From a virus: a stretch of DNA of 64,000 nucleotides. The notes under the pieces were generated by a model. That model was not told the origin of the DNA. It saw only the letters and a program-made list of their open reading frames with translations, and did not search any database. Below are positions 1-64,000 of the stretch, piece after piece. Both the position numbers and the translations under genes were made by a program. Location of the stretch: IMG/VR virus record IMGVR_UViG_3300008117_000001; one strand, written 5' to 3'. Within the stretch, counting starts at the first letter, position 1. Each line of letters begins with the position of its first letter.

Positions 1-1
1 A

Positions 2-268
2 CTGGATTATATAGAGCAAGGAGAAGCTCATTATGTTATGGCTATAAACTCAGGAGTGGCGCCAGAGCAGGCTAGACTTTTCCTCCCTGCGTATGGCATG
101 TATGTCATATATAGATGGTCATGTAGTCTTCAGTCAATAGCATTGTTTCTTTCTCAAAGACTAGCCGAAGACTCGCAAAAAGAAATACAATTATACGCTG
201 CGGCGGTTAGGGATTTAGTTATAGATAAGTTTCCTGTTTCAATACCACTACTTGTTGGCGAGTTATGA
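2..268 (+). CDS. thyX: FAD-dependent thymidylate synthase, C-terminal part (truncated by window start)
   Basis: Frame open from nt 2; GVAPEQARLFLP..Y..W.CSLQSIALFLSQRL..DSQKEIQ matches the ThyX C-terminus. Confidence 0.85.
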   Translation: MDYIEQGEAHYVMAINSGVAPEQARLFLPAYGMYVIYRWSCSLQSIALFLSQRLAEDSQKEIQLYAAAVRDLVIDKFPVSIPLLVGEL

Positions 269-438
269 TAGCTGTAGAAATATTAAAGTTGTTAATATTT
301 TCTTTTCTACTTAATTGGTGTATATCATTACAGATATTCCAACAATCATTAGATGGATCTAGAAGAAAAGAGAAAATTGTAGCGGTAGTTCTTGGTATTA
401 TTGCGGGCGCTATTGCTGGTGGGTTATTAGTATGGTAG
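265..438 (+). CDS. small membrane protein (57 aa)
   Basis: Own translation MIAVEILKLLIFSFLLNWC...IVAVVLGIIAGAIAGGLLVW; two hydrophobic segments; ATGA overlap with thyX stop. Confidence 0.65.
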   Translation: MIAVEILKLLIFSFLLNWCISLQIFQQSLDGSRRKEKIVAVVLGIIAGAIAGGLLVW

Positions 439-902
439 TTGATTTCGTATCAAGAAAAGATTTTCAGTACATGAATTTATGTATAGAAATATCTAAAATA
501 TTTTCTACATGCGCTAAAAGAAAATACTCTGCAATACTAGTCGATGACCTTGGTCATGTTGTTGGTATGGGCTATAATGGTGGGGCCAGTGGCCTTAAGC
601 ACTGTGAAGATGGCGGGTGCCCAAGATATTTAGAGAATTCACCAAATGGTTCAATATATGATAATTGCATAGCTGTGCACGCAGAAGCTAACGCCCTTCT
701 TCATTCAGATTATTCTGCAAGACCGAAAAAGATGTATGTCAATGGACCGCCATGCTTCTCTTGTGCAAAGCTAATTGCAAATTCAACAGTTGAAACTGTA
801 TACTATATTTCCGATACCTCGTACAGCAATTGGTGTGAGGTTAGGGAGTTTTTGAAAAAATGCTCAGTAAAAACTATAGAGGTAAAAAGTGCCAGCAGCT
901 AA
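432..902 (+). CDS. dCMP deaminase (ComEB/DCD-type)
   Basis: STCAKR, GYNG, HAEANA and PCFSC zinc-deaminase motifs. Confidence 0.9.
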   Translation: MVVDFVSRKDFQYMNLCIEISKIFSTCAKRKYSAILVDDLGHVVGMGYNGGASGLKHCEDGGCPRYLENSPNGSIYDNCIAVHAEANALLHSDYSARPKKMYVNGPPCFSCAKLIANSTVETVYYISDTSYSNWCEVREFLKKCSVKTIEVKSASS

Positions 903-1095
903 GCTAAACTATATTTTAGTCTACAAAGATCACAGCCAAGTATACGGTTGTTCTTCAAAAAAAATTGCAATAGAAAGTCCACCACCAGAGGGTTATTCTG
1001 TAGATGATAAAAATGTTTTCTTTATTACATTTGAACCAGATACAGATAGCATAAGTATACATAAAGTAAATAACCAGGAAGAAAGTAATGAGTAA
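889..1095 (+). CDS. hypothetical protein
   Basis: 68 aa ORF overlapping both neighbours in operon fashion. Confidence 0.6.
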   Translation: MPAAKLNYILVYKDHSQVYGCSSKKIAIESPPPEGYSVDDKNVFFITFEPDTDSISIHKVNNQEESNE

Positions 1096-1321
1096 GAAAC
1101 AATCATATAAGAAAAAAATTAGTCTGAAATTAAATGTGGACGAAACAGCCATTGTTATTCCATATGATGTGGCTTTGCATATAGCAGAGACCTACGATTT
1201 TGTTTCCATGGAAACAGAAGAAGAGCACGTGCAATACTACAAAGATGTTGCAGACTTGGTTAGGGCACAGGCAAGTGAGAATCGCCACGAGTTTCAAGAT
1301 GATGAATATGAAGAATGGTGA
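1088..1321 (+). CDS. hypothetical protein
   Basis: 77 aa ORF, coupled to neighbours. Confidence 0.6.
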   Translation: MSKKQSYKKKISLKLNVDETAIVIPYDVALHIAETYDFVSMETEEEHVQYYKDVADLVRAQASENRHEFQDDEYEEW

Positions 1322-1571
1322 AAAGTTAACTTTTTTGTTGGTAATGTTTGCTATTGGCTCCGTCATTGGCAAGTCTCATTCTAGAAAAAAGCTCATAGAA
1401 AAAATTAATGAACCAAATATTGGGCAATATCTAAATAGATTAATTGAATTTTACGATTCAAATACAATAGATATAGTTGAGGATGAGTTCCTTAATTTAG
1501 TCGATTTTGGTATGAGTCCCAAAAACGCCTTCAGTGCAATCACAAATATTGAAAGAGTAAACAATGATTGA
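1308..1571 (+). CDS. hypothetical protein with N-terminal hydrophobic anchor
   Basis: Distal part of the 1200..1571 ORF; likely start MKNGEKLTFLLVMFAIGSVIG (start uncertain). Confidence 0.55.
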   Translation: MKNGEKLTFLLVMFAIGSVIGKSHSRKKLIEKINEPNIGQYLNRLIEFYDSNTIDIVEDEFLNLVDFGMSPKNAFSAITNIERVNND

Positions 1572-2355
1572 TTTATGTGTAGTTAACTATAATACAAGAC
1601 CATTATTGAATAGGTTTTTAGACTGCCTTCATAATGATCTTCATAACCATCCTAGAGTTTGGAATCTTTACATTGCAGATAATGATTCTACGGACGATAG
1701 TGTAGACTGGCTAAAGTATAATTATCAAAGATATAGAATTAGGAAATTCTATCAAAACTATAATATTGGTTACTCCGCCGCATGCAATCAGTTAGCAGCT
1801 GAGGGTTCATCTGACATTATCTGCTTACTGAACGCTGACGTATGGATGGATAATGAAAACTTGGTTAAAGTAGCAAATATTTTTGATGAGAATCCAGATA
1901 TTCATATTCTAGGTCCTAAACAGAGAGACGAAAACGGTCTCATCACGCATGCCGGTATTATTGGCACCAATACGGCACCAAAGCATCGTGGCTGGCGTCA
2001 AAGCGATTTTAATGATGAATTATATAGAGATAGAATTAATTGCGTTACAGTATCTGGATCTGCATATTTTATTCGTCGTGAAGTATGGAATGCACTGACA
2101 AATCATCCAAAGTATCGAGAAATGTATCCTGATGCAACTGGCGCATTCCTTCCTACACCGCATTATTATGAAGAAACCTGGTGCTCTTACTTTGCTAGAC
2201 ATCTAGGTTATAACGTAGTCTATGATGGAAGCGTTTCTATTGGTCATAGCTGGCACAAATCATCTGCCGTAGGCGGAGAGGCTGATTCCAAATTCAAAGA
2301 AAGTCAATCAATATTTCGTAAAGCTTGCGACTATATGGGAATAGAAAGAGATTAA
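1564..2355 (+). CDS. glycosyltransferase family 2
   Basis: VVNYN, DNDSTDDS, NIGYSAACN, LLNADV, VSGSAYFIRR, YYEET GT-A motifs. Confidence 0.9.
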   Translation: MIDLCVVNYNTRPLLNRFLDCLHNDLHNHPRVWNLYIADNDSTDDSVDWLKYNYQRYRIRKFYQNYNIGYSAACNQLAAEGSSDIICLLNADVWMDNENLVKVANIFDENPDIHILGPKQRDENGLITHAGIIGTNTAPKHRGWRQSDFNDELYRDRINCVTVSGSAYFIRREVWNALTNHPKYREMYPDATGAFLPTPHYYEETWCSYFARHLGYNVVYDGSVSIGHSWHKSSAVGGEADSKFKESQSIFRKACDYMGIERD

Positions 2356-2356
2356 T

Positions 2357-3244
2357 TTGCCACTAAAGACATATGGCTCATTATTTTCTGGTGTTGGTGG
2401 TATAGATTTAGGGTTAGATTCCGCTAAATTAGAGTGTGCATTTCAGGTTGAAATAGATGAAAACTGTCAACAAACTCTAAAATATCATTGGCCTCATGTT
2501 GCACTTTATGGAGACATAAAAAATATTAAAGGCTATGAATTGCCATTCGTTGATCTAATTGCCTTCGGTTCGCCATGTCAAGATCTATCTACTGCGGGAG
2601 GGAAAAGCGGTCTGCTTGGCAGTAAGTCAGTCTTATTCTATGAAGCTGTTAGGGTAATAAAAGAAATGAGAGAAAAATCAAATGGAGAATATCCAAAATG
2701 GACAATCTGGGAAAATGTCACAGGATCCCTGTCATCTAACTCAGGCTCAGATTTCAAGCAAGTTCTCTGGCAAATGGATGAAGCAGGGGCGCTTTTCAGC
2801 GAATGGGCAGTTTTGGATGCTAGATACTTTGGAGTGCCCCAGCGACGTAGAAGAATCTATTTGCTCTCTGTCTTTGATCCTGCAATCGCGGGAAGATGTC
2901 CTGATAAAATATTACCTATCAAAGAAAGCAGCTCAGGGAATCTTGCGAAGAATACTAAGGGAAAACAAGACGATGCCACAGAACTTGCTAGCTGCCTTAG
3001 AAGCGGTGGCCAAGGAGGAATCCCCTCAAGTAGAGGGGAAAATCTAGTATTAGAGGAGTCCTTACAAAAAGTACGTAGATTAACACCTCTTGAGTGCGAA
3101 AGACTTATGGGCTGGAACGATAACCATACAATTTATAGAGCGGACGGAAAAGAGAATTCAGATAACGCAAGATATAAAATGTGTGGCAACGGTGCAGTTA
3201 GCCCAGTTATAAAATGGATAGCAGAAAAAATAATTAACATATAA
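2357..3244 (+). CDS. C5 cytosine DNA methyltransferase (TTG start)
   Basis: Motifs I FSGVGG, IV GSPCQD, VI ENV, VIII QRRRRIY, IX RRLTPLECERLMG, X GNGAV. Confidence 0.93.
   Translation: MPLKTYGSLFSGVGGIDLGLDSAKLECAFQVEIDENCQQTLKYHWPHVALYGDIKNIKGYELPFVDLIAFGSPCQDLSTAGGKSGLLGSKSVLFYEAVRVIKEMREKSNGEYPKWTIWENVTGSLSSNSGSDFKQVLWQMDEAGALFSEWAVLDARYFGVPQRRRRIYLLSVFDPAIAGRCPDKILPIKESSSGNLAKNTKGKQDDATELASCLRSGGQGGIPSSRGENLVLEESLQKVRRLTPLECERLMGWNDNHTIYRADGKENSDNARYKMCGNGAVSPVIKWIAEKIINI
2682..3047 (+). CDS. alternative-frame ORF nested in the MTase; resembles the M.EcoHK31I beta polypeptide
   Basis: GQFWMLDTLECPSDVEESICSLSLILQ...KYYLSKKAAQGILRR..RENKTMPQNLLAAL resembles the recalled beta-subunit family; not searched. 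Confidence 0.55.
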   Translation: MENIQNGQSGKMSQDPCHLTQAQISSKFSGKWMKQGRFSANGQFWMLDTLECPSDVEESICSLSLILQSREDVLIKYYLSKKAAQGILRRILRENKTMPQNLLAALEAVAKEESPQVEGKI

Positions 3245-3257
3245 AAAAGGAATTGAT

Positions 3258-3656
3258 ATGAAAGATAAATTAAACCCCTGGATTTACAATGCAGAGGTCA
3301 AGAAGACAATTGATGGTGATACCTTCGATATTGTTATTGATCTTGGTTTTGATGTTTTGAAGAAAGGTAGAGTTCGCCTTTATGGAGTTAATACTCCAGA
3401 GAGTCGCACTTCCAATATTGAAGAAAAGAAAATGGGCTTAGCCGCAAAAGAATTTACTGATCAATGGTTGACAGCTGCAAATCATAAGGTTAAGATAGAA
3501 ACTATCATTGACAAGAACGAAAAGTATGGAAGAGTTCTAGCAAAAGTATGGAATGAAGCCGGAGAGTGTCTCAATGATGCTATAATAGCTTCTGGTCTAG
3601 CCAGAGAATACTTTGGTGTAGGCGACAAAACATTTACTGAATTCAAAAAGGATTAA
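3258..3656 (+). CDS. thermonuclease (SNase-like)
   Basis: IDGDT, VRLYGVNTPE, KYGRVLA motifs. Confidence 0.9.
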   Translation: MKDKLNPWIYNAEVKKTIDGDTFDIVIDLGFDVLKKGRVRLYGVNTPESRTSNIEEKKMGLAAKEFTDQWLTAANHKVKIETIIDKNEKYGRVLAKVWNEAGECLNDAIIASGLAREYFGVGDKTFTEFKKD

Positions 3657-3657
3657 A

Positions 3658-4077
3658 GTGCAAACATTCTTACCTTATGCTGATTTCCAAAAGTCAGTAG
3701 AAGTATTAGACTACCGTAGATTGGGGAAACAACGTGTTGAGACATTTCAAGTTCTTAATATTTTACTTGAGAGAACGCCTACGAAAGGTTGGCGAAATCA
3801 TCCAGTCACGTTAATGTGGACTGGCTATGAGTCTGCCTTGAAGTTGTATCAAAATATAACTATTAGAGAGTGGATTCGCAGAGGGTATAATAATAACATG
3901 TCTTATGAAGAGATAGATCCAGGCACTGTGGTTATGCCAGTTTGGTTTGGCGATGAACAGTTCCACAGATCACACAGATCAAATCTCCTTCGAAAAGATT
4001 TCAAATATTATTCACAATACTTTGATGAACCAAATGATCTAGAATATTACTGGCCAGGAGCAACGTATGCCGCTTAA
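3658..4077 (+). CDS. pyrimidine-dimer DNA glycosylase-like (MSMEG_6728 family)
   Basis: MQTFLPY, RLGKQRVE, GWRNHP, HRSHRSNLLRKD, YYWP. Confidence 0.85.
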   Translation: MQTFLPYADFQKSVEVLDYRRLGKQRVETFQVLNILLERTPTKGWRNHPVTLMWTGYESALKLYQNITIREWIRRGYNNNMSYEEIDPGTVVMPVWFGDEQFHRSHRSNLLRKDFKYYSQYFDEPNDLEYYWPGATYAA

Positions 4078-4471
4078 AATATTTTTGTCTGGAGCCATAG
4101 AAGGCGTAGAAGAGTATGGTCGTAGTTGGAGAAAATCTGCTACTGAAAAGCTTCATCTTTTTGGCTATGATGTATTAGACCCCACTTTAATTTTTGATAA
4201 AGAATATGAAACTCCAGAAGAAATTGTTGAAAAAAATTTGTTTCTACAACGTAGAGCAGATATAATACTTGTCGAATATATGATAAAAGATCGCCCATAT
4301 ATAGGAACTGATTTTGAGTTAGCTTGGGCTAAATTCAATAATCAGCCAGCAGTAGTTTTCTGCTGTGACGCAAATAAAGATAGGGTTTATTTGAAATATA
4401 TGGCCACAAAGCTTGCACTATCAATGCAAGATGCGATAGAATATATCGCAGTCAATTATCCATCAAATTAA
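4067..4471 (+). CDS. nucleoside 2-deoxyribosyltransferase-like protein
   Basis: IFLSGAI..WR..VLDP...ADIIL...IGTDFELAWA. Confidence 0.75.
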   Translation: MPLKIFLSGAIEGVEEYGRSWRKSATEKLHLFGYDVLDPTLIFDKEYETPEEIVEKNLFLQRRADIILVEYMIKDRPYIGTDFELAWAKFNNQPAVVFCCDANKDRVYLKYMATKLALSMQDAIEYIAVNYPSN

Positions 4472-4485
4472 CGAAAGGTAATACA

Positions 4486-4680
4486 ATGTCAGATAATAAG
4501 TTGAAGTATTTCACAGTAACAGCAACCTCAATCGTCAAGGCTAATAATAAGACCGAGGCGGAAAAGCTTGCAATGTCGACTGGTCGTCGTCCAGTTGGAG
4601 TTGCTGGAGAGGTAATCTTCAAGGACGTTGAGATCGAGCGCATTTCGGCTGTTGAGGCCCACGATCAGCTCGTCGGCTGA
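4486..4680 (+). CDS. hypothetical protein
   Basis: 64 aa ORF, GC-richer than neighbours, SD-like AAAGG upstream. Confidence 0.65.
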   Translation: MSDNKLKYFTVTATSIVKANNKTEAEKLAMSTGRRPVGVAGEVIFKDVEIERISAVEAHDQLVG

Positions 4681-4706
4681 GTAGTTCAGCAAACGTATTT
4701 GTTTAT

Positions 4707-4742
4707 GCTTGAGGGGGAGAGATCCCCCTCAAGCTACTTTTA
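4707..4742 (+). terminator. intrinsic terminator
   Basis: 12-bp stem gcttgaggggga/tccccctcaagc, GAGA tetraloop, followed by tactttt. Confidence 0.7.
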
Positions 4743-4757
4743 AAGATTGGATATTTT

Positions 4758-5450
4758 ATGATAATAGCTCAAATGATAGGCAAAAATGAATCTGATAGAT
4801 TCTTAGAAAACGTTCTAGAAAGACTGTCTTCACAGGTTGATAAAATTATTTTTACTGATGACTGTTCCGATGACAACACTCCGGAAATAGCATCAAAGTA
4901 TGCCGAGGTGTTTCAGAGTCCAGAGCCCTTATTCCGAGTACATGAGGGTAAGCTCAGAGCATTTGCTTGGTCAAATTTGGAAAAGTTTGCTTCTGTTGGC
5001 GACTGGATTGTTGCTATAGATTGCGACGAAATGTTATATCACGTAAATGATTTACCTATAAGAGATGTATTGGCTCAATCGCCAAATGATATTGTCAATG
5101 TTAGATTTTATCATATGTGGAACGAATCTCAGTATAGAGTAGACAAATTGTGGGCGCCTAATAATAGCTCAAGAATTTTTAGATTCCTTCCTAACGGCGG
5201 CTTTGCCGACAGACAGCTTGCTTGCGGATCGGAACCAACGTATGTCGTTGACTGGGTTCGACAAAGAAACTGGTGGCTAAACTCAGGTTTAGTTATGCAG
5301 CACTTGGGATACATAAAGGATTCAGACAAGAAAGATAAGTATTCAAGATATTCAGAAATAGATGGTGGCAAATATCATAACGGAGATCACATCAACTCAA
5401 TATTGGACGAAAGCCCAGTCTTAATTGACTGGGGTACGTTTGGAATTTAA
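4758..5450 (+). CDS. glycosyltransferase family 2
   Basis: KNESDRFL, FTDDCSDDNT, WIVAIDCDE (DxD), QHLGY. Confidence 0.85.
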   Translation: MIIAQMIGKNESDRFLENVLERLSSQVDKIIFTDDCSDDNTPEIASKYAEVFQSPEPLFRVHEGKLRAFAWSNLEKFASVGDWIVAIDCDEMLYHVNDLPIRDVLAQSPNDIVNVRFYHMWNESQYRVDKLWAPNNSSRIFRFLPNGGFADRQLACGSEPTYVVDWVRQRNWWLNSGLVMQHLGYIKDSDKKDKYSRYSEIDGGKYHNGDHINSILDESPVLIDWGTFGI

Positions 5451-5462
5451 TTAGGAGAAAAA

Positions 5463-6104
5463 ATGACTTGTCTAAATCCAGCTGAATCAATAACTAATCT
5501 AACTTTAGCGTTAGAAAAACACAAAAAGTTTTCTTATATTAATGTAACTAAGTCTGCAATTATTGCACTTAGTAAGAATTCTGATAACTCTTTTCCATCT
5601 CATTTTGCAAAAAGCGTCATAGCTTCATTGAAGAACAACGATCCGATGATGATGAAGGCTATATCTCACTCGTTAGTTTCTGATATAGAAGATGGAAAGC
5701 ATTATAAGATAGGCCTACATAAGAATGGTACATATTACTATTCAAATATTTTTGAATATTATTATATGAACAATAAAGATGTTTATAATTCAACCGTGAA
5801 TTATTACATAAAAAACTCACCAAGTGTTGTAATCACTTTCCATGATAAAAAGCTAATACAAAAACATTTTGGCAATAGTGCCCACATAATCAACGTTGCA
5901 TATACAAACTATTACGAAAAGCTAGATAACATATATGCCCAGTTGACAGAGTTTGAAGGCGGAGTAGATTACTGCATCATGGATTGCGGAGTGCTTGGTT
6001 TGGCGCTTGCTTCCAAAATTTGGGATAATCTAAATATGTCAATATTAGATTTTGGCAAAACATTAAGTTTGAGCAAGACTCCTCAAACAGTAAGTGTGGC
6101 ATGA
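5463..6104 (+). CDS. GT-D-fold glycosyltransferase-like protein
   Basis: DYCIMDCGVLGLALASKIW..LDFGK resembles GT-D (DUF1792-like) C-terminus. Confidence 0.5.
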   Translation: MTCLNPAESITNLTLALEKHKKFSYINVTKSAIIALSKNSDNSFPSHFAKSVIASLKNNDPMMMKAISHSLVSDIEDGKHYKIGLHKNGTYYYSNIFEYYYMNNKDVYNSTVNYYIKNSPSVVITFHDKKLIQKHFGNSAHIINVAYTNYYEKLDNIYAQLTEFEGGVDYCIMDCGVLGLALASKIWDNLNMSILDFGKTLSLSKTPQTVSVA

Positions 6105-6757
6105 AAAAAGAATACAAAAAGCTAGAAGAAGATGACATAGAATTCCTTACTGATCTTCTTTTTGATACGTCTTTATCTGTTAGCGAAATCGCAAAGCAAT
6201 TAAATGTCTCTATAGCTGAAGTTAATAAAAAAATCAATTCTCTTGGTTTATCTTGGTTAAAAAACTCTAGAAAAAAAATGTCTAGAGGCCAAACAGCTCT
6301 GACTTTAATTATGAAAAAGCTCCTTCCTGGAGAAGAAATTATTAACGAATATCATATTGGTGACAAGTTAAAGTTTGATGTATTTTGTGCTAAGTATAAA
6401 ATAGCGGCAGAGTATCATGGCAGACAGCACTTTTACTACACTAGTAGATTTTTTGAGTCAAAGTATGATTTTGAACAAGCTAAAAAAAGAGATGAAAAAA
6501 AAGTCCAGTATTGCCTAGATAATGGAATAGCTCTAATAGTTTTTAGGTACAATGATCTGCTAACTGAGCAGGCTGTATATGATAGAATGTTAACAGCAAT
6601 AAGAGAAACTGATCATGTTTCAAAGCCAGTTCACAAGACTTCCATAAAGTCTAATCCAGCTTATCAAGAAGCAAAAAAGAAAAATTCTGAGTACAAGAAA
6701 AAACTATACAGAAAAATAAAAGGTTCAAAAATTGATGATCGCAGAAGAAGTACCTGA
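6101..6757 (+). CDS. HTH plus DUF559/Vsr-like endonuclease
   Basis: LSVSEIAKQLNVS HTH; KFDVF, AEYHGRQH, RDEKKVQYC. Confidence 0.75.
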   Translation: MKKEYKKLEEDDIEFLTDLLFDTSLSVSEIAKQLNVSIAEVNKKINSLGLSWLKNSRKKMSRGQTALTLIMKKLLPGEEIINEYHIGDKLKFDVFCAKYKIAAEYHGRQHFYYTSRFFESKYDFEQAKKRDEKKVQYCLDNGIALIVFRYNDLLTEQAVYDRMLTAIRETDHVSKPVHKTSIKSNPAYQEAKKKNSEYKKKLYRKIKGSKIDDRRRST

Positions 6758-8195
6758 TCTAGAAAAGTCACCGATAGAGTATCATGCGTTCTCATTATGC
6801 CTTAAGCAGCCTGGGGCTGTACAATTCTTTAATGACAATCTTCCTAGTGACATAGTAGGAATTATTCATGGAGAAAAAGGCGTACATGAGTTTTATGAAG
6901 CGTTGCTGGGATTCTATCGTGCCACGGCATTAGATGTAGTAGATCCTGTAGCATTTAAAGTTTGGCTTCAGTCAGAAACAGATATTTATAATGCTCTTGG
7001 TGGCGACACCGGACTATCAATCATGCTTGACTTTGTTCTTGGTATTGATGTTGGAAGTAAGGAGTCTGTTTTAGAGCTAATTAAGCACAAAGCAAATAAG
7101 CGAAAACAGATAAATTATCTACAAGAACTACAGATACTAATAAACAAAAAGGGCCTTAAGTCTGAAGAAGATACCTCAAGAATATCAGAGTTAACTTCAA
7201 AGATTAAAGACTTGGAAAACTCTATAAAGTACAATCCATTTGATAAGCTAACCACTGCTTCAGATATTATGTCTAGGGCGGATGATCTGCTCGATATACC
7301 AAGCTTTATGCCAACGCAATTTAAGGCTCTAAATAAAGCAATGGGTTATACTGAAGATGGTGGATTTTTTAAGGGAGCTGTTCATGCAATCATTGCTCCA
7401 TCAGGAAAAGGCAAAAGTACATTTGCAAAGTGTTTGGCCAATCATTGGTTAGACACTGGTCATAGAGTTCTGTATGTAAATTTCGAAGAAGCTGTTGGCC
7501 ACTGGGAAAGAATATTGATGACCCAGATTATAGGTAAGAATGTATATTCTGAAGCGGAAAAGTGGTCAGAAAAAGAAAAGCTAGATTACATATCTATTTT
7601 TAAGTCTAGATTAGAAAAATGGGGTGATCGCCTTATGGTTAGGCATGACCCTGATACCCCATATTTTGAGGATCTGGAATTTTGGCTTAGAGATTTAATA
7701 GGCCATGCAGACAAGGTTCCTGATGTTTTGATCATCGACACAATACAGTCGATGTTTACCAGAGGCAATGGAAAAGGCAAGCCACGATGGGGCGAATTTG
7801 AAGAGATGATGGTTAAGCTGGAAAAGCTAGCTAGAGATATGAATTGCGCTCTAATAATAACTGCGCAAGAAAACGCCAATCGAATGAAAGAAAGAAGAGA
7901 GGTTGTCCAGCAATCTGACACTGGTGGCTCTCTTGCTATTCAGCAAAAGTGTGCAGTAACTATCTTTATCACCGAAAAACGTTTGGCGACCCAAGATGAA
8001 ACCGAAGATGAGAATATCATGCAGCTGCAGATACCAAAGAATAGAATAACTGGTTCTGCTTTTCTTTATGATCCACCATTGGTTCGTTATAATGATGAAA
8101 AGAAAATATATGAAGACTATCAAGTTGTTGATGAAAATTCATATACTGAAAGTACAGATTTGCAAGATCTGCTTAATGGAGAAGGATTTGATTGA
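6732..8195 (+). CDS. DnaB-like SF4 replicative helicase
   Basis: Walker A APSGKGKST, YVNFEE, Walker B VLIIDTIQ, ITAQEN, QIPKNR. Confidence 0.88.
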   Translation: MMIAEEVPDLEKSPIEYHAFSLCLKQPGAVQFFNDNLPSDIVGIIHGEKGVHEFYEALLGFYRATALDVVDPVAFKVWLQSETDIYNALGGDTGLSIMLDFVLGIDVGSKESVLELIKHKANKRKQINYLQELQILINKKGLKSEEDTSRISELTSKIKDLENSIKYNPFDKLTTASDIMSRADDLLDIPSFMPTQFKALNKAMGYTEDGGFFKGAVHAIIAPSGKGKSTFAKCLANHWLDTGHRVLYVNFEEAVGHWERILMTQIIGKNVYSEAEKWSEKEKLDYISIFKSRLEKWGDRLMVRHDPDTPYFEDLEFWLRDLIGHADKVPDVLIIDTIQSMFTRGNGKGKPRWGEFEEMMVKLEKLARDMNCALIITAQENANRMKERREVVQQSDTGGSLAIQQKCAVTIFITEKRLATQDETEDENIMQLQIPKNRITGSAFLYDPPLVRYNDEKKIYEDYQVVDENSYTESTDLQDLLNGEGFD

Positions 8196-8980
8196 TGTTA
8201 GATTTAACTACTGATTCAATAAAAGACTTTCAAACTTGTGAAAGATTATATGATTATAGGTATCAGGAAAAACTTCCAGAGACAATTTACTCTAGAGATC
8301 TTTATACATTGAAGTTTGAAAATAGTTTAAAGAGTATAATAAATTTTTTTTGGTTTAAAAAACAAGCGGGGATTACACCTTCTTATTCTTCTCTTCTAAA
8401 TAGATGGGAAAAAATCTGGTTTCCAAAAGATACAACCCATTATGATCTAATGACAGAGCAGCATGAAAGTGCATACGGCAATATGTCGAGCTTAACTACA
8501 CAGGCAGCAAATACTCTTCTTAATTTTCACGACACATATAGTCAACTAGACGCAATTCCAATTTCTATTGGGGATGAATACGTTGTGACTGTAGATAAAA
8601 CGGTGAGAATACATGATAAATTTGATTTAATATACAGACATGCTGGACAAAATTATGTTGTTAAATTCATTTTTAATTACAAAAACAGTTATAGGCAGAT
8701 CTATCAAGTTGATTTTTCTTCAATGTATTTAGCTTTTAAAAATCTTCATTCTGAAAAGCTGTCATCAACAAAGTTTGGTTATGTAGATTTAATGTCTACT
8801 AATTTAAAATTTAATGAATACGAAATAACTGAACAGGATATTGAGTCAATTAATTATTGGTGCGCTACAATAGAAGACAAAGATATTTTTGCACCTAGAA
8901 GAGGTTTAACGTATTATTGCAAAAAGTGCCCATTTGATACACCTTGTTCAAAATGGTCTTTCCCAAGTCAAGTAAAGTAA
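8192..8980 (+). CDS. PD-(D/E)XK RecB/Cas4-like protein, probably catalytically degenerate
   Basis: N-terminal FQTCERLYDYRY and C-terminal CKKCPFDTPC; the D..DxK core is replaced by KFDLI..VVKF. Confidence 0.65.
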   Translation: MMLDLTTDSIKDFQTCERLYDYRYQEKLPETIYSRDLYTLKFENSLKSIINFFWFKKQAGITPSYSSLLNRWEKIWFPKDTTHYDLMTEQHESAYGNMSSLTTQAANTLLNFHDTYSQLDAIPISIGDEYVVTVDKTVRIHDKFDLIYRHAGQNYVVKFIFNYKNSYRQIYQVDFSSMYLAFKNLHSEKLSSTKFGYVDLMSTNLKFNEYEITEQDIESINYWCATIEDKDIFAPRRGLTYYCKKCPFDTPCSKWSFPSQVK

Positions 8981-9001
8981 AGGTAAAGTGAGTATTGTAT
9001 T

Positions 9002-9679
9002 ATGGCTAAAAATTTCTTAGATGAAATTCTAAAAGAAGATAAAAAAAGTGTTTTTGAAACAGAAAACGACGTATTGAATCAACTGATAGATGAGATAAAT
9101 CTAATTACTGATGACGCAATAGTTTCTTTTGTTAGGTCTGTTTTATTGAAAGCAGAAATTTTTTGGGACATTCCTTCTAGTTTTTCTGGAAAGTATCATC
9201 CAGCAGATGAGCATGGTCATGGTGGCAATGTCCTGCACACAAAAAGAGTAGTCAGAGTTGCTTGCATTTTAGCTGATTCTTATTCTTTATCAGATGATGA
9301 AAGAAATGTAATCATAGCTGCATGCTTGCTTCATGATGTAACTAAGGGTATTCCGGATTTTAATGATCCATCTTCTTTTCACTATGACCCAATGCACCCT
9401 TATACGGTGGCTAAATTTGTGCAGAACTGCCAGATGTATGATAAAGAATATGGAAATGATTCCCAGTCAACAAGTCTGTTTATAGCAGAAGAGTCTATAC
9501 AGGCGATACTAAGACTAGTTAGGTGCCACCTAGGGCCATGGTCTCCGGTTCCAGAAACATATCCAATTACGTACCTAGATTATATTGTGCACATTGCTGA
9601 TAATATAGCAAGTAAGATCCATACAGTTATAGAAGATAGTGAGCTTATAAATGAAAAATGGAGAAAGCAAGCTGACTAA
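9002..9679 (+). CDS. HD-domain phosphohydrolase
   Basis: KYHP..GGNVLHTKRV, CLLHDVTK, CHLGPW, VHIAD. Confidence 0.85.
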   Translation: MAKNFLDEILKEDKKSVFETENDVLNQLIDEINLITDDAIVSFVRSVLLKAEIFWDIPSSFSGKYHPADEHGHGGNVLHTKRVVRVACILADSYSLSDDERNVIIAACLLHDVTKGIPDFNDPSSFHYDPMHPYTVAKFVQNCQMYDKEYGNDSQSTSLFIAEESIQAILRLVRCHLGPWSPVPETYPITYLDYIVHIADNIASKIHTVIEDSELINEKWRKQAD

Positions 9680-9833
9680 AGATCAGCGTATTGTAAATAG
9701 AACGTTTATTTTAAATCATTTAGATGATATAATCAAAGAGTCAGTATATTACAGAACGAATGCAGACAACATCTCGGAAGAGGTTGTTGCAAAAATTAAT
9801 ATTTATAGCGATACCAAGGTGAAGATACTGTGA
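9651..9833 (+). CDS. hypothetical protein
   Basis: 60 aa ORF filling the gap, GTGA overlap with primase. Confidence 0.5.
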   Translation: MKNGESKLTKDQRIVNRTFILNHLDDIIKESVYYRTNADNISEEVVAKINIYSDTKVKIL

Positions 9834-11026
9834 AGATGCCAGATGACCAGTCTAAATATATTTCTAACTGGAAATACTTTGAAATAGCAAAGTATGTTAA
9901 GAATTTAGATAGAGTTATTAGAATTAAGAATAACGATCTCCCAGTTCTAATAACTGATGTGGAGTTAGACAATTTTGTAAAACAAAACGATAACACAGGG
10001 TTATACACTTCAATATGGAGATATAACGACAAGAGCCTGGATTCTGCTACTAGATTAGCTTCTCTTTACTTTGATATTGATAATAAAGATCAACAAAAGT
10101 CTTTAAATGACTGCATAAAGCTTTATGAATATTTGTCTAATTTTATACCCAAACATTCTATCGTTGTTTACTTTACAGGGAAAAAGGGTTTCCACATTGA
10201 ATGTGAAGCAATAGCCCTTGGTATAAACCCATCAAACAACTTACCAAATATATTTAGATTCATAGCAGAAAATATTAAATCTAAATTAGGCATTGAATCT
10301 TTAGATTTTAGCGTATATGACGCAAGAAGAATGTGGAGATTAGCTGGCAGTATACACCAGGAGACTGGTTTATATAAAAATATAATTTCTGAAGAAAGAT
10401 TAAAATCCGGCCTAGAAGCAATTATAGATTATTGCAAGAGCCCCTCTGAAAACATAGTGCCAGAGCAGCAGTTCAGCGCCAAAGCCAATGAGTGGTTTAG
10501 GGGTTTTACGTACGAGTTAGAAGTGCACAAGGAAAAGTCTAAAGATTTTATTGGTTACTTCAATAAGCATGGATCGTCTGCATTTAAATCATTTCAAGAA
10601 TCAGAAAAAGAGTTCACCCCTAAAAGTCTAGTAGAAAATTGCCATGCCGTTAAAAGACTGTGGCAACAAGCTATAGAAAAAAAATATCTAGAACATGAAG
10701 CAAGACTATTTCTATGCTCCATCCTGACATATAACGATGAATCTGTAAAGTTTCTTCATGGCATATTAAGTAATTGCGATGATTACAACATTGAGAAAAC
10801 TAATAGTCACATAAATGACTGGATCAAAAGAAGACAGCTTGGAATAGGCGGCAGACCTTACACGTGCGAAAGAGCTAATGCTGTGGGTGTTGGTTGTGGA
10901 GAATGTTCTTTGGAGAAAAGAAATAAGTGGATTAAAGTTGGGGACAAATACGTGGAAACGCAAGATCAATCTTCACCTTCTCCAGTCCGCTTTGCATATA
11001 AAAGTATAAAAAAAGGAGGTGAATAA
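9830..11026 (+). CDS. archaeo-eukaryotic primase with PriL-like Fe-S C-terminal domain
   Basis: LYFDIDN, FTGKKGFH, YDARRMWRL; C-terminal CHAV, HEAR, CDDYN, PYTCE, CGEC. Confidence 0.82.
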   Translation: MKMPDDQSKYISNWKYFEIAKYVKNLDRVIRIKNNDLPVLITDVELDNFVKQNDNTGLYTSIWRYNDKSLDSATRLASLYFDIDNKDQQKSLNDCIKLYEYLSNFIPKHSIVVYFTGKKGFHIECEAIALGINPSNNLPNIFRFIAENIKSKLGIESLDFSVYDARRMWRLAGSIHQETGLYKNIISEERLKSGLEAIIDYCKSPSENIVPEQQFSAKANEWFRGFTYELEVHKEKSKDFIGYFNKHGSSAFKSFQESEKEFTPKSLVENCHAVKRLWQQAIEKKYLEHEARLFLCSILTYNDESVKFLHGILSNCDDYNIEKTNSHINDWIKRRQLGIGGRPYTCERANAVGVGCGECSLEKRNKWIKVGDKYVETQDQSSPSPVRFAYKSIKKGGE

Positions 11027-11028
11027 AA

Positions 11029-11235
11029 ATGGATAATATAAAAGATCCGGATGATGTGGTTGGTGTTTGTTCTGAGTGTAAGTCAGATCAACCAGACAGC
11101 TACATGTATAGAAGTCCTTTTGCCCAAGAGGGAAAGGCAGTGCCCTGCAAGTACTGTGGTGGCGTTGTAATAATTACCTATAGAGAAACAAGAGATCAAT
11201 CTTTAAATGAGTCAGACAGAGGTAGAGGCATTTGA
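11029..11235 (+). CDS. small zinc-finger protein
   Basis: CSEC and CKYC pairs. Confidence 0.65.
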   Translation: MDNIKDPDDVVGVCSECKSDQPDSYMYRSPFAQEGKAVPCKYCGGVVIITYRETRDQSLNESDRGRGI

Positions 11236-14200
11236 TGAAAAACTGGACTAATCTCCATAACCATACCGTTTTCTCAATGCTAGATGGACACGGTGACATA
11301 GAAGAATATTTGACTAGAGCTAAGTCTTTGGGCATGAAAGGTTTAGCTACTACTGATCATGGAAACATTCATTCATGGCTAGACTTTTATGACGCTGGCA
11401 CATCGATAGGGGTAAAGCCAATTCTCGGTTCTGAATTTTATCAAGCTAGAAAATCTAGATTTGATAGAGATGAAGAAGAAAGATCTGGCCCTTCTAAAAA
11501 CGAATGGGAACAGAGAGGTCCATATCACATAACCATTTTAGCTAAAAATAAAATAGGTTATAAAAATATTATCAAAATGTCTTCTAGGTCCTTTCTTGAG
11601 GGATATTACGTAAAGCCTAGAATTGACCATGATTTAATTTCTGAACATGCGGAAGGAATAATTGTACTCTCTGGATGTTTGAATAGCGAAATCTGTCAAG
11701 CTCTACTTAGAGATGATTACAACTTTGCACTCGCTGCTGCTAAAAAGATGCAAGATATAGTTGGCAAAGAAAACTATTTCATAGAAGTTCAAGACCATGG
11801 CTTAGGTGAACAAAGAAAAGTATTTAATCAATTAGTACAAATTGCAGAAACTATAGGTGCAAAAGTTGTTCCTAGTGGTGACTGCCATTATGTCCATAAG
11901 TGCGATGCTAGAGCGCATGACATCATGTTGTGCGTTGCAACAAACGCTAACATTCATACACCTAATAGATTTTCATTTAGTGGCGAAGAATTTTATCTAC
12001 AGTCGTACGATGAAATGTCATCTAAATTTAATCCAGACTGGCTAAAAAACAGTATGGATGTTTGTGACATGGTTGATTTAAACTTAACCTTTGGGGATAT
12101 CCACTTTCCTGATTTCCCTATACCAACTCTTGAAACTTCTGTAGAATACTTTGATAGATTAGCTTGGACTGGCTTGCGTGAAAGATATGGGGATCCACTT
12201 CCTCAGCATATTATTGATAGAGCAAATCACGAAATTCGTGTTGTAAAAGAAATGGGATTCACTGAATACTTTCTTGTAGTTTCAGATCTTGTTAATTGGG
12301 CTAAAAATAATAATGTAAGAGTTGGCTGGGGAAGAGGATCTGCAGCTGGAAGTATTCTATCCTACGCATTCAAAATTACTAATTTAGACCCTATCAAGTT
12401 TGGATTGATGTTTGAACGATTCCTCGTTGAGGGTAGAAAGTCAATGCCCGACATTGACCTAGACTTTGACGATAGGTATCGTGATGAAGTTATCAATTAC
12501 GCTAGAACTAAGTATGGATCTGATCATGTAGCGCATATCTGCACATTCAACAGAACAGGGGCTAGACAGTCAATTAGAGACGCAGCAAGAGCCTTAGGAT
12601 ATGATTTTTCTGCAGGCGATGCAGTTGCGAAACTTGTTCCTCCTCCAGTTCTTGGCGTTTCCAAGAATCTTTCTGAGTGCATGGAAGTTCAAGATTTTAA
12701 ACAGCTGTATGAAAAAGATACTGACGCAAAAAGCATAGTGGATGCTGCCTTTGGTTTAGAGGGCCTAGTTCGACAAACGGGCATGCACGCAGCTGGTATT
12801 GTTATATCAAGAGATGCGCTAACGGAATACTTGCCTATTATGCAAAAGGGCGCTAATAGCCCCATGGTGACACAATGGGACATGGGTAGAGTGGAGCAAT
12901 GCGGCCTGTTAAAGATTGACTTCTTGGGCCTAAGAAATCTTGGCATTATAGATTCATGTGTGAAGTTAATAAAAAAACATCACGATATAGATATAGACAT
13001 AGATCAAATACCACTTGATGACCATAATACTTATGAGCAGTTATGTCGTGGTAATTGCATCGGAGTTTTCCAGCTGGAATCTTCAGGAATGCGTCAACTA
13101 ATGATGCAGCTTCAGCCTAAAAACATAGAAGACATAATGGCCCTAATTTCTCTTTATCGTCCGGGCCCAATGGGCTCTGGAATGGATAGGGAGTATATTG
13201 ACCGCAAGCATGGTCGCAGTAAGGTTAAATACGAGCATCCTAAGTTAGAAAAGGTATTGGGCCCATCTCTTGGCATTATGTTATACCAGGAAGATGTTCT
13301 TGGAGTTGCTAGAGAGCTAGCGGGTTTTACATCCGCTGAAGCTGATGATCTAAGAAAAGTCATCGGAAAAAAGCTTATGGACAAAATAGCTAATATGCGA
13401 TCAAAATTTGTTCAAGACTGCATCAAAAATTCAGGAATAAGCGATACTTTAGCTAATAAAATATTTTCCGACATAGAATATTTTGGTGGCTATGGTTTCA
13501 ACAGAGCGCACGCAGCGAGCTATGCAATGATTAGCTATATTACTGCATATCTAAAAACAAATTATACAGTGGAATATATGGCAGCTTTGATGTCTTCTGT
13601 TGTAGGGAACAAGGACAAGCAATCATTATATTTGGCAGACTGTAGAAAATTAGGCGTTAACGTTATGCCGCCGTCAATAAATTACTCTGGCATAGACTTT
13701 GAGGTATTAGATTCCAATTCTATTATTTTTGGCTTATCTGCAATTAACGGAATCGGTAACTCTATAGCAGAAAATATAGTTTCAATTAGGGATCAGTCAA
13801 AGCCATACACAAACATGCATGATTTTTTCAGAAGATGTGGGGCAACTCTTTTGAAAAAGAGCACATTGGAACATTTAGCTAAAGCTGGTGCACTTGATGA
13901 ATTATTTAATATAGAGGATAACGAGTTAAATAGAATTCAAGAAATCAAACTTCTTGAGATAGAAAAAGAAGAATTAGGGATATATGTTACCGACCATCCT
14001 GTTAATGGAATATGGGACATTTTATCTAAAAAAATTGATTATGAAATATTTGACTTATCAGAACTATCTAATAATACTCAAGTAAAAATTGGTGGAATAT
14101 TAAGCGATGTAAAACCCATGGTGACAAAAAAGGGAATGAAAATGTATAAGTTAATATTGGAAGATATATCTTCTGATATTGAAATTATTGTATTCCCAAA

Positions 14201-14567
14201 GTCATTAAAAAATTTGGGTGAAACACCTTTCTCTAAAGGTGACATATTAATAGTTAATGGTTCAGTAAATAAAGAGGGCGACGAAGAAAATTCAATAGTT
14301 AAGTTATATTATAACTCTTCTGAAAAAGTTGATTCAAAAATATTCTCCAGCGGTAAGGCAATAATATTAGAGATAGATGAAAACTTTTCTCCATCATTAA
14401 TTGAAAAAATATATGGTATAATTGAATCAACAAAAGGTGATAAACCAGTATTCATGCAAATGACTAATGGTAATCACAAATATATATTTAAATTTAAGAA
14501 TAATACATCATCAAAAGTTCAATCTGTTATAGAAAATATTATTAGAATGGAGAAAGAAAATGTCTAG
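11232..14567 (+). CDS. dnaE: DNA polymerase III alpha subunit
   Basis: PHP LHNH..SMLDG, TTDHG, DCHY; GRGSAAGS, SMPDIDLDF, LLKIDFLGL, GVFQLES, YGFNRAHA; C-terminal OB fold. Confidence 0.97.
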   Translation: MMKNWTNLHNHTVFSMLDGHGDIEEYLTRAKSLGMKGLATTDHGNIHSWLDFYDAGTSIGVKPILGSEFYQARKSRFDRDEEERSGPSKNEWEQRGPYHITILAKNKIGYKNIIKMSSRSFLEGYYVKPRIDHDLISEHAEGIIVLSGCLNSEICQALLRDDYNFALAAAKKMQDIVGKENYFIEVQDHGLGEQRKVFNQLVQIAETIGAKVVPSGDCHYVHKCDARAHDIMLCVATNANIHTPNRFSFSGEEFYLQSYDEMSSKFNPDWLKNSMDVCDMVDLNLTFGDIHFPDFPIPTLETSVEYFDRLAWTGLRERYGDPLPQHIIDRANHEIRVVKEMGFTEYFLVVSDLVNWAKNNNVRVGWGRGSAAGSILSYAFKITNLDPIKFGLMFERFLVEGRKSMPDIDLDFDDRYRDEVINYARTKYGSDHVAHICTFNRTGARQSIRDAARALGYDFSAGDAVAKLVPPPVLGVSKNLSECMEVQDFKQLYEKDTDAKSIVDAAFGLEGLVRQTGMHAAGIVISRDALTEYLPIMQKGANSPMVTQWDMGRVEQCGLLKIDFLGLRNLGIIDSCVKLIKKHHDIDIDIDQIPLDDHNTYEQLCRGNCIGVFQLESSGMRQLMMQLQPKNIEDIMALISLYRPGPMGSGMDREYIDRKHGRSKVKYEHPKLEKVLGPSLGIMLYQEDVLGVARELAGFTSAEADDLRKVIGKKLMDKIANMRSKFVQDCIKNSGISDTLANKIFSDIEYFGGYGFNRAHAASYAMISYITAYLKTNYTVEYMAALMSSVVGNKDKQSLYLADCRKLGVNVMPPSINYSGIDFEVLDSNSIIFGLSAINGIGNSIAENIVSIRDQSKPYTNMHDFFRRCGATLLKKSTLEHLAKAGALDELFNIEDNELNRIQEIKLLEIEKEELGIYVTDHPVNGIWDILSKKIDYEIFDLSELSNNTQVKIGGILSDVKPMVTKKGMKMYKLILEDISSDIEIIVFPKSLKNLGETPFSKGDILIVNGSVNKEGDEENSIVKLYYNSSEKVDSKIFSSGKAIILEIDENFSPSLIEKIYGIIESTKGDKPVFMQMTNGNHKYIFKFKNNTSSKVQSVIENIIRMEKENV

Positions 14568-14925
14568 TATTGGGCCAACAATAAATCCAGTTGAAAAATG
14601 GTGCTGGTCGTTCTGTCCCTCCTGCAATAGATGCCAGGACAAGGGTAGATATACACGCTGCAATGGATGCAGTGGAAGATATGATCCAGACCTAAAGATA
14701 TCTGTTGATAACGAAGATTTTTGCGATTGTAAAAACGGCGTTTTAAGATGGAAAACAAAACAAGGAAAATTAATTCTTACAAGATTTAAATCAAACCCTT
14801 TTAAGGGTCAGGTTAGATATGAAAAGAAAACGGAAGATGAAAGAGATTGGGATTCTTACGTAAACGATATGCGAGAAAAATTGGATGATCCAAATTGGAA
14901 TCCAGTAACTATTTACGAGGAGTAA
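14560..14925 (+). CDS. Cys-rich hypothetical protein
   Basis: CWSFCPSCNRC, CNGC, CDC. Confidence 0.7.
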   Translation: MSSIGPTINPVEKWCWSFCPSCNRCQDKGRYTRCNGCSGRYDPDLKISVDNEDFCDCKNGVLRWKTKQGKLILTRFKSNPFKGQVRYEKKTEDERDWDSYVNDMREKLDDPNWNPVTIYEE

Positions 14926-14928
14926 AAA

Positions 14929-15150
14929 ATGATACCAGCAATTGTTCAAAAGGGAAACATAAAGCTAACGGAATATAGTGATCCAACGTACGGATATGAA
15001 GACAAGCTCTTTATTCAATGTACGTGTGTTGGTTTCTATCTTACGAAGAATGATCTAAAAGATTTATTAACTGTTGTTCATTACTATCTAAATGCAGATG
15101 ACATTACCGAAGTTTCTGTTTCTATAGGAGGTGAAAATGTGGCCCTATGA
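14929..15150 (+). CDS. hypothetical protein
   Basis: 73 aa ORF with GAGGAG SD. Confidence 0.65.
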   Translation: MIPAIVQKGNIKLTEYSDPTYGYEDKLFIQCTCVGFYLTKNDLKDLLTVVHYYLNADDITEVSVSIGGENVAL

Positions 15151-15301
15151 AGAAAGTGATCACATGGAAATAGGTGAATCAGGATGGGTTTCTATTAAAA
15201 GTGGTGGCTATAAAAATATTTACAATGGACACACAATAGATGAAAATGGAAAAGAATACGATGAAAATGGATTATTGATATTTGATCCAGACGAAGAGTA
15301 A
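15137..15301 (+). CDS. small acidic hypothetical protein (54 aa)
   Basis: Own translation MWPYEESDHMEIGESGW...FDPDEE; GGAGG SD upstream. Confidence 0.6.
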   Translation: MWPYEESDHMEIGESGWVSIKSGGYKNIYNGHTIDENGKEYDENGLLIFDPDEE

Positions 15302-15314
15302 TTAGGAGTTATTT

Positions 15315-16112
15315 TTGAGTTCAATTAAAATTAAAAGTTATAGTGATTTACAAGATCTAGAACTATTATCTTTGGTAGACTTTTCCTATTCTAGAATAGA
15401 TACATATCAACAGTGTCCGGCTAAATACTTTTATTCTTATATAGCTAAAGAGCCACGGTTATTTAATCCTCCAGCTGTACTGGGCAATATAGTTCACGCT
15501 GTTCTAGAAAATGTTTTAGATAATGATAAAACGCTAGACCTAAACGAATTAGAAGAGGAATATAATAAAAATATTCCCATTTGGGACCCAGAAGATAATA
15601 TACCAAAAGATTTAATATCAGTTGGATCTGTTATCCTACAGGAATTTTATGATGAATATTCTGATAAGAAATTTAATATTTATGAAAAAGAATTAGGATT
15701 TGATTTCATTATAGGGTCATATCGCATAATAGGCTTTATAGATAGGGTCGATATTGTCGGTGATAGGGTAAATATTATTGACTATAAAACTGGCAAATGG
15801 GAAGTCACCCTCAAGGATATTGCAAATAATTTACAGCTAGGCATATATGCACTGGCTATGCACAATATCTTTCCAGAGAAAGAGATATACGCCGAGCTGC
15901 ACTACTTAAGATCTGGTAAAAAGAAAGGCCATCTTTTCACACCTGAAGATATTGAAAATGTAAAGTTAAAATTAATAAGTTCCATAACAAAGATTATCAA
16001 TGATACAAACTTTACCGCAACATCAAATGTGCGGATCTGCTCGTACTGTGATCACGCAAAGAGTGGGGCTTGTCCAACTGGTGTTTTTAGGAACAAAAAG
16101 AGTAATGGATAA
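15315..16112 (+). CDS. PD-(D/E)XK RecB/Cas4-like exonuclease with Fe-S cysteines (TTG start)
   Basis: FSYSRIDTYQQCP, LGNIVH, GFIDRVD, IIDYKTG, QLGIYA, CSYCDH..C. Confidence 0.88.
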   Translation: MSSIKIKSYSDLQDLELLSLVDFSYSRIDTYQQCPAKYFYSYIAKEPRLFNPPAVLGNIVHAVLENVLDNDKTLDLNELEEEYNKNIPIWDPEDNIPKDLISVGSVILQEFYDEYSDKKFNIYEKELGFDFIIGSYRIIGFIDRVDIVGDRVNIIDYKTGKWEVTLKDIANNLQLGIYALAMHNIFPEKEIYAELHYLRSGKKKGHLFTPEDIENVKLKLISSITKIINDTNFTATSNVRICSYCDHAKSGACPTGVFRNKKSNG

Positions 16113-16147
16113 AAAAAAAGACCGGGGTTTCCCCCGGCCTTTTTTTA
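16110..16147. terminator. bidirectional intrinsic terminator
   Basis: GC-rich hairpin agaccgggg-ttt-cccccggcct flanked by an A-run and a T-run, between convergent genes. Confidence 0.85.
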
Positions 16148-16162
16148 TTATTGAAGCAACAA

Positions 16163-16342
16163 TCAGAAGTCTGTTACAGGATTTTCCTCAGCAGAGAGCC
16201 AAAGGTCGAAATCCTCAAACTCAGTTACCATTTTGACAGCCGACTGGTGGTCGAAACCAAGAACCTTGGTCATGTCGTCAATGATCTCTTCGTTGATCGT
16301 CTGATTGATGCTGTTGATGATTGTCTTTAAAGTGTTCATGGT
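16163..16342 (-). CDS. small acidic hypothetical protein, inverted relative to neighbours
   Basis: MNTLKTIINSINQ...NPVTDF; distal part of the 16163..16375 ORF, ending at the terminator. Confidence 0.65.
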   Translation of the reverse strand, partial: TMNTLKTIINSINQTINEEIIDDMTKVLGFDHQSAVKMVTEFEDFDLWLSAEENPVTDF

Positions 16343-16447
16343 GAACAGTGTACTCTCTTTCTTTTGGATTTGCAACCTATTTTGATTTTTTTACCAAGAT
16401 AGTGTATACTTTATGTATGAATTATCTTGATGCATAAAGGATACACA

Positions 16448-17014
16448 ATGACCATACAGATTGTCAACCCAGAAGAGTTTTTTTTGGAGAAATCTTCTTT
16501 TAAAAAACATCCCAATTTGAAAAACATCAGGAACAAATCTATTGATTCTGAGATAATTGAAAACGACGCTGTAATTTCCAGGAAAAAAGGAAACGCGTAT
16601 CAGTATACCAAAACTGGATACAGAAAAGATATAGACATGAATGTCCGTTCTAGCTGGGAAGCAAATTTTGTTAGAGTATTAAGAATCTATAAAATTGATT
16701 TTCAATTTGAACCTACTGTTTTTTCTTTCCCAATTAAGAGGGGAACCAAAGGATATACTCCAGACTTTCTTTTAAATAGAAATAACGATTGGGTAGAAAT
16801 AAAAGGATACCTAGATGATAAGAGTAAGATAAAATTAAAAAGGTTTAAGAGATATTATCCAGATGAATTTGAAAACTTTACCTGCGTCATAAGTAAGTAT
16901 TCAAACGACGCAAAGAACTTTATGAAAGATTTAGAAGTACCAAATATTATTTTTTACGAAGATTTTAGAGATTATTACAGCGAATATATAGTTTGCTGGG
17001 AAGGAAAAAAATGA
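16448..17014 (+). CDS. T7 endonuclease I-like PD-(D/E)XK nuclease (resolvase-like)
   Basis: RSSWEANF, FQFEP, YTPDF, VEIKGY (start could be 16427). Confidence 0.78.
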   Translation: MTIQIVNPEEFFLEKSSFKKHPNLKNIRNKSIDSEIIENDAVISRKKGNAYQYTKTGYRKDIDMNVRSSWEANFVRVLRIYKIDFQFEPTVFSFPIKRGTKGYTPDFLLNRNNDWVEIKGYLDDKSKIKLKRFKRYYPDEFENFTCVISKYSNDAKNFMKDLEVPNIIFYEDFRDYYSEYIVCWEGKK

Positions 17015-17877
17015 CAAGTTATAAAGAACAATATTATTCTTTAGCAGAAGACGAGATGCAAAAACTAATAGCAGATAGCAAAAGGGGTTCGCAAAAAGCT
17101 CAAGCAGAACTGCTACAAGTCTTTAGTAACTTTTTAACGAAATATATTTCGTTACTGTATCACTGTAAGTTTAATTTAAATGATTATGACATTAGAAGGT
17201 TTATATCTTTATTCATAAAAGATCCTTCTACCCGATTCGCTTTGATGAAAAATAAAATAAAGGGCAATAATCTAAAAGTCGTAAATGAAACAATGCGGGG
17301 CATTCATTATATGACTAAAAGATATGGCGATGAAGAAGATATTCGGCAGACAGTTTACATGACGTTCTTCCAATGCCTAGGCAGGTACGAAAGAAAGGAT
17401 TCAGCAAAGGGGCCGATACCGTTTAGTGGATTTTTATATAGTTACTTTTTTTATCTTCTAAAGAAAAATGTGGATACATTTTTAATTGATCAACTTGGCA
17501 GAAAGACTTTCCCACTCCTTGATGACGAAGCAACAAACGATGAAAGTGACGAAGATTATGTTGTTGGGTTTAAGGCTGATCCAATAGAGTACAGCATGGA
17601 AAAACTAATGGCAACTGATAAAATAGATGAATTCTGGGTTTTGGGAGAGAAAGTAGAAGGACCATTTGATAAGCTATCCATACAAGAAAGACAGCTTTTA
17701 AAGTGGAGATACATTGATGGAAAAAGATCTAGCCAAATATCTCAAATTGTCAATGAGCATCCAAATACCGTAAGAGAGCATTTGTCTAAAGTTAGAGAAA
17801 AAATTAAACAAACCCTTTTGGAAGACGAGTTCTCGTATGAAGAACTTTACTATCTGTTAAAAATGGAGACTAAATGA
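17011..17877 (+). CDS. sigma70-family / sigma-like transcription factor
   Basis: Region-2-like EEDIRQTVYMTFFQCLGRY..FSGFLY; region 4 LSIQERQLLKWRY..SSQISQIVNEHPNTVREHL; GGAAGG SD. Confidence 0.72.
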   Translation: MTSYKEQYYSLAEDEMQKLIADSKRGSQKAQAELLQVFSNFLTKYISLLYHCKFNLNDYDIRRFISLFIKDPSTRFALMKNKIKGNNLKVVNETMRGIHYMTKRYGDEEDIRQTVYMTFFQCLGRYERKDSAKGPIPFSGFLYSYFFYLLKKNVDTFLIDQLGRKTFPLLDDEATNDESDEDYVVGFKADPIEYSMEKLMATDKIDEFWVLGEKVEGPFDKLSIQERQLLKWRYIDGKRSSQISQIVNEHPNTVREHLSKVREKIKQTLLEDEFSYEELYYLLKMETK

Positions 17878-18392
17878 ATAGTTCAACTCTTGAAAAGCTT
17901 CAGGAAATGTTACAGCAGTTCCTTGGCCCTCAGCTAAAAGAAGTTATAGACGCCTACAATGACAACGATAATTCATACAAATACTTTATCGAAATTCCGG
18001 AAACTGATGTCGTAGATTTAGGCATAGAAAAGATAGCTTCACTGGTCGCTAGAACGTCTAATGTTTACGGTAGAGCAGCTAGATTTGCGGGAATAGCTAG
18101 AGCTCAGTACAAGATATTGGAAGGGAAATATAAGAAAGTTTACAAATCAAATCGTGTAGGAAAAAACGAAGCAGAGCGAGAGGCTGCAGCTATGGACGCT
18201 GCAGAGGATGAATACTTTGCTCTAGTAACATGTGAGGCAATTGTCAATCTGGCTGAAGCCATGGAATCCGCTGCAAGAATAGCATCGGAGTCAGCTAGAA
18301 AGTTGATGGACAAAATACAGTCCATGCAAGTTGCCTCATTTAGAGAAGACAAAGGCTCTTTTATGGAGTCTGATTTTTTTAGCACATACTAA
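17874..18392 (+). CDS. helical hypothetical protein
   Basis: 172 aa Ala/Glu-rich coiled-coil ORF. Confidence 0.7.
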   Translation: MNSSTLEKLQEMLQQFLGPQLKEVIDAYNDNDNSYKYFIEIPETDVVDLGIEKIASLVARTSNVYGRAARFAGIARAQYKILEGKYKKVYKSNRVGKNEAEREAAAMDAAEDEYFALVTCEAIVNLAEAMESAARIASESARKLMDKIQSMQVASFREDKGSFMESDFFSTY

Positions 18393-18402
18393 AGGATAAT
18401 AT

Positions 18403-18627
18403 ATGTTTATAGGTTACTATAAGAGTGTTGCTTCTTCTAAGGAGTTTTACTCGTCCAAAAGAAGTGATTTAAATTTTCCAATTCAAGTTGAATATGAAGG
18501 CGATAGATATCTGTTAAATAAAACCATACAGGTATCTTCTGAATCTCAAGAAAAAAATATTATTAACACCGCCAAGAAATACGGAATTAAATATGACATT
18601 AGAATTGACTCAGGAGCAAACAGCTGA
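18403..18627 (+). CDS. hypothetical protein
   Basis: 74 aa ORF with AAGGA SD. Confidence 0.6.
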   Translation: MFIGYYKSVASSKEFYSSKRSDLNFPIQVEYEGDRYLLNKTIQVSSESQEKNIINTAKKYGIKYDIRIDSGANS

Positions 18628-18760
18628 TTTAAAGTCAGAAATTGAAAACTTTTTGTTTGAAATATCTTCCCAAGACAGGGAATTATATTCTAGACAAGAG
18701 GTAGAAAATATGCTCCTTGACATATATTCTTTGCTTAAAACAAACTGAAAACGGTGTTAA

Positions 18761-19195
18761 ATGAACATAGAAGTTTTTTGTGATGGCGCATCACGAGGCC
18801 AGGGCCAAAAAAAATTTGGAGAGGCAGCATGTGCTGTCGTGGTCTATAAAAATAGAAAAAAGATAGCACAGTTCGCTAGAGGACTCGGCCCAAGAACTAA
18901 CAATGAAGCAGAGTATGAGGCTGTAATAGCTGGCCTTCTGATATGCTCTATGGCTGATTTAGTGGACCCTATTATATATACTGATTCCTCTACGGTTGCT
19001 AGCCAGATAAATGGTAAGGCTAAGTGCAGGAGTCGTTCATTAATTCCTCTGTTGATGACTATAGAGGAAATAAAAGATGAGTTTAACTTTCGTGTAGTTC
19101 AAGTAAAAAGATCTTTTGTCTGGGAGCCTGACGCACTAGCAAATACGTTTCTTGACGAATTAGAACTAAGAAAAGAACACATTTCCAAGATGTAA
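18761..19195 (+). CDS. rnhA: ribonuclease HI
   Basis: FCDGASRG, TNNEAEYEA, YTDS, PDALAN. Confidence 0.9.
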   Translation: MNIEVFCDGASRGQGQKKFGEAACAVVVYKNRKKIAQFARGLGPRTNNEAEYEAVIAGLLICSMADLVDPIIYTDSSTVASQINGKAKCRSRSLIPLLMTIEEIKDEFNFRVVQVKRSFVWEPDALANTFLDELELRKEHISKM

Positions 19196-19196
19196 C

Positions 19197-19205
19197 TGCT
19201 ATAAT
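19197..19205 (+). promoter_or_regulatory. extended -10 promoter (TGnTATAAT), candidate leaderless transcript
   Basis: TGCTATAAT ends 7 nt before the ATG at 19213; no SD upstream. Confidence 0.55.
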
Positions 19206-19212
19206 AGATAGT

Positions 19213-20004
19213 ATGATTTTAGATAAAAAATATTACAAAGAATATCCTTTGATAATTGGTTTGGCTGGCAAAGCTGCTAGCGGTAAAACCTCTGTTGCTG
19301 AAAGCATAGTCCCTAAGGCGTCTGTTAATCCGGTAAGTAATTCCATAATATGGGATCACATATTCTTTACGCTACCACTCTATGAGATTGCCTCTATTAA
19401 AAGAACCACATTAGGTCTTCGTCAAAAAGATCGTCAGCTATTTGCTATTCATCAAGTTTTGTTTGATTTATTTGGCGGTAGTGCCCTAGGTAATATACCG
19501 GACTATAGGCACTTTACTGATTTAGTTGAACAGATATACGCTCTGCCAATAGAGCAAGAGCCACTAAAGCCAAGAAGCTTCCTGCAAAAAGCAGGAGATC
19601 TATGCAGACTATATGATCCCGAATGCTTCGCTAAATGGGTAATCTACAAGGCATCGAAAATGCATAGAAGTATTATATCTGCCGATTCATACGAGGAAAA
19701 TGAGCTTCCTGTTGGAATTATTATTTCCGACGTTCGTTTTGTAAATGAGGCTAGCAAGATATTAGGTCATCCAAATGGAATGGTGATCTACTTTGACGCT
19801 TCAGATGAAACTAGAAATGCTAGAATGATGAAGAGAGACGGCATGCTTATGACGGAAGCTCAATCTTCTCATGTATCGGAGCAAGAATGTGACTTGGTAA
19901 AAGGTCTAGCATCTGCTATAATAAATACAGACAACATGTCGATGGAAGATCAAGCTTCTCAGACAATACAAATAATAAACGGATATATAAACGCGTATGC
20001 CTAA
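19213..20004 (+). CDS. deoxynucleoside monophosphate kinase
   Basis: GLAGKAASGKT P-loop, RSFLQKAG, IISDVRFVNE, HVSE. Confidence 0.85.
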   Translation: MILDKKYYKEYPLIIGLAGKAASGKTSVAESIVPKASVNPVSNSIIWDHIFFTLPLYEIASIKRTTLGLRQKDRQLFAIHQVLFDLFGGSALGNIPDYRHFTDLVEQIYALPIEQEPLKPRSFLQKAGDLCRLYDPECFAKWVIYKASKMHRSIISADSYEENELPVGIIISDVRFVNEASKILGHPNGMVIYFDASDETRNARMMKRDGMLMTEAQSSHVSEQECDLVKGLASAIINTDNMSMEDQASQTIQIINGYINAYA

Positions 20005-20317
20005 AATAACCAAAACAGCAATGGAGCAATCTATAGATTCTCCCTTAGATCAGGTGGTGAACCTTTTGAGTAATGAAGTATCTTTAACAAGTTCTCCCAT
20101 AGTAATATGTGGGGTAAATAGAAAAATCAATATTGGAAACTTTGAAAATATTGATGTCTATGCAGGAGTGACAATACCCTTGCATGGAGTTTCATTTGAA
20201 GATAAAGAGGCGCTTACTTCGGCAATAGAGGAGGCTGTATCCTATGGTTTTTCTCTTGCGTCAAAAGAAACTGGTGAGCGCTACATGCTGATAAAAGATT
20301 CCCAGCAGGGTAAATAA
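19997..20317 (+). CDS. hypothetical protein
   Basis: 106 aa; RKINIGNFENIDV. Confidence 0.7.
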   Translation: MPKITKTAMEQSIDSPLDQVVNLLSNEVSLTSSPIVICGVNRKINIGNFENIDVYAGVTIPLHGVSFEDKEALTSAIEEAVSYGFSLASKETGERYMLIKDSQQGK

Positions 20318-20365
20318 TAAGCAAGTTAATTACTATAAATTCACCAATAGCAAGAAGAGGATAAA

Positions 20366-20635
20366 ATGATTAATTTAATTAAGAAGATTTTTGGTTTGAA
20401 AAAGACTAAAACGATTACTCCTGCTGTTAGCACACCAAAGCCTGTGTTAGCAGAAGTTAAGGCTGAGCCAAAACCTTCAGTGAAGCCAGTTTCGCCCGTA
20501 AAAGATGAAACCTGCATTGACAAGAAACCAACTGCCAAAAAGCCTGGCAGACCAAAGGGGCAAGGTTCTTCTTCTGCCAAGAAGCCAGCTGCTAAAAAAG
20601 CTCCTGCTGCACAAAAACAAAATAAAAATATCTAA
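20366..20635 (+). CDS. Lys/Pro/Ala-rich histone-like protein
   Basis: KKPGRPKG, AKKPAAKKAPAA. Confidence 0.7.
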   Translation: MINLIKKIFGLKKTKTITPAVSTPKPVLAEVKAEPKPSVKPVSPVKDETCIDKKPTAKKPGRPKGQGSSSAKKPAAKKAPAAQKQNKNI

Positions 20636-20660
20636 TATTAAACATTTTAATAGCAGTAAA

Positions 20661-20709
20661 GACTAGTTATATAGTGGCAGAAATGTTACTATATAACTAG
20701 TCTTTTTTT
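20661..20709 (+). terminator. long hairpin terminator containing a promoter motif
   Basis: gactagttatatagt(ggc)-agaaat-(gtt)actatataactagtc, then a T-run. Confidence 0.75.
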
Positions 20710-20728
20710 ATTAGTAAGGTGGTTAATT

Positions 20729-20875
20729 ATGGCCGATAAAGGTTGGGGTAATAAAACATCCTCAGAAAAAAATTATTATAAACTACTCAAAGATTCTGTC
20801 ATGAATGTTATTGATACCAAGAAAACTGGTGGTCAATATTCAAGTCATTGGACAAAAAACAATAATGGCAAGTAA
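20729..20875 (+). CDS. small basic protein (48 aa)
   Basis: Own translation MADKGWGNKTSSEKNYYKLLKDS...NNGK; AAGGTGG SD. Confidence 0.6.
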   Translation: MADKGWGNKTSSEKNYYKLLKDSVMNVIDTKKTGGQYSSHWTKNNNGK

Positions 20876-21038
20876 GAAGAAAGCAGCTTATCAAAAAAAG
20901 ATTAAGTCTGTTATGGGAGAATTCGGTAGGGGCACCTTGCATTCAGGAAAAGGTGGTCCAGTAGTTAAATCCAAAAAGCAAGCAATAGCTATTGCAATAT
21001 CGTCAGCTGATAGATTGAAGAAGAAGCGTAAAAAATAA
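20865..21038 (+). CDS. small basic protein, DUF6496-like
   Basis: KIKSVMGEFGRGTLHSGKGGPVVKSKKQAIAIAIS. Confidence 0.75.
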   Translation: MASKKKAAYQKKIKSVMGEFGRGTLHSGKGGPVVKSKKQAIAIAISSADRLKKKRKK

Positions 21039-21151
21039 TGGCTTTTAAGAAATCTATCTACATTAGTGGACCAAGAATGGGAACAAATAATCAAAAAAGT
21101 AATGGTCCAGTTCTTTCTGCTAGGCCAAAGAAAAAAAGAAAAAAGAAATAA
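21038..21151 (+). CDS. small basic peptide (37 aa)
   Basis: Own translation MAFKKSIYISGPRMG...PKKKRKKK; TAATG coupling. Confidence 0.55.
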   Translation: MAFKKSIYISGPRMGTNNQKSNGPVLSARPKKKRKKK

Positions 21152-21178
21152 CTTTATTTTATTGATTTAGGACTAGAT

Positions 21179-21418
21179 ATGGCTCAAATTAAAAAGAAAA
21201 AAGATAAGTTTCGAGTAGCAGTTCCTGGACAGGCTGGAGAATTTCCCCCTATAGCTAATGATCATGGCGAAAGATTTATACCCAAAAAGGGTAATAAAGA
21301 AAAAAATCACATGGAAACTAAAGATAAAAAGTATCGTGCCATAAAAAAAACCGTTGGCAGAACAATTTCTAAACCCTCTGGTAAAAAGTCAAATAGCTCT
21401 AAGCGAAGGAGTAGCTAA
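21179..21418 (+). CDS. small basic protein
   Basis: 79 aa, Lys/Arg-rich, TAATG coupling to next gene. Confidence 0.65.
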   Translation: MAQIKKKKDKFRVAVPGQAGEFPPIANDHGERFIPKKGNKEKNHMETKDKKYRAIKKTVGRTISKPSGKKSNSSKRRSS

Positions 21419-21729
21419 TGCCAGCTAAAAAAGATTCACGATTAACTAAAGCTGGTGTTTCTGGTTTTAACAAACCAAAGCGTACACCTAGTCATCCTAC
21501 AAAATCTCACATTGTAGTAGCTAAGCAGGGGGATCAAATTAAGACAATACGTTTTGGTCAACAGGGTGTTAAAACAAATCAAACTGTTGGTCAGAGAAAA
21601 GCTTTTGCCTCACGCCATGCAAAGAATATTTCCAAAGGCAAGATGTCGGCTGCATACTGGGCCAATAAAGTTAAATGGAGCCCCAGCAAAACTCAGTCAC
21701 CCTCAAAGAAATGGGTTAAGGGATCTTGA
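21418..21729 (+). CDS. basic conserved phage protein
   Basis: GVSGFNKPKRTPSHPTKSHIVVAK..KTIRFGQQG..FASRH..SAAYWA. Confidence 0.8.
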   Translation: MPAKKDSRLTKAGVSGFNKPKRTPSHPTKSHIVVAKQGDQIKTIRFGQQGVKTNQTVGQRKAFASRHAKNISKGKMSAAYWANKVKWSPSKTQSPSKKWVKGS

Positions 21730-21730
21730 C

Positions 21731-21994
21731 ATGGAAGCCATCATTGTTGCTGTCATCGCTGCTGTAGGCGGAATTCTTGCAGCTCTTGTTCAGAAGAGTA
21801 GAACTGAAAATAAAAATGATCACAATGTTGTTGCAACAATGCTGATAGATGTTAAGGATGAAATACTTAATTTACATCATAAGATAGATCATGTTGACGA
21901 ACAGGTGGACAAGGTAGATGATCAAATGCATGATCATATGATGTGGCATTATAAGAAATCAAGCGAAAACAAAAGCAAAGTAAAGGGGGTGTAA
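21731..21994 (+). CDS. single-TM protein with coiled coil (holin-like?)
   Basis: MEAIIVAVIAAVGGILAALV followed by heptad-like DHVDEQVDKVDD; distal part of the 21554 ORF. Confidence 0.7.
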   Translation: MEAIIVAVIAAVGGILAALVQKSRTENKNDHNVVATMLIDVKDEILNLHHKIDHVDEQVDKVDDQMHDHMMWHYKKSSENKSKVKGV

Positions 21995-21996
21995 TT

Positions 21997-22119
21997 ATGT
22001 CTGGTCATACTGGTATGGGTAAGAAAAAAATGGGTGGATCCAAGAAAATGGGCACTAAGAAGATGGGCGCCAAGAAAATGGGCGGTTCCAAGAAAATGGG
22101 TGGCAAGAAGATGTACTGA
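21997..22119 (+). CDS. 40-aa KKMG-repeat peptide
   Basis: Own translation MSGHTGMGKKKMGGSKKMGTKKMGAKKMGGSKKMGGKKMY; GGGGGTG SD. Confidence 0.7.
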   Translation: MSGHTGMGKKKMGGSKKMGTKKMGAKKMGGSKKMGGKKMY

Positions 22120-22159
22120 AATTAATTTTCAGTCTTAGTTTAAGATTAAGGTAATAATT

Positions 22160-22291
22160 ATGGCAATGAAGAAGAAAGCAAGTGCTGCAAAAGGATCAAC
22201 TTCAAAAAAGATGGCTGGTCTTACTCCAGCTCAGAAGAAGCTTCCTCCATTTATTCAGTCAGCAATATTAAAAAAGAAAAAGAAAAAGTAA
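22160..22291 (+). CDS. small basic peptide (43 aa)
   Basis: Own translation MAMKKKASAAKGSTSKKMAGLTPAQKKLPPFIQSAILKKKKKK; AAGG SD. Confidence 0.65.
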   Translation: MAMKKKASAAKGSTSKKMAGLTPAQKKLPPFIQSAILKKKKKK

Positions 22292-22310
22292 TCTAATCAT
22301 TTCAATTAAA

Positions 22311-22346
22311 GAGGGTTATGGTAAAAACGCCATAGCCTTCTTTTTT
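22311..22346 (+). terminator. intrinsic terminator
   Basis: gagggttatgg/ccatagccttc stem followed by T6. Confidence 0.75.
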
Positions 22347-22397
22347 ATTTGTATCATTACTATATCTTCTGCGGACAACTTAAAGATCGAGGGAGAT

Positions 22398-23741
22398 ATG
22401 TCTAAATTTAAAAACATCTTATCAGTATTATCAATTACTCTAGGTATCGGACTGCTTATCAGTCCAGTTAGCAATTCATCCGTGGCCTTAGCTACCAGTG
22501 GTGGTGGTGGCCCAATTGTGTTGGATGGAATGGATCCAGTTTGCCACTCTGGATGGGAAAGTACTGGTCAATATATAGCCAAGGTTTTAAAGAAGGTGCA
22601 TGATGGTGCGCGAAATTTAAATAATGGACATATCGCCATTGTTGGCTCAAACGCTACTACAACCTCATGTGGAGCTGACTGGGCTACCCAATTAAGTACA
22701 CAGTTTTTAGCTGAATTTTCTACTGCACCTCAGATTGATTTTTATGTTACAGATTCAGAAATAAGCACATTCTTCAGTAGCACAATCACCTCTAATCCTC
22801 CAGCGGTATTATGGATACCGGACAACTGGAATCGCGCTTCCAGTACAGAAGATATTTTTACAGCTAACGCAGAAAAGATAGCAGACTTTGTCAATGGTGG
22901 CGGTGGTCTTTTTGCTAACTTTGGTTCATATGGATGGCTAACAGCCCTGTTACCGCAAGCAGTATACAATAATGGTGGATGCAACGGGGGGCCAGAAGCT
23001 ACAACAGACGGTATTGCTGATTTTGGTCTTAGTAATACACTTGTCGCTGCATGCTGGCACGGTTATTTTACTGGTAATGTGGGCACATTAAAAACACTTG
23101 TAGACTATCCATATCCTAGCGCAAGTGACTCTAGAAAGTCTGTTTCTATTGGAGGCGGAAGCGTTTCTCTTCCTAGCTCTTTTATTCTTTCTTATAGCCC
23201 TCAGCAACCTCGTGCTGGTGAGCCAATTACAATTACCGCTACTGCGCAAACTTTAGCAGGAGTTCCACAGGCTGGAGTTACGGTTTCCATGACCGTCTCC
23301 TCTGGACCAGATTCAGGGCAAACTTTTACTGCAACCACAGATTCTAATGGAATAGCTAACATTACAGTTAATACAGCATCTCAAGGTACAGCAGTGTATA
23401 CCGCTAGTGCAACGGTTAACGGTGTAGTTAAAGTTGTTTCAATTACAGTTTCCTGGGACCCTCCTGCCCCCACTACCACTATTGAAACGACAACTACCGT
23501 TGTTGCAACTGTTCCGGAAACAACTACAACTGAACCACAAATAATTGTAGATCCAACCACAACCACAATTCATGACCATAGCACTCATGACCATGGGACA
23601 GAGGATACCATAAGTGCACCTCTTCCAACAACTGGGCAAGATAGCAATTCTTCCATGGGCATTGGCGCTTTCTTGATTACTATAGGCATATCAATATTTA
23701 TGTTTAATCGAAAGGTTTTAAAGAATGGCAAAGCCAACTGA
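22398..23741 (+). CDS. secreted LPxTG cell-wall-anchored protein with Ig-like domain
   Basis: Signal peptide, TATTDSNGIANIT Big-like domain, Thr/Pro linker, LPTTG + TM + RKVLK tail. Confidence 0.8.
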   Translation: MSKFKNILSVLSITLGIGLLISPVSNSSVALATSGGGGPIVLDGMDPVCHSGWESTGQYIAKVLKKVHDGARNLNNGHIAIVGSNATTTSCGADWATQLSTQFLAEFSTAPQIDFYVTDSEISTFFSSTITSNPPAVLWIPDNWNRASSTEDIFTANAEKIADFVNGGGGLFANFGSYGWLTALLPQAVYNNGGCNGGPEATTDGIADFGLSNTLVAACWHGYFTGNVGTLKTLVDYPYPSASDSRKSVSIGGGSVSLPSSFILSYSPQQPRAGEPITITATAQTLAGVPQAGVTVSMTVSSGPDSGQTFTATTDSNGIANITVNTASQGTAVYTASATVNGVVKVVSITVSWDPPAPTTTIETTTTVVATVPETTTTEPQIIVDPTTTTIHDHSTHDHGTEDTISAPLPTTGQDSNSSMGIGAFLITIGISIFMFNRKVLKNGKAN

Positions 23742-23937
23742 TAAAAAATGGATTCAGAAAGCAATTAAAAGACCTGGAGCTTTTACGGCTAAAGCTAAAA
23801 AAGCTGGAAAAACACCAGCAGCCTATGCGTCAGCTGTAACCAAGAATCCTGGTAGATACAGCAAGCTGACTGTCCAGCAGGCAAATTTTGCTAAGACTTT
23901 GAAAAAGATTACAAATAAAAATAAGAAAAAGAAGTGA
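23725..23937 (+). CDS. small basic protein
   Basis: KWIQKAIKRPGAFTAKAKKAG; C-terminal KKKK. Confidence 0.75.
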   Translation: MAKPTDKKWIQKAIKRPGAFTAKAKKAGKTPAAYASAVTKNPGRYSKLTVQQANFAKTLKKITNKNKKKK

Positions 23938-23954
23938 TTTAGGAGATTAAGATT

Positions 23955-24767
23955 ATGATTTATCCATACATTAAACACGTTGTCCCAACTGCATTAAAGG
24001 CGCATAAGAATGGTCAGCTTCCTGAAAATCTGCTAGCTAATGTTAAGACTGGTGGACGGATGTATGCACCTGTAGCTGAAGAGTTCAATAAGATGTACGA
24101 CGCTGCAATGGCTGCTGGTTTTAAGCTTCGCAATGTTGGAGATTATCGTTCATTTAAGAGTCAGTTGGATATGTTTCTTTCTCGCTACTCCACAACAGAT
24201 CAGGGTCGTAGCCCACAGGTAACCCGTCAATATGAAGGTAAGACCTGGTATTTAAAGCCGGGTAATGCTCCGTCAGCTGCACCAGATCCCACTGGAGTCA
24301 AGGGCTCAAATCATGGTTGGGGTACAGCCATAGATCTTGGTTACGAGGCTAATGGGAAACTACAGTCAATGGGCGGAGCCTGCTTCGAGTGGATGTGTGC
24401 AAATGCTCCTAAGTGGGGCTTTTATCTTCAAACATCAGATAAGAACTCAAAAGAATTCGAAGCTTGGCACTGGCAGTACTGCCTAGGGGACGCTAAGCCA
24501 GATGGTTCAGCAGCAGCTCCAGTTGAAGCCATTGTTCCTTCCGGTGGATCAGTTGAGGCTGGCCCTATGGTATTCAATTATCCTGGAACACCAGTTAAGT
24601 TAGGCTCAAAAGGCGCAGCTGCTGCTTTAGTTCAGGGTGTTATCGGCGCTAAGACCGATGGCGACTTTGGTCCTAAGTCTGTTGAAGCCCTTAAAAAATG
24701 GCAAGCAGCAAATGGTTTAAAGGCTGACGGTGTTGTTGGTCCGGTGACATGGGATAAAATGTTCTGA
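23955..24767 (+). CDS. endolysin: M15-type peptidase plus peptidoglycan-binding domain
   Basis: YRSF..Q, SNHGWGTAID, EAWHWQY; C-terminal DGDFGPKS..LKKWQ..NGLKADGVVGPVTW. Confidence 0.9.
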   Translation: MIYPYIKHVVPTALKAHKNGQLPENLLANVKTGGRMYAPVAEEFNKMYDAAMAAGFKLRNVGDYRSFKSQLDMFLSRYSTTDQGRSPQVTRQYEGKTWYLKPGNAPSAAPDPTGVKGSNHGWGTAIDLGYEANGKLQSMGGACFEWMCANAPKWGFYLQTSDKNSKEFEAWHWQYCLGDAKPDGSAAAPVEAIVPSGGSVEAGPMVFNYPGTPVKLGSKGAAAALVQGVIGAKTDGDFGPKSVEALKKWQAANGLKADGVVGPVTWDKMF

Positions 24768-24958
24768 TGAAAAAAATAATACTTGTATTAACTGCAATTG
24801 TCGGAGCTTTTTGCATGGGTCTTTTAAGTGGTTGTAACGATTCGTATCGTTACCCATGTCAGGATCCAGCTAATTGGGAGAGTGCGGATTGTAAGCCACC
24901 TATTTGTGAAGCTTCTGGAACATGTCCAGAGGATATTTATGGGAGTATACCAGAATGA
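24767..24958 (+). CDS. small Cys-rich lipoprotein
   Basis: Lipobox LLSGC after a hydrophobic stretch; YPCQDP..C..PICEASGTC. Confidence 0.75.
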   Translation: MKKIILVLTAIVGAFCMGLLSGCNDSYRYPCQDPANWESADCKPPICEASGTCPEDIYGSIPE

Positions 24959-25260
24959 GTAATGTAAAAAAAAGATATACAAACAGTGAAATTAAAGCTA
25001 GAATGGTCTTCTTTGTAGGTGCAACTTTAGCTTTTACCTTTGCAGTCATAGTTGTTGGCGTTATGTATGCGCTTGTATTTGTGACTCAACCAATTGATCA
25101 GCAGTCGCCAAATGACAAGGCCTTTATTGATTCCCTATTAGTTCCAATCGTTCTATTCCTTTCCGGATGTCTTTCCGGCGTGCTTGCAGCTAATGGCCTA
25201 AAGGACAAAGAGAAGTCAAGCGGTAGCGGCTATGGAGTATATGATCAGGATCAAGAGTAA
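24955..25260 (+). CDS. two-TM membrane protein (holin candidate)
   Basis: Two long hydrophobic segments; follows endolysin and lipoprotein. Confidence 0.65.
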   Translation: MSNVKKRYTNSEIKARMVFFVGATLAFTFAVIVVGVMYALVFVTQPIDQQSPNDKAFIDSLLVPIVLFLSGCLSGVLAANGLKDKEKSSGSGYGVYDQDQE

Positions 25261-25436
25261 TGGCACAAAGAAGAAATGTAGCAAAAAATCCTAAGCTATG
25301 GAGTCAAGCTAAATCTATGGCTAGATCAAAGTTTGATGTTTACCCTTCTGCCTATGCTAACGCATGGGCGGTAAAATGGTATAAGTCCAAGGGTGGAGCA
25401 TGGAGAACGACATCTGCACCTAAAAAGAAAAAGTGA
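25260..25436 (+). CDS. small basic protein (58 aa)
   Basis: Own translation MAQRRNVAKNPKLWSQAK..FDVYPSAYANAWAVKWYKSKGG..KKKK; TAATG coupling. Confidence 0.75.
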   Translation: MAQRRNVAKNPKLWSQAKSMARSKFDVYPSAYANAWAVKWYKSKGGAWRTTSAPKKKK

Positions 25437-25442
25437 TATACT

Positions 25443-25721
25443 ATGGCTGGACCAAAAGGTGTTGGTTTAACTAAATGGTTTAATCAGAAATGGGTTAACA
25501 TTGGTGCTCCAAAAAAGAATGGCAAGTGGCAGCCTTGTGGAACGTCTGGCAAAGGTGGCGGTTATGCAAAGTGCCTTCCTGTCGCCAAAGCCAATTCACT
25601 ATCCTCTTCTCAGCGGAGAAGTGCGGTTCAAAGAAAAAGGTCTCAAGGCACTCCTTCGAAAGGTGTTAAAGGGCAAGCTCCAAAAAATGTTGCTACCTTT
25701 AAAAAGAAAAAGAAAAAATAA
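25443..25721 (+). CDS. small basic protein, DUF5872-like
   Basis: GLTKWFNQKWVNI..PCG..YAKCLP..KANSLS..RRSAVQRKR. Confidence 0.75.
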   Translation: MAGPKGVGLTKWFNQKWVNIGAPKKNGKWQPCGTSGKGGGYAKCLPVAKANSLSSSQRRSAVQRKRSQGTPSKGVKGQAPKNVATFKKKKKK

Positions 25722-25927
25722 TGGATGAAGTTTTTTCTGGCTTTATGCCAGCAATAAAAAATATTGAAATTACTGGTCAGACACCAATGATAACTGGAGA
25801 TGGATCATTAATTAATGGGCACATAGTAAAGATAACTTTGGGCGACGACAAAGAAATAATACTTTCGCTCATGGAGGATCAGCTTCAAAAATTGTTTTTT
25901 GTTATATTGAAAGTGTTAAACGCATAA
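25721..25927 (+). CDS. hypothetical protein
   Basis: 68 aa ORF, TAATG coupling. Confidence 0.6.
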   Translation: MDEVFSGFMPAIKNIEITGQTPMITGDGSLINGHIVKITLGDDKEIILSLMEDQLQKLFFVILKVLNA

Positions 25928-25938
25928 TTACTTATTAT

Positions 25939-25980
25939 AATGGTGGCACGATGTGACAGTATGAGCATCGTGCCACCATT
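25939..25980. repeat. perfect 15-bp inverted repeat (terminator or regulatory hairpin)
   Basis: aatggtggcacgatg ... catcgtgccaccatt with a 12-nt loop. Confidence 0.8.
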
Positions 25981-25982
25981 TG

Positions 25983-25991
25983 TGTTATAAT
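25983..25991 (+). promoter_or_regulatory. extended -10 promoter
   Basis: TGTTATAAT upstream of the 26048 gene. Confidence 0.5.
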
Positions 25992-26047
25992 GTATAAGTA
26001 TATGTAGTATTCAACCGATGTTACTCAAATAAAGAGACGGTGCTATT

Positions 26048-26806
26048 ATGGCAAAAATTTTATATTATGATATAGAAACAGCTCCAAACTTAAGTTATGT
26101 TTGGGGTCACTTTGAACAAAATGTTATTGAGCACGACAGAGAATGGTATCTGCTATGCGTTTCCTATAGATGGGAAGGCGACAGTAAGACACAGGTGTGT
26201 TCTTTAATTGATTTTCCTGACGCATATAAAAAAGATCCAGAAAATGACTTCTTTGTTGCCAAGAAGCTATGGGAATTAATAGATGAAGCCGATATTGTTA
26301 TTGCTCATAATGGCGATAGATTTGATATGCGCAAAGCAAACGCTAGATTTGTTTACCACAATCTTGGTCCAACATCTCCAGTTAAACAAATTGATACCTT
26401 AAAAGTTGCTAGAAGATATTTCATGTTTAATAGCAATAAGTTAGATCACCTTGGTCAGCACTTGGGTGTTGGAAGAAAAGTTGATACGGGCGGCTTTGAA
26501 ACATGGGCCGGATGTATGCGTGGTGATTTGAAAGCCTGGAAACTAATGACCAAGTATGCAAAGCAGGATGTCGATTTGTTACGTAAAGTTTATATGAAGC
26601 TAAGACCTTGGATGACTAATCATCCAAATCTCAACGTTTATTCTGGCGAATGCAGTTGTCCGACATGTGGGTCAGACGACCTCCAGCGTAGAGGTCAACG
26701 CTATACTCAAATAGGAACCTATCAACAGTGGTTCTGTAACTCATGTGGAGCATGGAGCAGAACTAGATTGTTAGAAGATGTAGAGCGCCCAGGCATAGTT
26801 CCCTGA
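26048..26806 (+). CDS. DnaQ/RNase_H_2-like 3'-5' exonuclease with zinc ribbon
   Basis: YYDIETAP, AHNGDRFD, QIDTLKVAR, NKLDHL, YAKQDV; CPTCGS and CNSCGAW. Confidence 0.85.
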   Translation: MAKILYYDIETAPNLSYVWGHFEQNVIEHDREWYLLCVSYRWEGDSKTQVCSLIDFPDAYKKDPENDFFVAKKLWELIDEADIVIAHNGDRFDMRKANARFVYHNLGPTSPVKQIDTLKVARRYFMFNSNKLDHLGQHLGVGRKVDTGGFETWAGCMRGDLKAWKLMTKYAKQDVDLLRKVYMKLRPWMTNHPNLNVYSGECSCPTCGSDDLQRRGQRYTQIGTYQQWFCNSCGAWSRTRLLEDVERPGIVP

Positions 26807-26814
26807 TATATTTA

Positions 26815-26905
26815 GGAGAGGTGCCAGAGCACGGTTGAATGGAACATCCTGCTAAGATGTCGACACCCTTAAAAGTGTCCGTGGGTTCAAATCCCACCCT
26901 CTCCG
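26815..26905 (+). tRNA. tRNA-Ser (GCT)
   Basis: Acceptor GGAGAGG/CCTCTCC+G; anticodon arm ACATC-CTGCTAA-GATGT; long variable arm GACAC/GTGTC; T-loop GGTTCAAATC; no CCA. Confidence 0.93.
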
Positions 26906-26932
26906 CAAAATGTTTTTGTAAAAAGGAAAGAT

Positions 26933-27673
26933 ATGAATAATCCAGAAGTGTCAGTTGTATTAACTAGCTATAATAAGCCAAGCTATTTAGAAAAAGCAAT
27001 ACATTCAGTCATTCAGCAAACCTACGATAATATTCATTTAATTATTGCAGAAGACAATTCCCCAAACACAAAAGTCATGGATGTAATTCGTGATGTTGTT
27101 GATAATTATCGTGGAGATAAAAGAATAACATTCTTTAATTCATTTATCAAAGAGCAAGATAGGTTAAATACCGCCAGATATGCTACTCAGATAAACACCG
27201 CAGTTCGTTTATATTCAAGATCAAAATACATTTGCTATTTGGCGGACGATGACTTTTATTATCCTGAGATGATTGAGAAAATGGTTTTTTCAGCGGAAAA
27301 AAATAAACATGATGTTGTCTTCTGCGCACAACACATCCTAGATGCAGATGGCAATATTGATGGCTGGGGATTAGATGGTAGAGGCGTTAGATGGTTTAGT
27401 TCACCTTTGGAAAGAGGCGCTGATAAGTTAGACCATAATCAAGTCATGACAACTAGAAGAGTGTTTGATTTAGTAGACGGATGGGACGATCACCCGCACG
27501 CCTGGTCCGGCGCTGATGCATACTTCTTTGATAGAATAGAAAAAAATGGATTCTTATTTCATCCAATAGATTATGATAAACCTTTGCAGGGGAAAGTTTA
27601 TAGGGAAAAGTCAGTGCAGTGGAACTGCACAAACGGTTTCATGCCGACAATGGGAGAAGATAGAAATGTCTAA
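26933..27673 (+). CDS. glycosyltransferase family 2
   Basis: SVVLTSYN, AEDNS, CYLADDDFYYP, LDHNQVM. Confidence 0.88.
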   Translation: MNNPEVSVVLTSYNKPSYLEKAIHSVIQQTYDNIHLIIAEDNSPNTKVMDVIRDVVDNYRGDKRITFFNSFIKEQDRLNTARYATQINTAVRLYSRSKYICYLADDDFYYPEMIEKMVFSAEKNKHDVVFCAQHILDADGNIDGWGLDGRGVRWFSSPLERGADKLDHNQVMTTRRVFDLVDGWDDHPHAWSGADAYFFDRIEKNGFLFHPIDYDKPLQGKVYREKSVQWNCTNGFMPTMGEDRNV

Positions 27674-28541
27674 TGTATGGGCAGTTGGAATGGCAAGAGA
27701 TGAGGGTGATATCATATATCACACCATGATTCATCTCGCTGCAAATAAAGTAAACGGAATTATTATTGCAGATAATTTATCCAAAGATAATACCTGGGAA
27801 CAAATGAATCTAGCCAAGGAGCACATACAATCGCATGGATGCGATACTCAAGTTGTTCTTTTAAAAGATGATGTTGTCGGATATACTCAAAGTGAAAAGA
27901 TGACCGCTCTAGCGCAAAGAGCTAGAGAAAATGGTGCACAGTGGATTATTCCTTTTGATATAGATGAAATTTGGTTTTCGCCAAATCAAACTCTTTCTGA
28001 TGCCTTCAGTCAACTAGATGCCGAAAACGTTGACGTATATAGAACGTTATACACAAATCATTCCGTAACAGAATATGACACCCCAGGGAAATCGCCATTT
28101 CATTCAATGCAATATAAATGGGATCTCCCAACAAACCATAAGAGCTGCTTTAGGTTTAGAAAAAACGATGCTTTTGTCAAGATTTCAAATGGAAATCATT
28201 TTGTTCAACATAACGGTGGGAATATTGGCGCTAATGTCAACGTTTACATTGACGATTATGGTCATGATCGGATTGTTTTTGGTCCACAGATTCTTGCCAT
28301 TAGACATTTCCAGTGGAGATCTCTTGATCATTTTATTAAAAAAGTGACGAATGCCTATGAAGCGTGTAAAGCTCTTCCTAGCAATCATGATTTATATAAA
28401 GGTGCTGCATGGTGGCAAGAGTTTGAAGAATTCGAAGCAAATGGCGTACCTGGCTTAGAAAAAATGTATTACAAAAATATTTTAGTACAGGGAGATTTGG
28501 GCAGATTGATACATGACCCAGCCCCAATAATGGAGTTGTGA
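27666..28541 (+). CDS. glycosyltransferase family 2-like (Glyco_tranf_2_4 type)
   Basis: RDEGDII, ADNLSKDNT, WIIPFDIDE, IRHFQWRS; start MSNVWAV with GGAG SD. Confidence 0.82.
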   Translation: MSNVWAVGMARDEGDIIYHTMIHLAANKVNGIIIADNLSKDNTWEQMNLAKEHIQSHGCDTQVVLLKDDVVGYTQSEKMTALAQRARENGAQWIIPFDIDEIWFSPNQTLSDAFSQLDAENVDVYRTLYTNHSVTEYDTPGKSPFHSMQYKWDLPTNHKSCFRFRKNDAFVKISNGNHFVQHNGGNIGANVNVYIDDYGHDRIVFGPQILAIRHFQWRSLDHFIKKVTNAYEACKALPSNHDLYKGAAWWQEFEEFEANGVPGLEKMYYKNILVQGDLGRLIHDPAPIMEL

Positions 28542-29197
28542 TGAATAAAGTTTCTTTGATAATAATAACTGACGGCAGACAAGCATGTATTTCTGAAACA
28601 ATACCGTCCATGCGTAAAAATTTAAACTATAATTTTTATGAGAAAATAATAATTAATGATTCAGCAGATCTTAGATATCATCAATATTTAATGTCTAATT
28701 ATCCAGATTTTCGTATAGTTTCACATGAAACTAGAAGAGGTTTGGCTGGAGCAGTACAGTCAGCATGGACTTCCGTTTCTCGTGATTCAGATTATATTTT
28801 TCATTTAGAAGATGACTTCTTGTTTAATCAGGAAATCAGTATTGAAAATCTTATATCACTTCTTGAATCTAATCCTAATCTTGTTCAAATGGCTTTGGTG
28901 CGCGCTCCGGTTAATCCGCCCGAAGAAGAGGTGGGCGGATTTGTCTTTCAACACTTAGAAGACTACACTCAAAAGGATGGCTTTTTTGAACATGGTAGAT
29001 TGTTTACTTTAAATCCTTGTTTGTATCCAATGTCTACCGTAAGAATGGGGTGGCCAGATCATGGTGGCGAATCTGAATTCACTTCAAAAGTTCACTCGTT
29101 AAATGACAGTTATAGATTTGGTTTTTATGGAGAAATATATGATAAGCCATATGTGACGCATATTGGTGGAAGAAGAAGTGAAGGATGGTTCCTATAA
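28538..29197 (+). CDS. glycosyltransferase family 2
   Basis: IINDSAD, GLAGAVQSAW, FHLEDDF, HIGGRRS. Confidence 0.8.
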   Translation: MMNKVSLIIITDGRQACISETIPSMRKNLNYNFYEKIIINDSADLRYHQYLMSNYPDFRIVSHETRRGLAGAVQSAWTSVSRDSDYIFHLEDDFLFNQEISIENLISLLESNPNLVQMALVRAPVNPPEEEVGGFVFQHLEDYTQKDGFFEHGRLFTLNPCLYPMSTVRMGWPDHGGESEFTSKVHSLNDSYRFGFYGEIYDKPYVTHIGGRRSEGWFL

Positions 29198-29908
29198 ATG
29201 CAAAAAGAAATTATAGTAAATAAAAATAATATTTCCTTTAAAGTAGAAGACAGCAAAGAGCTCCATCAAGATGTTGGTTATAATTTTTGGTCAGAAAAAT
29301 ATTCTTCTTGGGAGAATAGCACTTTTCAAGTATTAGATAAGTATTTATCAAAAGATAAAGATTATTTAGATATAGGCTCATGGGTTGGACCAACGGCAAT
29401 CTACGCTTCATTTCTAAGCAGAAGAGTATTTGCCGTAGAGCCAGACCCTACCGCCTATAAGATCCTGCAAAAAAATATTTCCTTAAACTCAATTACCAAT
29501 ATAATTCACTTTAACGCCGCTGCTTCAAATTTACAAACAGCTTACCTCAAACCAAATAGGTTCTTTGGAGATTCAATGACAAGAGTCTCAGAGAATGCAT
29601 CTTCGGGTATTGCTGTTAAAGCAATGGGTCTAGATGAGTTAATTTCGCTTGGAGATTTTTCTTTAATAAAAATTGATATTGAGGGACACGAGTTTCAACT
29701 AATCAAAGAATACATAAAAGTTTTAAACCAAGCAAAGATACCATTATTTTTATCTCTGCACACTCCCTTTTTTAATAATGGCGAATCCTTACTTAAAGAA
29801 CTCACGCAAAATCTTGCTAATACAAAACAGGTATTTGATGAGCAGGGTAGAAAAATAAGCTTAGAACAAATAGACAGTAGTTTTGGAAGTTATTTATTTT
29901 TGTGGTAG
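29198..29908 (+). CDS. FkbM-family SAM methyltransferase
   Basis: YLDIGSWVG, AVEPDP, LIKIDIEGHE. Confidence 0.88.
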   Translation: MQKEIIVNKNNISFKVEDSKELHQDVGYNFWSEKYSSWENSTFQVLDKYLSKDKDYLDIGSWVGPTAIYASFLSRRVFAVEPDPTAYKILQKNISLNSITNIIHFNAAASNLQTAYLKPNRFFGDSMTRVSENASSGIAVKAMGLDELISLGDFSLIKIDIEGHEFQLIKEYIKVLNQAKIPLFLSLHTPFFNNGESLLKELTQNLANTKQVFDEQGRKISLEQIDSSFGSYLFLW

Positions 29909-29912
29909 TTTT

Positions 29913-30551
29913 ATGGATTTAATAATCATTGGAGCGGGCGGACATGCTGTTGACCTGACCTATCTATCTGAAAATGATAAATATATTAAATGGAACATTA
30001 TAGGTTATCTAGATGATGATCCGGTAAATAGGTATAGCGACAAGACGATAGGGCCGGTTTCATCGCTGAGCGTTTATTTAAATAAATATAAAAATTTAAA
30101 ATATTGTATTGCCATTAACTCCTCAATAATAAGAAAAAAAATAGACTTACTCTATGGAGACGATGAAAAGTCAGCTAATTTGATCCATGAGACAGCTTTA
30201 ATAGGTAGCGAGTGCTCATATGGTAATGGCATTACTATGGGGCCATATTCTTTATTAACAACAAATGTTAAGATAGGCAAGCATGTCCATATTAATTCTG
30301 CAGCGTCGATTAATCAATCTAGCTTTATAGGAGACTACTGCACGGTAAGTCCCGGCGTTAGGGTTTGTGGGGATGTTAAAGTTGGCGACACCACTTCTAT
30401 AGGGGCTGGCGCAGTGATTATTAATTTCAAATCAATAGGAAGAGAATGTACACTGGGCGCTGGCACTGTAGTCATAGATAATATAAGCGATCATACAACT
30501 GTAGTCGGAGTGCCCGGTAGGGAAATAAAGAAGTTTGGCGAATATATTTAA
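29913..30551 (+). CDS. NeuD/PglD-family sugar O-acetyltransferase
   Basis: IIGAGGHA, GYLDD, hexapeptide repeats, VVGVPGR. Confidence 0.9.
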   Translation: MDLIIIGAGGHAVDLTYLSENDKYIKWNIIGYLDDDPVNRYSDKTIGPVSSLSVYLNKYKNLKYCIAINSSIIRKKIDLLYGDDEKSANLIHETALIGSECSYGNGITMGPYSLLTTNVKIGKHVHINSAASINQSSFIGDYCTVSPGVRVCGDVKVGDTTSIGAGAVIINFKSIGRECTLGAGTVVIDNISDHTTVVGVPGREIKKFGEYI

Positions 30552-30600
30552 GCTAGATTAGTTACTATATTGTTGTTAAATATTATGTAAGGAGTAAGTC

Positions 30601-30804
30601 ATGGCCGGAAAAAAACCCGCAAAGAAAAATGTATCCAATACACCCGTAGCTACTTTAAAAGTAGAGCAACCAGGTAAGCCAGTATTATATGTCGGATTAA
30701 AAGGTGTTTCCTTTACTTGTCCAACATGTAGTCGTCAACTCCAGCGAGGTATGGTTTACGAGCATAATAATCAAAAATTTTGTTCAAGAAATTGTATCAA
30801 GTAA
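30601..30804 (+). CDS. small protein with basic N-terminus and zinc finger
   Basis: MAGKKPAKK; CPTC and FCSRNC. Confidence 0.7.
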   Translation: MAGKKPAKKNVSNTPVATLKVEQPGKPVLYVGLKGVSFTCPTCSRQLQRGMVYEHNNQKFCSRNCIK

Positions 30805-30813
30805 TATATAGCA

Positions 30814-31983
30814 ATGTTTTTCCCTGCGCAAGAGTTTGAGCCAGAGTATGTACCAAAAGTTGGACTAACGCCATTTGAAGTTTCAAAAACAGTTTCCCAT
30901 AAAGGTACTCCAATATTTCAATTGACAGATACAGCCGATATGGCTAGTGATGATTTATTGAAATATCTTTCAGGATTAGATCCAAGAATTCTTGAGAATA
31001 TGCCACAAGAAGTAATGGATGAGATTAATTCTGGGAATATAAGCCATATTTTTCAAACTGATCCATCTACATCTCAAAAATATTTAGACATGACTCCTTC
31101 TGAGCAAAAAGCTCTTGAAGGCAAAGGGTCCATATACCTCAGAACAAAAGAGGGAAGAACAGCTAGATTTAAGCTTCCAGAAATATCTGACGGAGATGCT
31201 GGATGGAATGCCAATAAGGGTAATTCCATTTTTATGGATCAAACAATTTATGATACTACAGAAAATACAAGAAGCTTATCTGCAGCTGAAGCGCTTAAAA
31301 AAAATGTTCAAAGAGGAGAAAGGGCTGCAGAAACTGTAGATGAAAAAATATTAAGATCTAATGTAGTCGAAGAGATTTTATCTGGTTCAAAAACTTTAAC
31401 TGGCGCTGGCTCAGGAGTTGCCGTCCCTACCGCTACAGTGACTACTGGACCTACACCCGGAGCAGTTCCTCCAACACCTACGGTAACAACTGGGCCTACG
31501 CCCGGAGCAGTTCCTCCAACACCTACGGTAACAACTGGGCCTACGCCCGGAGCATTTCCTCCAACACCTACGGTAACAACTGGGCCAACTCCACCTAAGA
31601 AACCAATTGGCAGACCTGTTATATCAGCTAATACTACTGCTCCAACACCAACTGCTGCTGGAGCTCAGCAAACAGCACAAGCTACAACTCAATCAGGAAA
31701 TGCAACCCCACCACCAAAGGCTACAATACATTCCAATGCTCCAACGCCACCAAGGCCGTCTAGTGGTGCACCGGCAAAAGCACCTGGGAAAATGAGAGCA
31801 TTAGCTGATGATGTTTCTGCAGCAGTGACCAAAGGTCCAAACGGTGCCAGAAATTTAAAGATGCTCGGCATAGCTGGTGCCCTTGGTGTAGCTGGTTTTG
31901 GTTTATCTCGTGGCACTCGTTCTGTTCAAGACGAAAATGAAACAAATAAAAGATTAGAAATGCAGCGCAGAGGAATTATATAG
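30814..31983 (+). CDS. hypothetical protein with Pro/Thr repeats and C-terminal hydrophobic segment
   Basis: TPGAVPPTPTVTTGP x3; MLGIAGALGVAGFGL near the C-terminus. Confidence 0.8.
   Translation: MFFPAQEFEPEYVPKVGLTPFEVSKTVSHKGTPIFQLTDTADMASDDLLKYLSGLDPRILENMPQEVMDEINSGNISHIFQTDPSTSQKYLDMTPSEQKALEGKGSIYLRTKEGRTARFKLPEISDGDAGWNANKGNSIFMDQTIYDTTENTRSLSAAEALKKNVQRGERAAETVDEKILRSNVVEEILSGSKTLTGAGSGVAVPTATVTTGPTPGAVPPTPTVTTGPTPGAVPPTPTVTTGPTPGAFPPTPTVTTGPTPPKKPIGRPVISANTTAPTPTAAGAQQTAQATTQSGNATPPPKATIHSNAPTPPRPSSGAPAKAPGKMRALADDVSAAVTKGPNGARNLKMLGIAGALGVAGFGLSRGTRSVQDENETNKRLEMQRRGII
31456..31590 (+). repeat. 45-bp tandem repeat, 3 copies
   Basis: cccggagcagttcctccaacacctacggtaacaactgggcctacg, near-identical copies. 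Confidence 0.9.
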
Positions 31984-32030
31984 TATAATATCGTTACTAT
32001 ATGTATTAAATCTAAATAGGAGAATATCAT

Positions 32031-32354
32031 ATGTCAATTTATTGGTTAGCCGAATTTCTAGAGCAAATGGAACAAAAGCTTGCTCCAGCAGAAGCAGAGT
32101 ATGTTAACGCCATGATTGGCATTGTTGGCAAGTATGGCAAGTTAGCCAATGGTGACGCTAATGGCATATGGGTTGGCTATGTGCCTGCAATGGAAAATGA
32201 TAACCTTCCAATAGGTGTCAAGTGTGGAAACTGCGCCTTCTATGAAGGCAATGGCGTGTGCAAGATTGTTGCTCAAACTGTAGAGGAAGATGGTTATTGT
32301 AGACTCGCTGCAATTTGGCAGGGCGCAGTAAAAGGTGGACCTAAGGATGAATAA
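32031..32354 (+). CDS. HiPIP-like four-Cys protein 1
   Basis: CGNCAFY..GVCKIV..V..DGYC. Confidence 0.65.
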   Translation: MSIYWLAEFLEQMEQKLAPAEAEYVNAMIGIVGKYGKLANGDANGIWVGYVPAMENDNLPIGVKCGNCAFYEGNGVCKIVAQTVEEDGYCRLAAIWQGAVKGGPKDE

Positions 32355-32721
32355 TTATTGGTTATCAGAATATTCTAATGGCGATGATGAAGAAATGCCA
32401 GAAGACGAGATGCCTGAGGAAGAACCTGAGGACGAAGAGGATCCAGATGATCCTGAGGAAAAATTAAATCCTCGTCAAAAAATGATGTATGATCACTATG
32501 AGCATTTAGTGGAAATGTTTGGCAAGTTTGACCAAACAGCTAAAGCTAACGGTGCACACTACGCACCGTCTAAGTTAAATCCTTTTATTAAACAGGGAAT
32601 GGTTTGTTCTAACTGTGTATTTTTTATGGGTGGACAGGGATGCGAAATTGTAGCTGGGAAGATAGAGTCAAACGCTATTTGTAAGCTGTGGATTATTCCT
32701 GAAGATCTTATAGTTAAATAA
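32347..32721 (+). CDS. HiPIP-like four-Cys protein 2 with acidic N-terminus
   Basis: CSNCVFF..GCEIVAGKI..NAICKLW; D/E/P-rich leader. Confidence 0.68.
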   Translation: MNNYWLSEYSNGDDEEMPEDEMPEEEPEDEEDPDDPEEKLNPRQKMMYDHYEHLVEMFGKFDQTAKANGAHYAPSKLNPFIKQGMVCSNCVFFMGGQGCEIVAGKIESNAICKLWIIPEDLIVK

Positions 32722-32723
32722 GA

Positions 32724-32912
32724 TCAATCAGAATCATCCATTTCTTTTTTGATCACAGCGCCAAATAGAACTATTATCAATGTAATAACGCTGATCTTTA
32801 TGCCCCATGTTTGTATGTCGCCAGACAAAGTAATGAGAACCAATATAGTTCCAGCTATTGTCCAAGCTTGTTCGTAAAGTGCAGTTATTAATTTAGTCAT
32901 AAATTTTTTCAT
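32724..32912 (-). CDS. small two-TM membrane protein
   Basis: AWTIAGTILVLITL and ISVITLIIVLFGAVI. Confidence 0.7.
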   Translation of the reverse strand: MKKFMTKLITALYEQAWTIAGTILVLITLSGDIQTWGIKISVITLIIVLFGAVIKKEMDDSD

Positions 32913-32930
32913 TATTATATCTCCCTGTTG

Positions 32931-35111
32931 TTATCTTCTTCTTGGAGCTCCAGCTACTGGAGCAACGGCTATAACTGCACCAGCAGCTATGACCGCTCTT
33001 CTTTGTCCTACATTTATGCTGGAACCCAGAGGCACATAAGTATTTAAGCTTCCGGAACCAAATATATTTATTTCTTCTTCAAATGAAGAACGTACTTCTT
33101 CTGGAGCATCTTGCACCGCACCAATAATCTCCAAAGCTTGCTCTTCTGTTATTTCATCTATCGGAATTTCAGCAAAGATCTCATCTGCTTGATCTCCGTC
33201 GATAGAAGATAGTACCTCTGCACTTGTAGCAATCTCAGTTGCTTGATCTTCTGTTATTCCATTTTCAATAATTGCATCGACGGCTTCTTGAACTTGCTCA
33301 TCAGTGACTGTGTCACTGCTTAAGACATCAACTAGTTCTTCGAATTGTTCATCACTTAATGGTTGATCTAAAACAGCGTCGATAACTGCAGTAAATTCTT
33401 CATCGCTTAGTGGCTCTTCAAACACTGTATCAAGTACTTCGGCAAAGGCTTCGTCACTTAGTTCTTCTGTAAACACTTGATCAATAACTTCTGTAAACTG
33501 TTCTGCAGATAGATCGCCAGATAATAATTCTGTAGCTGCAGCGACCAGCTCTTCTTCATTATCAGCTGAAGTTAAAATTTCATCTACGGCATTGGCAAAT
33601 TCTTCTTCAGTTAGATTTCCAGATAAGATTTCATCTACTTGATCAGATATCTCTTCTGGAACCGTAGTTTCGGGTTCTGGTTCTGTGATTTCTGGTTCAG
33701 GAATAATTATTTCTGGCTCTGTAGTTTCAGGTTCGGGTATTGTGATTTCTGGTTCAGGAATAATTACCGGCGGTTCTGTATCCGGAGGGATAACAACTGG
33801 AGGAATAACTTCTGGCTCAGTTGTAGTTGTAGTTTCTGGTTCTGTTACAACTGGAGCTTCAGTAGTAGTTGTCTCTGGTTCTGTAGTTGTTGTTGGAGGT
33901 TCTGTAGTTGTGGTAGTAGTAGTGGTCGTAGGCGGCGGTGGTGCGCTAACTACAAATTGAATACCAGAGGACGGTTGTGAGTACACACCGGTTGTGTCGT
34001 TATCTGCGCGAACCGTGAAGGTATACTCAGTGCCAAGACCACCAGTTCCCTCAAATAGTGAATAGCCAAGAAATATCTCGGTATTTAATGCGCTTGCATC
34101 GCCAACATTTCCGGTTGCAACGCCCCATCCAGCAGAGCCAGTGCTCCATGAGATTGCATACCGCTCTGGAGAAACTCCAGTATCGTCGTTTGCCACTTCC
34201 CAGTCAACAAGTACACCCTCACCGGTGTCTGTGACAGTAACGCTCTGGGGAACTCCAAGAAAGTTGGGTATAGTTGTTGTAGTTGTAGGTGTTTCGCCGG
34301 AAGTACCAAGAATACGAATGTAATACCCGCACCAGTTACTTCCCCAGTCATAGGTTGAGACGCCATTTGCAGTACTACCTACATAGGATGGGTAGTTGTC
34401 TACCAGATATGGTTCAATGATCGCGGTTTCGCCAACGTCAATTAAACCAGCGTGAACAGCAGCTGAAGAAAACGTTGAGTCATCTGTGTAGGGATTGGAA
34501 CCCCAGATTGCGCCACCAGAAGTTCCAGTGACAGTAAAGGCTTGATATGGACCGCAGCCATTATTTCCAGGAGTAAAAGGCAGTGGTGCTGGAGTGATAG
34601 ATAAATTTACATTATCAATGCTCGGACCGTAGTGCCCAGCCCAGTATCCATTGTCTATACCACTAAAGGTTATTGTAGCGGTTGTTGCTCCCTCAGGAAT
34701 GGTAATGGACAAACTGAAGTTTTCCAGGTTATGGGAAATAGATCTAGTGACCGTAGCTGAAGCGGGAGAGGGGGAGTCTGAGGATAGAGTTGCTGTCCAG
34801 GTGTCTGACACAGCACCTTGGCCTATGCTATTCGTCGTACTATTATTAACCACAAATGAAAAATTTATAATCTCTCCTGGTGTGACAGGAATAGATTGAA
34901 AAACTTCGCCCGTTTCATAAGAAAATTGCAAAGAGCCATTGAATAAAACTCCAGAGCCTCCGTTCTGGGAGACAGTCCATCCGGAGGATCCATTAAAGTC
35001 TCCATTGACAAAAGTGTTACTTGCTTGCGCACTGGATAGTGGTGCAAAAAATCCTACAACAGCTATACTTACCGTTGATAATCTAAATAAATTACTTATA
35101 AAATTCCGCAT
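32931..35111 (-). CDS. large secreted/surface protein: carbohydrate-binding-like domain, LCCL, FN3-like, acidic repeats
   Basis: Signal peptide; NGDF..GW..YGPSIDNV; VTG..IWGSNPYTDDS..SAAVHAG (LCCL); P/T/E linker; EQF.E.ID.V repeats; hydrophobic C-terminus; start chosen by GGAG SD. Confidence 0.8.
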   Translation of the reverse strand: MRNFISNLFRLSTVSIAVVGFFAPLSSAQASNTFVNGDFNGSSGWTVSQNGGSGVLFNGSLQFSYETGEVFQSIPVTPGEIINFSFVVNNSTTNSIGQGAVSDTWTATLSSDSPSPASATVTRSISHNLENFSLSITIPEGATTATITFSGIDNGYWAGHYGPSIDNVNLSITPAPLPFTPGNNGCGPYQAFTVTGTSGGAIWGSNPYTDDSTFSSAAVHAGLIDVGETAIIEPYLVDNYPSYVGSTANGVSTYDWGSNWCGYYIRILGTSGETPTTTTTIPNFLGVPQSVTVTDTGEGVLVDWEVANDDTGVSPERYAISWSTGSAGWGVATGNVGDASALNTEIFLGYSLFEGTGGLGTEYTFTVRADNDTTGVYSQPSSGIQFVVSAPPPPTTTTTTTTTEPPTTTTEPETTTTEAPVVTEPETTTTTEPEVIPPVVIPPDTEPPVIIPEPEITIPEPETTEPEIIIPEPEITEPEPETTVPEEISDQVDEILSGNLTEEEFANAVDEILTSADNEEELVAAATELLSGDLSAEQFTEVIDQVFTEELSDEAFAEVLDTVFEEPLSDEEFTAVIDAVLDQPLSDEQFEELVDVLSSDTVTDEQVQEAVDAIIENGITEDQATEIATSAEVLSSIDGDQADEIFAEIPIDEITEEQALEIIGAVQDAPEEVRSSFEEEINIFGSGSLNTYVPLGSSINVGQRRAVIAAGAVIAVAPVAGAPRRR

Positions 35112-35247
35112 AAAGACTCCCATCCTCTTGTGCAATAGTAAGACTAAACTCCTTGAATCAAATTGACTTTAACTAGCGCAAAGCTGAAAAATATGTTACT
35201 ATTGTTCTATAAAGCGCTTACTTTATCTATTTTTATAGAGGTTTTTA

Positions 35248-38200
35248 ATGGCCAATACCCTTGTTATAAAAAATTCAGGTACTTCTACGTCCGTACCCTC
35301 TGCTCTGACTCATGGTGAAGTAGCAATCAATTATGCAGACGGTAAAATATTTTATAAAAACGCATCTAATACTATCGTTGCTTCTAAATTAATTACTGCA
35401 ATTACTGGAACAACAGATCAAATAAATGTAACTGAAACATCTGGTTCTTTTGCAATTAGCTTACCATCCTCTATATCAGTTACCAATAATGTAACTGCTG
35501 GAGGCTATCTTATTTCTAACAACTCATCTGGTGATGAGGGTGGTGAAATATTCCTAAAGAAAGCTGTTACAAATACCACTCTGACTGGTGGTGTTACCAT
35601 TGATGTCTATCAAAACAGGCTTCGTTTTTTTGAGCAGGGGGGGACAGCCAGGGGTTTTTATATTGACATAAGTACTGGAGGCAATGGTGCCAGTACGGAC
35701 ATTCTTGCTGGCGTACAGGGCCCCCAAGGTGCCCAAGGCCCCCAAGGTGCAACTGGATCACAAGGCGCTACCGGCCCTCAGGGTACACAAGGCCCCCAAG
35801 GTGCTACGGGTTCCCAGGGTTCACAAGGGCCACAGGGGGACATTGGCCCCCAAGGTGCCACAGGTCCCCAAGGTTCTACTGGGCCACAAGGTTCTACCGG
35901 TCCCCAGGGAGATGTGGGTCCACAGGGTGCACAAGGAGCAACAGGATCTCAAGGCCCGCAAGGGGCAGTAGGAGCACAGGGAGCTACTGGGCCCCAAGGT
36001 TCAACTGGAGCACAAGGCGCTACGGGTCCACAAGGAGACGCTGGACCCCAAGGCGCAACTGGCCCCCAAGGTTCTACGGGAGCACAAGGGGCAACTGGAG
36101 CACAAGGACCACAGGGTGATATTGGTCCACAGGGGGCAACTGGACCACAAGGTGCACAGGGAGATGTTGGTTCACAAGGGGCTACTGGCCCCCAAGGTGC
36201 TCAAGGTGCCACAGGCGCGCAAGGCCCACAAGGCGCTACTGGCCCCCAAGGTGCCACTGGACCTCAGGGTTCAACTGGAGCACAAGGCGCTCAGGGTCCA
36301 GTTGGTGGAGATGGTCCACAGGGTGACGTTGGCCCTCAAGGCGCTACTGGCCCTCAGGGAGCAACAGGGGCTCAGGGTCCACAGGGGGCTACCGGAGCAC
36401 AAGGCTCAACGGGAGCCCAAGGAGCTACAGGCGCCCAAGGACCGCAAGGTCCTCAAGGAGATATAGGTCCTCAGGGAGCTACTGGTGCCCAGGGAGCTAC
36501 TGGTGCCCAAGGAGCCACGGGGGCACAAGGTGACACTGGACCACAGGGTTCGACTGGACCACAAGGAGATGTGGGTCCTCAAGGTGCAGTTGGCTCACAG
36601 GGAGCTCAAGGTGCAACGGGCCCCCAAGGTGCTACTGGCCCCCAAGGTTCTACTGGTCCTCAGGGGCCACAGGGCCCACAAGGAGATACTGGCCCGCAAG
36701 GTGCAACAGGTGCACAGGGTGCCACAGGCGCCCAAGGACCGCAAGGAGCTACTGGTTCTCAAGGCGCACAAGGAGTCCAGGGTTCACAAGGGCCACAAGG
36801 CCCAGTCGGAAACCTTAACTCACACGAATCAGTAAGAACCGCTACAAATGCAGCCCTTCCCAACTCTCCTACATATACTGCTGGTACTGCTGATGACAAT
36901 AACGGAACTGGCGATGGCGCGTATCTTCAAGCATCAACATTTGGTGCTCTTGTTGTTGACTCACGTACTGTTGTTGCCAACGACAGAGTTCTCGTTAAAA
37001 ACCAAATTAACCAAATCCATAACGGTATCTATGTTGTAACAACAGTTGGCGACGGCTCTACATATTGGCGACTAACTCGTACCTCCGACTTTGACAATAC
37101 CGATGGTACAGAAGTTCAAAACGGTGACTATGTTTTTGTTTCACTAGGAACAGCAAATACGGGTACATCTTGGATGATGAACTCAATCGGTACGAATCCA
37201 GACAATTCAATAATTATCGGAACAGACGGAATGAACTGGGTTAATGTTGGTGGTGCTGGTCCACAAGGCGCTCAAGGACCGCAAGGTGCTGGTGGAACAA
37301 TTGCATACTGGGGTTCATTTTGGTCAAATCAAGATCAAACCGCAGTAGCTGCAAATACAGCTTATGCAATAACTTATGATAATTATGATTCTAATAATTT
37401 TGGAGTAACACTTTCTAATAATTCAAGAATTAATTTCGGTTATGCTGGCGTATATTCTTTGACTTTCTCAGTCCAATGGGCAAACAGTGATAGTCAGATT
37501 CATGATGCAAATATCTGGTTTAAGAAGAATGGTTCTAATATTCCTGACTCAGATAGCCGATGGAGCGTTGTTGAAAGCCATGGCGGAACAGATGGTAGAG
37601 CCATAGGTACAGTTAACCTGGTCTTAAGCCTCAATGCTAATGACTATATTGAGTTGTTTTGGCAAACAACAAATACTGGTATATCACTTGATTATTTTCC
37701 AGCAGTTTCTCCAGCACCAGCAATTCCTTCTATTATATTTACCGCTGTTCAGGTTACCTATACACAAGTTGGACCTCAAGGGCCCCAAGGTGCAACGGGT
37801 TCTCAGGGGGCAACTGGACCCCAGGGCGCTACAGGCGCTCAAGGTGCTACTGGAGCGCAAGGGTCACAAGGTGCTACTGGAGCTCAGGGAGCCACAGGTG
37901 CCCAAGGAGATACAGGACCGCAAGGTTCAACAGGCGCTCAAGGTCCAATAGGACCTCAGGGTGACACTGGACCTCAGGGCCCTCAGGGATCTGTTGGCCC
38001 TCAAGGAGCCACTGGTCCTCAAGGAGCCACAGGTCCCCAAGGTGCAACTGGCCCACAAGGAGATGTCGGGCCCCAAGGTGCTACAGGTGCCCAGGGTGCA
38101 ACCGGACCACAGGGGGCACAGGGAGCCACAGGTCCTCAGGGCGCAACAGGCGCCCAAGGTGCTACTGGCGCTCAAGGAGATGTTGGTCCACAGGGTTCCG

Positions 38201-39504
38201 TGGGTCCACAGGGACCACAAGGTTCTATTGGACCTCAAGGTGAAACGGGGTCACAGGGTGCAACTGGTCCACAAGGTGCTACTGGTGCCCAAGGTGCTAC
38301 AGGAGCCCAAGGCGATACTGGTCCCCAAGGTTCAACTGGACCACAGGGACCACAGGGTGACACAGGTCCTCAAGGTTCAACTGGTGCTACTGGCCCCCAA
38401 GGAGCTACCGGTGCTCAAGGTGCTACTGGCCCTCAAGGCGCCACTGGCCCTCAAGGCGCCACTGGCCCACAAGGTGATATCGGTCCTCAGGGTGCCCAAG
38501 GAGCCACAGGCCCTCAAGGAGCTACAGGCGCTCAAGGAGCTACCGGTCCTCAAGGTGCTACAGGTCCCCAGGGAGACATGGGACCGCAAGGATCAACAGG
38601 TCCACAAGGGCCCCAAGGTGCAACTGGAGCACAAGGTGCTACTGGTCCAGTAGCTGGTTCTGCTAATCAAGTTGTCTATAAAGATGGTTCTAATGCAGCT
38701 GCTGGCAGCGCAAACCTTACCTTTGACGGAACACGCCTAACAGCAGCAGCCTTAACGGTTGATACAAATACTCTTTATGTTGATGCAACTAATAATCGTG
38801 TTGGTGTTGGCACTTCTTCACCATCTGTTGAGCTCGATGTTCTTGGAACTCAAGTTATTCGTGTGGCATCCACGCAAGATGGTATTCAGTTGGCCGGTCG
38901 TGCTGGCGGAACTGGATCATTGTCTACAAAATTTATACCAACTACGTTGACCGCAAACAGAACATTAACTTTACCAAATAAATCTGGAACTGTTGCTACA
39001 ACAGCTGATATTGGTCTTGTTTACTTGTCAAGTGGCACATTCTCTGGCGCAACAGTAGTCAACTTGCAGTCAATATTTTCGTCTACTTATGATAATTATC
39101 GTCTTGTATTAACAAACTTGCAAGCAGCAAGCGGAGACTTTTATCTCTTCTATATCAATATGCTTTCTGGTGGCACAGCAGCAGCAACAGCTTACTACTA
39201 CGCTATGCAGGGACTTACATTTGGCGGAGTCGCAGACAATTATACTGGGCAAAATTCAAGCATAGGAGTATGTGGTGGAATATCTAACTCGGATATTCAT
39301 ATTGTTATGGATATATCTCGCCCATTTGTTGCAGATAGAACAATTATTTCAGCGCACTGTGCGTCGGCATGGGGTAACTATACATCCACTGTTCAACATA
39401 CAACGGCATCGTCTTATGATGGAATACAGCTTAACAATTTCAGATTAGGAGCAAGCACTGTCAATCTTTCTGGAACATGGAAACTTTATGGATATACAAA
39501 CTAA
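35248..39504 (+). CDS. collagen-like tail fibre / virion fibre protein
   Basis: N-terminal [18 protein letters not shown]; two long Gly-X-Y blocks (GPQ/GAT/GAQ); [14 protein letters not shown] and [14 protein letters not shown] fibre motifs. Confidence 0.9.
35716..36804 (+). repeat. collagen Gly-X-Y block 1
   Basis: Uninterrupted G-X-Y triplets with varied synonymous codons. Confidence 0.9.
37771..38646 (+). repeat. collagen Gly-X-Y block 2
   Basis: Uninterrupted G-X-Y triplets. Confidence 0.9.
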
Positions 39505-39516
39505 TAGGAGATTAAA

Positions 39517-39702
39517 ATGCCACGTGTGAAATACACATATGATGGTTCAACTGAAACGGAAACGACAGCAAACTTTTCTGGAGCAGAAGAAACCGCTCAG
39601 GATGCACTGGATGCATCGAATCAGTCTGATTACAATACAAACTCTAAACAAGTTAGTAGAGATATAGCCGATAATCGTCGGTTTATAATGGAGGTCATCT
39701 AA
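39517..39702 (+). CDS. small acidic protein after fibre
   Basis: 61 aa, AGGAG SD, TAATG coupling. Confidence 0.65.
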   Translation: MPRVKYTYDGSTETETTANFSGAEETAQDALDASNQSDYNTNSKQVSRDIADNRRFIMEVI

Positions 39703-40076
39703 TGGCGTTGCAAATGAAAAGGCTATCTGGTCCAGAAAATTTTGCTGTAGCAGACACCGCAGAAGATTTATATACAGTTCCAAGAAATACTGGTTATACT
39801 ACAACTGCTGTTATTAAAGAGATTATATTATGTAATACCGCAGCATCTAGTGCAACAGTGACGCTTTGGTTAAAGCCTAAGAATGTTACGGTAGGCACCG
39901 ATCATATTTTTATCAATTCATTAACACTTGCTGCAAACGAAACTGTTACACTGTCAACATCCTTAGTTTTAACTAATTCTGATAATACAGCTGGTGATAC
40001 TTATTCTGATAAAATAAGAGGTAAAGCTAGCACTACTACGGTTAATTATATGATCAATGGATATGAAGAATACTGA
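39702..40076 (+). CDS. virion-associated beta-rich protein
   Basis: LYTVP..TTAVIKEIILCN..ANETV pattern typical of tail-region genes. Confidence 0.7.
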   Translation: MALQMKRLSGPENFAVADTAEDLYTVPRNTGYTTTAVIKEIILCNTAASSATVTLWLKPKNVTVGTDHIFINSLTLAANETVTLSTSLVLTNSDNTAGDTYSDKIRGKASTTTVNYMINGYEEY

Positions 40077-40081
40077 TAATT

Positions 40082-40858
40082 ATGGGAAAGTTTATTAGAG
40101 TTAACAATACTACAACTGGTGTGAGTTTTGTTGGTGGCACTTCGTCTACATACTCTGATTTACTAACATTGGGTAACCTAGTTGACGTTGCTGATCAAAT
40201 ATACGGATCAGGAGCCGATGGTTCTGTTACCTTTGATGGTTCAAGTACCGTCTTATCAATGGCCCCATCAACTTCAGTATACACTATGACAAGGGATATA
40301 TATTGCTATAATTTAACTTTGTCAGCAAACGTTCGTTTAAATCCAGCTGGATATAGAATATTTGTACAAAATAGTTTAACTTTTGGTAGTGGTTCTACTA
40401 TAGGTTTCACAACAGGCTTTTCTACTGCCGGATCAATTCAGCAAGGGGGCGCAAACAATACTGCTGTCACCCATAGTCTTGGTGGTTCTAGCGCTACTCA
40501 AACTGCAACTGCACCGACAGCTGCAACTGGTGGCACTGATTATTATAAGCAGTCGTTCCAAGCTGTCCGAGGCTACTCCATAACAGGGTCCTCAACTACT
40601 CCAACCTTTTTGCGTGGTGGAGCTGGTGGCGTTTCTGGAGCTGGTGGTGGCGTTGTAATACTCGCAGCAAGATTTATCACTGTTTCAAGTGGCACTGGTT
40701 ATATTAAGGCACCAGGTACAAGCGGTTCTGGTGGCGGTGGTGGCGGAGCAATTATTGTCATATCTTCATCCGCAGCTTTAAATAGTGGAATAACAACTGA
40801 CGTTACTGGTGGAACCAGCTGCGCTGCCGGAAATGTTATTTATTGTCAGGTAGCTTAA
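40082..40858 (+). CDS. Gly-rich fibre/tail protein
   Basis: IYGSGADGSVTF; GAGGGVVILAARFI..GSGGGGGGAIIVI. Confidence 0.78.
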   Translation: MGKFIRVNNTTTGVSFVGGTSSTYSDLLTLGNLVDVADQIYGSGADGSVTFDGSSTVLSMAPSTSVYTMTRDIYCYNLTLSANVRLNPAGYRIFVQNSLTFGSGSTIGFTTGFSTAGSIQQGGANNTAVTHSLGGSSATQTATAPTAATGGTDYYKQSFQAVRGYSITGSSTTPTFLRGGAGGVSGAGGGVVILAARFITVSSGTGYIKAPGTSGSGGGGGGAIIVISSSAALNSGITTDVTGGTSCAAGNVIYCQVA

Positions 40859-40860
40859 TT

Positions 40861-42651
40861 ATGAGTAACCGTATTCGTAGACTTAATCAAACTAAAACTC
40901 AACGTGATGATTCTATTTTTGGCGAAGGAACAGACGGTGATGTAACCATAACTAGTGGAACTACATATTTAACTAAAGATATGTATTACACTAATTTAAC
41001 AGTTGATTCTGGAGCAACATTATTTACGAATGGATTTCGTATATTTGTTAACGGAACACTTACAAATAATGGCACCTTAGGTATGCCCGCGGCAACTTTG
41101 TCAAATATTTCCGATGGATCAGGCACAGTATCTGGTAGACAGAACGCATTAAACCCAGCAAGCGCCTGGGGCACAAGTAATACAACAATTGATCCCACAG
41201 TCCTGCATGATTTAGACGATTCAATTTCTGGCTGGCTTATAACAAGCGCTGGAACAATAACAAAAATTGGTGGCGGTTCTCTTGGCACTTCCGGTACATC
41301 GGGAAACGTTACAGCAGCAACAGGACCATTTGCTGGGAACGCTGGTAACTTTATCGGAGCAACTGTTGGTCAAGCTGGTGGTGCCGGAAATGCTGGCACT
41401 GCGGGAAATGCTGCTACTGCTGGAACGGGCGGAGTTGGCGGGCCTGGTGGAGGGCTGGTAATAATTATTGCAAAAACTATAGCTGGATCTGGAACAATAG
41501 TTAGTTATGGTTATGCAGGCGGCGCAGGCAATCCAGCAACCCAAGGTAATCCCGGTTCAGCTGGAAACCCCGCACCAAATATAACTGGATATCATAATTC
41601 TGGTAACTTTCCACATAATGCTGGTGGTACTATTGTTAATCCAACTTCTGGTACTCCACACCCTTCTGGGCATAATGCTGGATCACACCCCCATCCATCT
41701 GGAGCGCATCCGCATCCAGATGGCGGCCCTCATGCTAACCCTCATAATGCGGTTCTTCATACCGCAACCGGGCACCATAATGCATCGAACACACATATCC
41801 ACGCGCCCCATGGGCACAATGCCGTAACACATCGATCTGCCCCATATGTAACATATGTTTTAGGTCATAATGGTGGTTCCGCTCATAACTCTGGTCACGG
41901 CAGTCATCCCCATGGTGTTAATGGACATAGAGTTTCTGGTCATAATGGAAACTCAAATGCATCTCATGGCTCCCATGCATCAGGAATTAGTGTTAACTCA
42001 ATTGGCTTCAGCAACCATAATGGAACGGTAAACAAAAACTCAACAATTAATTCTGGTCATGGCCATCACGCTGGCAATCATAACGCTGGCAATCATCCAT
42101 ATTCTCATCCATCAGGATCATTTCCTAATAACCCAGCTTCTCACCACAATGGACACGTTTACACGAATGCAGGACATGGTCACCACCATGTCGCTGCTGC
42201 ATCGCACCCCGCTACAAATGCTCCGCATACTAACATTCCTAGCGTTGGATTAAACTCTGGCCACAATGGCGTCCAGCACCACCACGCAGGGCATCATCCA
42301 CACCCTGCTGGATCACATCCGCACCCTGCTGGTAGTACAGGGCCATCTCCCCATAGTGGCACACCTCATCCTTCTGGCCACAACGCTGGTAGTCATCCCC
42401 ACAGTGCTGCTACCGTTAATGTAATAACAGGAGCTGTAACCAGTAATAGAACTAGTGCCCCAAGTCATAACGCTACAAATGTTAACTTTAGTGGTGGTAC
42501 TGGTGGAGCAGCTGGAGCAGCAGGTGCTGCCAATGCAGGAAATCCAGGAAATCAAGGTAGTACAGGTGGAATAATTGTGGTTACAAGAAATCCTGGAAAT
42601 GTTTCACCACAAATAGGCCATTCAAATTATTCAAAAATAATAGATATTTAA
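40861..42651 (+). CDS. Gly-rich fibre protein with about 295-aa His-rich insertion
   Basis: IFGEGTDGDVTI (paralogous to previous gene); GGPGGGLVIIIAKTI; about 60 His counted, many in HxH dyads. Confidence 0.85.
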   Translation: MSNRIRRLNQTKTQRDDSIFGEGTDGDVTITSGTTYLTKDMYYTNLTVDSGATLFTNGFRIFVNGTLTNNGTLGMPAATLSNISDGSGTVSGRQNALNPASAWGTSNTTIDPTVLHDLDDSISGWLITSAGTITKIGGGSLGTSGTSGNVTAATGPFAGNAGNFIGATVGQAGGAGNAGTAGNAATAGTGGVGGPGGGLVIIIAKTIAGSGTIVSYGYAGGAGNPATQGNPGSAGNPAPNITGYHNSGNFPHNAGGTIVNPTSGTPHPSGHNAGSHPHPSGAHPHPDGGPHANPHNAVLHTATGHHNASNTHIHAPHGHNAVTHRSAPYVTYVLGHNGGSAHNSGHGSHPHGVNGHRVSGHNGNSNASHGSHASGISVNSIGFSNHNGTVNKNSTINSGHGHHAGNHNAGNHPYSHPSGSFPNNPASHHNGHVYTNAGHGHHHVAAASHPATNAPHTNIPSVGLNSGHNGVQHHHAGHHPHPAGSHPHPAGSTGPSPHSGTPHPSGHNAGSHPHSAATVNVITGAVTSNRTSAPSHNATNVNFSGGTGGAAGAAGAANAGNPGNQGSTGGIIVVTRNPGNVSPQIGHSNYSKIIDI

Positions 42652-42659
42652 CACAAATA

Positions 42660-42668
42660 TGGTATAAT
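42660..42668 (+). promoter_or_regulatory. extended -10 promoter for the modification cassette
   Basis: TGGTATAAT followed by AAGGAG SD and the ATG at 42691. Confidence 0.6.
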
Positions 42669-42690
42669 ATAAGGAAAACAAGGAGTAAAA

Positions 42691-42939
42691 ATGACATTTT
42701 TTAATTCAATTACAAATGAACGCAAAATCCAAATTCTTACTTTAAGAATATCCTCTCTTAAAGAGCAACTATGGATGATTCTAATAGACGCTGGTTTAAT
42801 TCCAGAAGAATTAGATATGGCTGCATTTGATCCTGAAACAGATATTTCAGAGGAAAATGCACATTATAGAATACAAGTATCTCAAACATTAGATCTAATT
42901 AATAAAACTGAATTAATTAAGTCTGGAATTACGGTTTGA
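42691..42939 (+). CDS. small acidic protein, putative paralogue A
   Basis: LKEQLWMILIDAGLIPEELD. Confidence 0.7.
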   Translation: MTFFNSITNERKIQILTLRISSLKEQLWMILIDAGLIPEELDMAAFDPETDISEENAHYRIQVSQTLDLINKTELIKSGITV

Positions 42940-42940
42940 T

Positions 42941-43531
42941 ATGAAATTTGTTGAGCACGCTCCGTGCATTGTTCAGTATGATAATATTTTTAAAGCAGAA
43001 AAGTTTTTAGAATTATTAGAATCTGAGTGCAATGAATCATGGGGCTATCTAAGCTGGCAACGTTCAACTGTCGGCACTGGTGAAGTCTCAGATATGCGTA
43101 CATCTTTTGGCTGCGAACTTTCTCCTCTAAGTGTAGATAACATTGAAGTTGATAGAGTCAAGCCTCTTGTTGAAGAGTGGAGAAATTTGTGGTCCAAAAT
43201 AGACCCAATTGTTTGGGATTATAGAAATAATTTTGAATTAGACCTAGAAGCTGATGAGGGCTATAGAGTGCTCAAATACAATGGTGGCGCAGAATATAAA
43301 GCTCACCATGATCATTTTAGGACAAACGAAAGAAGTTTAAGCCTAGTTGCATTTCTTAATGATAATTATACGGGTGGTAATTTAGTCTTTCCAAAATTTA
43401 ACGTATCAATAAAACCAAAAGCCGGAAGTGTAATACTATTTCCTTCCAACTTTCCGTATACCCATATAGCTGAACCTGTTGGTAAAAGCGACAATTCAAT
43501 TAAATACTCTTTAGTGACGTGGTTTAGATGA
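42941..43531 (+). CDS. 2OG-Fe(II) oxygenase (prolyl-4-hydroxylase-like)
   Basis: LKYNGGAEYKAHHD, FLNDNYTGGNL, FPSNFPYTH, KYSLVTW. Confidence 0.9.
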   Translation: MKFVEHAPCIVQYDNIFKAEKFLELLESECNESWGYLSWQRSTVGTGEVSDMRTSFGCELSPLSVDNIEVDRVKPLVEEWRNLWSKIDPIVWDYRNNFELDLEADEGYRVLKYNGGAEYKAHHDHFRTNERSLSLVAFLNDNYTGGNLVFPKFNVSIKPKAGSVILFPSNFPYTHIAEPVGKSDNSIKYSLVTWFR

Positions 43532-43686
43532 ATCCAGAAGACGAATATCCAAATATTGAATCTTTTCCAGAAACCAACTTTGATCATACATCTGGTAGAT
43601 ACATAACTGATAATGAAATTATTAACTGCACTATGTTAGATGCTTCTTTTATATTTAACCTGGAGAATGAAGAAGATGGGATATAA
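43528..43686 (+). CDS. small acidic peptide (52 aa)
   Basis: Own translation MNPEDEYPNIESFPETNFDH...ENEEDGI; ATGA overlap. Confidence 0.5.
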   Translation: MNPEDEYPNIESFPETNFDHTSGRYITDNEIINCTMLDASFIFNLENEEDGI

Positions 43687-43945
43687 TTTACAAAATGATT
43701 TTGATTACGTTAGCAACACATTGCTAACAATGGCATCCGTTGTTGGGGTTGACATTAATAATCTTTCCGATGTTACTCTCAATGATTTAATGGAGGCATG
43801 TGCTAATACATTTGGTAGCGCAGAACATAATCAAGATTCCCCAATTGCATCGGCTCAGTATGCAGAATTAAGAAGATATCAGGCCTCCTTTAAAAGATTT
43901 TGGTATATGTATAGTGTTTTAAATTGGAGAATAAATAATGCTTAA
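43676..43945 (+). CDS. small protein, putative paralogue B
   Basis: VSNTLLTMASVVGVDINNLS; GGAG SD. Confidence 0.65.
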   Translation: MGYNLQNDFDYVSNTLLTMASVVGVDINNLSDVTLNDLMEACANTFGSAEHNQDSPIASAQYAELRRYQASFKRFWYMYSVLNWRINNA

Positions 43946-44633
43946 TAATTATGATTTGTTTAAATTGACAAATATTCTTTCTCACACCACGTCATCAGAT
44001 ATTAATCCCATTGATATTGCCAACAATAATTCTATTATTATCCAAGATGAAATTAATACTGGAGTAGATAGAAGTAGAAATGCTATTGGATATTCTGTTC
44101 AGTTAAATTGGTTAGATCAAATAAGTGATCCATCAAGTTCCGCTATGGATATAGAGATATTATCTCGGTCGATGATAGAAATTATTATTAGAATAAAAAA
44201 TTCTTCAAAACTATTATTTTTAGGCATGAATTATATTTTAGGTTCTACACTTAAATCTATTGTAGATAATGTCGACTATGCGAATATAATGAACTTAAAA
44301 TATATGGAAGACTATATTAATGAACCTATTGATGAATCTAATGTCATATCTATGCAAGACATAGAACAGGGTAACATAGATCTAGATTACGATACTGTAT
44401 TTTTAGATACAGAATTAGTTAGTCATGATTTTAATATCGTAGATAATATTTGGGAAAAACTATCTAGCGGTGCACTTTTAATTTTAAATACAGTAAATGA
44501 TTTTGGATTTCTTTATTCATCCAAAAATCAGCATCCTTACTTCGAATACTTGTCACGTTTAACGCAAGACGAAGATAAACATGTGTTTCATATTCCAGTA
44601 GCAACCGGTTTTACCTTAGTGGTTAAAAAATGA
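43938..44633 (+). CDS. class I SAM-methyltransferase-like protein (divergent)
   Basis: LLFLG, YDTVFLD, LSSGALLILN, FHIPVATGFTLVVK. Confidence 0.55.
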   Translation: MLNNYDLFKLTNILSHTTSSDINPIDIANNNSIIIQDEINTGVDRSRNAIGYSVQLNWLDQISDPSSSAMDIEILSRSMIEIIIRIKNSSKLLFLGMNYILGSTLKSIVDNVDYANIMNLKYMEDYINEPIDESNVISMQDIEQGNIDLDYDTVFLDTELVSHDFNIVDNIWEKLSSGALLILNTVNDFGFLYSSKNQHPYFEYLSRLTQDEDKHVFHIPVATGFTLVVKK

Positions 44634-46105
44634 ATCAAAAAAAAATAGTTATTGTTGGATCTGGAACAGCGGGACTTGTTACTGGATTAACAATTAAAAG
44701 TTATTTTAAAAATTATGATGTAACAATAATATCATCCAGCAAGATGGGGATAGTTGGTGTTGGCGAAGGTTCTACGGAACATTGGCGCTTGTTTCAGGAG
44801 ATGGTCGGCATAGACGTCCATGATATGATCAAGAACGCAGACATCACTCATAAATATGGGATACGTTATGAAAACTGGACCAATCATACTCCAGATTATT
44901 TCCATAGTGTAGGAGAAATTGGGTTAACCATTGGTGGCTTTTGGGCAGGGTATGCTACAGCCCTAGAGAATAATCGTTTGTTAACAAACACATATTCTTG
45001 GCGCGGATTAATAGAAAATAAAATAATTGATCAGGGTGACAAAACACATTATGGAACAAACCAGTACCATTTTGATACTTTTAAGTTAAATAAATATTTG
45101 GTAGAAGTATCAAAAAATAAAGGTATTTTGTTTATAGATGATGAAGTGACAAACGTTCAAGTAGATGAAGACGGATTTATAGAATCGGTTTTTCTTTCTG
45201 AATTAAAAAAAGATATTGCAGCTGATTTTTTTATTGATGCAACAGGATTCCATAGGCAGCTCTTAAGCAAGATAGGCGATCAAACATTCATAGATTATAG
45301 AAAGTATTTACCGTGTAATACGGCAATTGCGTTTCCAACTGAATCGGACCCTTCTGGTCAAATAAGACCATACACAAGGGCTAGAGCTCTTAAGAATGGT
45401 TGGATGTGGGAAATACCCACTCAAAAAAGACGTGGAAACGGATATGTATTTTCGTCTGATTTCTGTACCGTAGACCAAGCTATAGCTGAAGCTTCTGAAG
45501 TGCATGGCTTTGAAGTTGTGCCAGCAAAAGTGATTAATTTTAAGGCAGGATATTTTAAAGAAACATGGAAAAATAATTGCATTGCAGTGGGGTTAGCGGC
45601 TTCTTTTGTTGAGCCATTAGAAGCTACGTCCATATCTACTTCAATTCAACAGGCAAAATTAATCTGTTCCTATCTTCCTACTTTCGATAAAAATAGAAAT
45701 TATGGGATCAAAGAGTATCACCGTATTATGGATTCCATGATGAATAATATTCTGTGCATGATATCTTTGCATTATATTTCGGATAGAAATGACACTGAAA
45801 TGTGGGCTGCACAGCAAAAAGCAGATAAGCCTGAACTATTGGAACACTTACTGCAACTGTGGAATGTACGCTGTCCAGAATTTTCAGATATCCCTTCAAC
45901 TGGATTTGAGCTTTTTGGATCAGCTCATTTATGGCATGTTGCCCAGGGTCAGGGTGTTTTAAATCCAGAAATGGCGTCATTGCAACTAGACGCTTATGGT
46001 TCTCGAAAAAATGTGATAGAATTCATTGCAAATTTTTCTAAGCAATTAGTTACTCAAAGATTGGTAGATCATGCGCAAGCACTCGCAGCAACTGCAAATA
46101 GTTAG
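44630..46105 (+). CDS. flavin-dependent halogenase (tryptophan halogenase family)
   Basis: IVGSGTAG, IVGVGEGST, FIDATG, GWMWEIP (WxWxIP), GYVFS, VEPLEATSI. Confidence 0.92.
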   Translation: MNQKKIVIVGSGTAGLVTGLTIKSYFKNYDVTIISSSKMGIVGVGEGSTEHWRLFQEMVGIDVHDMIKNADITHKYGIRYENWTNHTPDYFHSVGEIGLTIGGFWAGYATALENNRLLTNTYSWRGLIENKIIDQGDKTHYGTNQYHFDTFKLNKYLVEVSKNKGILFIDDEVTNVQVDEDGFIESVFLSELKKDIAADFFIDATGFHRQLLSKIGDQTFIDYRKYLPCNTAIAFPTESDPSGQIRPYTRARALKNGWMWEIPTQKRRGNGYVFSSDFCTVDQAIAEASEVHGFEVVPAKVINFKAGYFKETWKNNCIAVGLAASFVEPLEATSISTSIQQAKLICSYLPTFDKNRNYGIKEYHRIMDSMMNNILCMISLHYISDRNDTEMWAAQQKADKPELLEHLLQLWNVRCPEFSDIPSTGFELFGSAHLWHVAQGQGVLNPEMASLQLDAYGSRKNVIEFIANFSKQLVTQRLVDHAQALAATANS

Positions 46106-46892
46106 TCCAAAAATTTTCAATGATATCCCTAAGCTTAAAGAAGGTCAGATTTTTTTAGCTCCACAATCATTATTTTTGATGGATGATTTGTGTAGACCTT
46201 TTCTTAATTTAGGCAATTGGCCAGATTGGTGGAGAAATCTTACTGGTGAAGAGGGCAGCATAAAAAGATGTTCGGGAACATCAGACTATATATCAACAGG
46301 CTTTACAATTCCTTTGTGGACAAAGCTAATGTTTCGCCCATCTATGGATCATCGTTCATGGGATGTTAAGTTCGATCTAACTAATGAGATTGGTGATTTT
46401 GGCATAGAGGGCTTTTCTTTTGCGCAAACTGGCGAATGTCCAGTAACGAAAGCTAGAAAAATACAAAACGCTAATTATGTTAAAGTTATTAATCCATGGT
46501 TAATAAAAACTCCACCTGGATGGTCTAGTCTATTTTTGCCCCCATTATGGGATCCAAATCCAAATTACACTATGCTACCAGCTGTAGTGAATACGGATTA
46601 CTATCACAATGCGCATATGGTTATTAATGTTTTAACAGATCAACCATTTGAGCTAGAGGCAGGGAGACCTATGTGGCACGTCATACCGTTCCCTAGAACA
46701 AAATCTAAAGATATAATATGGGGAGACGAGAACGCATATTCATTATTGCGTTGGCGTGGTTTCGGTGGTCCATTCATGCCTAAAAAACAAAAAAGTAAAT
46801 ATAAGAAAATGGAACGAGAAACAGATGAAAATCTTTCTGTGGAAAAGAAGTCATTTTTTAGTAAACTATTCAAATCAAACAAGGGGTCATAA
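46071..46892 (+). CDS. DUF6065-like hypothetical protein
   Basis: NPWLIKTPPGWSSLF..LPAVVNTDYY..IPFPR (start uncertain). Confidence 0.6.
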   Translation: MRKHSQQLQIVSPKIFNDIPKLKEGQIFLAPQSLFLMDDLCRPFLNLGNWPDWWRNLTGEEGSIKRCSGTSDYISTGFTIPLWTKLMFRPSMDHRSWDVKFDLTNEIGDFGIEGFSFAQTGECPVTKARKIQNANYVKVINPWLIKTPPGWSSLFLPPLWDPNPNYTMLPAVVNTDYYHNAHMVINVLTDQPFELEAGRPMWHVIPFPRTKSKDIIWGDENAYSLLRWRGFGGPFMPKKQKSKYKKMERETDENLSVEKKSFFSKLFKSNKGS

Positions 46893-47128
46893 TGGATTTT
46901 GTAATATCAGAAAATCAAAAAAAATTAATTAAAGACTCTGCTAAAAAGAAGCTAGAGTTAGAGATTTACTCTGCGGCTATTGTAGCCGGTATAGATCCTG
47001 AATCATTGGAATTATCAAATGGTATTTTTACATGGACACCATCAACTACTGATGATTCTTGGATTTCTCAAGCTGAAAAACACCTGCGTCAAGTATTAGA
47101 CGTATATGAAAACTTTTTGGCGCACTAA
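46892..47128 (+). CDS. small acidic protein, putative paralogue C
   Basis: LELEIYSAAIVAGIDPESLE; TAATG coupling. Confidence 0.7.
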   Translation: MDFVISENQKKLIKDSAKKKLELEIYSAAIVAGIDPESLELSNGIFTWTPSTTDDSWISQAEKHLRQVLDVYENFLAH

Positions 47129-47143
47129 CACTGGATATTTTAA

Positions 47144-47836
47144 ATGAGTGAAATTAAATTTTCTTGGCCAGCTGGAAAAAGTTCTGCAATATTTTTGGCT
47201 GAAAATATAATAGATGAAAATACATGTTCAAATGTACTTACGGAATGCAAAAAGTATTATCAAACATTTTTTTCTCCTGGCCCAACCCTTGGTGGAATAG
47301 ATTCATCTGTAAAAAATAGCATGGATATGAGTTGGTCCTATCAGGCTTTGCTTGACGCCGAAGTGCCCACAGAACCATTGACTACATATGAAAATATAAT
47401 AACTCAAAAACTTTTTCAAACTATAGAAATTTACAGAGAAGCCTTTAGGTGGCTTTGGACCTGGACTAACATATCTGATACTGGATTTAGAGTTCAGGAA
47501 TACAGAAAAGGCATAGGGTTCTATAGGGAGCATATCGATGGCGGAATAGGCCCTCAAGAGGCTAGCAATAGAATTTTGGCTGCAATTATATATTTAAATA
47601 CAGTTGAAGTTGGTGGGGGAACCTTTTTTAGAGAACATGATTTAATGGTTCCGGCAAGAGCAGGATCTATTTGCCTGTTCCCAACAAACTGGACTCATCC
47701 GCATCAAGGTTGTGTTCCAATATCTGATGATAAGTGGATTATTAGTACGTTTATAGTGCCCACTCCAGTGTCAGTCGATTCTAAGGAAATTATACTTAGC
47801 TCTACACCAATGCCAAATGACAACAAAAAATCTTGA
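47144..47836 (+). CDS. 2OG-Fe(II) oxygenase
   Basis: GFYREHID, IYLNTVEVGGGT, FPTNWTHPH, KWIISTF. Confidence 0.9.
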   Translation: MSEIKFSWPAGKSSAIFLAENIIDENTCSNVLTECKKYYQTFFSPGPTLGGIDSSVKNSMDMSWSYQALLDAEVPTEPLTTYENIITQKLFQTIEIYREAFRWLWTWTNISDTGFRVQEYRKGIGFYREHIDGGIGPQEASNRILAAIIYLNTVEVGGGTFFREHDLMVPARAGSICLFPTNWTHPHQGCVPISDDKWIISTFIVPTPVSVDSKEIILSSTPMPNDNKKS

Positions 47837-48440
47837 TACCTATTACGATCCATTAACTAATAGGACGTTATTTGTTAGGCCAAAACCTTTTTTGTTGAAA
47901 AATGTTTTTTCTGATGAAGATTTTTTAAATATTAAAAATAAAATTCAGTTTGAAAAAGATAACAGCATTCTACAATACGCAAAGTTCTTGGGAAGATTTT
48001 CTATTATCAAAGAAAATTTTCTTCAAGATGAACATAATATTCTTTTGGAAAAGGCAAGGGGGATATTTTCTAAAGACCTTCTACCAACTTACTGCGCATA
48101 TGGCTTGTATAAAGGATTTAGAGCTAATCTACCCAAACACGTAGATGATAATGGTTGCACTTATACGATTGATCTATGTGTGTCTTATAAAACTCGCTGG
48201 CCCATTTTTGTAGAAGGCCAAGAATTTGATCCACAAGAAAATGAGGCTGTATGCTATTATGGTGAGGATCAATATCATTGGAGAAATGAATTTACTGATC
48301 CATCAAATAATGAGGTTGAAATGATTTTTTTCCACTTTGCAGAACCAGAACATTGGTATTTTACGATTGGTCCAAATCATAAAGAAGAAATTGTAAGATT
48401 AAGAATTGAGCACGAGAATAAGATTGGAAAAATAAAATGA
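47817..48440 (+). CDS. 2OG-Fe(II) oxygenase
   Basis: LPKHVD, YYGEDQYHWR, IFFHF. Confidence 0.8.
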   Translation: MTTKNLDTYYDPLTNRTLFVRPKPFLLKNVFSDEDFLNIKNKIQFEKDNSILQYAKFLGRFSIIKENFLQDEHNILLEKARGIFSKDLLPTYCAYGLYKGFRANLPKHVDDNGCTYTIDLCVSYKTRWPIFVEGQEFDPQENEAVCYYGEDQYHWRNEFTDPSNNEVEMIFFHFAEPEHWYFTIGPNHKEEIVRLRIEHENKIGKIK

Positions 48441-48724
48441 AAATTCTATTTAATAAGATCCTTGCAGCATTAAAAACTGCTAGTAGCAGATCTTACTGGA
48501 ACAAGGTTAATACTGTAGAAGCGTGGGGGTTTGCGACTAAGATCGCTATTATTTTCCCAGGACTTTTATTTGGCTATCAATGGTGGTGGCTGTATATTTT
48601 CGCAATTGCATCAAGCCTATCTTTAATCTGGACATCAACAGAAAAGACTCTGCCAACTATTATTTTGTTCAATGTGTTGTGGGTTATTTTGGCAACAACG
48701 GCGATTGTTAGGCACTTCGTATGA
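48437..48724 (+). CDS. multi-TM membrane protein
   Basis: Three hydrophobic segments in 95 aa. Confidence 0.7.
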   Translation: MKILFNKILAALKTASSRSYWNKVNTVEAWGFATKIAIIFPGLLFGYQWWWLYIFAIASSLSLIWTSTEKTLPTIILFNVLWVILATTAIVRHFV

Positions 48725-49494
48725 TCTCAATTATAACACCTACATATAACACAGATAAAAGTGTTCTTGCTCGAACCTGGGCGTCTTTAAAAGCTCAAAC
48801 ATATACGGATTGGGAATGGGTCATTATAGACGACTCTACTAATGAAAATGTCTGGCATCAGGTATATGGCTTTGCTTCCGACGAAAGATATAAAATTCAA
48901 ATGCACAAGAGTCATGTCCACTCTGGAAACATAGGCCTGAATAAAAGACGTGGATTTATGCTTGCAGAGGGGCAAATACTTGTTGAGCTAGATCATGACG
49001 ATGTGCTTACTGCAGACGCTCTACAGGAGATTTACGAGGCATTCCAGGCCAATCCTGAGGTAGGCTTTGTCTATTCTGATTGGTGCGAGATTTTGCCTGA
49101 TGGACAATCTGGAGTTTATCCTAAAGGTTGGGCTTTTGGATATGGCTCAGAGTACTGGTCTGAGGAGCATGGCGTTTGGGTTATGTCTTCCCCGGAAATA
49201 AATCCAACTACCATGAAGCATATTGTTTCTGCGCCCAACCATGTTAGAGCCTGGAGATCAAGCCTGTACCACCAGCTGGGTGGCCATAATCCAGACTACG
49301 AAGTTGCCGATGACTATGAATTAATTGTTAGAACGTTTTTAGCAACTAAGTTTTATCATATTAAAAAACTACTGTATAAACAGTACATCAGCCCCGCTAC
49401 TGCGCAAAGACAAAAGAATGATTTGATTCAAAAATATGTAGCTGACATTTCAGCTAGGTACTCTGATGATATAGATAAGGTTTTCCAGATTTAA
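48721..49494 (+). CDS. glycosyltransferase family 2
   Basis: SIITPTYN, VIIDDS, VELDHDD, ADDYEL. Confidence 0.9.
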   Translation: MISIITPTYNTDKSVLARTWASLKAQTYTDWEWVIIDDSTNENVWHQVYGFASDERYKIQMHKSHVHSGNIGLNKRRGFMLAEGQILVELDHDDVLTADALQEIYEAFQANPEVGFVYSDWCEILPDGQSGVYPKGWAFGYGSEYWSEEHGVWVMSSPEINPTTMKHIVSAPNHVRAWRSSLYHQLGGHNPDYEVADDYELIVRTFLATKFYHIKKLLYKQYISPATAQRQKNDLIQKYVADISARYSDDIDKVFQI

Positions 49495-49557
49495 AAGTTT
49501 TTTTAAAAAGGAAAAAGGGCTTCAAAATTTTTTTCTGATTTTACCCTATATAGGACT

Positions 49558-49884
49558 TCAGTCCATGGGTGGTCTGCGTATTTGCAAAGAGCTACTACGA
49601 CCACCTAGCCCAAAAAGACCTTTTCTTGTGTCTGTTTTAAGGAAGTTTGGATTATCATAAGTTGTAGTAGAACCAAACATTCCGCCACGACCACGTGGAC
49701 TTCTAGTAACCATTGTGCTTGGGCTCATTGGGGCTCTTGGCATTCTCCTGGCCTGACCAGCGGTTTGACCCATGAAATCGTTAATAGCCCTTCCTCCGCC
49801 ACCACCAGGCGACATAACGTCTTGAAATGCTCCCATCATTCTCATTCCAGCTCTTGATAATCTACTGTTTCCAAAACCAGGCAT
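49558..49884 (-). CDS. Gly/Arg/Met-rich low-complexity protein
   Basis: 108 aa; GGAG SD and GTTACTAT motif upstream. Confidence 0.7.
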   Translation of the reverse strand: MPGFGNSRLSRAGMRMMGAFQDVMSPGGGGGRAINDFMGQTAGQARRMPRAPMSPSTMVTRSPRGRGGMFGSTTTYDNPNFLKTDTRKGLFGLGGRSSSLQIRRPPMD

Positions 49885-49900
49885 TTCTTGTTCTCCTTGA

Positions 49901-50245
49901 CTAATACTTATTTATAACATAATCTATAGTAACGATATTTCCGTCAGTAAACTTTGCTATAAAGTCTATAATATGAATAGTATCGTCATTTTTATATGTT
50001 GTATAGAAATTGAGAAATCCGTGAAAATCCACATCTTTATATGGAGACAACTCCATGCTGCGCTTATCTGACCAGCTAAGTTCTCTGTATAAAAGTCTTC
50101 CTGAAGTAGATATTAAGTAACTGTCCATCATACAATGGAGATCTTTGCTCTGGAATTCGTGCCCGGGCGAAAATGACAATTCCTGGTCATTTACAATGAT
50201 TTTAGGAAGATCATATTGTACATATATTGAATCAAACATTCCCAT
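49901..50245 (-). CDS. conserved hypothetical phage protein
   Basis: MGMFD..FQSKDL.C.MD.Y..GRL..F.AKFTDG. Confidence 0.75.
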   Translation of the reverse strand: MGMFDSIYVQYDLPKIIVNDQELSFSPGHEFQSKDLHCMMDSYLISTSGRLLYRELSWSDKRSMELSPYKDVDFHGFLNFYTTYKNDDTIHIIDFIAKFTDGNIVTIDYVINKY

Positions 50246-50395
50246 TTGGGGCCCCGATCTTAGGTCTATTCTTTTTTTAATAATTAATAATTAGACTTAT
50301 CTTTTTTGTATGTATAATAAAGAAATTAATTTTTTCCAAAGAAAAAGGAAGAAATAAAAATAAGACTTGTAGCTAGTAATAGGCCAGTAATAAGG

Positions 50396-50542
50396 TCAAT
50401 CATTTTTGTCTATTTTCTGTTGATTTTCAATTTCTTTTCTGAACACAGAAGCTAAAGTTTTTATAAGTATAGTTGAGGAAAAAAGAATAGCTAAGAAAGT
50501 TAAAGTCATGCTAAATATATTGGGGGCTTGTTGAGCTATCAT
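50396..50542 (-). CDS. small membrane peptide (48 aa)
   Basis: Own translation MIAQQAPNIFSMTLTFLAILFSSTILIK...; TGATATAAT promoter-like element upstream. Confidence 0.45.
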   Translation of the reverse strand: MIAQQAPNIFSMTLTFLAILFSSTILIKTLASVFRKEIENQQKIDKND

Positions 50543-50577
50543 AATACCATCCTTTATATAAAGATAGTAATATTATA

Positions 50578-50844
50578 TCATAAATACAAAGTATGAGTTT
50601 GATGAGCTATTGTTTCTTCGTCATCAATCATCTCAAATTTGTCAATACCGGGTATAATTCCCAAACGATGACCGTCATCCCAGTCAACATGAAGTGTGTC
50701 AAAATCGTCTATAAACGCTATGGTCCCAGTGGCACCTGATTGTATATCGGTGTAAAGATCCTCAATTTTAATTGCCCGAATTCTCTGGCCAATCTTGTAA
50801 TTCTTTGAACGCTTCATTTTCTTTGGAAATAGCTTTCGCATCAT
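50578..50844 (-). CDS. DUF4314-like protein
   Basis: GATGTIAFIDDFDTLHVDWDDG..LGIIPGID.F. Confidence 0.75.
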   Translation of the reverse strand: MMRKLFPKKMKRSKNYKIGQRIRAIKIEDLYTDIQSGATGTIAFIDDFDTLHVDWDDGHRLGIIPGIDKFEMIDDEETIAHQTHTLYL

Positions 50845-50974
50845 GGTTAATATATTCTATACCGGTAATGTGGTCTGGATAAGCTGTCGCATACAAGGAC
50901 ATCGTTGTAGCCTCCCCCTCGGAGTCCGCTTCTACAACGAGTGTCCTTGTAATACGAACAATATATTTAGCCAT
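50768..50974 (-). CDS. hypothetical protein
   Basis: VVEADSEGEA motif; GGAAG SD. Confidence 0.6.
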   Translation of the reverse strand: MAKYIVRITRTLVVEADSEGEATTMSLYATAYPDHITGIEYINHDAKAISKENEAFKELQDWPENSGN

Positions 50975-51028
50975 AAATATCTTCCCTAAATTAGAGATTC
51001 AAGAAAGATAGTAACGGCAAATACATAA

Positions 51029-51370
51029 TCAGCCAAGCATGACCCAAAGATCAAACATCTTTGTTGTCTCGTTGTAAAGAGAAGATGATGAAATGGTCAA
51101 GTTGTCTTTTTTGGCGCGCGTATACAAAGATACACGAAGCGAAGCAAGCTGCTGCTTTGAGGTAATCGGAATGTTCACATGGAACCATTCGTTACGATTA
51201 GTGATCAGTTCATTATAGATGGTGCTGATTACAGGATTGCGACGACGACCCTTACCGCTATTCATGGGGGGCTCACCTTTAATCCTGGTGAGAAGCTTTG
51301 TAGGCTCTGAGATTCCAAACTTACGGGGGTTTGACTCTATCTGAGTCTCAACGCTAGGCTGAATGGCCAT
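51029..51370 (-). CDS. hypothetical protein (possible DNA-binding)
   Basis: 113 aa, AAGGAG SD, KGRRR basic patch. Confidence 0.7.
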   Translation of the reverse strand: MAIQPSVETQIESNPRKFGISEPTKLLTRIKGEPPMNSGKGRRRNPVISTIYNELITNRNEWFHVNIPITSKQQLASLRVSLYTRAKKDNLTISSSSLYNETTKMFDLWVMLG

Positions 51371-51429
51371 GGTGATTTCTCCTTGTTAAGGTTTTTTCCT
51401 GTATCTTTTATTGGACAATAGGTTGTTAA

Positions 51430-51609
51430 TTAGGACTTATTGATTTGGGTAATCAACTGCTTTAAAAGCCCTTTAATTTCTTTAAGCTCCTCAACTACAT
51501 CTGAAAGTAAGTCAGACTGGTTTTGGGAAGCTATTGCCTGAGAGCGATGACGCAACTCTTCATTTGCAGCTTTGGCATTTTCTGTGCCAATGTCTCTCCA
51601 TGTTCTCAT
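51430..51609 (-). CDS. small coiled-coil protein (59 aa)
   Basis: Own translation MRTWRDIGTEN...EIKGLLKQLITQINKS; AAGGAG SD. Confidence 0.65.
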   Translation of the reverse strand: MRTWRDIGTENAKAANEELRHRSQAIASQNQSDLLSDVVEELKEIKGLLKQLITQINKS

Positions 51610-51637
51610 GAAGTCTCCTTATGTTGAATGTTTATTT

Positions 51638-52105
51638 TTAACAAAACCATTTTTTAATATAAGGTGTCACTTCGGCATCGATTCCATTGACAACACTTAA
51701 CATTTGTGGAGTGGGATTTGGATTATTAAATTCCGCAAAACGCTTTGGAACATAATAAGTTATTTCTCCACTAACATCAACATACCAAGTTACAGATTGC
51801 AATTCAGTACTTGAGCAGTTTATTGGCAGAGACCAAAAAGCAGATATGGCAGTAAGTCCTTGGCCAAGAAACTCAGTTTTATTTTTATAGTCCCAAGAAA
51901 CAAGAATGTCAATTGTATTAGGCTGAAAAGATTGACTGACTACGCAAAATGTGTGTTCATTTTCATAGCCAACGTTTCGTTCTTCGCAATAATTATATGA
52001 ATCTGGTTTTTCTGTGCAGGAAAAAAGAAATAAAGAAAAAAACAATATAATTAATATTTTAAATTTTTTAATAGGTTTGATAATTAAGTTCATAATAAGT
52101 ATCAT
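51638..52105 (-). CDS. putative lipoprotein
   Basis: KKFKILIILFFSLFLFSC lipobox-like signal. Confidence 0.65.
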   Translation of the reverse strand: MILIMNLIIKPIKKFKILIILFFSLFLFSCTEKPDSYNYCEERNVGYENEHTFCVVSQSFQPNTIDILVSWDYKNKTEFLGQGLTAISAFWSLPINCSSTELQSVTWYVDVSGEITYYVPKRFAEFNNPNPTPQMLSVVNGIDAEVTPYIKKWFC

Positions 52106-52761
52106 TTTTTTTTAATGTTTAAATTAGCAATGTTATCGTCTTCAAAAATTTGATCTAAAGAACCTTTAACTTTAGCTAAATTAATTTGATGATTATTCTG
52201 TTGTGCAATCAATGGCATGACAGCGTCAAGTATGTTTTTGCCGTTTTGAGCATCTATTTTTTGTTGAGCTAAAATAAATCCACGTTCATCTTGGAGTTGA
52301 GTATATTCATAGTCGCGAGTTTCCTTAAGTAGAGAAAAATTAATTTTTTCCATTTCTTCAACATGAACATTGTCAATTTTAGATTTTTCTAAAACTTCTA
52401 GTTTATATTTTTCAGTTTCAATCTTATGTTGAAGTTCAAGATTTTTTAATTTACGATTGTATGAAGTATGTCTTATATAGACAAATAATGTTACAAGAGT
52501 TAGGACCAATAAGGAAACTGACCATATAAGTATTAAGGTATCATTATCGTTATTGTTATTCACGGGAATTCTTTCTATAATCACTGAAGGTGTAGTTGTT
52601 GATGGAATAGGTGGCGAGGTTGTAGATACGGGTACAACTGGCTTTGGAGGAGTAGTGCTATTTATGATTTCATCAGCCCATGGCGGTAGTGTGCGAGGTG
52701 TGATTGGAGTAGTGTTATTTACTCGGTCATCCAGCCAAGGAAGCAGTGTGCGAGGTGTCAT
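52102..52761 (-). CDS. single-TM protein with Pro/Thr-rich N-terminus
   Basis: Duplicated TPRTL.PW.D.; TM LILIWSVSLLVLTLVTLFVYI; coiled-coil tail. Confidence 0.7.
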   Translation of the reverse strand: MTPRTLLPWLDDRVNNTTPITPRTLPPWADEIINSTTPPKPVVPVSTTSPPIPSTTTPSVIIERIPVNNNNDNDTLILIWSVSLLVLTLVTLFVYIRHTSYNRKLKNLELQHKIETEKYKLEVLEKSKIDNVHVEEMEKINFSLLKETRDYEYTQLQDERGFILAQQKIDAQNGKNILDAVMPLIAQQNNHQINLAKVKGSLDQIFEDDNIANLNIKKK

Positions 52762-53285
52762 TATTTATTCTTAATCCATCGTATTATCAAGAATAAATTC
52801 CATAATATTAATGAGAAAATAGCAATAAAAGGATAAGGAGCTGCGTCAAGGTTGTGGCCAAGACTATCTCCAATAAAAAACACTGGTAGCCAAACAAAAA
52901 GTTGTGGAGGCAAAATACAGATACACATAAAAGCCATAAAAAAGGGAATAGATAAAAGAATTGGAAGAATAATACTAAGATAAAATCCTGACTTTAAATA
53001 GGTTTCAAAAGAACTACAATCTTGAAAAAGGTTAGCTTCTTTTAAATTTATTTCCTGCCAAAGATCTTGACTTGGAATGCAGGATACTTGAGAGGTAAGC
53101 ATAAAATTAGATTTAGTGTTATACAAAAACGCAACAGGTACATGAATAAAGTATAGATAATAAAGAAAAAATAAAGATATTTTTCCTAAAGGTTTTTGAA
53201 CAAATGGTTTTATATCATCTTTCCAAATTTCGTTAAGAATATTCATAATAAATACTTTCCATATTAAATGTTTCTTCTTTCCCAT
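52761..53285 (-). CDS. multi-TM membrane protein
   Basis: Three or four hydrophobic segments. Confidence 0.7.
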   Translation of the reverse strand: MGKKKHLIWKVFIMNILNEIWKDDIKPFVQKPLGKISLFFLYYLYFIHVPVAFLYNTKSNFMLTSQVSCIPSQDLWQEINLKEANLFQDCSSFETYLKSGFYLSIILPILLSIPFFMAFMCICILPPQLFVWLPVFFIGDSLGHNLDAAPYPFIAIFSLILWNLFLIIRWIKNK

Positions 53286-53944
53286 TCTTCAAGACTAATT
53301 ACAAGTGGTTTGTCAATGTAATAATCGTCTTCGGGAAAGTAATAACCATGTTTAATAATTACTGCAGGAGTACCTTGTGGATGATCAGAGTCGTGACAAG
53401 CGTGATCTACGGAAACTTGTTCGCCAAATGTCCCGACTGATTCAATGCCCAATCTCTTTAAACCATGATCATAAAAAGTAATGTGCTCACGATAGATATC
53501 TTCAAAGAGATCACCTTTGCCGGGGTTGTCTTTGATTATCTCCAAGCCCATCTCTAAATTCTGATGCTGCTTAATGATAAAACGAATAACATCCCAACGA
53601 GCGACTCTGCATTCTGACTCAATATTTCGTCGTTCCCTTACAACTAAATCGATAACAGCATTTTTTAATTTTTGTATTTGCTGCTCTTGATTTTTTATTT
53701 GATCATTTGTAGAATCCAAAGCTTCAGATAAAAAAGTATTTCGTTCTATAATTTCAGCGGTGTTGTCTGAGATAGCTGTAGTTGGATATTTTGGAAAAAC
53801 CATTGCTTGGGCATCTTTTACACAAGAATCATTTGTGCAATAGCGATAAAGACGCTCTGGGTGAATATTGGGTTTACCACAGTAAACACAAGTAAGATAT
53901 GTTTCAGTCATATTAGGAATTAATAGCCTCTGCGTATAATACAT
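53264..53944 (-). CDS. GrpE-like protein with N-terminal zinc finger
   Basis: CVYC..C; coiled coil; LKRLGIESVGTFGEQV..H..GT..IIKHGYY resembles the GrpE beta domain. Confidence 0.55.
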   Translation of the reverse strand: MYYTQRLLIPNMTETYLTCVYCGKPNIHPERLYRYCTNDSCVKDAQAMVFPKYPTTAISDNTAEIIERNTFLSEALDSTNDQIKNQEQQIQKLKNAVIDLVVRERRNIESECRVARWDVIRFIIKQHQNLEMGLEIIKDNPGKGDLFEDIYREHITFYDHGLKRLGIESVGTFGEQVSVDHACHDSDHPQGTPAVIIKHGYYFPEDDYYIDKPLVISLEEWERRNI

Positions 53945-54110
53945 TATACTGATTAGCTAGCTTGATTATTTCTTCTTGCGGAGCATTAGAAGCAACAGCC
54001 ATAGCTAGTTGGGATCCAAGAACACCAATCCTTTGCCATTTTTTGACTAAAAAATCAGGAGGTATTGGTTTTGGCTTTTCATATTTTGAAGGATATCTAC
54101 TGTAGGCCAT
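53913..54110 (-). CDS. hypothetical protein
   Basis: 65 aa ORF in a tiled operon. Confidence 0.55.
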   Translation of the reverse strand: MAYSRYPSKYEKPKPIPPDFLVKKWQRIGVLGSQLAMAVASNAPQEEIIKLANQYNVLYAEAINS

Positions 54111-54328
54111 CAGTTATCTTCAAAATTTTCTTTGTAAAAAAGAGCCATTTCATGGTCGATCTGCTTTCTGGTAACTTGCATGTCACGAGCATCAATATAC
54201 CAAAGTTTAAAATATTCTTCAGCAACAAATCTCCAACGATTAGCTTCTCTTTCCCAATATTTTACATCTTCTTGAGCACGAGAAACTGAAACTTGAAGAT
54301 CTTGAATTATTGCGTGAGACTCATCCAT
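54110..54328 (-). CDS. hypothetical coiled-coil protein
   Basis: 72 aa; YWEREANRWR. Confidence 0.6.
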   Translation of the reverse strand: MDESHAIIQDLQVSVSRAQEDVKYWEREANRWRFVAEEYFKLWYIDARDMQVTRKQIDHEMALFYKENFEDN

Positions 54329-54425
54329 TACTTGCTCTTATCAAGAAAGTTTTTGATAACAAATATATTACCTAAAATAAGAGTTGTTGCAAAAAAGAAT
54401 CCGGTAAAAAAATTCATGTTAACTC

Positions 54426-54755
54426 CTAACCAAAGTTAATGTGATCTATACTATCTATTATAACACGCAAAGCTTCATCTTCTAAAGCTTGCCAAGCGTT
54501 TTGCCAATCTTGCCTTAAAAGAATAGCATTATTAGGGTCATTATCCCAAGCTTGAGAATAATGGTTTTCTATTTCACAATAATCACTTATTACCTTGCGA
54601 ATGCGCTGAAGTTCAAGGTTTTCTGCAGCTAATTGTTGTTTAAGCTGCTGAATTTCCGCAATGGCGTCAATACATGCAGTAGGGATAATATTTCCAGCCA
54701 TTGGTCCACGTAAAGAAGCAATGTCTTCTAGCCGTTTTATAATATGATCACTCAT
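54426..54755 (-). CDS. hypothetical protein (DAIAEIQQL type)
   Basis: 109 aa; overlaps upstream stop. Confidence 0.65.
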   Translation of the reverse strand: MSDHIIKRLEDIASLRGPMAGNIIPTACIDAIAEIQQLKQQLAAENLELQRIRKVISDYCEIENHYSQAWDNDPNNAILLRQDWQNAWQALEDEALRVIIDSIDHINFG

Positions 54756-54930
54756 CGCGCAACTCCGTCCATGCGTCTAGCGCATCATCCCATTTGCCTG
54801 TACGAATGCCATGAGCGAGGGCATCGCCTGCTTTCCGTAACCGTTCAATCTCGTCGGCGGCTTGCTTCTTCAACTTGTCCATATGCTCATACTTACGGAG
54901 TAGACCAAGCACATCTAGGTCGTCACTCAC
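54748..54930 (-). CDS. hypothetical protein (AADEIERLR type), GTG start
   Basis: VSDDLDVLGLLRK..QAADEIERLRKA; distal part of the 54748..55023 ORF. Confidence 0.6.
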   Translation of the reverse strand: MSDDLDVLGLLRKYEHMDKLKKQAADEIERLRKAGDALAHGIRTGKWDDALDAWTELRDE

Positions 54931-55156
54931 CACGCACCGCCTTTTCGTAGGCAAGGTTGCATTTGTCCCATGCGCCGTCCAACCCAAGCCGATGGCGGTG
55001 TGTCGTTGCGAAGTCGTCGGCAATTATGCGCCATTTTGCGACTGCTTCCCGCAGTCGTTCAATCTCTTTAGCAGATGCTGTAAGTAAATGGTTTGGCCAC
55101 GTAGATTCAGCGGCTGAACGCAACATATCTACAATGTCATCTTGATCGTCAGTCAT
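54923..55156 (-). CDS. hypothetical protein (KEIERLR type)
   Basis: MTDDQDDIVDMLR..ASAKEIERLREA. Confidence 0.6.
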   Translation of the reverse strand: MTDDQDDIVDMLRSAAESTWPNHLLTASAKEIERLREAVAKWRIIADDFATTHRHRLGLDGAWDKCNLAYEKAVRGE

Positions 55157-55388
55157 TGCAGAGCTCCCAGTCTCCACACCACTCGTTACTTTCAACATGT
55201 GGCCACTTTGTACCTAGGCCTACGACAATAATTGGGGCATGCCTACGACATTCGTTTAACTTCTGTGCAGAATACGTTTCGTAATAAATGCAGTTAGAAC
55301 AAGTGTTATTAACTGTGATTAATTGATTTTCATATTCTGGTTCTTCAATTGGTTCGCGAAACAAAAGTTCTCCTTTATAATGATTCAT
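55149..55388 (-). CDS. four-Cys protein (CxxC..CRRHAP..WP.V..WC)
   Basis: CSNCIYY..ECRRHAP..KWPHVESNEWCGDW. Confidence 0.72.
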   Translation of the reverse strand: MNHYKGELLFREPIEEPEYENQLITVNNTCSNCIYYETYSAQKLNECRRHAPIIVVGLGTKWPHVESNEWCGDWELCND

Positions 55389-55393
55389 AATTA

Positions 55394-55705
55394 TCAGTCA
55401 TTATATTCGCTAACTAATTTAATAATCTGATTATGAAGATCAGCGACTTTTTCTACAGTAGATAAATCATTAGCATATCTAATGTAAATGTCTAAAACCT
55501 GACGACAATAAGCTATATCTCCAAGAGTTGGCGTAGTATTGGCATCAAAAGAAGTTAACCATATTTGCAACGCATCAGCGAGTGCATTCATGATGATGTT
55601 AGAATCTTCTATTTGTATAAAATAGTTTTTGTTGTTTTCTTCCAAAATAGAAACCTTATGGGTAAGAGCATTAATCATAGCTTGTTTCATGGCAATATGG
55701 TCCAC
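55394..55705 (-). CDS. hypothetical protein
   Basis: 103 aa ORF. Confidence 0.65.
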   Translation of the reverse strand: MDHIAMKQAMINALTHKVSILEENNKNYFIQIEDSNIIMNALADALQIWLTSFDANTTPTLGDIAYCRQVLDIYIRYANDLSTVEKVADLHNQIIKLVSEYND

Positions 55706-55801
55706 TAGTAGTCCTTAACGGTAGCAATGATGCGAGCAACAACAGTTATTGTCATTAAACAAAAAACTGCTAAAAGAGAAGTAATATAAAAGTTTGATTT
55801 T

Positions 55802-56077
55802 TTATTGATGCTCATAAAGCTCATTCATTTTGATACGAGTTTGCCAACGATCATATGCGTTGCGGACAGCAGGATGATCATAGATTACAATTGGCCATTG
55901 ATCCAAATTAATAAGAGCTACTATAGCTTCCTCTGTACCGCAATCAGAACATATTTCTGTTTTATTATCTATACGAGAAATTGCTCCTGGATACTCTCCG
56001 GCAAAAGCATTGCTGGGTATAAATCCTAAACAACGAGGACAAACTGGTTTATCTAACATATTTGAAAACCGCCACAA
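55802..56077 (-). CDS. zinc-finger protein
   Basis: CPRC..YPGAISRIDNKTEICSDCG. Confidence 0.7.
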   Translation of the reverse strand: MWRFSNMLDKPVCPRCLGFIPSNAFAGEYPGAISRIDNKTEICSDCGTEEAIVALINLDQWPIVIYDHPAVRNAYDRWQTRIKMNELYEHQ

Positions 56078-56547
56078 TCAAGTAAAAACTCTGAAAAGTT
56101 TGATATATTATCTAAAGTAAGATGATATGATGTTTGAAAGTTAGGAATATTACCAGTACCTTTGCATGAATGGCATTCCGGATTAGGATCTTTAGGTTGA
56201 GTTTTGGGAAATGGTATTTCTCCATCGTGAACAAAAGACTCTAAAAGAGAAACGCCAGTACAATGACACGGCTGATTGGAAAGATTATCCAAATAATCCT
56301 GACGTTTATCTATGTATTCTTGAGCTTCACCAGACTCTATTGATTTGCGCAAAGCAAAACCAAGCTTGCGAGAATTAACAGAATTAAGACCATCACCATC
56401 ATTACTGTGAGCGTACTTAACTTTATTGGCTATATCAGGAAGAACATGAATACAGTAATCCCACAAAGGGTGCCAATACCAAACATTGTTACGAAAATAG
56501 GATCCTTTTTCTGTTTTTGGATTCTTTCCGAAAACATCCATTCCCAT
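56053..56547 (-). CDS. conserved hypothetical phage protein with CxxCxGxG finger
   Basis: YFRNNVWYWHPLW; CHC and CHSCKGTG; FL..CGGFQIC. Confidence 0.78.
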   Translation of the reverse strand: MGMDVFGKNPKTEKGSYFRNNVWYWHPLWDYCIHVLPDIANKVKYAHSNDGDGLNSVNSRKLGFALRKSIESGEAQEYIDKRQDYLDNLSNQPCHCTGVSLLESFVHDGEIPFPKTQPKDPNPECHSCKGTGNIPNFQTSYHLTLDNISNFSEFLLDCGGFQIC

Positions 56548-56566
56548 GGTTACCTCCAGTGTTTTG

Positions 56567-56639
56567 CTCCGAGAGCAGGGCTCGAACCTGCGACCCGCTG
56601 ATTAACAGTCAGCTGCTCTGCCAACTGAGCTATCTCGGA
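56567..56639 (-). tRNA. tRNA-Asn (GTT)
   Basis: TCCGAGA/TCTCGGA+G acceptor; GCTC D-arm; GCTGA-CTGTTAA-TCAGC; GGTTCGAGCCC T-arm; no CCA. Confidence 0.95.
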
Positions 56640-56837
56640 TAGGGTTTATAATCAAGTTCAGCTGTATGAAAAAGAAATTTTCTTACGAGTAATATAAAAC
56701 ATTATTATGGAGATAAGAGTCTCCATAAGTTTAAGTATAGACTGAAACTCTTTAATACTTTTCATCAATTTAATCAAAAATAATTTAAGCTTTGACGAAA
56801 AGTCTTTGAGCATCTTTTTTCCTTTGTGAGGTTGTGT

Positions 56838-57230
56838 CTATTCAATTCTTTCCATAAGTTTAAGAGTAACCATATTTGGAGTGCATCTATGGGTTGGAAC
56901 ATCACTAATTCCAACAAGCATAGTGAGAATAGATCCGCATCCTGGACATTTCCATTTAGAACCTTTTTTGGTAGATTCTAACATATCTTGATAGTTGACT
57001 GGTTTAGGGTGCAGCATGCTATGAACTTTAGAAACTGAAAGATCAGAAAGTTCAGAAGAGTTATTTTTGGGTGCAACTTGTGGTTCAGATATTTTTACTT
57101 CTGGCGAAGCAAGCTTTATGACTGTGCTTTCCAAAGAAGTACAGGCAGGGCAAAGTAGCGGTTTTCTTCCACGGAGTCTAGTTCTTTTCCAAGTGGAAGA
57201 GCAAGAAGTGCAAGTGAGTTCTTCCTCCAT
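56838..57230 (-). CDS. double zinc-finger protein
   Basis: CTSC..CPAC and CPGC..HRC. Confidence 0.75.
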   Translation of the reverse strand: MEEELTCTSCSSTWKRTRLRGRKPLLCPACTSLESTVIKLASPEVKISEPQVAPKNNSSELSDLSVSKVHSMLHPKPVNYQDMLESTKKGSKWKCPGCGSILTMLVGISDVPTHRCTPNMVTLKLMERIE

Positions 57231-57243
57231 AAGAATCCTTTAA

Positions 57244-57609
57244 TTAACGAGAAAAGTTTATTTTTTCCTTTGATATTACCATAGCTTTAGGTATATTTAT
57301 GACCATACAAAAGTAATTATCTATAGTAACAGTAGAAGCTATAGTGTAATAATTTGATTTTCCATTGTCAGAAATAAGATAGCCTACAGTATGACAAATG
57401 TAGTCTTCTCTTTCTATGGAAGAACAATCATGCCACTCATCAGTCTCGGAAAAAGCATCTCTCCAAATAATATGGTAAACAGGGGCATCTTTTGTTAGTG
57501 ATTTAATTTTATCTTTTTTAATAAAAGATTTTACTTTTTTTTCACTAACTTGCTCGATAGGTAATATATTTTCTGCGGATTGCTGAGGCTCTTCAATTCT
57601 CTTTGACAT
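57244..57609 (-). CDS. conserved hypothetical phage protein
   Basis: IIWRDA..W..CHTVGYL..IPKAMV. Confidence 0.75.
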   Translation of the reverse strand: MSKRIEEPQQSAENILPIEQVSEKKVKSFIKKDKIKSLTKDAPVYHIIWRDAFSETDEWHDCSSIEREDYICHTVGYLISDNGKSNYYTIASTVTIDNYFCMVINIPKAMVISKEKINFSR

Positions 57610-57644
57610 ATTAGTCTCCTAGGATAATATAGCTATTAATGTAT

Positions 57645-57653
57645 ATTATACCA
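57645..57653 (-). promoter_or_regulatory. extended -10 promoter
   Basis: Minus-strand TGGTATAAT upstream of the 57609 start; AGGAG SD. Confidence 0.55.
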
Positions 57654-57782
57654 AAAAACTAATTAGTTTTGGTCAAAGAATCATAATTTACATAATAAGT
57701 TGTACCAAAGACAATTTTGGCTATATTATGGATTTCATCAGAGTTGCTGCAATAATCACTGGGAGTTAAAAATAAAGTGTTT

Positions 57783-58073
57783 TTATGTCTGGCTTTGTTC
57801 TTGCTTTTTCGTCTCTTGCTCAATGTTCACCGGTCCAGACTGTTCGGATGCAAAAGATATTCTTTCAGAAGAATAAGTGTCTCTTATTGTGAGATTAAAA
57901 TAATTACCCACAGAAGGGGCTGATATAAGAGATTCATAAACTTTTTTAGGAACTCTATGATAAGCCCAAATGGAGCCACTCTTAAATTCTATGACTAATG
58001 TCATAGCAAGCGAGCTCCATCCAATAGACTTTATAAAAGAACTATCTTTAGGTTCATTTATATAAATTGACAT
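57783..58073 (-). CDS. KTSC-domain protein
   Basis: SSFIKSIGW..LVIEFKSG..Y..VP..Y..L.SAPSVGNYFN..IR. Confidence 0.9.
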   Translation of the reverse strand: MSIYINEPKDSSFIKSIGWSSLAMTLVIEFKSGSIWAYHRVPKKVYESLISAPSVGNYFNLTIRDTYSSERISFASEQSGPVNIEQETKKQEQSQT

Positions 58074-58081
58074 TAAGAATC

Positions 58082-58549
58082 CTATGGGTAGTTGTGCACA
58101 GTTTTGGTAGTATGATCAACGTAGATTACTCTTTGATATATCTCAAATGGAGAAATATACTCACCATTAATAACTTTTACATCTTGACGAACTTGATATG
58201 TCAAACCATTAGACCAAGAAAAACCTTCAACAACATACCCTTGCTTTCTTCTCACCGCATAATATGGTGATGGAGAACCATCTTCCAACATTAAATAGCG
58301 GAAAGTAAAAAGAGGTATTGGAGAAAATAGATATTGACCAGTTTTGTCTTGAACTTTGCCAAAAAAGAGACAAAATTCAGACGACATTTTATCAATCTCA
58401 TCAAAGGTATATATATCTGGAGCACTATATCTGTAGTGTAAATAGTTATTAAGATAGTTGTGCTGAAGATATAGGTATGATTCCTCTTCGTCTATATCAG
58501 ACTCAACAAGATGCACGGTATGCAATGTTTTTATAAGAGGATCTATCAT
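58082..58549 (-). CDS. hypothetical protein
   Basis: 155 aa ORF. Confidence 0.7.
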   Translation of the reverse strand: MIDPLIKTLHTVHLVESDIDEEESYLYLQHNYLNNYLHYRYSAPDIYTFDEIDKMSSEFCLFFGKVQDKTGQYLFSPIPLFTFRYLMLEDGSPSPYYAVRRKQGYVVEGFSWSNGLTYQVRQDVKVINGEYISPFEIYQRVIYVDHTTKTVHNYP

Positions 58550-58553
58550 AATA

Positions 58554-58925
58554 TCACTCAGATGAAATAATGAGTTTTACATATAAAGTTTTACGTTCAA
58601 TAGCAGTAAGAAATTTTATAGCATTGTTGCGCCATTGATTTTCTTCAATAATATATTCTTCGATTTGATCTTGGGAAGCATAGTTATCACGCATATTTTT
58701 GATTTCAGCTTTAGTGTTTGCTTTGAATTGAGTAAGCTGAAGCTCTAGTTCCTTGCGAAGATTGCGAAGACAAAAAAGCCAAAGATCAAGATTATTAAAA
58801 AGTATAGTTTTTTCTTCAGAAGTGCAAGGCTTATTTTTTACGTCACGCAAAACTATATCTTGAAAAGATTTAAGATCACTATCGGTTAATTCAGATATGT
58901 GAGAAGTGCTCCATATATCAGTCAT
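58554..58925 (-). CDS. helical hypothetical protein
   Basis: 123 aa coiled coil. Confidence 0.7.
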   Translation of the reverse strand: MTDIWSTSHISELTDSDLKSFQDIVLRDVKNKPCTSEEKTILFNNLDLWLFCLRNLRKELELQLTQFKANTKAEIKNMRDNYASQDQIEEYIIEENQWRNNAIKFLTAIERKTLYVKLIISSE

Positions 58926-58933
58926 TTTTTACC

Positions 58934-59668
58934 TTACCGCTTATGAATAAAATCATAAGCTTGTTTTATGTCAATAGAAAAATGCTCTGGTGTATTACCA
59001 CCAGACTTTAGTATATACATTGGGGAATATGTAACAAGTATTGGCCAATAGCCAAGCCACATTATATTTCCGCGAGTCTCTTTAATTTTTATTTGGGAAC
59101 CAAAAAGAACAGATGCCGGAGTGGCGCCAAGGCAAAGAATCAACTTTGGATTTAACAATTGCAGTTCAAGATGAAGGTATGGAGAACAATTAATAACTTC
59201 CTGTTCTTCATACTTTCTTCTTACTGGACATCTATTGACATAAGTTAAGCAAAGTTGATCTGAAGAAAATCCAGCTTCCTTAAAAGCATTAACCATTAAG
59301 GTTATTGCTTCAGGGGATATAGAAGGAGAATCAACAACTATAACTACATCTGGATTTTCCACATTCCATTTTGGTAGCTCAGGAACACTATCAATCTTGC
59401 ATTTTCTACAATTTTTAGTTACGGTATGTAAATCTTTAATATTTGTAGAAATTTTTCTAGATAAAATATCAACACGAATATCATGAAAAAGTTGAGTAAT
59501 TTCAGATATTGCCATTCTATTTTCTAGCCTAGAATAGATAAGAGATAAAATATCTGTTTCAGCAAAACCTAAATATGCTTCTGAGCTACCAAATGGATGA
59601 TGATCTTCTTTTTGGGATAGGGCATTTTCGATAAGCTTTTGAAGATCTAGCTCATCGAAATCTTCCAT
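58934..59668 (-). CDS. uracil-DNA glycosylase family 4-like, degenerate catalytic motifs
   Basis: CRKC, NRCP, NCSPYL.LEL..LNPKLILCLG, RG, TYSPMYIL. Confidence 0.78.
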   Translation of the reverse strand: MEDFDELDLQKLIENALSQKEDHHPFGSSEAYLGFAETDILSLIYSRLENRMAISEITQLFHDIRVDILSRKISTNIKDLHTVTKNCRKCKIDSVPELPKWNVENPDVVIVVDSPSISPEAITLMVNAFKEAGFSSDQLCLTYVNRCPVRRKYEEQEVINCSPYLHLELQLLNPKLILCLGATPASVLFGSQIKIKETRGNIMWLGYWPILVTYSPMYILKSGGNTPEHFSIDIKQAYDFIHKR

Positions 59669-60093
59669 CAGAAGCTCGAAGGAATAGAAGCGCTAGACTG
59701 AGGAGCTGAAGCCTTTGTAGCGCCATCGGCAGCTGGCTTTGCGGCTCTACCAGAATAGGTAAGGTGCTCAGCAACAATGACGATTCTGGAACGGGCCTGA
59801 TCGTCCTGCTTCCAGCGCTCCTGAACAAGGCGTCCTACAATAGAAATTGTAGAGCCCTTCTTGAGCTTCGACTGGTCAATCTGAGTGCCAACAAAAGTGG
59901 CGTTCTTGCTGACAAATCCAGAGCTGTCCTTGAGGTAGTAAACTACATCGAAATAGCCAGAGTTATTGTCAGTATCCTTATCGGAACCAGAATAATCAAC
60001 CCCTATTCTGAGCTTCAGTATCTTTCCGTTAACGAGTTCTGGATCTGCAACCAGTCCTCCTGTAATATTAATTAGGTTATTAGGGTCTATCAT
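59668..60093 (-). CDS. ssb: single-stranded DNA-binding protein
   Basis: ITGGLVADPE, YFDVV, KKGSTISIVGRLVQERW, RSRIVIVAEH. Confidence 0.9.
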   Translation of the reverse strand: MIDPNNLINITGGLVADPELVNGKILKLRIGVDYSGSDKDTDNNSGYFDVVYYLKDSSGFVSKNATFVGTQIDQSKLKKGSTISIVGRLVQERWKQDDQARSRIVIVAEHLTYSGRAAKPAADGATKASAPQSSASIPSSF

Positions 60094-60326
60094 GGTTTCT
60101 CCTGTTCATTGGTTTCTATTGCTTTCTCAAAATGATCTACAATCTCTTTGAGATAATTAACTGATATTACTACAGCTTTTTCTGGACCATGTTCCATAAT
60201 ATTATGGTTGATCATGGAAACAAATAAATTGTAGATACCAGATTTAAGATCCATAATTATATCAGTAGGAATATAGTCTGGTTGTTCATCTATGAGAGAA
60301 TATTTCTCATCTTCATTATTTTGCAT
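60090..60326 (-). CDS. hypothetical protein
   Basis: 78 aa, coupled to neighbours. Confidence 0.65.
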   Translation of the reverse strand: MQNNEDEKYSLIDEQPDYIPTDIIMDLKSGIYNLFVSMINHNIMEHGPEKAVVISVNYLKEIVDHFEKAIETNEQEKP

Positions 60327-60622
60327 TATTTAACTCTCTTTGATAGTGCGGTGTCAATCATCTGACCTAAAGCTTTAATATCATTATAACCTTTATCGTA
60401 TAATATGGAAATGATAGGTTTAGGGTCAATATGATTGTATGTAATTAATTGAAGATTAAAAACATCGTTGAGAGTATAAATTCTATAATTGTTTAAATCT
60501 CTACGAGGAGCAGGATACTTTTGGTTTTTTTCTCTGTTTGATACGGTGAGCGTAGTAACATTGAGAATTTGAGCAACCTCAGATCTTGTAAAGATTGGTT
60601 CTGAAGTGTATGTTTTAGTCAA
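60326..60622 (-). CDS. MerR-type HTH protein
   Basis: FTRSEVAQILNVTTLTVSNREK..RRDLNNYRIYT. Confidence 0.85.
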   Translation of the reverse strand: MTKTYTSEPIFTRSEVAQILNVTTLTVSNREKNQKYPAPRRDLNNYRIYTLNDVFNLQLITYNHIDPKPIISILYDKGYNDIKALGQMIDTALSKRVK

Positions 60623-60686
60623 ATTTTTCTACCTTTATTTATGTTTATATAAATATATAGTAGCAAAAAATAAGAGATAATTCAAG

Positions 60687-61826
60687 TCAAATGAGAGAAG
60701 AAAGAGAAACAAAAACGTCAGAAATAACTTTATCTATTGAAGAATGATTCTGAAAAGTTGTTTCAGAGTTATTAATAAAGTTCTTAACGGCTTCATCAAA
60801 ATACAAAGGTGGAGACTGAAGAGAACGAAGATACTTGTAGTATCTATTCTCATTATAGTCATATAGATTTCCAGAATCTTCGGACTCTTCATGGGAAAGG
60901 CGAACATCATCAGGATCAATTCCGTAATGGTCAAAATAATCAAGAATTCTTGATGTGCCAATTTCTTGAATAGTTGAATGAACTCTTTCAGAGGTACAAG
61001 GATTCGGCCAAGGAATGGAAGATATATCATTAAGAGATATTTTTTCCCAAGCAGAAAAGACATGAGATATAAAAGAATAATCTATATAAAAAGTAAAAGG
61101 ACTAATCGGTGAAGCGAGAGGATAAAATGGGTTAGCCGAAAATTCAGAGCGACGGTTAATTTGAAAAATGCATTCAGCAATGTTCATTGTAAGATCAAGA
61201 TTTGATCCAGAGTTCCATATCCAATTATATGCTGCGTTAACAACGCCAGAAACGCTATTATCATAGCGATTTATTTCTTCCATGCTATCAAACATAGGAT
61301 TGCACAAAGTGGCATTATTATAAAAATTAAGAAGTGGTGGCAAATAAAGTCTTGAAGAAGAAAAGTCAGCACCCTGTAAAGAATGAGACATGAAGTACAT
61401 AGCTATTTGATTGGGATAATGTACTCCATTAAAAACGGAATATGAAACAAAATAAACAGTCCAAGGAATTGGAAGTCTGTATATATAATTTTTAGAATTA
61501 TCATAATCAATATTGTCAATAACAGCAGGAATTACTTGTATGTTATTATACGTAGGAGGACGTTCAAAGATAACAACTTTGTTATCAATATGAATTAATC
61601 CCGGAGGAAGTATTCCGGTATCAAAATGAAGTAAAGAGTTATCATTTGATTTGTTTAGATAGTTGATAACAGGAGATATTAATTCGGGGGAAATATCTAC
61701 AAAAAGAGAATTAACAGACAAACTATTGCGATAACAATCGTAGCCTATAGTATCTTCATAGTTGGGGTGATTAAAAGAAAAGCTTCTATAAGAAGAAGAA
61801 ATGTAATTAAAGTTTGACATATTCAT
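60687..61826 (-). CDS. prokaryotic E2 family D-like protein 1
   Basis: LPPGLI, FERPP, LPIPWTVYF, LYLPPLLNFYNNATLC, WNSGSNLDL. Confidence 0.65.
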   Translation of the reverse strand: MNMSNFNYISSSYRSFSFNHPNYEDTIGYDCYRNSLSVNSLFVDISPELISPVINYLNKSNDNSLLHFDTGILPPGLIHIDNKVVIFERPPTYNNIQVIPAVIDNIDYDNSKNYIYRLPIPWTVYFVSYSVFNGVHYPNQIAMYFMSHSLQGADFSSSRLYLPPLLNFYNNATLCNPMFDSMEEINRYDNSVSGVVNAAYNWIWNSGSNLDLTMNIAECIFQINRRSEFSANPFYPLASPISPFTFYIDYSFISHVFSAWEKISLNDISSIPWPNPCTSERVHSTIQEIGTSRILDYFDHYGIDPDDVRLSHEESEDSGNLYDYNENRYYKYLRSLQSPPLYFDEAVKNFINNSETTFQNHSSIDKVISDVFVSLSSLI

Positions 61827-63435
61827 CCTTAGAAACTACATCATACAATGCGGTTGATTGACAAGGGAAATAAAAATCGTTTTCAATATAAACTTTTAAC
61901 ATCTCCAAATAAAGATCATGAAGAGTCATATCGGAAGAAGAAGGATTAATAAAATAGATTTTAGAATCTTCAAAATTATAAATAGGAATAGAAGAATTTT
62001 GAAGAGAATCTAAAACAGACTTATTAATATTAATAGGAATATCTCCATTACTTAAGTGGTTGTTAAGATAGTTCATAGGACTGTAAGCAACTGGAGAATT
62101 GACTAAAATAATATTAGTAGTACTGGAGTCATATTCCGCATAAGACATGTTTTTAGCGGAAATAGAACTGATTAAATTACGAATGTAAGAACTATCTAGG
62201 GTACGATAATTTCTATGTTGAGACGTAATAGACTCAAAAGAAATAGGCTTAAAAGCAGAAGAATTGTGATGATTTGATGCAAATATAGAATTGTCTTTAT
62301 TCTTATCTATATCTTGATACATAAAATCTATTTCTTCAAGAAGAGCTAAAACCTCAGAAAGTGTAAAAGTAGAAATTATAGACAATATTGCATAATGAGA
62401 ATAATCATGAGGCAGATTAGCAAAAAACTTAGAAGGAGCAGATTTATATACGGAATATATCTTAGAGATTTTATTTAACCCTGCTTTTTCCATAGTTTCT
62501 TCATCTGGAGAAAAAAGTTTAATTAGATTAGGAATAGAAGAAAGAAATTTAGGATTAGGATTTTTAGCGTTAAGTTGATGATAAAATTTAGAAGTATAAA
62601 GATATAGCCAAGCATTAGTAAGATCTGCGTTCCAAGAACCAGCAAAAAACTCGTTGATCATATAGGCATACAATGAAGCAGGAGTTGTATTGGCGTTTTC
62701 CAATGGAAGGTCAGAGAGACTGCCGGAATAGCATATTCTTGAATCAGGATAAGTATTTGGAAGATATGTCGGATAGTAGTTATCGGACATTGAAGTCAAA
62801 GACTTATGAGAAAAATACATGTACTGAGATCCACCAGGATAATTTGGATTAAAGACATAGATTGTCCAAGGTATCCAAACAGTTTTTGGTGGAAGCTTTT
62901 TTTTATACGCAGAAGCACCACCGGGCTTATAATCTACTATGGCTTGAAAAGGAGGACGCTCAACAAATATAGTGCCGTCAGAAGAAATGTATCTTGTTGC
63001 TATTGGATAAGCAGATTTAGGAATAAAAGATTGAAAAGACTCGTTATAATATTTAGTTAAATCTTCGGTTGGAATTGAACACAACCGAGAAATCTGAGCT
63101 TGTACTAAAGAAGGAGGAGAAAGAGGTGTTGAATTATTATCCTTTTTTAGTTTATTAAATTTAACTTTATCTAAAGGATAAGCAGGAGAGAATATGTTAT
63201 CTACTTCTTCAAGCAGATGAGACTGAGTTATGTACTGTAACTTAAAAGATTCTACAGTACAATAAACTGCAGCTCTATAACCAGTAATATTAGCAGCATG
63301 AACGTATGCATAGGAGGAGCTAATACTGGCACTAGAAGAACTAGGATTATTATTATAATGAATCTCGTAAGAAGAGATATCTTCAGAATTAACTACTGAA
63401 TAAAAAGAACTGCAAGATTGAGATTGGAAAGACAT
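61807..63435 (-). CDS. prokaryotic E2 family D-like protein 2
   Basis: VERPP, WIPWTIYVF, YPTYLPNTYPDSRIC, FFAGSWNADL. Confidence 0.62.
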   Translation of the reverse strand: MSFQSQSCSSFYSVVNSEDISSYEIHYNNNPSSSSASISSSYAYVHAANITGYRAAVYCTVESFKLQYITQSHLLEEVDNIFSPAYPLDKVKFNKLKKDNNSTPLSPPSLVQAQISRLCSIPTEDLTKYYNESFQSFIPKSAYPIATRYISSDGTIFVERPPFQAIVDYKPGGASAYKKKLPPKTVWIPWTIYVFNPNYPGGSQYMYFSHKSLTSMSDNYYPTYLPNTYPDSRICYSGSLSDLPLENANTTPASLYAYMINEFFAGSWNADLTNAWLYLYTSKFYHQLNAKNPNPKFLSSIPNLIKLFSPDEETMEKAGLNKISKIYSVYKSAPSKFFANLPHDYSHYAILSIISTFTLSEVLALLEEIDFMYQDIDKNKDNSIFASNHHNSSAFKPISFESITSQHRNYRTLDSSYIRNLISSISAKNMSYAEYDSSTTNIILVNSPVAYSPMNYLNNHLSNGDIPININKSVLDSLQNSSIPIYNFEDSKIYFINPSSSDMTLHDLYLEMLKVYIENDFYFPCQSTALYDVVSKDEYVKL

Positions 63436-63436
63436 T

Positions 63437-64000
63437 TTAACCTGCCAATAGTGAAGTAATATAACTTTCTTTTTCTACATCTTTGTTTGAATCAGAAATT
63501 TCACTTTTTTCATTTTCAGAAATAGAATGAGAAGTAGATAGATAAGGATCAATATATTGGGTGTATATTGAAGTAGCTTCTTGTAGACACTCATCATAAG
63601 AAAGAGTTGATGGATAATTTAAAGTATTAATAGACTGATTAAGTGTATCATTATTAATAATAAATACATGATTACCTGCAGCTGTTAATGAATGAGTTAA
63701 GGAAAAGTTAATAGAAGAGGAAGAGTGAGAAGAAGCTATAGTATTTGAAAGTATCTCAGTCTTGATAGGAGAATAAAGTGGGCAAGAAGAAAAGGAACTA
63801 AAACTGCCACAAGAAGTAAAAGATTGAGTAGCAAGTTTTGGATGGGAGCAAGAATGAAAATCGCTAATAGTATTAGCATATTTATAGTGAGAAGATATAA
63901 CTACAGGAACTGAATTATCTGAAGATCTATGTGAATAATATTCACAAAGTGGAACATCTTGAGCAATAGTAGTGTAGTTAAAAAATGTAATTGTAGGAAA
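63437..64000 (-). CDS. Ser/Cys-rich hypothetical protein, C-terminal part (truncated by window end)
   Basis: Own translation: 188 open codons FPTITFFNY..LCEYY..HSCSHP..SCG..SCPLY..ITSLLAG-stop, ending 1 nt before the next ATG. Confidence 0.75.
   Translation of the reverse strand, partial: FPTITFFNYTTIAQDVPLCEYYSHRSSDNSVPVVISSHYKYANTISDFHSCSHPKLATQSFTSCGSFSSFSSCPLYSPIKTEILSNTIASSHSSSSINFSLTHSLTAAGNHVFIINNDTLNQSINTLNYPSTLSYDECLQEATSIYTQYIDPYLSTSHSISENEKSEISDSNKDVEKESYITSLLAG

What the first reader, a model, noticed from the sequence alone, without database searches (positions are those of the whole stretch)
40861..42651. His-rich fibre protein with many HxH dyads and an out-and-back repeat architecture
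Seen: a Gly-rich tail-type domain is split by a roughly 295-aa segment holding about 58 of the protein's ~60 His (~20%), with about ten HPH/HGH/HIH dyads plus HHH runs. The 16-mer SGTPHPSGHNAGSHPH occurs near the start (41647-41694) and near the end (42355-42402) with different codons, so the repeat appears to be conserved at protein level. Known: HxH dyads in the T4 gp37 needle coordinate iron in the trimer, and each chain runs out and back. Inference: an unusually long metal-loaded needle or adhesin, possibly binding the host through metal uptake or chelation.
Basis: partly seen in the sequence, partly recalled or inferred. Interest (0 to 1): 0.82.

Follow-up and report, generated by a model that had tools for sequence, protein, structure and literature searches.

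The report
Histidine-packed insert in phage fibre protein
An uncultured large phage encodes a tail-fibre-region protein whose small, conserved beta-helix scaffold carries a 305-residue loop that is one-fifth histidine; it belongs to a widespread, unstudied family and is probably a metal-binding host-contact module, but it is not a copy of the T4 iron needle.

Summary
The gene at 40861-42651 encodes 596 aa with 60 His, 58 of them in aa 245-536. An exact 16-residue repeat brackets this segment, written with 12 different codons.

The HxH argument fails. There are 12 HxH dyads against 11-12 expected from composition. In the T4 gp37 needle all 14 His sit in 7 HxH, 7.8 times the expected number. The words that are enriched here are HPHP and GHN.

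The protein belongs to an uncharacterised metagenomic phage family. The scaffold is conserved: a small beta-solenoid with Gly-rich layers. One loop carries an insert of about 50 to 1000 aa, with a median of 16% His against 0.8% in the flanks. The insert is under purifying selection, yet it is swapped or remodelled between lineages and gains or loses repeat units.

AlphaFold2 gave no confident structure for the insert as a monomer. The trimer-with-metal test could not be run.

Best reading (0.45): an exposed, metal-coordinating specificity or adhesion module in the tail-fibre gene cluster. Its layout is arm, core, arm, which fits an out-and-back path.

Other first readers of this scan flagged the same feature on four related genomes. 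None of those notes had been checked.

The parts
40861..42651 (+). CDS, 596 aa: His-insert fibre-module protein
   Evidence: 23 full-length homologues at 42-81% identity.
40861..41580 (+). N flank, aa 1-240: conserved N-terminal module, beta-solenoid rungs and Gly-rich triplet segments
   Evidence: Conserved in alignments A1/A2. pLDDT 60-89 in the window model and above 90 in the P0014 model. Weak PHROG 13336 match to aa 20-102.
41581..42495 (+). His-rich insertion, aa 241-545: 58 His, no Glu, 1 Asp
   Evidence: pLDDT about 28 as a monomer. dN/dS 0.036 against the closest homologue.
41647..41727 (+). N-proximal arm: 16-mer copy 1 (41647-41694) followed by an HPHP motif
42277..42402 (+). C-proximal arm: HPHPAG motifs followed by 16-mer copy 2 (42355-42402)
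42496..42651 (+). C flank, aa 546-596: Gly-rich triplets plus the last beta-solenoid strands and a conserved C-terminus
40082..40858 (+). Upstream paralogue, 258 aa: same N-terminal module and Gly-rich rungs, no His insert
   Evidence: BLASTP E 1e-7. hhalign probability 98.9%. Precedes the His gene in 45 of 45 related loci.
39702..40076 (+). 124-aa conserved partner gene (PHROG 20100, function unknown)
   Evidence: Present in 42 of 45 loci.
35248..39504 (+). 1418-aa collagen-like tail-fibre protein
   Evidence: Pfam Collagen E 1e-96. PHROG tail-fibre families. A collagen-like gene lies upstream of the His gene in 18 of the 25 related loci examined.
42941..43531 (+). 2OG-Fe(II) oxygenase (prolyl-4-hydroxylase-type family PF13640)
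   Evidence: A homologue lies within 6 kb in 39 of 45 loci.
44630..46105 (+). Flavin-dependent (tryptophan-type) halogenase
   Evidence: Pfam E 1.6e-102. A homologue lies within 6 kb in 36 of 45 loci.

Best explanation
The protein belongs to the tail-fibre gene cluster of an uncultured phage of about 200 kb. Its conserved part is a small right-handed beta-solenoid with Gly-rich layers, built from aa 1-240 and 546-596. Between the last rungs it carries a 305-aa excursion laid out as arm, core, arm: HPHP/GHN-rich arms of the same motif at both ends and a unique core. I read this excursion as an exposed specificity or adhesion module. Its dense, acid-free array of imidazoles would coordinate divalent transition metals (Zn, Ni, Cu or Fe). 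The metal would either organise a loop that is otherwise poorly ordered, or bridge it to the host surface. Shown: the composition, the insertion site, family-wide length variation, purifying selection, modular exchange and conserved gene neighbourhood. Inferred: exposure on the virion, metal binding and a role in host contact.
For: Across 126 family members the insert is 50-338 aa (median 188). Four giant forms of 1066-1326 aa carry 95-128 His. Median His is 15.8% in inserts against 0.8% in flanks. Some short inserts combine Cys and His clusters typical of metal sites. The insert is constrained residue by residue: against L083 it has dN/dS 0.036 and 89% identity with synonymous sites saturated. 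57 of 60 His are kept, 31 of them with the other codon. Other pairs give omega 0.12-0.18. Yet pairs with near-identical flanks have diverged inserts: L008/L003 have an N flank at 87% identity (dS 0.46) and an insert at 46%. Close relatives differ by one 13-aa repeat unit. A conserved scaffold with an exchangeable variable part is the pattern seen in receptor-binding proteins. The AF2 model of the shortest homologue (pLDDT 84, pTM 0.75) places strands from both flanks in one solenoid. PHP motifs cluster at both ends of inserts family-wide, and HP/PH counts in the two arms correlate at r 0.90. The gene order collagen-like fibre, 124-aa gene, insert-less paralogue, His gene is conserved. The N-terminal module occurs in proteins annotated as a putative adhesin in Halorubrum viruses.
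Against: No metal, oligomer or virion data exist. AF2 gives pLDDT of about 28 for the insert, so it may simply be disordered. About 11 of 126 members have low-His inserts, either Pro-rich or Cys/hydrophobic, so His is not essential to the scaffold's role. The correlation between the arms is inflated by relatedness of the sequences. The fibre cluster lies apart from the main structural module, according to unchecked notes.
Confidence: 0.45

Rival explanations
1. A T4 gp37-type needle. Three chains run out and back, and paired His (HxH) from each chain coordinate a column of Fe ions on the threefold axis.
For: The insert must leave and return at one site in the scaffold. The arms at both ends share motifs. 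In this window HPH is enriched (6 against 1.1 expected, p 0.0003), and 5 of the 6 lie in the two arms. gp37 likewise has HxH on both the outbound and the return segments.
Against: Overall HxH is at chance level in the window (12 against 11-12 expected) and below it in the family (0.85). In gp37 all 14 His form 7 HxH, 7.8-fold over expectation. Non-Pro HxH are fewer than expected, 6 against 9.7. The middle residue is Pro here and S, T or G in gp37. There is no Pfam, PDB-sequence or fold match to gp37. Most His lie outside any dyad.
Confidence: 0.15
2. A metal-free, intrinsically disordered His/Asn/Gly/Pro region. It would act as a flexible spacer, or as a pH-sensitive sticky brush on polyanionic cell-wall polymers.
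For: pLDDT is about 28 across aa 241-543. The composition is low-complexity, and hydrophobic residues (V, I, L, F, Y) are only about 11% of the core. Length varies about 20-fold and repeat copy number changes. No consistent long periodicity was found.
Against: Position-specific conservation is stronger than in the folded N flank (dN/dS 0.036 against 0.14; 89% against 75% identity), which is unusual for a spacer constrained only in composition. Both copies of the 16-mer are kept exactly despite 15 synonymous differences. Conserved beta-like stretches occur inside the core.
Confidence: 0.2
3. The insert is mainly a substrate for the neighbouring tailoring enzymes (2OG-Fe(II) oxygenases, flavin halogenase, glycosyltransferases). 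The modified residues, not the metals, would create its function.
For: An oxygenase homologue lies within 6 kb in 39 of 45 related loci and a halogenase in 36 of 45. This holds also where the enzymes sit upstream instead of downstream. Several glycosyl-, methyl- and acetyltransferases flank the fibre genes.
Against: All the loci come from related phages, so shared gene order is weak evidence. Low-His family members (P0163, P0185) also have an oxygenase 2-3 kb downstream, so the link is not specific to His. The collagen-like fibre is an equally likely substrate.
Confidence: 0.1

Closest known systems
T4 gp37 long-tail-fibre needle domain (aa 811-1026; seven Fe ions bound by HxH motifs, as described in PMC11705849)
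   Same: A phage fibre-region protein with many His. The chain must go out and come back. His-bearing motifs occur on both the outbound and the return parts.
   Different: gp37 has 6.5% His, all of it in HxH (S, T or G in the middle), enriched 7.8-fold. This protein has 19-21% His, HxH at chance level, Pro in the middle of half the dyads, no detectable homology, and an insert length that varies 20-fold.
gp38 adhesin of phage S16/T2 (PDB 6F45 chain D): conserved Gly-rich motifs separating hypervariable segments
   Same: Conserved Gly-rich triplet motifs flank a hypervariable, exchangeable segment. It lies in a tail-fibre gene cluster.
   Different: The fold match is weak: Z 6.7 for the window model and 4.9 for the better P0014 model, both inside the noise range. 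There is no sequence match. This protein has one huge His-rich insert rather than several short loops.
Small right-handed beta-solenoids (bactofilin 6RIA; Caldicellulosiruptor adhesin domain 4WA0)
   Same: Best fold matches to the scaffold: Z 6.3-9.4, rmsd 1.9-3.7 A over 78-105 residues, with ranges running from the N flank to the last residue.
   Different: A generic fold resemblance only, below the tool's own significance guide (Z 8 or more for the good model). No sequence relation.
Nvjp-1, the His/Gly-rich jaw protein of Nereis virens (over 25 mol% His, 35 mol% Gly; disordered; hardened by Zn; PMC9465683)
   Same: Extreme His plus Gly content. Predicted disordered on its own. A plausible multivalent ligand for Zn or other transition metals. 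A halogenase is encoded nearby, and Nereis jaws are reported to be halogenated (a reference cited in PMC9465683).
   Different: An analogy only: no homology. Nvjp-1 is rich in Asp, Glu and Tyr, whereas this insert has almost no acidic residues and is rich in Asn, Ser and Pro. The host organism and biological context are unrelated.

Membership tests
T4 gp37-type HxH iron needle | His residues organised as HxH dyads, far above what composition gives | tested here: not met
   gp37 aa 811-1026 has 7 HxH against 0.9 expected (p<0.0002). The window insert has 12 against 11.0 expected (p 0.39). The family has 513 against 601.
T4 gp37-type HxH iron needle | Sequence or profile similarity to the gp37 C-terminal region or to tail-fibre Pfam families | tested here: not met
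   No Pfam family at E<0.1. No PDB sequence match for the insert at E<10. The A2 profile hits only Gly-triplet low-complexity segments.
T4 gp37-type HxH iron needle | Homotrimer with metal ions on the threefold axis | not testable with these tools
Only monomer models could be made.
T4 gp37-type HxH iron needle | Chain runs to a tip and returns (out-and-back) | tested here: inconclusive
   Both flanks contribute to one solenoid and the motif layout is arm, core, arm. The path inside the insert is not modelled (pLDDT about 28).
gp38-type polyglycine adhesin (S16/T2) | Conserved Gly-rich motifs separated by hypervariable segments | tested here: met
   Invariant Gly columns flank the variable insert.
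gp38-type polyglycine adhesin (S16/T2) | Fold similarity to the polyglycine-II sandwich of 6F45 chain D | tested here: inconclusive
   Z 6.7 (122 aligned, 20% identity) and Z 4.9 (rmsd 8.0), both within the noise range.
PHROG 13336 (function unknown) | Profile match over the family model | tested here: inconclusive
   E 4.4e-5, covering only aa 20-102 against profile positions 4-87 of 339.
Nvjp-1-like His/Gly metal-crosslinked proteins (functional analogy) | At least 20% His with abundant Gly, and metal-dependent assembly | tested here: inconclusive
   The composition criterion is met for His (21%) but Gly is lower (16%) and acidic residues are absent. Metal binding could not be tested. No homology.

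The most novel reading that the evidence does not exclude
A widespread class of phage fibre-tip proteins uses a loop of variable length made mostly of His, Asn, Gly and Pro as a multivalent metal array. It would hold tens of ions per chain, and more in the 95-128-His giants. It would not follow the gp37 HxH rule. The metal would fold or stiffen an arm-core-arm stalk and set host specificity, and the neighbouring oxygenase and halogenase might further tailor it. This would be a viral counterpart of metal-hardened His-rich biomaterials and a new viral reservoir of trace metals in natural waters.
Probability: 0.25. Interest if true: 0.8.

Novelty: new variant of a known kind. Interest (0 to 1): 0.6.

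Why it matters
Metal sites in phage fibres are currently recognised by HxH motifs copied from T4 gp37, and proposals that phages act as iron ligands in natural waters rest on counting such motifs (PMC11705849). This family shows that dense His arrays in fibre-region proteins can be much larger (58 His here, up to 128 per chain) and can follow a different sequence logic. It also shows that counting HxH without a composition control misleads. If the insert binds metal and contacts the host, it offers three things: a new type of exchangeable specificity module, a test case for metal-dependent folding of low-complexity protein, and a sizeable trace-metal load per virion. The family has no cultured representative, no Pfam family and no structure.

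Tried and rejected
- **Trimer with Fe:** Complex prediction (3 copies of aa 236-550 plus 4 Fe) was not available, so the trimer and metal question stays open.
- **Other unavailable tools:** The atlas fold library is absent. The protein-atlas search gave no usable hit.
- **Cultured phages:** megablast and tblastn of the gene, its 124-aa neighbour and a 447-aa neighbour found nothing. Only the 55-aa N-terminal module matched two Halorubrum viruses.
- **Nearest held virus record:** G001 lacks the gene.
- **Bacterial genomes:** the scan found only the short N-terminal module in assorted MAGs and one Bacillus, so there is no host clue.
- **Fold searches:** Foldseek against PDB found nothing at E<=0.001. 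BFVD matches had TM of 0.43 or less, to Gly-rich, collagen-like or tail-fibre proteins of uncultured phages.
- **Insert in other scaffolds:** a search with the insert alone found only 9 proteins, all of the same family.
- **Regular long repeat:** none is consistent. Only local lags of 5-7 residues are enriched.
- **Recent DNA slippage:** only 2-3-copy runs of 9-21 nt, and the 16-mer copies are 73% identical in DNA.
- **Oxygenase acting specifically on His:** weakened, because low-His members keep the oxygenase.
- **'Insert more conserved than flank' as a general rule:** rejected. It holds for the window against L083 but reverses in other pairs, which points to mosaic exchange.

Full report
**1. 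What is in the sequence**

The ORF at 40861-42651 (+) is real. The TTG at 40843 is a mechanical start. The ATG at 40861 gives an N-terminus, MSNRIRR, that matches homologues (MANRIRR, MAGRIRR). It lies two bases after the stop of the upstream gene.

- The protein has 596 aa and 60 His. 58 of them lie in aa 245-536 and 56 in aa 252-514.
- That core is 21% His, with Gly, Asn, Ser, Pro and Ala making up most of the rest. It has one Asp and no Glu.
- The two copies differ at 15 of 48 nucleotides, in 12 of 16 codons, all synonymous.
- Shuffled segments never gave an exact repeat longer than 8 residues.
- At the DNA level there are only 2-3-copy runs of 9-21 nt, so this is not a recent slippage product.

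**2. The HxH argument does not hold**

The 12 HxH dyads are what 19-21% His produces by chance: 11.0-11.8 are expected, with permutation p of 0.39-0.51. Across 126 family members there are 513 observed against 601 expected.

I took T4 gp37 from the T4 record as a positive control. Its needle (aa 811-1026) has 14 His, all in 7 HxH dyads. That is 7.8 times the expected number, and the middle residue is always S, T or G.

The words that are enriched in the window insert are different:

| Word | Observed | Expected |
|---|---|---|
| HPH | 6 | 1.1 |
| PHP | 6 | 0.55 |
| HPHP | 4 | 0.1 |
| GHN | 6 | 1.1 |
| HxH without Pro in the middle | 6 | 9.7 |

Five of the six HPH dyads lie in the two end regions of the insert. 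A gp37-like use of these few dyads is therefore not excluded, but most of the His cannot be explained that way.

**3. A family with a conserved scaffold and a variable insert**

The protein matches no Pfam family. It has only a weak N-terminal match to PHROG 13336, of unknown function.

Large protein searches gave these counts:
- 93 relatives in the word-indexed search.
- With a profile against 50%-identity representatives: 42 at E<=1e-30, 430 at E<=1e-10 and 2918 at E<=1e-3. The weaker ones share only a 55-residue N-terminal module or Gly-rich segments.
- None carries an informative name.

In the alignments the flanks are well conserved and the middle is not. Between two anchor glycines the insert runs from 50 to 338 aa, with a median of 188. 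Four giant proteins of 1066-1326 aa carry 95-128 His.

| Measure | Insert | Flanks |
|---|---|---|
| Median His | 15.8% | 0.8% |
| 10th percentile His | 5.7% | not computed |

About 11 of 126 members have low-His inserts. These are Pro-rich (P0041) or Cys/hydrophobic (P0057). Some short inserts combine Cys and His clusters. A search with the insert alone found only nine proteins, all in this family.

**4. Structure**

*Window protein.* The AF2 model with a 20-sequence alignment gives pLDDT 60-89 for most of the flanks and about 28 across aa 241-543.

*Shortest homologue.* P0014 (371 aa), modelled with a 126-sequence alignment, gives pLDDT 84 and pTM 0.75. The flanks are above 90 and the roughly 70-aa insert is at 47-75.

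*Fold searches.*
- The best structural matches are small right-handed beta-solenoids: bactofilin 6RIA (Z 6.4-9.3, rmsd about 2 A over 78 residues) and an adhesin domain, 4WA0 (Z 6.3-9.4).
- The matched ranges run from about residue 20 to the last residue. The C-terminal strands therefore complete the N-terminal solenoid.
- The scores are within the tool's stated noise range, so this is fold-level resemblance only.
- The S16 gp38 adhesin (6F45_D) scores Z 6.7 and 4.9, which is inconclusive.
- Foldseek against PDB found nothing. BFVD gave weak matches to Gly-rich, tail-fibre or collagen-like proteins of uncultured phages.

*Consequence.* The insert sits between rungs of one domain, so it must leave and return at the same place.

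*The upstream paralogue.* The 258-aa protein encoded at 40082-40858 shares the N-terminal module (E 1e-7; hhalign probability 98.9%). By eye it also has the two Gly-rich/hydrophobic rungs, separated by only a short Gly linker.

**5. Layout of the insert: arm, core, arm**

In the window, the same 16-mer plus HPHP(S/A)G motifs sit at both ends and the centre is unique.

In a sister clade (P0015, P0099, P0100) both ends are tandem arrays of a 13-residue unit (HPAGHNPHVPG plus two residues) around a unique core. P0100, at 91% identity, has one extra unit.

Family-wide, PHP motifs peak in the second and in the eighth to ninth deciles of the insert. HP/PH counts in the first and last 30% correlate at r 0.90, against about 0.7 with length. 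This correlation is inflated by relatedness of the sequences.

The layout fits a stalk of two similar arms carrying a distal core. The fold itself is not shown.

**6. Selection and exchange**

Against the closest homologue (L083, protein P0001), synonymous sites are saturated:

| Region | dN/dS | Amino-acid identity |
|---|---|---|
| Insert | 0.036 | 89% |
| N flank | 0.144 | 75% |
| C flank | 0.117 | 88% |

57 of 60 His are kept, 31 of them with the other codon.

Other pairs reverse the picture:
- L008/L003 have N flanks at 87% identity (dS 0.46) but inserts at 46%.
- L010/L008 have flanks at 87% and inserts at 62%.
- Where divergence is low (L015/L022), omega is 0.18 in the insert, against 0.15 in the N flank and 0.07 in the C flank.

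The window's own N flank resembles one lineage (P0004-P0006) while its insert resembles another (P0001). So the insert is functionally constrained but moves or is remodelled as a module. This is the behaviour expected of a specificity determinant.

**7. Context**

The gene lies in a fibre cluster:
- a 1418-aa collagen-like fibre at 35248-39504;
- small genes, including a 124-aa gene (PHROG 20100);
- the insert-less paralogue;
- the His gene;
- an 82-aa gene, a 2OG-Fe(II) oxygenase, and later a flavin halogenase, a further oxygenase and a glycosyltransferase.

In 45 related loci the paralogue precedes the His gene in all 45 and the 124-aa gene is present in 42. An oxygenase homologue lies within 6 kb in 39 and a halogenase in 36, including loci where these enzymes lie upstream. 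The loci come from related phages, and low-His members also keep the oxygenase. A specific enzyme-substrate link therefore remains a lead only.

Related contigs reach 190-200 kb. The window also encodes a DnaE-type polymerase. An LPxTG-type protein in the window hints at a Gram-positive host. That would argue against entry through outer-membrane siderophore receptors.

**8. Verdict**

The gp37 reading is not supported as argued, although an out-and-back topology is plausible. The best reading, at 0.45, is an exposed, exchangeable His array that binds transition metals and takes part in host contact.

The rivals are a true gp37-like needle (0.15), a metal-free disordered brush or spacer (0.2) and a substrate for the tailoring enzymes (0.1).

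The decisive tests could not be run here: a multimer-with-metal prediction, metal analysis of recombinant protein, and virion proteomics. Notes from other first readers show the same feature on four related genomes. Those notes were unchecked.

Noticed in passing
window 22398-23741 (+): A 447-aa protein with a signal peptide, an Ig-like (Big_1) domain, a Thr-rich stalk, an HDHSTHDH patch, then LPTTG, a hydrophobic helix and a basic tail. This is a classical sortase sorting signal, which suggests a Gram-positive host.
   Followed up: partly
window 26933-30551 and 42941-49494: The fibre genes are flanked by many tailoring enzymes. Upstream there are three family-2 glycosyltransferases, an FkbM-type methyltransferase and a PglD-like acetyltransferase. 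Downstream there are two 2OG-Fe(II) oxygenases with Pfam hits (42941, 47144), a flavin halogenase (44630) and another glycosyltransferase (48721). This may be a system that modifies virion proteins.
   Followed up: partly
window 35248-39504 (+): A 1418-aa fibre protein with two long collagen-like GXY blocks (mostly G-P/A/S/T-Q-G-A/S-T-G) separated by a globular domain. It ends in a non-collagen C-terminal domain. Its length varies from 733 to 1522 aa in related loci.
   Followed up: partly
window 26815-26906 and 56566-56639: tRNA-Ser(GCT) and tRNA-Asn(GTT) are phage-encoded. Ser and Asn are among the most used residues in the His-insert protein (61 and 65 of 596). There is no tRNA-His in the window.
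   Followed up: no
window 40861-41580 compared with L083, L003 and L006: The gene is mosaic. The window's N flank lacks an 11-residue segment present in P0001-P0003 and resembles the P0004-P0006 lineage, while its insert is closest to P0001. This points to recombination inside the gene.
   Followed up: partly
window 32931-35135 (-): A 734-aa protein with an LCCL domain is encoded on the opposite strand just upstream of the collagen-like fibre. Homologues at 60-85% identity hold the same position in 11 of 45 related loci.
   Followed up: no
window 11232-14567 (+): A DnaE-type (Pol III alpha) polymerase whose nearest cultured-phage relatives are Streptomyces phages at about 40% identity. No closer cultured phage was found for any gene tested.
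   Followed up: partly
L019 6663-8732; L021 6665-10036; L023 and L024 6665-9889: Related loci encode extreme versions of the family: a 689-aa protein with 16% His overall, and proteins of 1074-1123 aa with 8-10% His.
   Followed up: no

Follow-up and report, generated by a model that had tools for sequence, protein, structure and literature searches.

Dioxygenase and halogenase genes occur side by side in phage genomes, and for one such locus, in the IMG/VR virus record IMGVR_UViG_3300008117_000001, the question arises what the small proteins encoded among the enzymes contribute. We know of no natural substrate of phage dioxygenase/halogenase clusters and of no account of their organisation; the viral halogenase VirX1 was reportedly characterised in vitro. 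The window, i.e., the whole stretch of 64,000 nt that was analysed, indeed carries the three small open reading frames (ORFs) listed in a preliminary description: S1 (42691-42939; 82 aa, pI 4.5), S2 (43676-43945; 89 aa, or 101 aa if an earlier ATG is taken) and S3 (46892-47128; 78 aa, pI 4.8). These and the other window genes given with coordinates below lie on the plus strand. The three proteins had been described as putative paralogues that take part in a repeated adaptor-plus-enzyme unit, the enzyme being the one encoded directly downstream.

Relationship of the three small proteins

All three window proteins contain the proposed common motif [AV]G[LIV][DI][PI]xxL, which occurs exactly three times, in S1, S2 and S3 only, among the 584 window ORFs of at least 40 aa (expectation 0.08; 0 of 200 shuffles reach three). 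The motif was composed to fit these very proteins and the enrichment test is therefore circular. It is not retained in the orthologues of S2, reading for example IGGETDV in L003.

For S1 and S3 the proposed relationship is borne out by alignment. The window copies match each other by BLASTP at E 0.017, their orthologues of L008 at E 4e-5, and the comparison of their profiles results in an hhalign probability of 58% (E 1e-4), showing that S1 and S3 are distant, anciently diverged paralogues. Their unnamed family is labelled FAM here and is defined by the alignment A9, the HMM of which was searched against the window ORFs. As S1 and S3 are rows of A9, their scores (E 8e-24 and E 2e-23) are self-matches, and the independent content of this search is that no other ORF matches at E<10. 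This includes S2, which also gave no BLASTP alignment and hhalign probabilities of 0.3-2.4%, and was ruled out as a FAM member. S2 represents a different small helical family with a conserved RRFWY..VL.WR C-terminus (hhalign to FAM 2.4%), which is likewise associated with the cassette: a homologue is encoded in a distant cassette (L024:8428-8733, E 2e-7).

Several observations would be in line with all three proteins being paralogues: S1, S2 and S3 each have a G-hydrophobic-D turn behind a helix, at comparable positions; profile alignments match the turns of S2 and FAM, though not significantly; and a homologue of S2 is present in the cassette of a distant contig. However, the relation of S2 is undetectable, the motif is not shared by the orthologues of S2, and its AlphaFold2 (AF2) model (pLDDT 87.5) predicts three helices (residues 5-22, 35-46 and 56-88) and no hairpin, making this reading very unlikely.

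Extent and predicted fold of the FAM family

Searching 1.84 billion proteins with the joint S1/S3 profile resulted in 56 cluster representatives at E<=1e-3, 53 of which are 56-92 aa long. The members are acidic, have a typical length of about 80 aa (range 68-92) and are predicted to fold into a hairpin of antiparallel helices, in which an N-terminal helix starting MxF..[ST]xExK is followed by the turn G[IV]DP[ED]xFD, a variable loop rich in P/E/D/aromatics and an amphipathic C-terminal helix. In the AF2 model of S3 (pLDDT 79) the helices span residues 7-31 and 56-77, and a beta-hairpin is inserted at residues 40-47, which is particular to the S3 subfamily.

The earlier statement that no named family is known for this pattern holds for FAM, i.e., for two of the three proteins, which has no match in Pfam, PHROG or the PDB. 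For S1-S3 themselves nothing was found in Pfam at E<=0.1, and across the 53 FAM members the matches at E<=0.01 were confined to three families, each hit by a single protein. Neither an enzyme family nor a catalytic motif was found in these searches. FAM is an undescribed family, found on phage contigs alone so far; it was not found in the six cultured halogenase-bearing phages searched or in T4. The hairpin fold is generic, and structure searches with Foldseek and VIA-align gave no informative neighbour: the best VIA-align score of the S3 model (Z 6.2) was to unrelated coiled coils, and a weak, insignificant Foldseek row (TM 0.58, E 5.2) was to a chain of prefoldin, a holdase. With a beta-hairpin between two helices, the S3 model resembles beta-type prefoldin subunits in topology, and the match is no better than that to many other coiled-coil hairpins.

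Small genes, sometimes in tandem, beside oxygenase, halogenase and P450 genes are also known from RiPP precursors with a conserved leader, e.g., the cyanobacterial Nif11-type. FAM genes are often in tandem beside oxygenases, halogenase, P450 and acyltransferase, the N-terminal half of the proteins is conserved and the subsequent loop is variable. FAM members might accordingly be substrates themselves, i.e., small scaffolds or RiPP-like precursors that undergo hydroxylation or halogenation in an exposed P/W/E/D-rich loop. Protein prolyl hydroxylases occur among PF13640 enzymes, and Trp and Pro of the loop are kept in S3 orthologues. In contrast to disordered precursors, however, both FAM halves are predicted as confident helices of a folded hairpin, the C-terminal part has the conserved pattern of an amphipathic helix in place of a hypervariable core, and many members in halogenase-bearing cassettes lack the loop Trp. 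Furthermore, the scan of the cassette genes revealed none for a protease, a transporter or a recognition element, and Pfam gave no match to a Nif11 or nitrile-hydratase-type leader. A role as substrate is therefore considered quite unlikely.

Organisation of the cassette and FAM neighbourhoods

In the window, S1 occupies the position directly after the His-rich fibre gene p602 (slot A; 40843-42651), which by its sequence encodes a Gly-/His-rich fibre-type protein and is conserved as the gene upstream of FAM in slot A. S1, which has orthologues in five related contigs, is preceded by the Shine-Dalgarno sequence AAGGAG, and a single nucleotide lies between its stop codon and the start of Oxy1 (42941-43531), a prolyl-hydroxylase-type 2OG-Fe(II) oxygenase of 196 aa with orthologues in most cassettes. 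Its PF13640 domain (E 2e-15) confirms that S1 precedes a 2OG oxygenase. The conserved 52-aa ORF p52 (43528-43686; orthologues in L001, L008 and L009) between Oxy1 and S2 is unrelated to both FAM and S2 (hhalign to A9 and A7 below 1%).

S2 was thought to precede a methyltransferase-like/halogenase pair. The halogenase, a flavin-dependent tryptophan-halogenase-type enzyme of 491 aa (44630-46105; PF04820 E 2e-102) with 28-37% identity to halogenases of cultured cyanophages and a pelagiphage, is confirmed, whereas the supposed methyltransferase p231 (43938-44633; 231 aa, conserved in the window clade) has no significant Pfam or PHROG match. The DUF6065-like p273 (46071-46892; phrog_7084 E 4e-23, weak DUF6065) follows, for which the L024 counterpart matches DUF6065 at E 3e-42. 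The p273 cysteines C67 and C123 do not vary across 11 homologues, and the top PDB rows of the p273 profile are all dUTPases, at insignificant E 0.4-1. The p273 stop overlaps the start of S3 as TAATG, placing S3 directly after the DUF6065-like gene (slot B), for which p273 is the conserved upstream neighbour. Only the first of the two further 2OG oxygenases proposed downstream of S3 stands: Oxy2 (47144-47836; 230 aa, PF13640 E 8e-10) is related to Oxy1 (BLASTP 2e-10, hhalign 96%), whereas p207 (47817-48440) matches PHROG families labelled ferrochelatase (phrog_2954 E 3e-12), has no Pfam match and aligns to Oxy1/Oxy2 with less than 1% hhalign probability. The small hydrophobic protein p95 (48437-48724) marks the end of the cassette and is conserved there, as homologues (E 1e-43) occupy the corresponding position in distant cassettes, and is followed by a GT2 glycosyltransferase gene (48721-49494; PF00535 E 5e-19).

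Gene neighbours were counted for 29 dereplicated IMG/VR FAM members outside the window clade, and as most contigs stem from related uncultured phages, the independent observations are fewer than these counts suggest. Directly upstream lies a fibre gene in 11/29 cases (nine p602 homologues and two collagen-like fibre homologues) and a DUF6065-like gene in 8/29 (seven p273-like and the Pfam-confirmed 232-aa protein of L024). Downstream, mostly a protein of 129-132 aa (u132; 9/29) or of 216-238 aa (u2xx; 7/29) is encoded, and only one of the 29 members is placed directly before a recognisable oxygenase. The conserved adjacency of FAM is thus to the upstream fibre or DUF6065-like gene and not to a downstream enzyme, and the cassette has two slots for FAM, one after each of these genes. 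Members of slot A and slot B are not resolved as two clades by a tree. The supposed repeated unit of an adaptor directly before an enzyme is confined to the window clade, which further argues against three adaptor-plus-enzyme paralogues, although in G002, a 194-kb relative that is 92% complete, and in G003 exactly two FAM and two PF13640 genes each are pairwise adjacent.

FAM lies within the cassette in about ten contig classes of differing arrangement, and in every arrangement found it is linked to the tailoring cassette. The two-for-two pairing of FAM and PF13640 genes in G002 and G003 is in line with this linkage. At least two FAM units, free or fused, are present in most cassettes seen at full length. 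A 358-aa protein of another clade is a fusion: its u2xx-like domain (hhalign 96%, E 4e-9) is joined at the C-terminal side to a FAM-like domain (83.6%, E 8e-6), which aligns over the N-helix and the turn only (about 30 columns). In L074, two FAM genes are placed ahead of a 397-aa u2xx-like protein, which has no significant FAM match. The fusion supports a physical partnership of FAM and u2xx-type proteins and, as judged from sequence, argues for the adaptor or partner role suggested earlier.

Proposed role and relation to known systems

Based on the observed homology, family extent, gene order and fusion, we consider it about 45% probable that FAM proteins serve a fibre-linked tailoring cassette as non-catalytic adaptor or chaperone subunits; that they bind partners and act as adaptors, and that the fibre is the target, is inferred from these observations. 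The cassette comprises a His/Gly-rich fibre, one or more PF13640 oxygenases, a flavin halogenase, a DUF6065-like protein and a small membrane protein, with FAM proteins as fixed parts, which most likely bind other proteins and so act as small adaptors, docking subunits or holdases. Every FAM protein would find its partner in a protein encoded by a flanking gene, i.e., in the window S1 with the translationally coupled Oxy1 and S3 with p273/Oxy2, and in other clades with u132 and u2xx, and thereby may help to assemble the tailoring machinery or to aim it at its substrate, presumably the fibre. Since the partner differs by clade (oxygenase, u132, u2xx, halogenase or another FAM), the adjacency may also only reflect the shared conserved cassette.

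Alternatively, FAM proteins might fold or trimerise the preceding His/Gly-rich or collagen-like fibre as tail-fibre assembly chaperones, with the enzymes as mere neighbours. In T4, gp57A serves tail-fibre biogenesis as a chaperone, and small chaperone genes follow fibre genes in many phages, as FAM genes do in the 11/29 cases and in the case of S1. Like FAM, the non-enzymatic gp57A is acidic, about 80 aa long and predicted all-helical, and its helix is followed by a VGITGD turn recalling that of FAM, but at residue 48 instead of 33. As FAM was not found in T4 and the cultured cyanophages searched, it could be a lineage-specific substitute. However, no sequence relation was detected between A9 and gp57A (hhalign 0.2%, E 0.25, with gp57A as a single sequence rather than a family profile), and the gp57A gene adjoins neither fibre nor tailoring genes, whereas FAM is present in at least two copies per cassette. 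Moreover, the second FAM copy follows a DUF6065-like gene and not a fibre gene, the L024, L063, L065 and L074 classes place FAM among enzymes, and the u2xx fusion is left unexplained. A dedicated fibre chaperone is thus regarded as unlikely.

The cassette type itself has been known since 2010 from the dioxygenase/halogenase gene cluster of Syn9-type cyanophages, which also encodes an extra protein, described as having a dUTPase fold and a conserved Cys (Iyer, Abhiman, de Souza, Aravind 2010, PMC2938197). The small FAM family is new with respect to the passages of that paper on the cluster, which contain no FAM-like family; the phrase "small protein" has no occurrence in its text. The window cassette resembles the Syn9-type cluster in two PF13640 and one PF04820 genes within 5 kb, and its DUF6065-like protein may correspond to the extra protein; it differs in being fixed behind His-rich and collagen-like fibre genes. 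Unlike in the window phage, FAM was not found in the genomes searched, among them P-SSM2, S-H38, S-SRM01, S-SCSM2R and HTVC008M. The window phage is not T4-like, as it encodes a 1111-aa polymerase (phrog_405), a DnaB-like helicase and a sigma factor.

Compared with the first reading, only two of the three proteins are paralogues, and what is conserved is their linkage to genes upstream, not to an enzyme downstream. FAM-bearing cassettes occur in a large group of uncultured phages. Most of these fibre-linked cassettes hold at least two FAM copies, and in some cases FAM is joined to a neighbouring protein, which makes it a concrete experimental handle on a possible complex of cassette proteins and on the fibre as the possible target. 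More tentatively, FAM may represent a new class of phage docking module, in which free and fused hairpins pair mutually and with the flanking products and thereby assemble oxygenase, halogenase, DUF6065 protein and u2xx on a His-rich, collagen-like fibre. If so, the natural target of viral halogenases and phage 2OG oxygenases would become reachable via a small, easily expressed handle.

Gene order downstream of the fibre region

A collagen-like fibre gene (35248-39504) is followed by three more fibre-region genes, the last of which encodes the Gly/His-rich, fibre-type protein p602 of 602 aa (40843-42651). Downstream of p602 the window carries a tight run of 12 genes, all of which, like these fibre genes, are encoded on the + strand. 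The run starts with the small protein S1 (82 aa; 42691-42939), the PF13640 2OG oxygenase Oxy1 (42941-43531), the conserved 52-aa ORF p52 (43528-43686) and a second small protein, S2 (89 aa; 43676-43945), and proceeds via an uncharacterised 231-aa protein to a tryptophan-halogenase-type enzyme (44630-46105), the DUF6065-like protein p273 of 273 aa (46071-46892) and a third small protein, S3 (78 aa; 46892-47128). The second PF13640 oxygenase Oxy2 (47144-47836), an uncharacterised 207-aa protein, the hydrophobic 95-aa protein p95 and a GT2 glycosyltransferase complete the run. p52 is very acidic (pI 4.05), overlaps both flanking genes (ATGA with Oxy1, 11 nt with S2) and is conserved in the related contigs L001, L008 and L009. 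Another row of genes, at 26933-30551 upstream of the fibre genes, comprises three for GT2 glycosyltransferases and one each for an FkbM-type methyltransferase and a hexapeptide acetyltransferase.

The window belongs to a large phage, its relatives having 180-197 kb. The replication module (6732-17877) encodes a DnaB-like helicase, a primase, a 1111-aa polymerase matching phrog_405 and a sigma-factor-like protein. Given this polymerase, the DnaB-like helicase and the sigma factor, the phage is not a T4-like cyanophage, even though cyanomyovirus halogenases are similar to its own.

A family comprising S1 and S3

The preliminary description regarded S1, S2 and S3 as putative paralogues, and this kinship is borne out for S1 and S3. 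The window copies align with E 0.017 in BLASTP and their orthologues in contig L008 with E 4e-5; profiles of the two orthologue sets match with 58% probability in a profile-profile alignment, and the merged alignment spans the whole length of both. A joint S1/S3 profile retrieved 56 proteins at E<=1e-3 among 1.84 billion representative proteins, of which 53 are 56-92 aa long, with the match beginning at residue 1. These 53 sequences make up alignment A9, by which the family is defined; it is referred to as FAM in the following. Three long matches (320, 1308 and 2434 aa) were considered as FAM fusions and judged spurious, either lacking a relevant Pfam family or showing adhesin-type repeats.

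A9 begins with MxF..[ST]xExK and has a long helix that closes with LY..L. A G[IV]DP[ED]xFD turn comes next, and a loop of variable sequence, with acidic, Pro and aromatic residues, leads to an amphipathic helix at the C-terminus. AlphaFold2 predicts a helix, a beta-hairpin and a helix for S3 (pLDDT 79). In the window the A9 HMM matches S1, S3 and no other ORF; S1 and S3 are themselves rows of A9, and the informative part of this search is the silence of all other ORFs. p52 was considered as a decayed FAM copy and rejected, being unrelated to FAM or S2. A maximum likelihood tree of 38 FAM members gave no resolution of the deep branches and did not separate members right after a His/Gly-rich fibre gene (slot A, as S1) from those right after a DUF6065-like gene (slot B, as S3).

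S2 is not a FAM member. It does not align with S1 or S3 in BLASTP, and hhalign gives only 0.3-2.4% against FAM profiles. The motif on which the grouping of the three proteins had been based does occur in S1, S2 and S3 alone among the window ORFs, but it was fitted to them, and the G-x-D turn of S2 is not conserved among its orthologues. S2 is predicted to form three helices (AlphaFold2, pLDDT 87.5), and a Foldseek search of the PDB with this model returned generic helical hairpins only.

Neither S1-S3 nor, consistently, the 53 A9 members could be assigned to a Pfam family, and FAM had no match in PHROG. The sole A9 match in a PDB sequence profile search, a designed repeat protein, was judged irrelevant; the S3 model matched generic coiled-coil or helical hairpins only (Foldseek on PDB; VIA-align), and the ESM Atlas yielded unnamed viral clusters only. 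In 50,697 GenBank phage records no match was found by tblastn for S1, S2, S3, P0029 and P0032, and blastn with the region gave no match. The A9 profile was silent in T4 and in five cultured halogenase-bearing phages (S-H38, HTVC008M, P-SSM2, S-SRM01 and S-SCSM2R), and in the same search positive in the uncultured relatives G002-G005. Among the bacterial and archaeal loci listed by a motif scan (at least 120) there was no convincing FAM gene; the best candidate among these has E 7e-4 and lies inside a 149-aa ORF.

Genomic slots and fusion with a neighbour

The entire cassette is kept in the same gene order in five related IMG/VR contigs, and two near-complete relatives encode exactly two FAM and exactly two PF13640 genes, which are pairwise adjacent. 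Since these relatives make up one lineage, the sampling of IMG/VR was broadened by two motif scans, yielding 50 more FAM genes (29 after dereplication) in approximately ten cassette versions of differing arrangement. The arrangement encountered most often is p258-like, His/Gly-rich fibre, FAM, u132, PF13640 oxygenase, halogenase, p273-like, FAM, u2xx and p95, with u132 and u2xx denoting proteins of 129-132 aa and 216-238 aa (examples: L044:7085-7483, approximately 130 aa; L064:2252-2947). Upstream of FAM a fibre gene (11/29), a p273-like or DUF6065 gene (8/29) or another FAM gene (3/29) is found, and downstream u132 (9/29), u2xx (7/29), another FAM gene (3/29) or a recognisable oxygenase (1/29). 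The placement of the small protein directly before a modifying enzyme, as originally described, is therefore a property of the window clade, but not of the cassettes elsewhere. At least two FAM copies are present in most of the cassettes that are covered from end to end. It was also considered that an S2-like gene follows FAM members ending in ..EEDGI, which was wrong, as the next gene in contig L074 is another FAM gene.

A halogenase-free variant is present in contig L024 (IMGVR_UViG_3300043438_001827, 1674-8733), which encodes a collagen-like protein, two PF13640 oxygenases, DUF6065, two consecutive FAM proteins, a 98-aa protein, a WS/DGAT-type acyltransferase and a cytochrome P450, with an S2 homologue farther along. 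Together with the neighbour tallies, this variant identifies FAM as a constant of the cassette with two preferred slots.

u132 and u2xx are conserved in other cassettes and absent from the window. Neither has a match in Pfam, PHROG or the PDB or is related to the oxygenases; u2xx carries an invariant REWS...HP...EID..PDM motif. In the clade L036/L038/L048/L059 the slot-A FAM gene is followed by a gene for a 358-359-aa protein (L038:7208-8287, - strand; L048:4777-5853, + strand). The middle part of this protein shows homology to u2xx (hhalign 96%, E 4e-9), and the C-terminal 80 residues match the helix-turn of FAM (hhalign 83.6%, E 8e-6). In L038 and L048, the contigs of this clade that extend beyond the p273-like gene, no free slot-B FAM was found after it. 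Judged from its sequence, the 358-359-aa protein is a naturally occurring fusion between FAM and u2xx, the protein usually encoded downstream of it. In L074, a gene for a 397-aa u2xx-like protein comes after two FAM genes. This Rosetta-stone pattern provides the strongest evidence suggesting a joint action of FAM and a neighbouring protein.

Putative role within a tailoring cassette

FAM proteins are acidic (pI 4.5-4.8), lack a catalytic signature and are predicted to adopt a helical fold; moreover, S1 is translationally coupled with Oxy1 and S3 with p273. These properties, together with the presence of at least two copies in most cassettes, favour a putative role as non-catalytic adaptor, docking or holdase component of the tailoring system, to which we assign a probability of roughly 0.45. 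The initial description is confirmed in part and its interpretation supported in part: the adaptor role gains support from the FAM-u2xx fusion, but the repeated adaptor-plus-enzyme unit does not extend to S2, which is not detectably related, and the position directly before an enzyme is limited to the window clade. A less probable alternative is a function as fibre chaperone similar to that of T4 gp57A, to which FAM showed no homology; that FAM itself serves as substrate or scaffold protein appears still more doubtful than a chaperone function. A candidate substrate of the cassette is p602, directly 5' of S1, as it has a long insert with HPHPSG-like repeats in which His, Asn, Pro and Gly abound, residues of the kinds targeted by protein hydroxylases.

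In p273, Cys67, Cys123, Asp176 and His179 are invariant in 11 homologues, and its best PDB sequence matches are dUTPases, without being significant. According to Iyer et al. (2010; PMC2938197), who described the phage dioxygenase/halogenase cluster to which this cassette type corresponds, the Syn9 cluster holds a dUTPase-fold protein, with which p273 would be consistent. As far as could be found, there is no record of FAM, its slots or its fusion, and FAM is a real, unnamed accessory family. It resides within a cassette of a known kind.

What the first reader, a model, noticed from the sequence alone, without database searches (positions are those of the whole stretch)
60687..63435. Tandem pair of Prok-E2_D-like (ubiquitin-conjugation E2 fold) genes in a phage
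Seen: two adjacent paralogues share ERPP, PWT[VI]Y[FV], [LY]xPxL[LP]N[FT]Yxx[AS]x[LI]C and [WF]xxSxNxDL, and both keep the Cys. Known: this matches the Prok-E2_D / PRTRC protein B pattern (LyxaPfxNvxxxGxiC), normally encoded with a ThiF/E1, a JAB peptidase and a ubiquitin-like protein. Inference: a phage-borne conjugation system or an anti-defence mimic. The duplication and long C-terminal extensions are atypical. No E1, JAB or Ubl is recognisable inside the window, and partners could lie beyond nt 64000.
Basis: partly seen in the sequence, partly recalled or inferred. Interest (0 to 1): 0.75.

Follow-up and report, generated by a model that had tools for sequence, protein, structure and literature searches.

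The report
Two extra phage E2-like enzymes
A large uncultured freshwater phage carries two adjacent, very divergent copies of a ubiquitin-conjugating (E2-like) enzyme just downstream of its own ubiquitin-like tagging genes, which suggests that the phage tags proteins through several specialised E2s.

Summary
Two overlapping minus-strand genes (379 aa "S", 542 aa "L") are real paralogues (hhalign 96%, E 3e-9).

Neither matches Pfam directly, but four results link them to Prok-E2_D (PF14460):
- 11 of 30 shorter relatives hit it.
- The genes at the same position in two distant relatives pass its cut-off.
- An NCBI-annotated plasmid "E2 ligase family D" protein aligns with the same Asn...Cys columns.
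- Both AlphaFold models match only E2/UEV folds, though weakly (Z about 5).

In the S family Asn167 is invariant (179/179) and Cys175 nearly so (178/179). In the L family both are invariant (18/18). The Asn-x4-Gly-x2-Cys spacing matches my recollection of UbcH5.

The predicted partners exist 2-10 kb beyond the window end. All 40 related viral contigs keep one gene order wherever sequence is available: E2-like/zinc-ribbon, JAB, ThiF E1, Ubl ending in Gly, AAA+, unknowns, L, S.

Most likely S and L are further Cys-dependent E2s of a phage Ubl-conjugation system, with their extensions choosing targets. Activity and targets are untested.

This scan found the same arrangement before on other DNA (e1-5803799, e1-5799903, e1-5799919) and the upstream cassette in this genome (e1-5812665).

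Novelty: a new variant of a known kind.

The parts
60687..61826 (-). Gene S, 379 aa: an N-terminal small beta/alpha domain (about residues 1-61), an E2-like core and a C-terminal helical extension. The true start may be Met3 at 61820, because AAGGA lies 5 nt upstream of that ATG.
   Evidence: ORF list. The family of 597 cluster representatives has no annotation. AlphaFold model has pLDDT 83. There are 12 synonymous and 0 non-synonymous differences from the sister strain L001. Start context.
61008..61637 (-). E2/UBC-like core of S (residues 64-273).
   Evidence: VIA-align wide search: top row is UBE2S 1zdn_A with Z 5.0, rmsd 4.1 A and 127 of 151 residues aligned. About 20 of the 50 rows are E2s over model residues 64-273. 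The nearest named ESM Atlas clusters are viral, with PF14460 on 14-15% of members, score 0.93.
61302..61304 (-). Codon of Cys175 of S, the putative catalytic cysteine.
   Evidence: Cys in 178 of 179 relatives and Ser in one. It falls on the same column as the Cys of a PGAP-annotated Prok-E2_D protein. Codon checked.
61326..61328 (-). Codon of Asn167 of S, 8 residues before the Cys. It is the equivalent of the Asn of the E2 'HPN' motif.
   Evidence: Asn in 179 of 179 relatives, with Gly/Ser/Ala at Asn+5.
61191..61217 (-). WNSGSNLDL loop of S (residues 204-212), between the two long helices that follow the Cys.
   Evidence: Trp204, Asn209 and Asp211 are invariant. The loop lies between helices 192-204 and 214-223 in the model.
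61807..63435 (-). Gene L, 542 aa: an N-terminal domain (about 1-135), an E2-like core, a helical domain and a C-terminal alpha/beta domain.
   Evidence: ORF list. Family of 17 clusters. Model pLDDT 80. dN/dS against L001 is 0.26.
62617..63030 (-). E2/UBC-like core of L (residues 136-273).
   Evidence: In the VIA-align second look all 50 rows are E2, UEV or UFC1 chains, with Z 3.8-5.0 and rmsd 3.2-3.7 A over about 100 residues for most rows. hhalign to short Prok-E2_D-like relatives gives 98.3%, E 1.3e-14.
62731..62733 (-). Codon of Cys235 of L, the putative catalytic cysteine.
   Evidence: Invariant in 18 of 18. Aligned with the Cys of the short forms and of the annotated plasmid Prok-E2_D protein. 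Codon checked.
62755..62757 (-). Codon of Asn227 of L, 8 residues before the Cys.
   Evidence: Invariant in 18 of 18. Checked.
62620..62646 (-). FAGSWNADL loop of L (residues 264-272).
   Evidence: Phe264, Ala265, Gly266, Trp268, Asn269 and Asp271 are invariant. Aligned to WNSGFNxDL of the short forms.
61807..61826 (-). 20-nt overlap of the L stop and the S start, suggesting translational coupling.
   Evidence: L and S abut or overlap in nearly all related loci.
63437..64000 (-). 3' part of the upstream neighbour gene ('p368'). It is a fast-evolving Ser-rich protein that precedes L in most loci, and it is not E2-like.
   Evidence: hhalign to the E2-like profile gives 0.1%.
60326..60622 (-). 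Downstream neighbour, a MerR-like helix-turn-helix protein. It follows S in 39 of the 40 viral loci (no match in L038).
   Evidence: Weak MerR_1 Pfam match, E 0.003. Synteny.

Best explanation
S and L are two anciently duplicated, highly divergent members of the prokaryotic E2-like (Prok-E2_D) superfamily. They are encoded at the end of a conserved roughly 12-kb module of a lineage of jumbo phages (contigs up to about 270 kb). The module's order is: E2-like/zinc-ribbon protein, JAB peptidase, ThiF-type E1, 84-aa Ubl ending in Gly, Cdc48-like AAA+ ATPase, two to four unknown proteins, L, S.

Proposed mechanism, in steps:
1. The E1 adenylates the Ubl's C-terminal Gly. The E1 has a conserved Cys202 that could carry the Ubl as a thioester.
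2. The Ubl passes to the conserved Cys of an E2-like protein (Cys175 in S, Cys235 in L).
3. The invariant Asn 8 residues upstream of the Cys and the invariant NxD loop after the next long helix assist aminolysis.
4. The unrelated N- and C-terminal domains of S and L, and the zinc-ribbon tail of the third E2-like protein, bring different targets to the active site, so no separate E3 is needed.

What is shown: paralogy, homology to Prok-E2_D, an E2-like predicted fold, residue conservation, synteny and purifying selection.

What is inferred: thioester formation, use of the phage's own Ubl and E1, and target selection by the extensions.
For: Paralogy.

Link to Prok-E2_D:
- 11 of 30 short relatives hit PF14460.
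- The genes at the same position in the L039 and L040 records score 36.5 and 28.8 bits against a cut-off of 25.
- A PGAP-annotated family D E2 aligns at 85.8% with matching Asn...Cys and FNSD motifs.
- ESM Atlas gives the same lead.

Fold:
- Two independent models have best matches that are E2/UEV/UFC1 chains. S matches 1zdn_A at Z 5.0 over 127 of 151 residues. L matches 6s96_B at Z 5.0, and all 50 rows are E2-type.
- The order of secondary structure around the Cys is the UBC order: beta meander, loop carrying Asn and Cys, short helix, long helix, conserved loop, helix. The UBC order is from my own knowledge.

Active-site pattern:
- S family: Asn167 in 179 of 179, Cys175 in 178 of 179, small residue at Asn+5.
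- L family: invariant.
- The Asn-to-Cys spacing of 8 with Gly at +5 equals HPNINSNGSIC of UbcH5. That sequence is recalled from memory and was not tested here.

Context:
- The gene order is the same in 40 of 40 viral loci wherever flank is available, all on one strand.
- ThiF scores 46.8 bits and Prok-JAB 24.4 bits. The best NCBIfam hits are PRTRC_ThiF and PRTRC_A.
- The Ubl ends in EFHRRAGEKG in 21 of 23 distinct sequences, and the E1 has a conserved Cys202.

Selection: S has 12 synonymous and 0 non-synonymous differences from a sister strain. L has dN/dS 0.26.

Ancient duplication: S-type and L-type copies form separate clades across loci.
Against: - There is no direct Pfam, NCBIfam, PADLOC or PHROG hit for S or L, and no PDB sequence hit.
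- Foldseek finds nothing significant in the PDB.
- The structural Z-scores of 4-5 lie in the range that the tool itself calls possibly 'a common arrangement'.
- I could not inspect coordinates, so the placement of the Cys at the E2 active site rests on motif spacing, profile alignment and secondary-structure order, not on a superposition.
- The His of the HPN motif is absent (Leu or Pro instead).
- S and L lie 5-9 kb from the E1 and Ubl genes, with an AAA+ gene and four unknown genes in between, so functional coupling is inferred from synteny alone.
- No biochemical data exist for any Prok-E2_D protein in the papers I could search.
- The RNA evidence is only short contigs in metatranscriptome libraries, which may contain DNA.
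Confidence: 0.55

Rival explanations
1. S and L are non-catalytic E2-fold proteins, like UEV/Mms2 or RWD proteins. They would act as adaptors, binding the Ubl, the E1 or the true E2 (the zinc-ribbon protein next to JAB) and steering chain type or target choice, without carrying the Ubl themselves.
For: UEV (TSG101) and RWD-like chains (Knl1, BRISC) appear among the fold matches at the same Z as true E2s. A separate, far better conserved E2-like gene sits directly beside JAB and E1. S and L evolve fast, as binding modules often do.
Against: Cys is kept in 178 of 179 S relatives and in all L relatives. The Asn 8 residues upstream and the NxD loop are also invariant. Such conservation is not expected in a pseudo-enzyme. 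The only replacement of the Cys is Ser, which is itself a working nucleophile in Bub E2s (PMC11601596).
Confidence: 0.13
2. S and L are counter-defence proteins. As E2 mimics they would intercept or misdirect host Ubl-based immunity (Bil, type II CBASS Cap2, Bub), for example by discharging the host Ubl or binding the host E1.
For: The bacterial Ubl pathways characterised in the papers I read (type II CBASS, Bil) act in anti-phage defence, and Bub operons are suggested to from their genomic context. Fast evolution of L and of the extensions would fit an arms race.
Against: Across 40 loci the pair always travels with the phage's own E1, Ubl, JAB and AAA+ genes, on one strand in a fixed order. 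That points to one system. There is no PADLOC match to host E2 families. The host is unknown, so no cognate host system can be named.
Confidence: 0.12
3. The conserved Cys/Asn/Asp set on a UBC-like scaffold performs another chemistry, for example a peptidase, deamidase or transferase acting on the Ubl or on another substrate.
For: Structural similarity to E2s is weak, Z about 5. The HPN His is missing. The family has extra invariant residues (ERPP, PxPWxxY) that I do not know from classical E2s.
Against: ERPP, PxPW and the Asn...Cys pattern are shared with proteins that pass the Prok-E2_D model. The genomic company is E1, JAB and Ubl. No fold match to Cys peptidases or transferases appeared.
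Confidence: 0.1
4. The resemblance to E2s is spurious. S and L form a phage-specific family of another fold and function, and merely sit near the Ubl cassette.
For: No direct hit of S or L in any curated library. Foldseek is not significant.
Against: Several independent lines converge: Pfam-passing genes at the same position in relatives, profile alignments to an annotated family D protein, two models whose weak matches are almost only E2s, the Atlas lead, and negative controls that give nothing.
Confidence: 0.05

Closest known systems
Prok-E2_D (Pfam PF14460; NCBI name 'prokaryotic E2 ligase family D protein'), e.g. WP_250017474.1 of Chroococcidiopsis plasmid pA
   Same: The core motifs are shared in the same order: [FY]xxPP, PxP-aromatic, LYxxPLPN-x4-G-x-IC, and FWSSxFNSD. 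The genes at the same position in relatives pass the Pfam cut-off. The predicted fold is UBC-like. The genes are associated with ThiF and JAB genes.
   Different: S and L themselves fall below detection by the Pfam model. They carry added domains: S has about 60 aa at the N-terminus and about 105 aa at the C-terminus (beyond residue 273), and L has about 135 aa and about 270 aa. They occur as a fixed tandem pair plus a third distant E2-like gene. They are phage-encoded rather than on plasmids or ICEs.
PRTRC cassette (ParB-related, ThiF-related; NCBIfam TIGR03735-03737), and operon type 6d of Iyer, Burroughs and Aravind 2006 (PMC1779556)
   Same: The module contains a Ubl, a JAB peptidase, a short ThiF-type E1 and an E2-like protein without the HPN His. 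The phage E1 and JAB hit PRTRC_ThiF and PRTRC_A best. Three of 30 short relatives hit PRTRC_B weakly.
   Different: All scores are far below the NCBIfam cut-offs. No ParB-like gene was seen in the module. The conserved His after the Cys that is described for 6d E2-like proteins is absent from S and L. The phage module adds an AAA+ ATPase and three E2-like genes.
Bacterial Ubl-conjugation defence systems: Bil, type II CBASS Cap2/Cap3, and Bub (PMC11601596, PMC10557695, PMC10097602)
   Same: The E1, E2, Ubl and peptidase logic is the same. In Cap2 the E2 acts without a classical E3. A CBASS E2 (8hsb_B) is among the fold matches to S, at Z 3.4.
   Different: Those systems are host-encoded and act against phages, with one E2 per operon. 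Only the ThiF gene gave a weak PADLOC 'E1-E2' match, and S and L gave none. Bub uses Ser/Tyr oxyesters, whereas S and L keep Cys.
Eukaryotic UBC E2 enzymes (e.g. UBE2S 1zdn, UbcH5, Ubc9)
   Same: They are the best structural matches, covering nearly the whole UBC domain. The Asn-x4-Gly-x2-Cys spacing matches my recollection. A conserved Asn/Asp loop lies between the two helices after the Cys.
   Different: Sequence identity is about 10%. The His of HPN is replaced by Leu or Pro. The beta sheet has extra strands. Large appended domains are present. There is no Pfam UQ_con match.
Bacillus phage vB_BceM_WH1 gp214-gp216 (LC597490)
   Same: This cultured jumbo phage has an E2-like gene (241 aa, PFSNCDNSYIC and FNSDL), a JAB gene and a ThiF gene in a row. 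A 241-aa viral model that may be gp214 is the second-best BFVD match to S, E 2.8e-7; the identification rests on length and accession series only.
   Different: It has a single short E2-like gene placed before JAB. I recognised no tandem pair, no Ubl and no AAA+ gene nearby. Sequence similarity to S and L is marginal.

Membership tests
Prok-E2_D (PF14460) | Direct match of the protein to the Pfam model at or above the gathering score (25 bits) | tested here: not met
   S and L give no Pfam family at E<=1. The model finds nothing in the sister contig G002 at E<=10.
Prok-E2_D (PF14460) | Homology to proteins that do pass the model (transitive or profile-profile) | tested here: met
   The genes at the same position in the L039 and L040 records score 36.5 and 28.8 bits. 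11 of 30 short relatives hit, with best E 6.7e-6. hhalign of short forms against L gives 98.3%. A PGAP-annotated family D protein against the short-form profile gives 85.8%, E 5.4e-6. Unrelated neighbour genes give 0.0-0.4%.
Prok-E2_D (PF14460) | Conserved cysteine in the LyxaPxxN-x4-G-x-[IL]-C motif | tested here: met
   S has YLPPLLNFYNNATLC and L has LPNTYPDSRIC. In the S family Cys is in 178 of 179 and Asn in 179 of 179. Both are invariant in the L family. The columns are the same as LYAAPLPNVMGEGSIC of the annotated plasmid protein.
Prok-E2_D (PF14460) | UBC-like alpha/beta fold | tested here: inconclusive
   AlphaFold models have pLDDT 83 and 80. The best VIA-align rows are E2s (Z 5.0, 127 of 151 residues for S), and all 50 rows for L are E2/UEV/UFC1. 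However, Z is below 8 and Foldseek is not significant. No coordinates were available for a residue-level check.
Prok-E2_D (PF14460) | Gene neighbourhood with E1 (ThiF), JAB and a Ubl | tested here: met
   ThiF, JAB and a Gly-ended Ubl lie 4-9 kb upstream on the same strand. The order is conserved in all 40 viral loci wherever flank is available. They are not inside the window.
PRTRC system protein B (TIGR03737) | Match at the NCBIfam cut-off (131 bits) | tested here: not met
   S and L give no hit at E<=1. Three of 30 short relatives hit at E>=3.7e-4, about 18 bits.
E2-like protein of operon type 6d (Iyer et al. 2006) | Absolutely conserved His C-terminal to the conserved Cys | tested here: not met
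   There is no invariant His in the S family. In the L family the only nearly invariant His is residue 347, 112 residues after the Cys and outside the core. The feature is as described in PMC1779556.
Classical UBC E2 (Pfam UQ_con) | HPN triad with His, and a match to the UQ_con model | tested here: not met
   The motif reads LLN in S and LPN in L. There is no Pfam hit.
Active Ubl-conjugating enzyme (functional class) | Formation of a Ubl~Cys thioester and transfer to a target | not testable with these tools
This needs biochemistry.

The most novel reading that the evidence does not exclude
A whole lineage of freshwater jumbo phages runs its own miniature ubiquitin system. One E1 and one Ubl would feed three structurally different E2-like enzymes (S, L and a zinc-ribbon-tailed one), each acting as its own substrate receptor. 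The embedded Cdc48-like AAA+ ATPase would read or remodel the tagged proteins. If so, E2 diversification for target choice, a hallmark of eukaryotic ubiquitin signalling, arose independently in a virus of bacteria. It might be used to tag host defence or host/phage structural proteins during infection.
Probability: 0.35. Interest if true: 0.8.

Novelty: new variant of a known kind. Interest (0 to 1): 0.62.

Why it matters
In the papers I could search, Ubl conjugation in the bacterial world is described for cells, plasmids and anti-phage defence (CBASS, Bil, Bub), not as a phage-owned system.

Here a large, recurrent phage lineage keeps a complete E1/Ubl/JAB set together with three E2-like genes. 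The S profile alone finds 597 cluster representatives. Two of the three E2-like genes are invisible to the current Pfam model.

If S and L are active, several things follow:
- A virus of bacteria would have diversified its E2s for target choice.
- The phage side of the Ubl arms race would become open to experiment.
- Two new subfamilies would be available to extend the Prok-E2_D model.
- The appended domains would be candidates for new substrate-recognition modules.

A cultured Bacillus jumbo phage with a simpler version offers a tractable model.

Tried and rejected
**Library scans of S and L**
- Direct scans of Pfam, PHROGs, NCBIfam and PADLOC gave no hit.

**Structure and PDB searches**
- Profile searches of the PDB sequences with A1, A2 and A3 gave only chance rows: antibodies, cytochrome c3 and zinc-finger/RING rows for A3.
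- Foldseek against the PDB was not significant for either model.

**Sequence searches in phage records**
- blastn and tblastn of S, L, the 462-aa protein and a short form against 50,697 phage records found no match.
- Only the ThiF gene found one cultured phage.
- The nearest held virus record, G001, has no match, but it is a fragment.

**Tools unavailable or exhausted**
Synteny was obtained from IMG/VR loci instead.

**Leads that gave nothing**
- ESM Atlas gave nothing for the C-terminal half of L.
- The hypothesis that p368, p213 or p180 are further E2-like copies is rejected: hhalign gives 0.0-0.4%.
- The link between the 462-aa protein and the S/L family stays weak: 37.6% and 52.8% against the S-family (A1) and short-form (A4) profiles, and none against A2.

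**RNA evidence**
- Short contigs from three metatranscriptome libraries of two studies cover parts of S and L.
- These are contigs, and such libraries may hold DNA, so I do not count this as proof of transcription. Parts without cover mean nothing.

**Literature**
- Searches for 'Prok-E2' and 'PRTRC' found no functional study.


Full report
**What is there**

Two ORFs lie on the minus strand: 60687..61826 (379 aa, here "S") and 61807..63435 (542 aa, "L"). They overlap by 20 nt. A good ribosome-binding site (AAGGA) sits 5 nt before the second ATG of S, so S may start at Met3. Upstream of L, one base after a stop codon, lies the 3' part of another gene (63437..64000). Downstream of S come a MerR-like gene, a 78-aa ORF, an SSB gene and a UDG-family gene.

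The window belongs to a large phage. It encodes a DnaE-type polymerase, a DnaB-like helicase, a collagen-repeat fibre and a halogenase cassette. The nearest records are IMG/VR contigs classed as 28-37% complete at 59-78 kb.

Yes. The motifs ERPP, PWT[VI]Y[FV] and L[LP]N[FT]Yxx[AS]x[LI]C occur in both proteins.

The paralogy is significant:
- BLASTP gives E 1e-3.
- hhalign of the two families gives 96%, E 3e-9.
- hhalign of short relatives against the L family gives 98.3%, E 1.3e-14 over 154 columns. That stretch includes the Cys and the later NxDL motif.
- Three unrelated neighbouring genes run through the same comparison give 0.0-0.4%.

**The families**

S has 38 relatives in the 90%-clustered collection. 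A profile of them finds 597 cluster representatives at E<=1e-3, none with a name. L has 17 relatives and evolves faster.

Conservation across 179 S-type sequences:
- Invariant: Pro91, Pro121, Trp122, Tyr125, Asn167 and Trp204. Glu88 is in 177, and Asn209 and Asp211 in 178 with one gap each.
- Cys175 is Cys in 178 and Ser in one.
- The residue at Asn+5 is Gly, Ser or Ala.

The L family keeps the equivalent Asn227, Cys235, Asn269 and Asp271 in all 18 sequences.

Compared with a sister strain (L001), S shows 12 synonymous and no non-synonymous changes. L has dN/dS 0.26. Both are therefore real coding genes under purifying selection.

**Are they E2-like?**

Direct library scans say nothing, and PDB sequence searches find nothing. 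Five independent routes nevertheless lead to Prok-E2_D (PF14460).

1. The S profile finds many shorter proteins of about 260-300 aa. Of 30 scanned, 11 hit PF14460 (best E 6.7e-6) and 3 hit PRTRC_B weakly.
2. In the two most distant related contigs the genes occupying the positions of L and S are such short forms. The Pfam model passes its 25-bit cut-off on one gene in each contig, at 36.5 and 28.8 bits. All of these copies align with S and L through ERPP, PxPW, LPN...C and NxDL.
3. A tblastn from one of these genes reached a cyanobacterial plasmid gene that NCBI names "prokaryotic E2 ligase family D protein".
   - It aligns to the short-form profile at 85.8%, E 5.4e-6 over 184 columns.
   - Its LYAAPLPNVMGEGSIC and FWSSPFNSD fall on the family's Asn...Cys and NxD columns.
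   - The weaker alignments to the S and L profiles place the same residues together.
4. The ESM Atlas puts the S core next to viral clusters in which 14-15% of members carry PF14460, at score 0.93. This is a lead, not a test.
5. The AlphaFold models give structural support.
   - The models have pLDDT 83 and 80.
   - Foldseek finds nothing significant in the PDB.
   - The Foldseek-independent VIA-align search ranks UBE2S first for S, with Z 5.0, rmsd 4.1 A and 127 of 151 residues aligned. About 20 E2s are among its 50 rows, all over residues 64-273.
   - For L, all 50 re-aligned rows are E2, UEV or UFC1 chains over residues 136-273, with Z 3.8-5.0.

These Z values are low, and the tool warns that such values can reflect a common arrangement. 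Taken alone, the fold evidence is inconclusive.

The order of elements around the Cys is the UBC order: a beta meander, an extended loop carrying Asn and Cys, a short helix, a long helix, a conserved loop and another helix. From memory, the spacing Asn-x4-Gly-x2-Cys equals HPNINSNGSIC of UbcH5, and the NxD loop sits where Asn114/Asp117 do. I could not superpose coordinates to confirm either point.

**Context**

In the near-identical contig L001/L042 the gene order, all on one strand, is as follows:

| Gene | Features |
|---|---|
| 462-aa protein | Extremely conserved N-terminal half (YHVNLPNIN...GWICLY) and a CxxC zinc-ribbon tail |
| 566-aa JAB protein | Prok-JAB 24.4 bits, HSHP...S..D motif |
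| 269-aa ThiF E1 | 46.8 bits; best NCBIfam hit is PRTRC_ThiF; conserved Cys202 |
| 84-aa protein (Ubl) | Ends in EFHRRAGEKG |
| 534-aa AAA+ ATPase | Cdc48/PAN-like |
| Four unknown proteins | 213, 128, 180 and 368 aa |
| L, then S | The pair studied here |

The same order is found in all 40 related IMG/VR loci wherever the flank is long enough. Those loci span 28-100% identity to S and contigs of up to 268 kb. None of the partner genes lies inside the window.

The 462-aa protein is probably a third, very distant relative of the same fold. hhalign gives 37.6% and 52.8% in collinear alignments up to the LPN motif. This remains weak.

A FastTree of the core (200 columns, midpoint root, not further tested) separates S-type and L-type copies into two clades across loci. 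The duplication therefore predates the radiation of this phage group.

**How it most likely works**

The E1 activates the Gly-ended Ubl. S and L then receive it on their conserved Cys. The invariant Asn and the NxD loop support transfer. The unrelated appended domains select targets, so each E2 would be its own receptor.

The appended domains are:
- S: a small N-terminal beta/alpha domain and a helical tail.
- L: a 135-aa N-terminal domain, a helical domain and an alpha/beta domain.

Only the sequence-level and context-level statements are shown. All the chemistry is inferred.

The rivals, listed with evidence in their own section, are:
- non-catalytic UEV-like adaptors;
- E2 mimics aimed at host Ubl-based defence;
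- a different Cys-dependent chemistry;
- a spurious resemblance.

The near-absolute conservation of Cys, Asn and Asp argues against pseudo-enzymes. The fixed synteny with the phage's own E1 and Ubl argues against a purely host-directed mimic.

**Comparison with what is known**

- **Prok-E2_D and PRTRC.** The closest family is Prok-E2_D, and the closest described system is the PRTRC / type 6d operon of Iyer, Burroughs and Aravind 2006. S and L fail the Pfam and NCBIfam thresholds, lack the His after the Cys described for 6d, carry large extra domains and come as a fixed pair.
- **Defence systems.** Bil, type II CBASS and Bub share the E1/E2/Ubl/peptidase logic but are host defence systems.
- **Phage literature.** I found no paper on a phage-owned system of this kind in the searchable library. 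That library is incomplete.
- **A cultured phage.** Bacillus jumbo phage vB_BceM_WH1 has a simpler E2-like, JAB, ThiF row. BFVD also lists an Acinetobacter phage ME3 protein as a structural relative of S.

**Earlier notes of this scan**

After I had found the cassette, the notebook of the scan showed three things:
- The upstream cassette of this genome had been followed up (e1-5812665).
- The same pair had been analysed on another, roughly 194-kb lake phage with the same conclusion (e1-5803799).
- Two more first-reader notes exist on other DNA (e1-5799903, e1-5799919).

My results agree with these and add the following:
- the Pfam-passing genes at the same position in relatives;
- the alignment to an annotated family D protein;
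- the 179-sequence conservation counts;
- the tree;
- the selection figures;
- the cultured-phage analogue.

**Occurrence**

The same DNA is present in freshwater and lake metagenome runs of 2019, 2020 and 2024 from several studies. Short contigs in three metatranscriptome libraries cover parts of S and L, which is only a weak hint of expression.

**Verdict**

Function remains inferred.

The pair is a new variant of a known kind: divergent, domain-extended, tandemly duplicated Prok-E2_D-like genes inside a phage-owned Ubl module.

Noticed in passing
L047 (Bacillus phage vB_BceM_WH1, LC597490) 6719-9813: A cultured 230-kb Bacillus phage has gp214 (241 aa, PFSNCDNSYIC and FNSDL, weak hit to the short-form profile), gp215 (JAB motif) and gp216 (ThiF) in a row, followed by a NADAR protein. 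This is a compact phage E2-like/JAB/E1 set that could serve as a laboratory model.
   Followed up: partly
L039 9854-12521; L040 9770-11400: The most distant relatives carry three (L039) or two (L040) tandem short E2-like genes of 258-316 aa in place of L and S. One gene in each record passes the PF14460 cut-off.
   Followed up: partly
L042 10699-12087 (-), about 8.7-10.1 kb beyond the window end: The 462-aa gene before JAB has a very conserved N-terminal half (49-79% identity among the 120 listed of 463 clusters) with YHVNLPNIN...GWICLY. Its tail has repeated CxxC pairs that give weak RING-like rows in a PDB profile search. It is possibly an E2 fused to zinc-ribbon or RING-like modules.
   Followed up: partly
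L001 3539-3793: The 84-aa Ubl candidate ends in EFHRRAGEKG in 21 of 23 distinct sequences. Two relatives have two extra residues after the Gly, which would need trimming.
   Followed up: partly
L001 5537-6561: Two unknown proteins (213 and 128 aa) directly after the AAA+ ATPase are conserved in every locus that reaches them. They have no family match and are not E2-like.
   Followed up: partly
alignment A1, columns about 430-470 (C-terminal part of S relatives): Many S-type relatives carry an acidic, Cys-rich insert (for example CCEDC...C.C.CH) that looks like a metal-binding site. The window's S lacks it.
   Followed up: no
P0013 (S-family member): One family member has Ser instead of the conserved Cys (LLSNP). 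Bub E2s use a Ser nucleophile, so this need not be an inactive copy.
   Followed up: no
window 60687-63435 in public runs: The stretch is held whole in lake and freshwater metagenome runs of 2019, 2020 and 2024. It is also held in several runs labelled 'fungus metagenome', which is an odd label for this DNA.
   Followed up: no
window 61807-61826: S probably starts at its third codon (ATG at 61820), 5 nt after an AAGGA that lies inside the end of L. The overlap with L would then be 14 nt.
   Followed up: no
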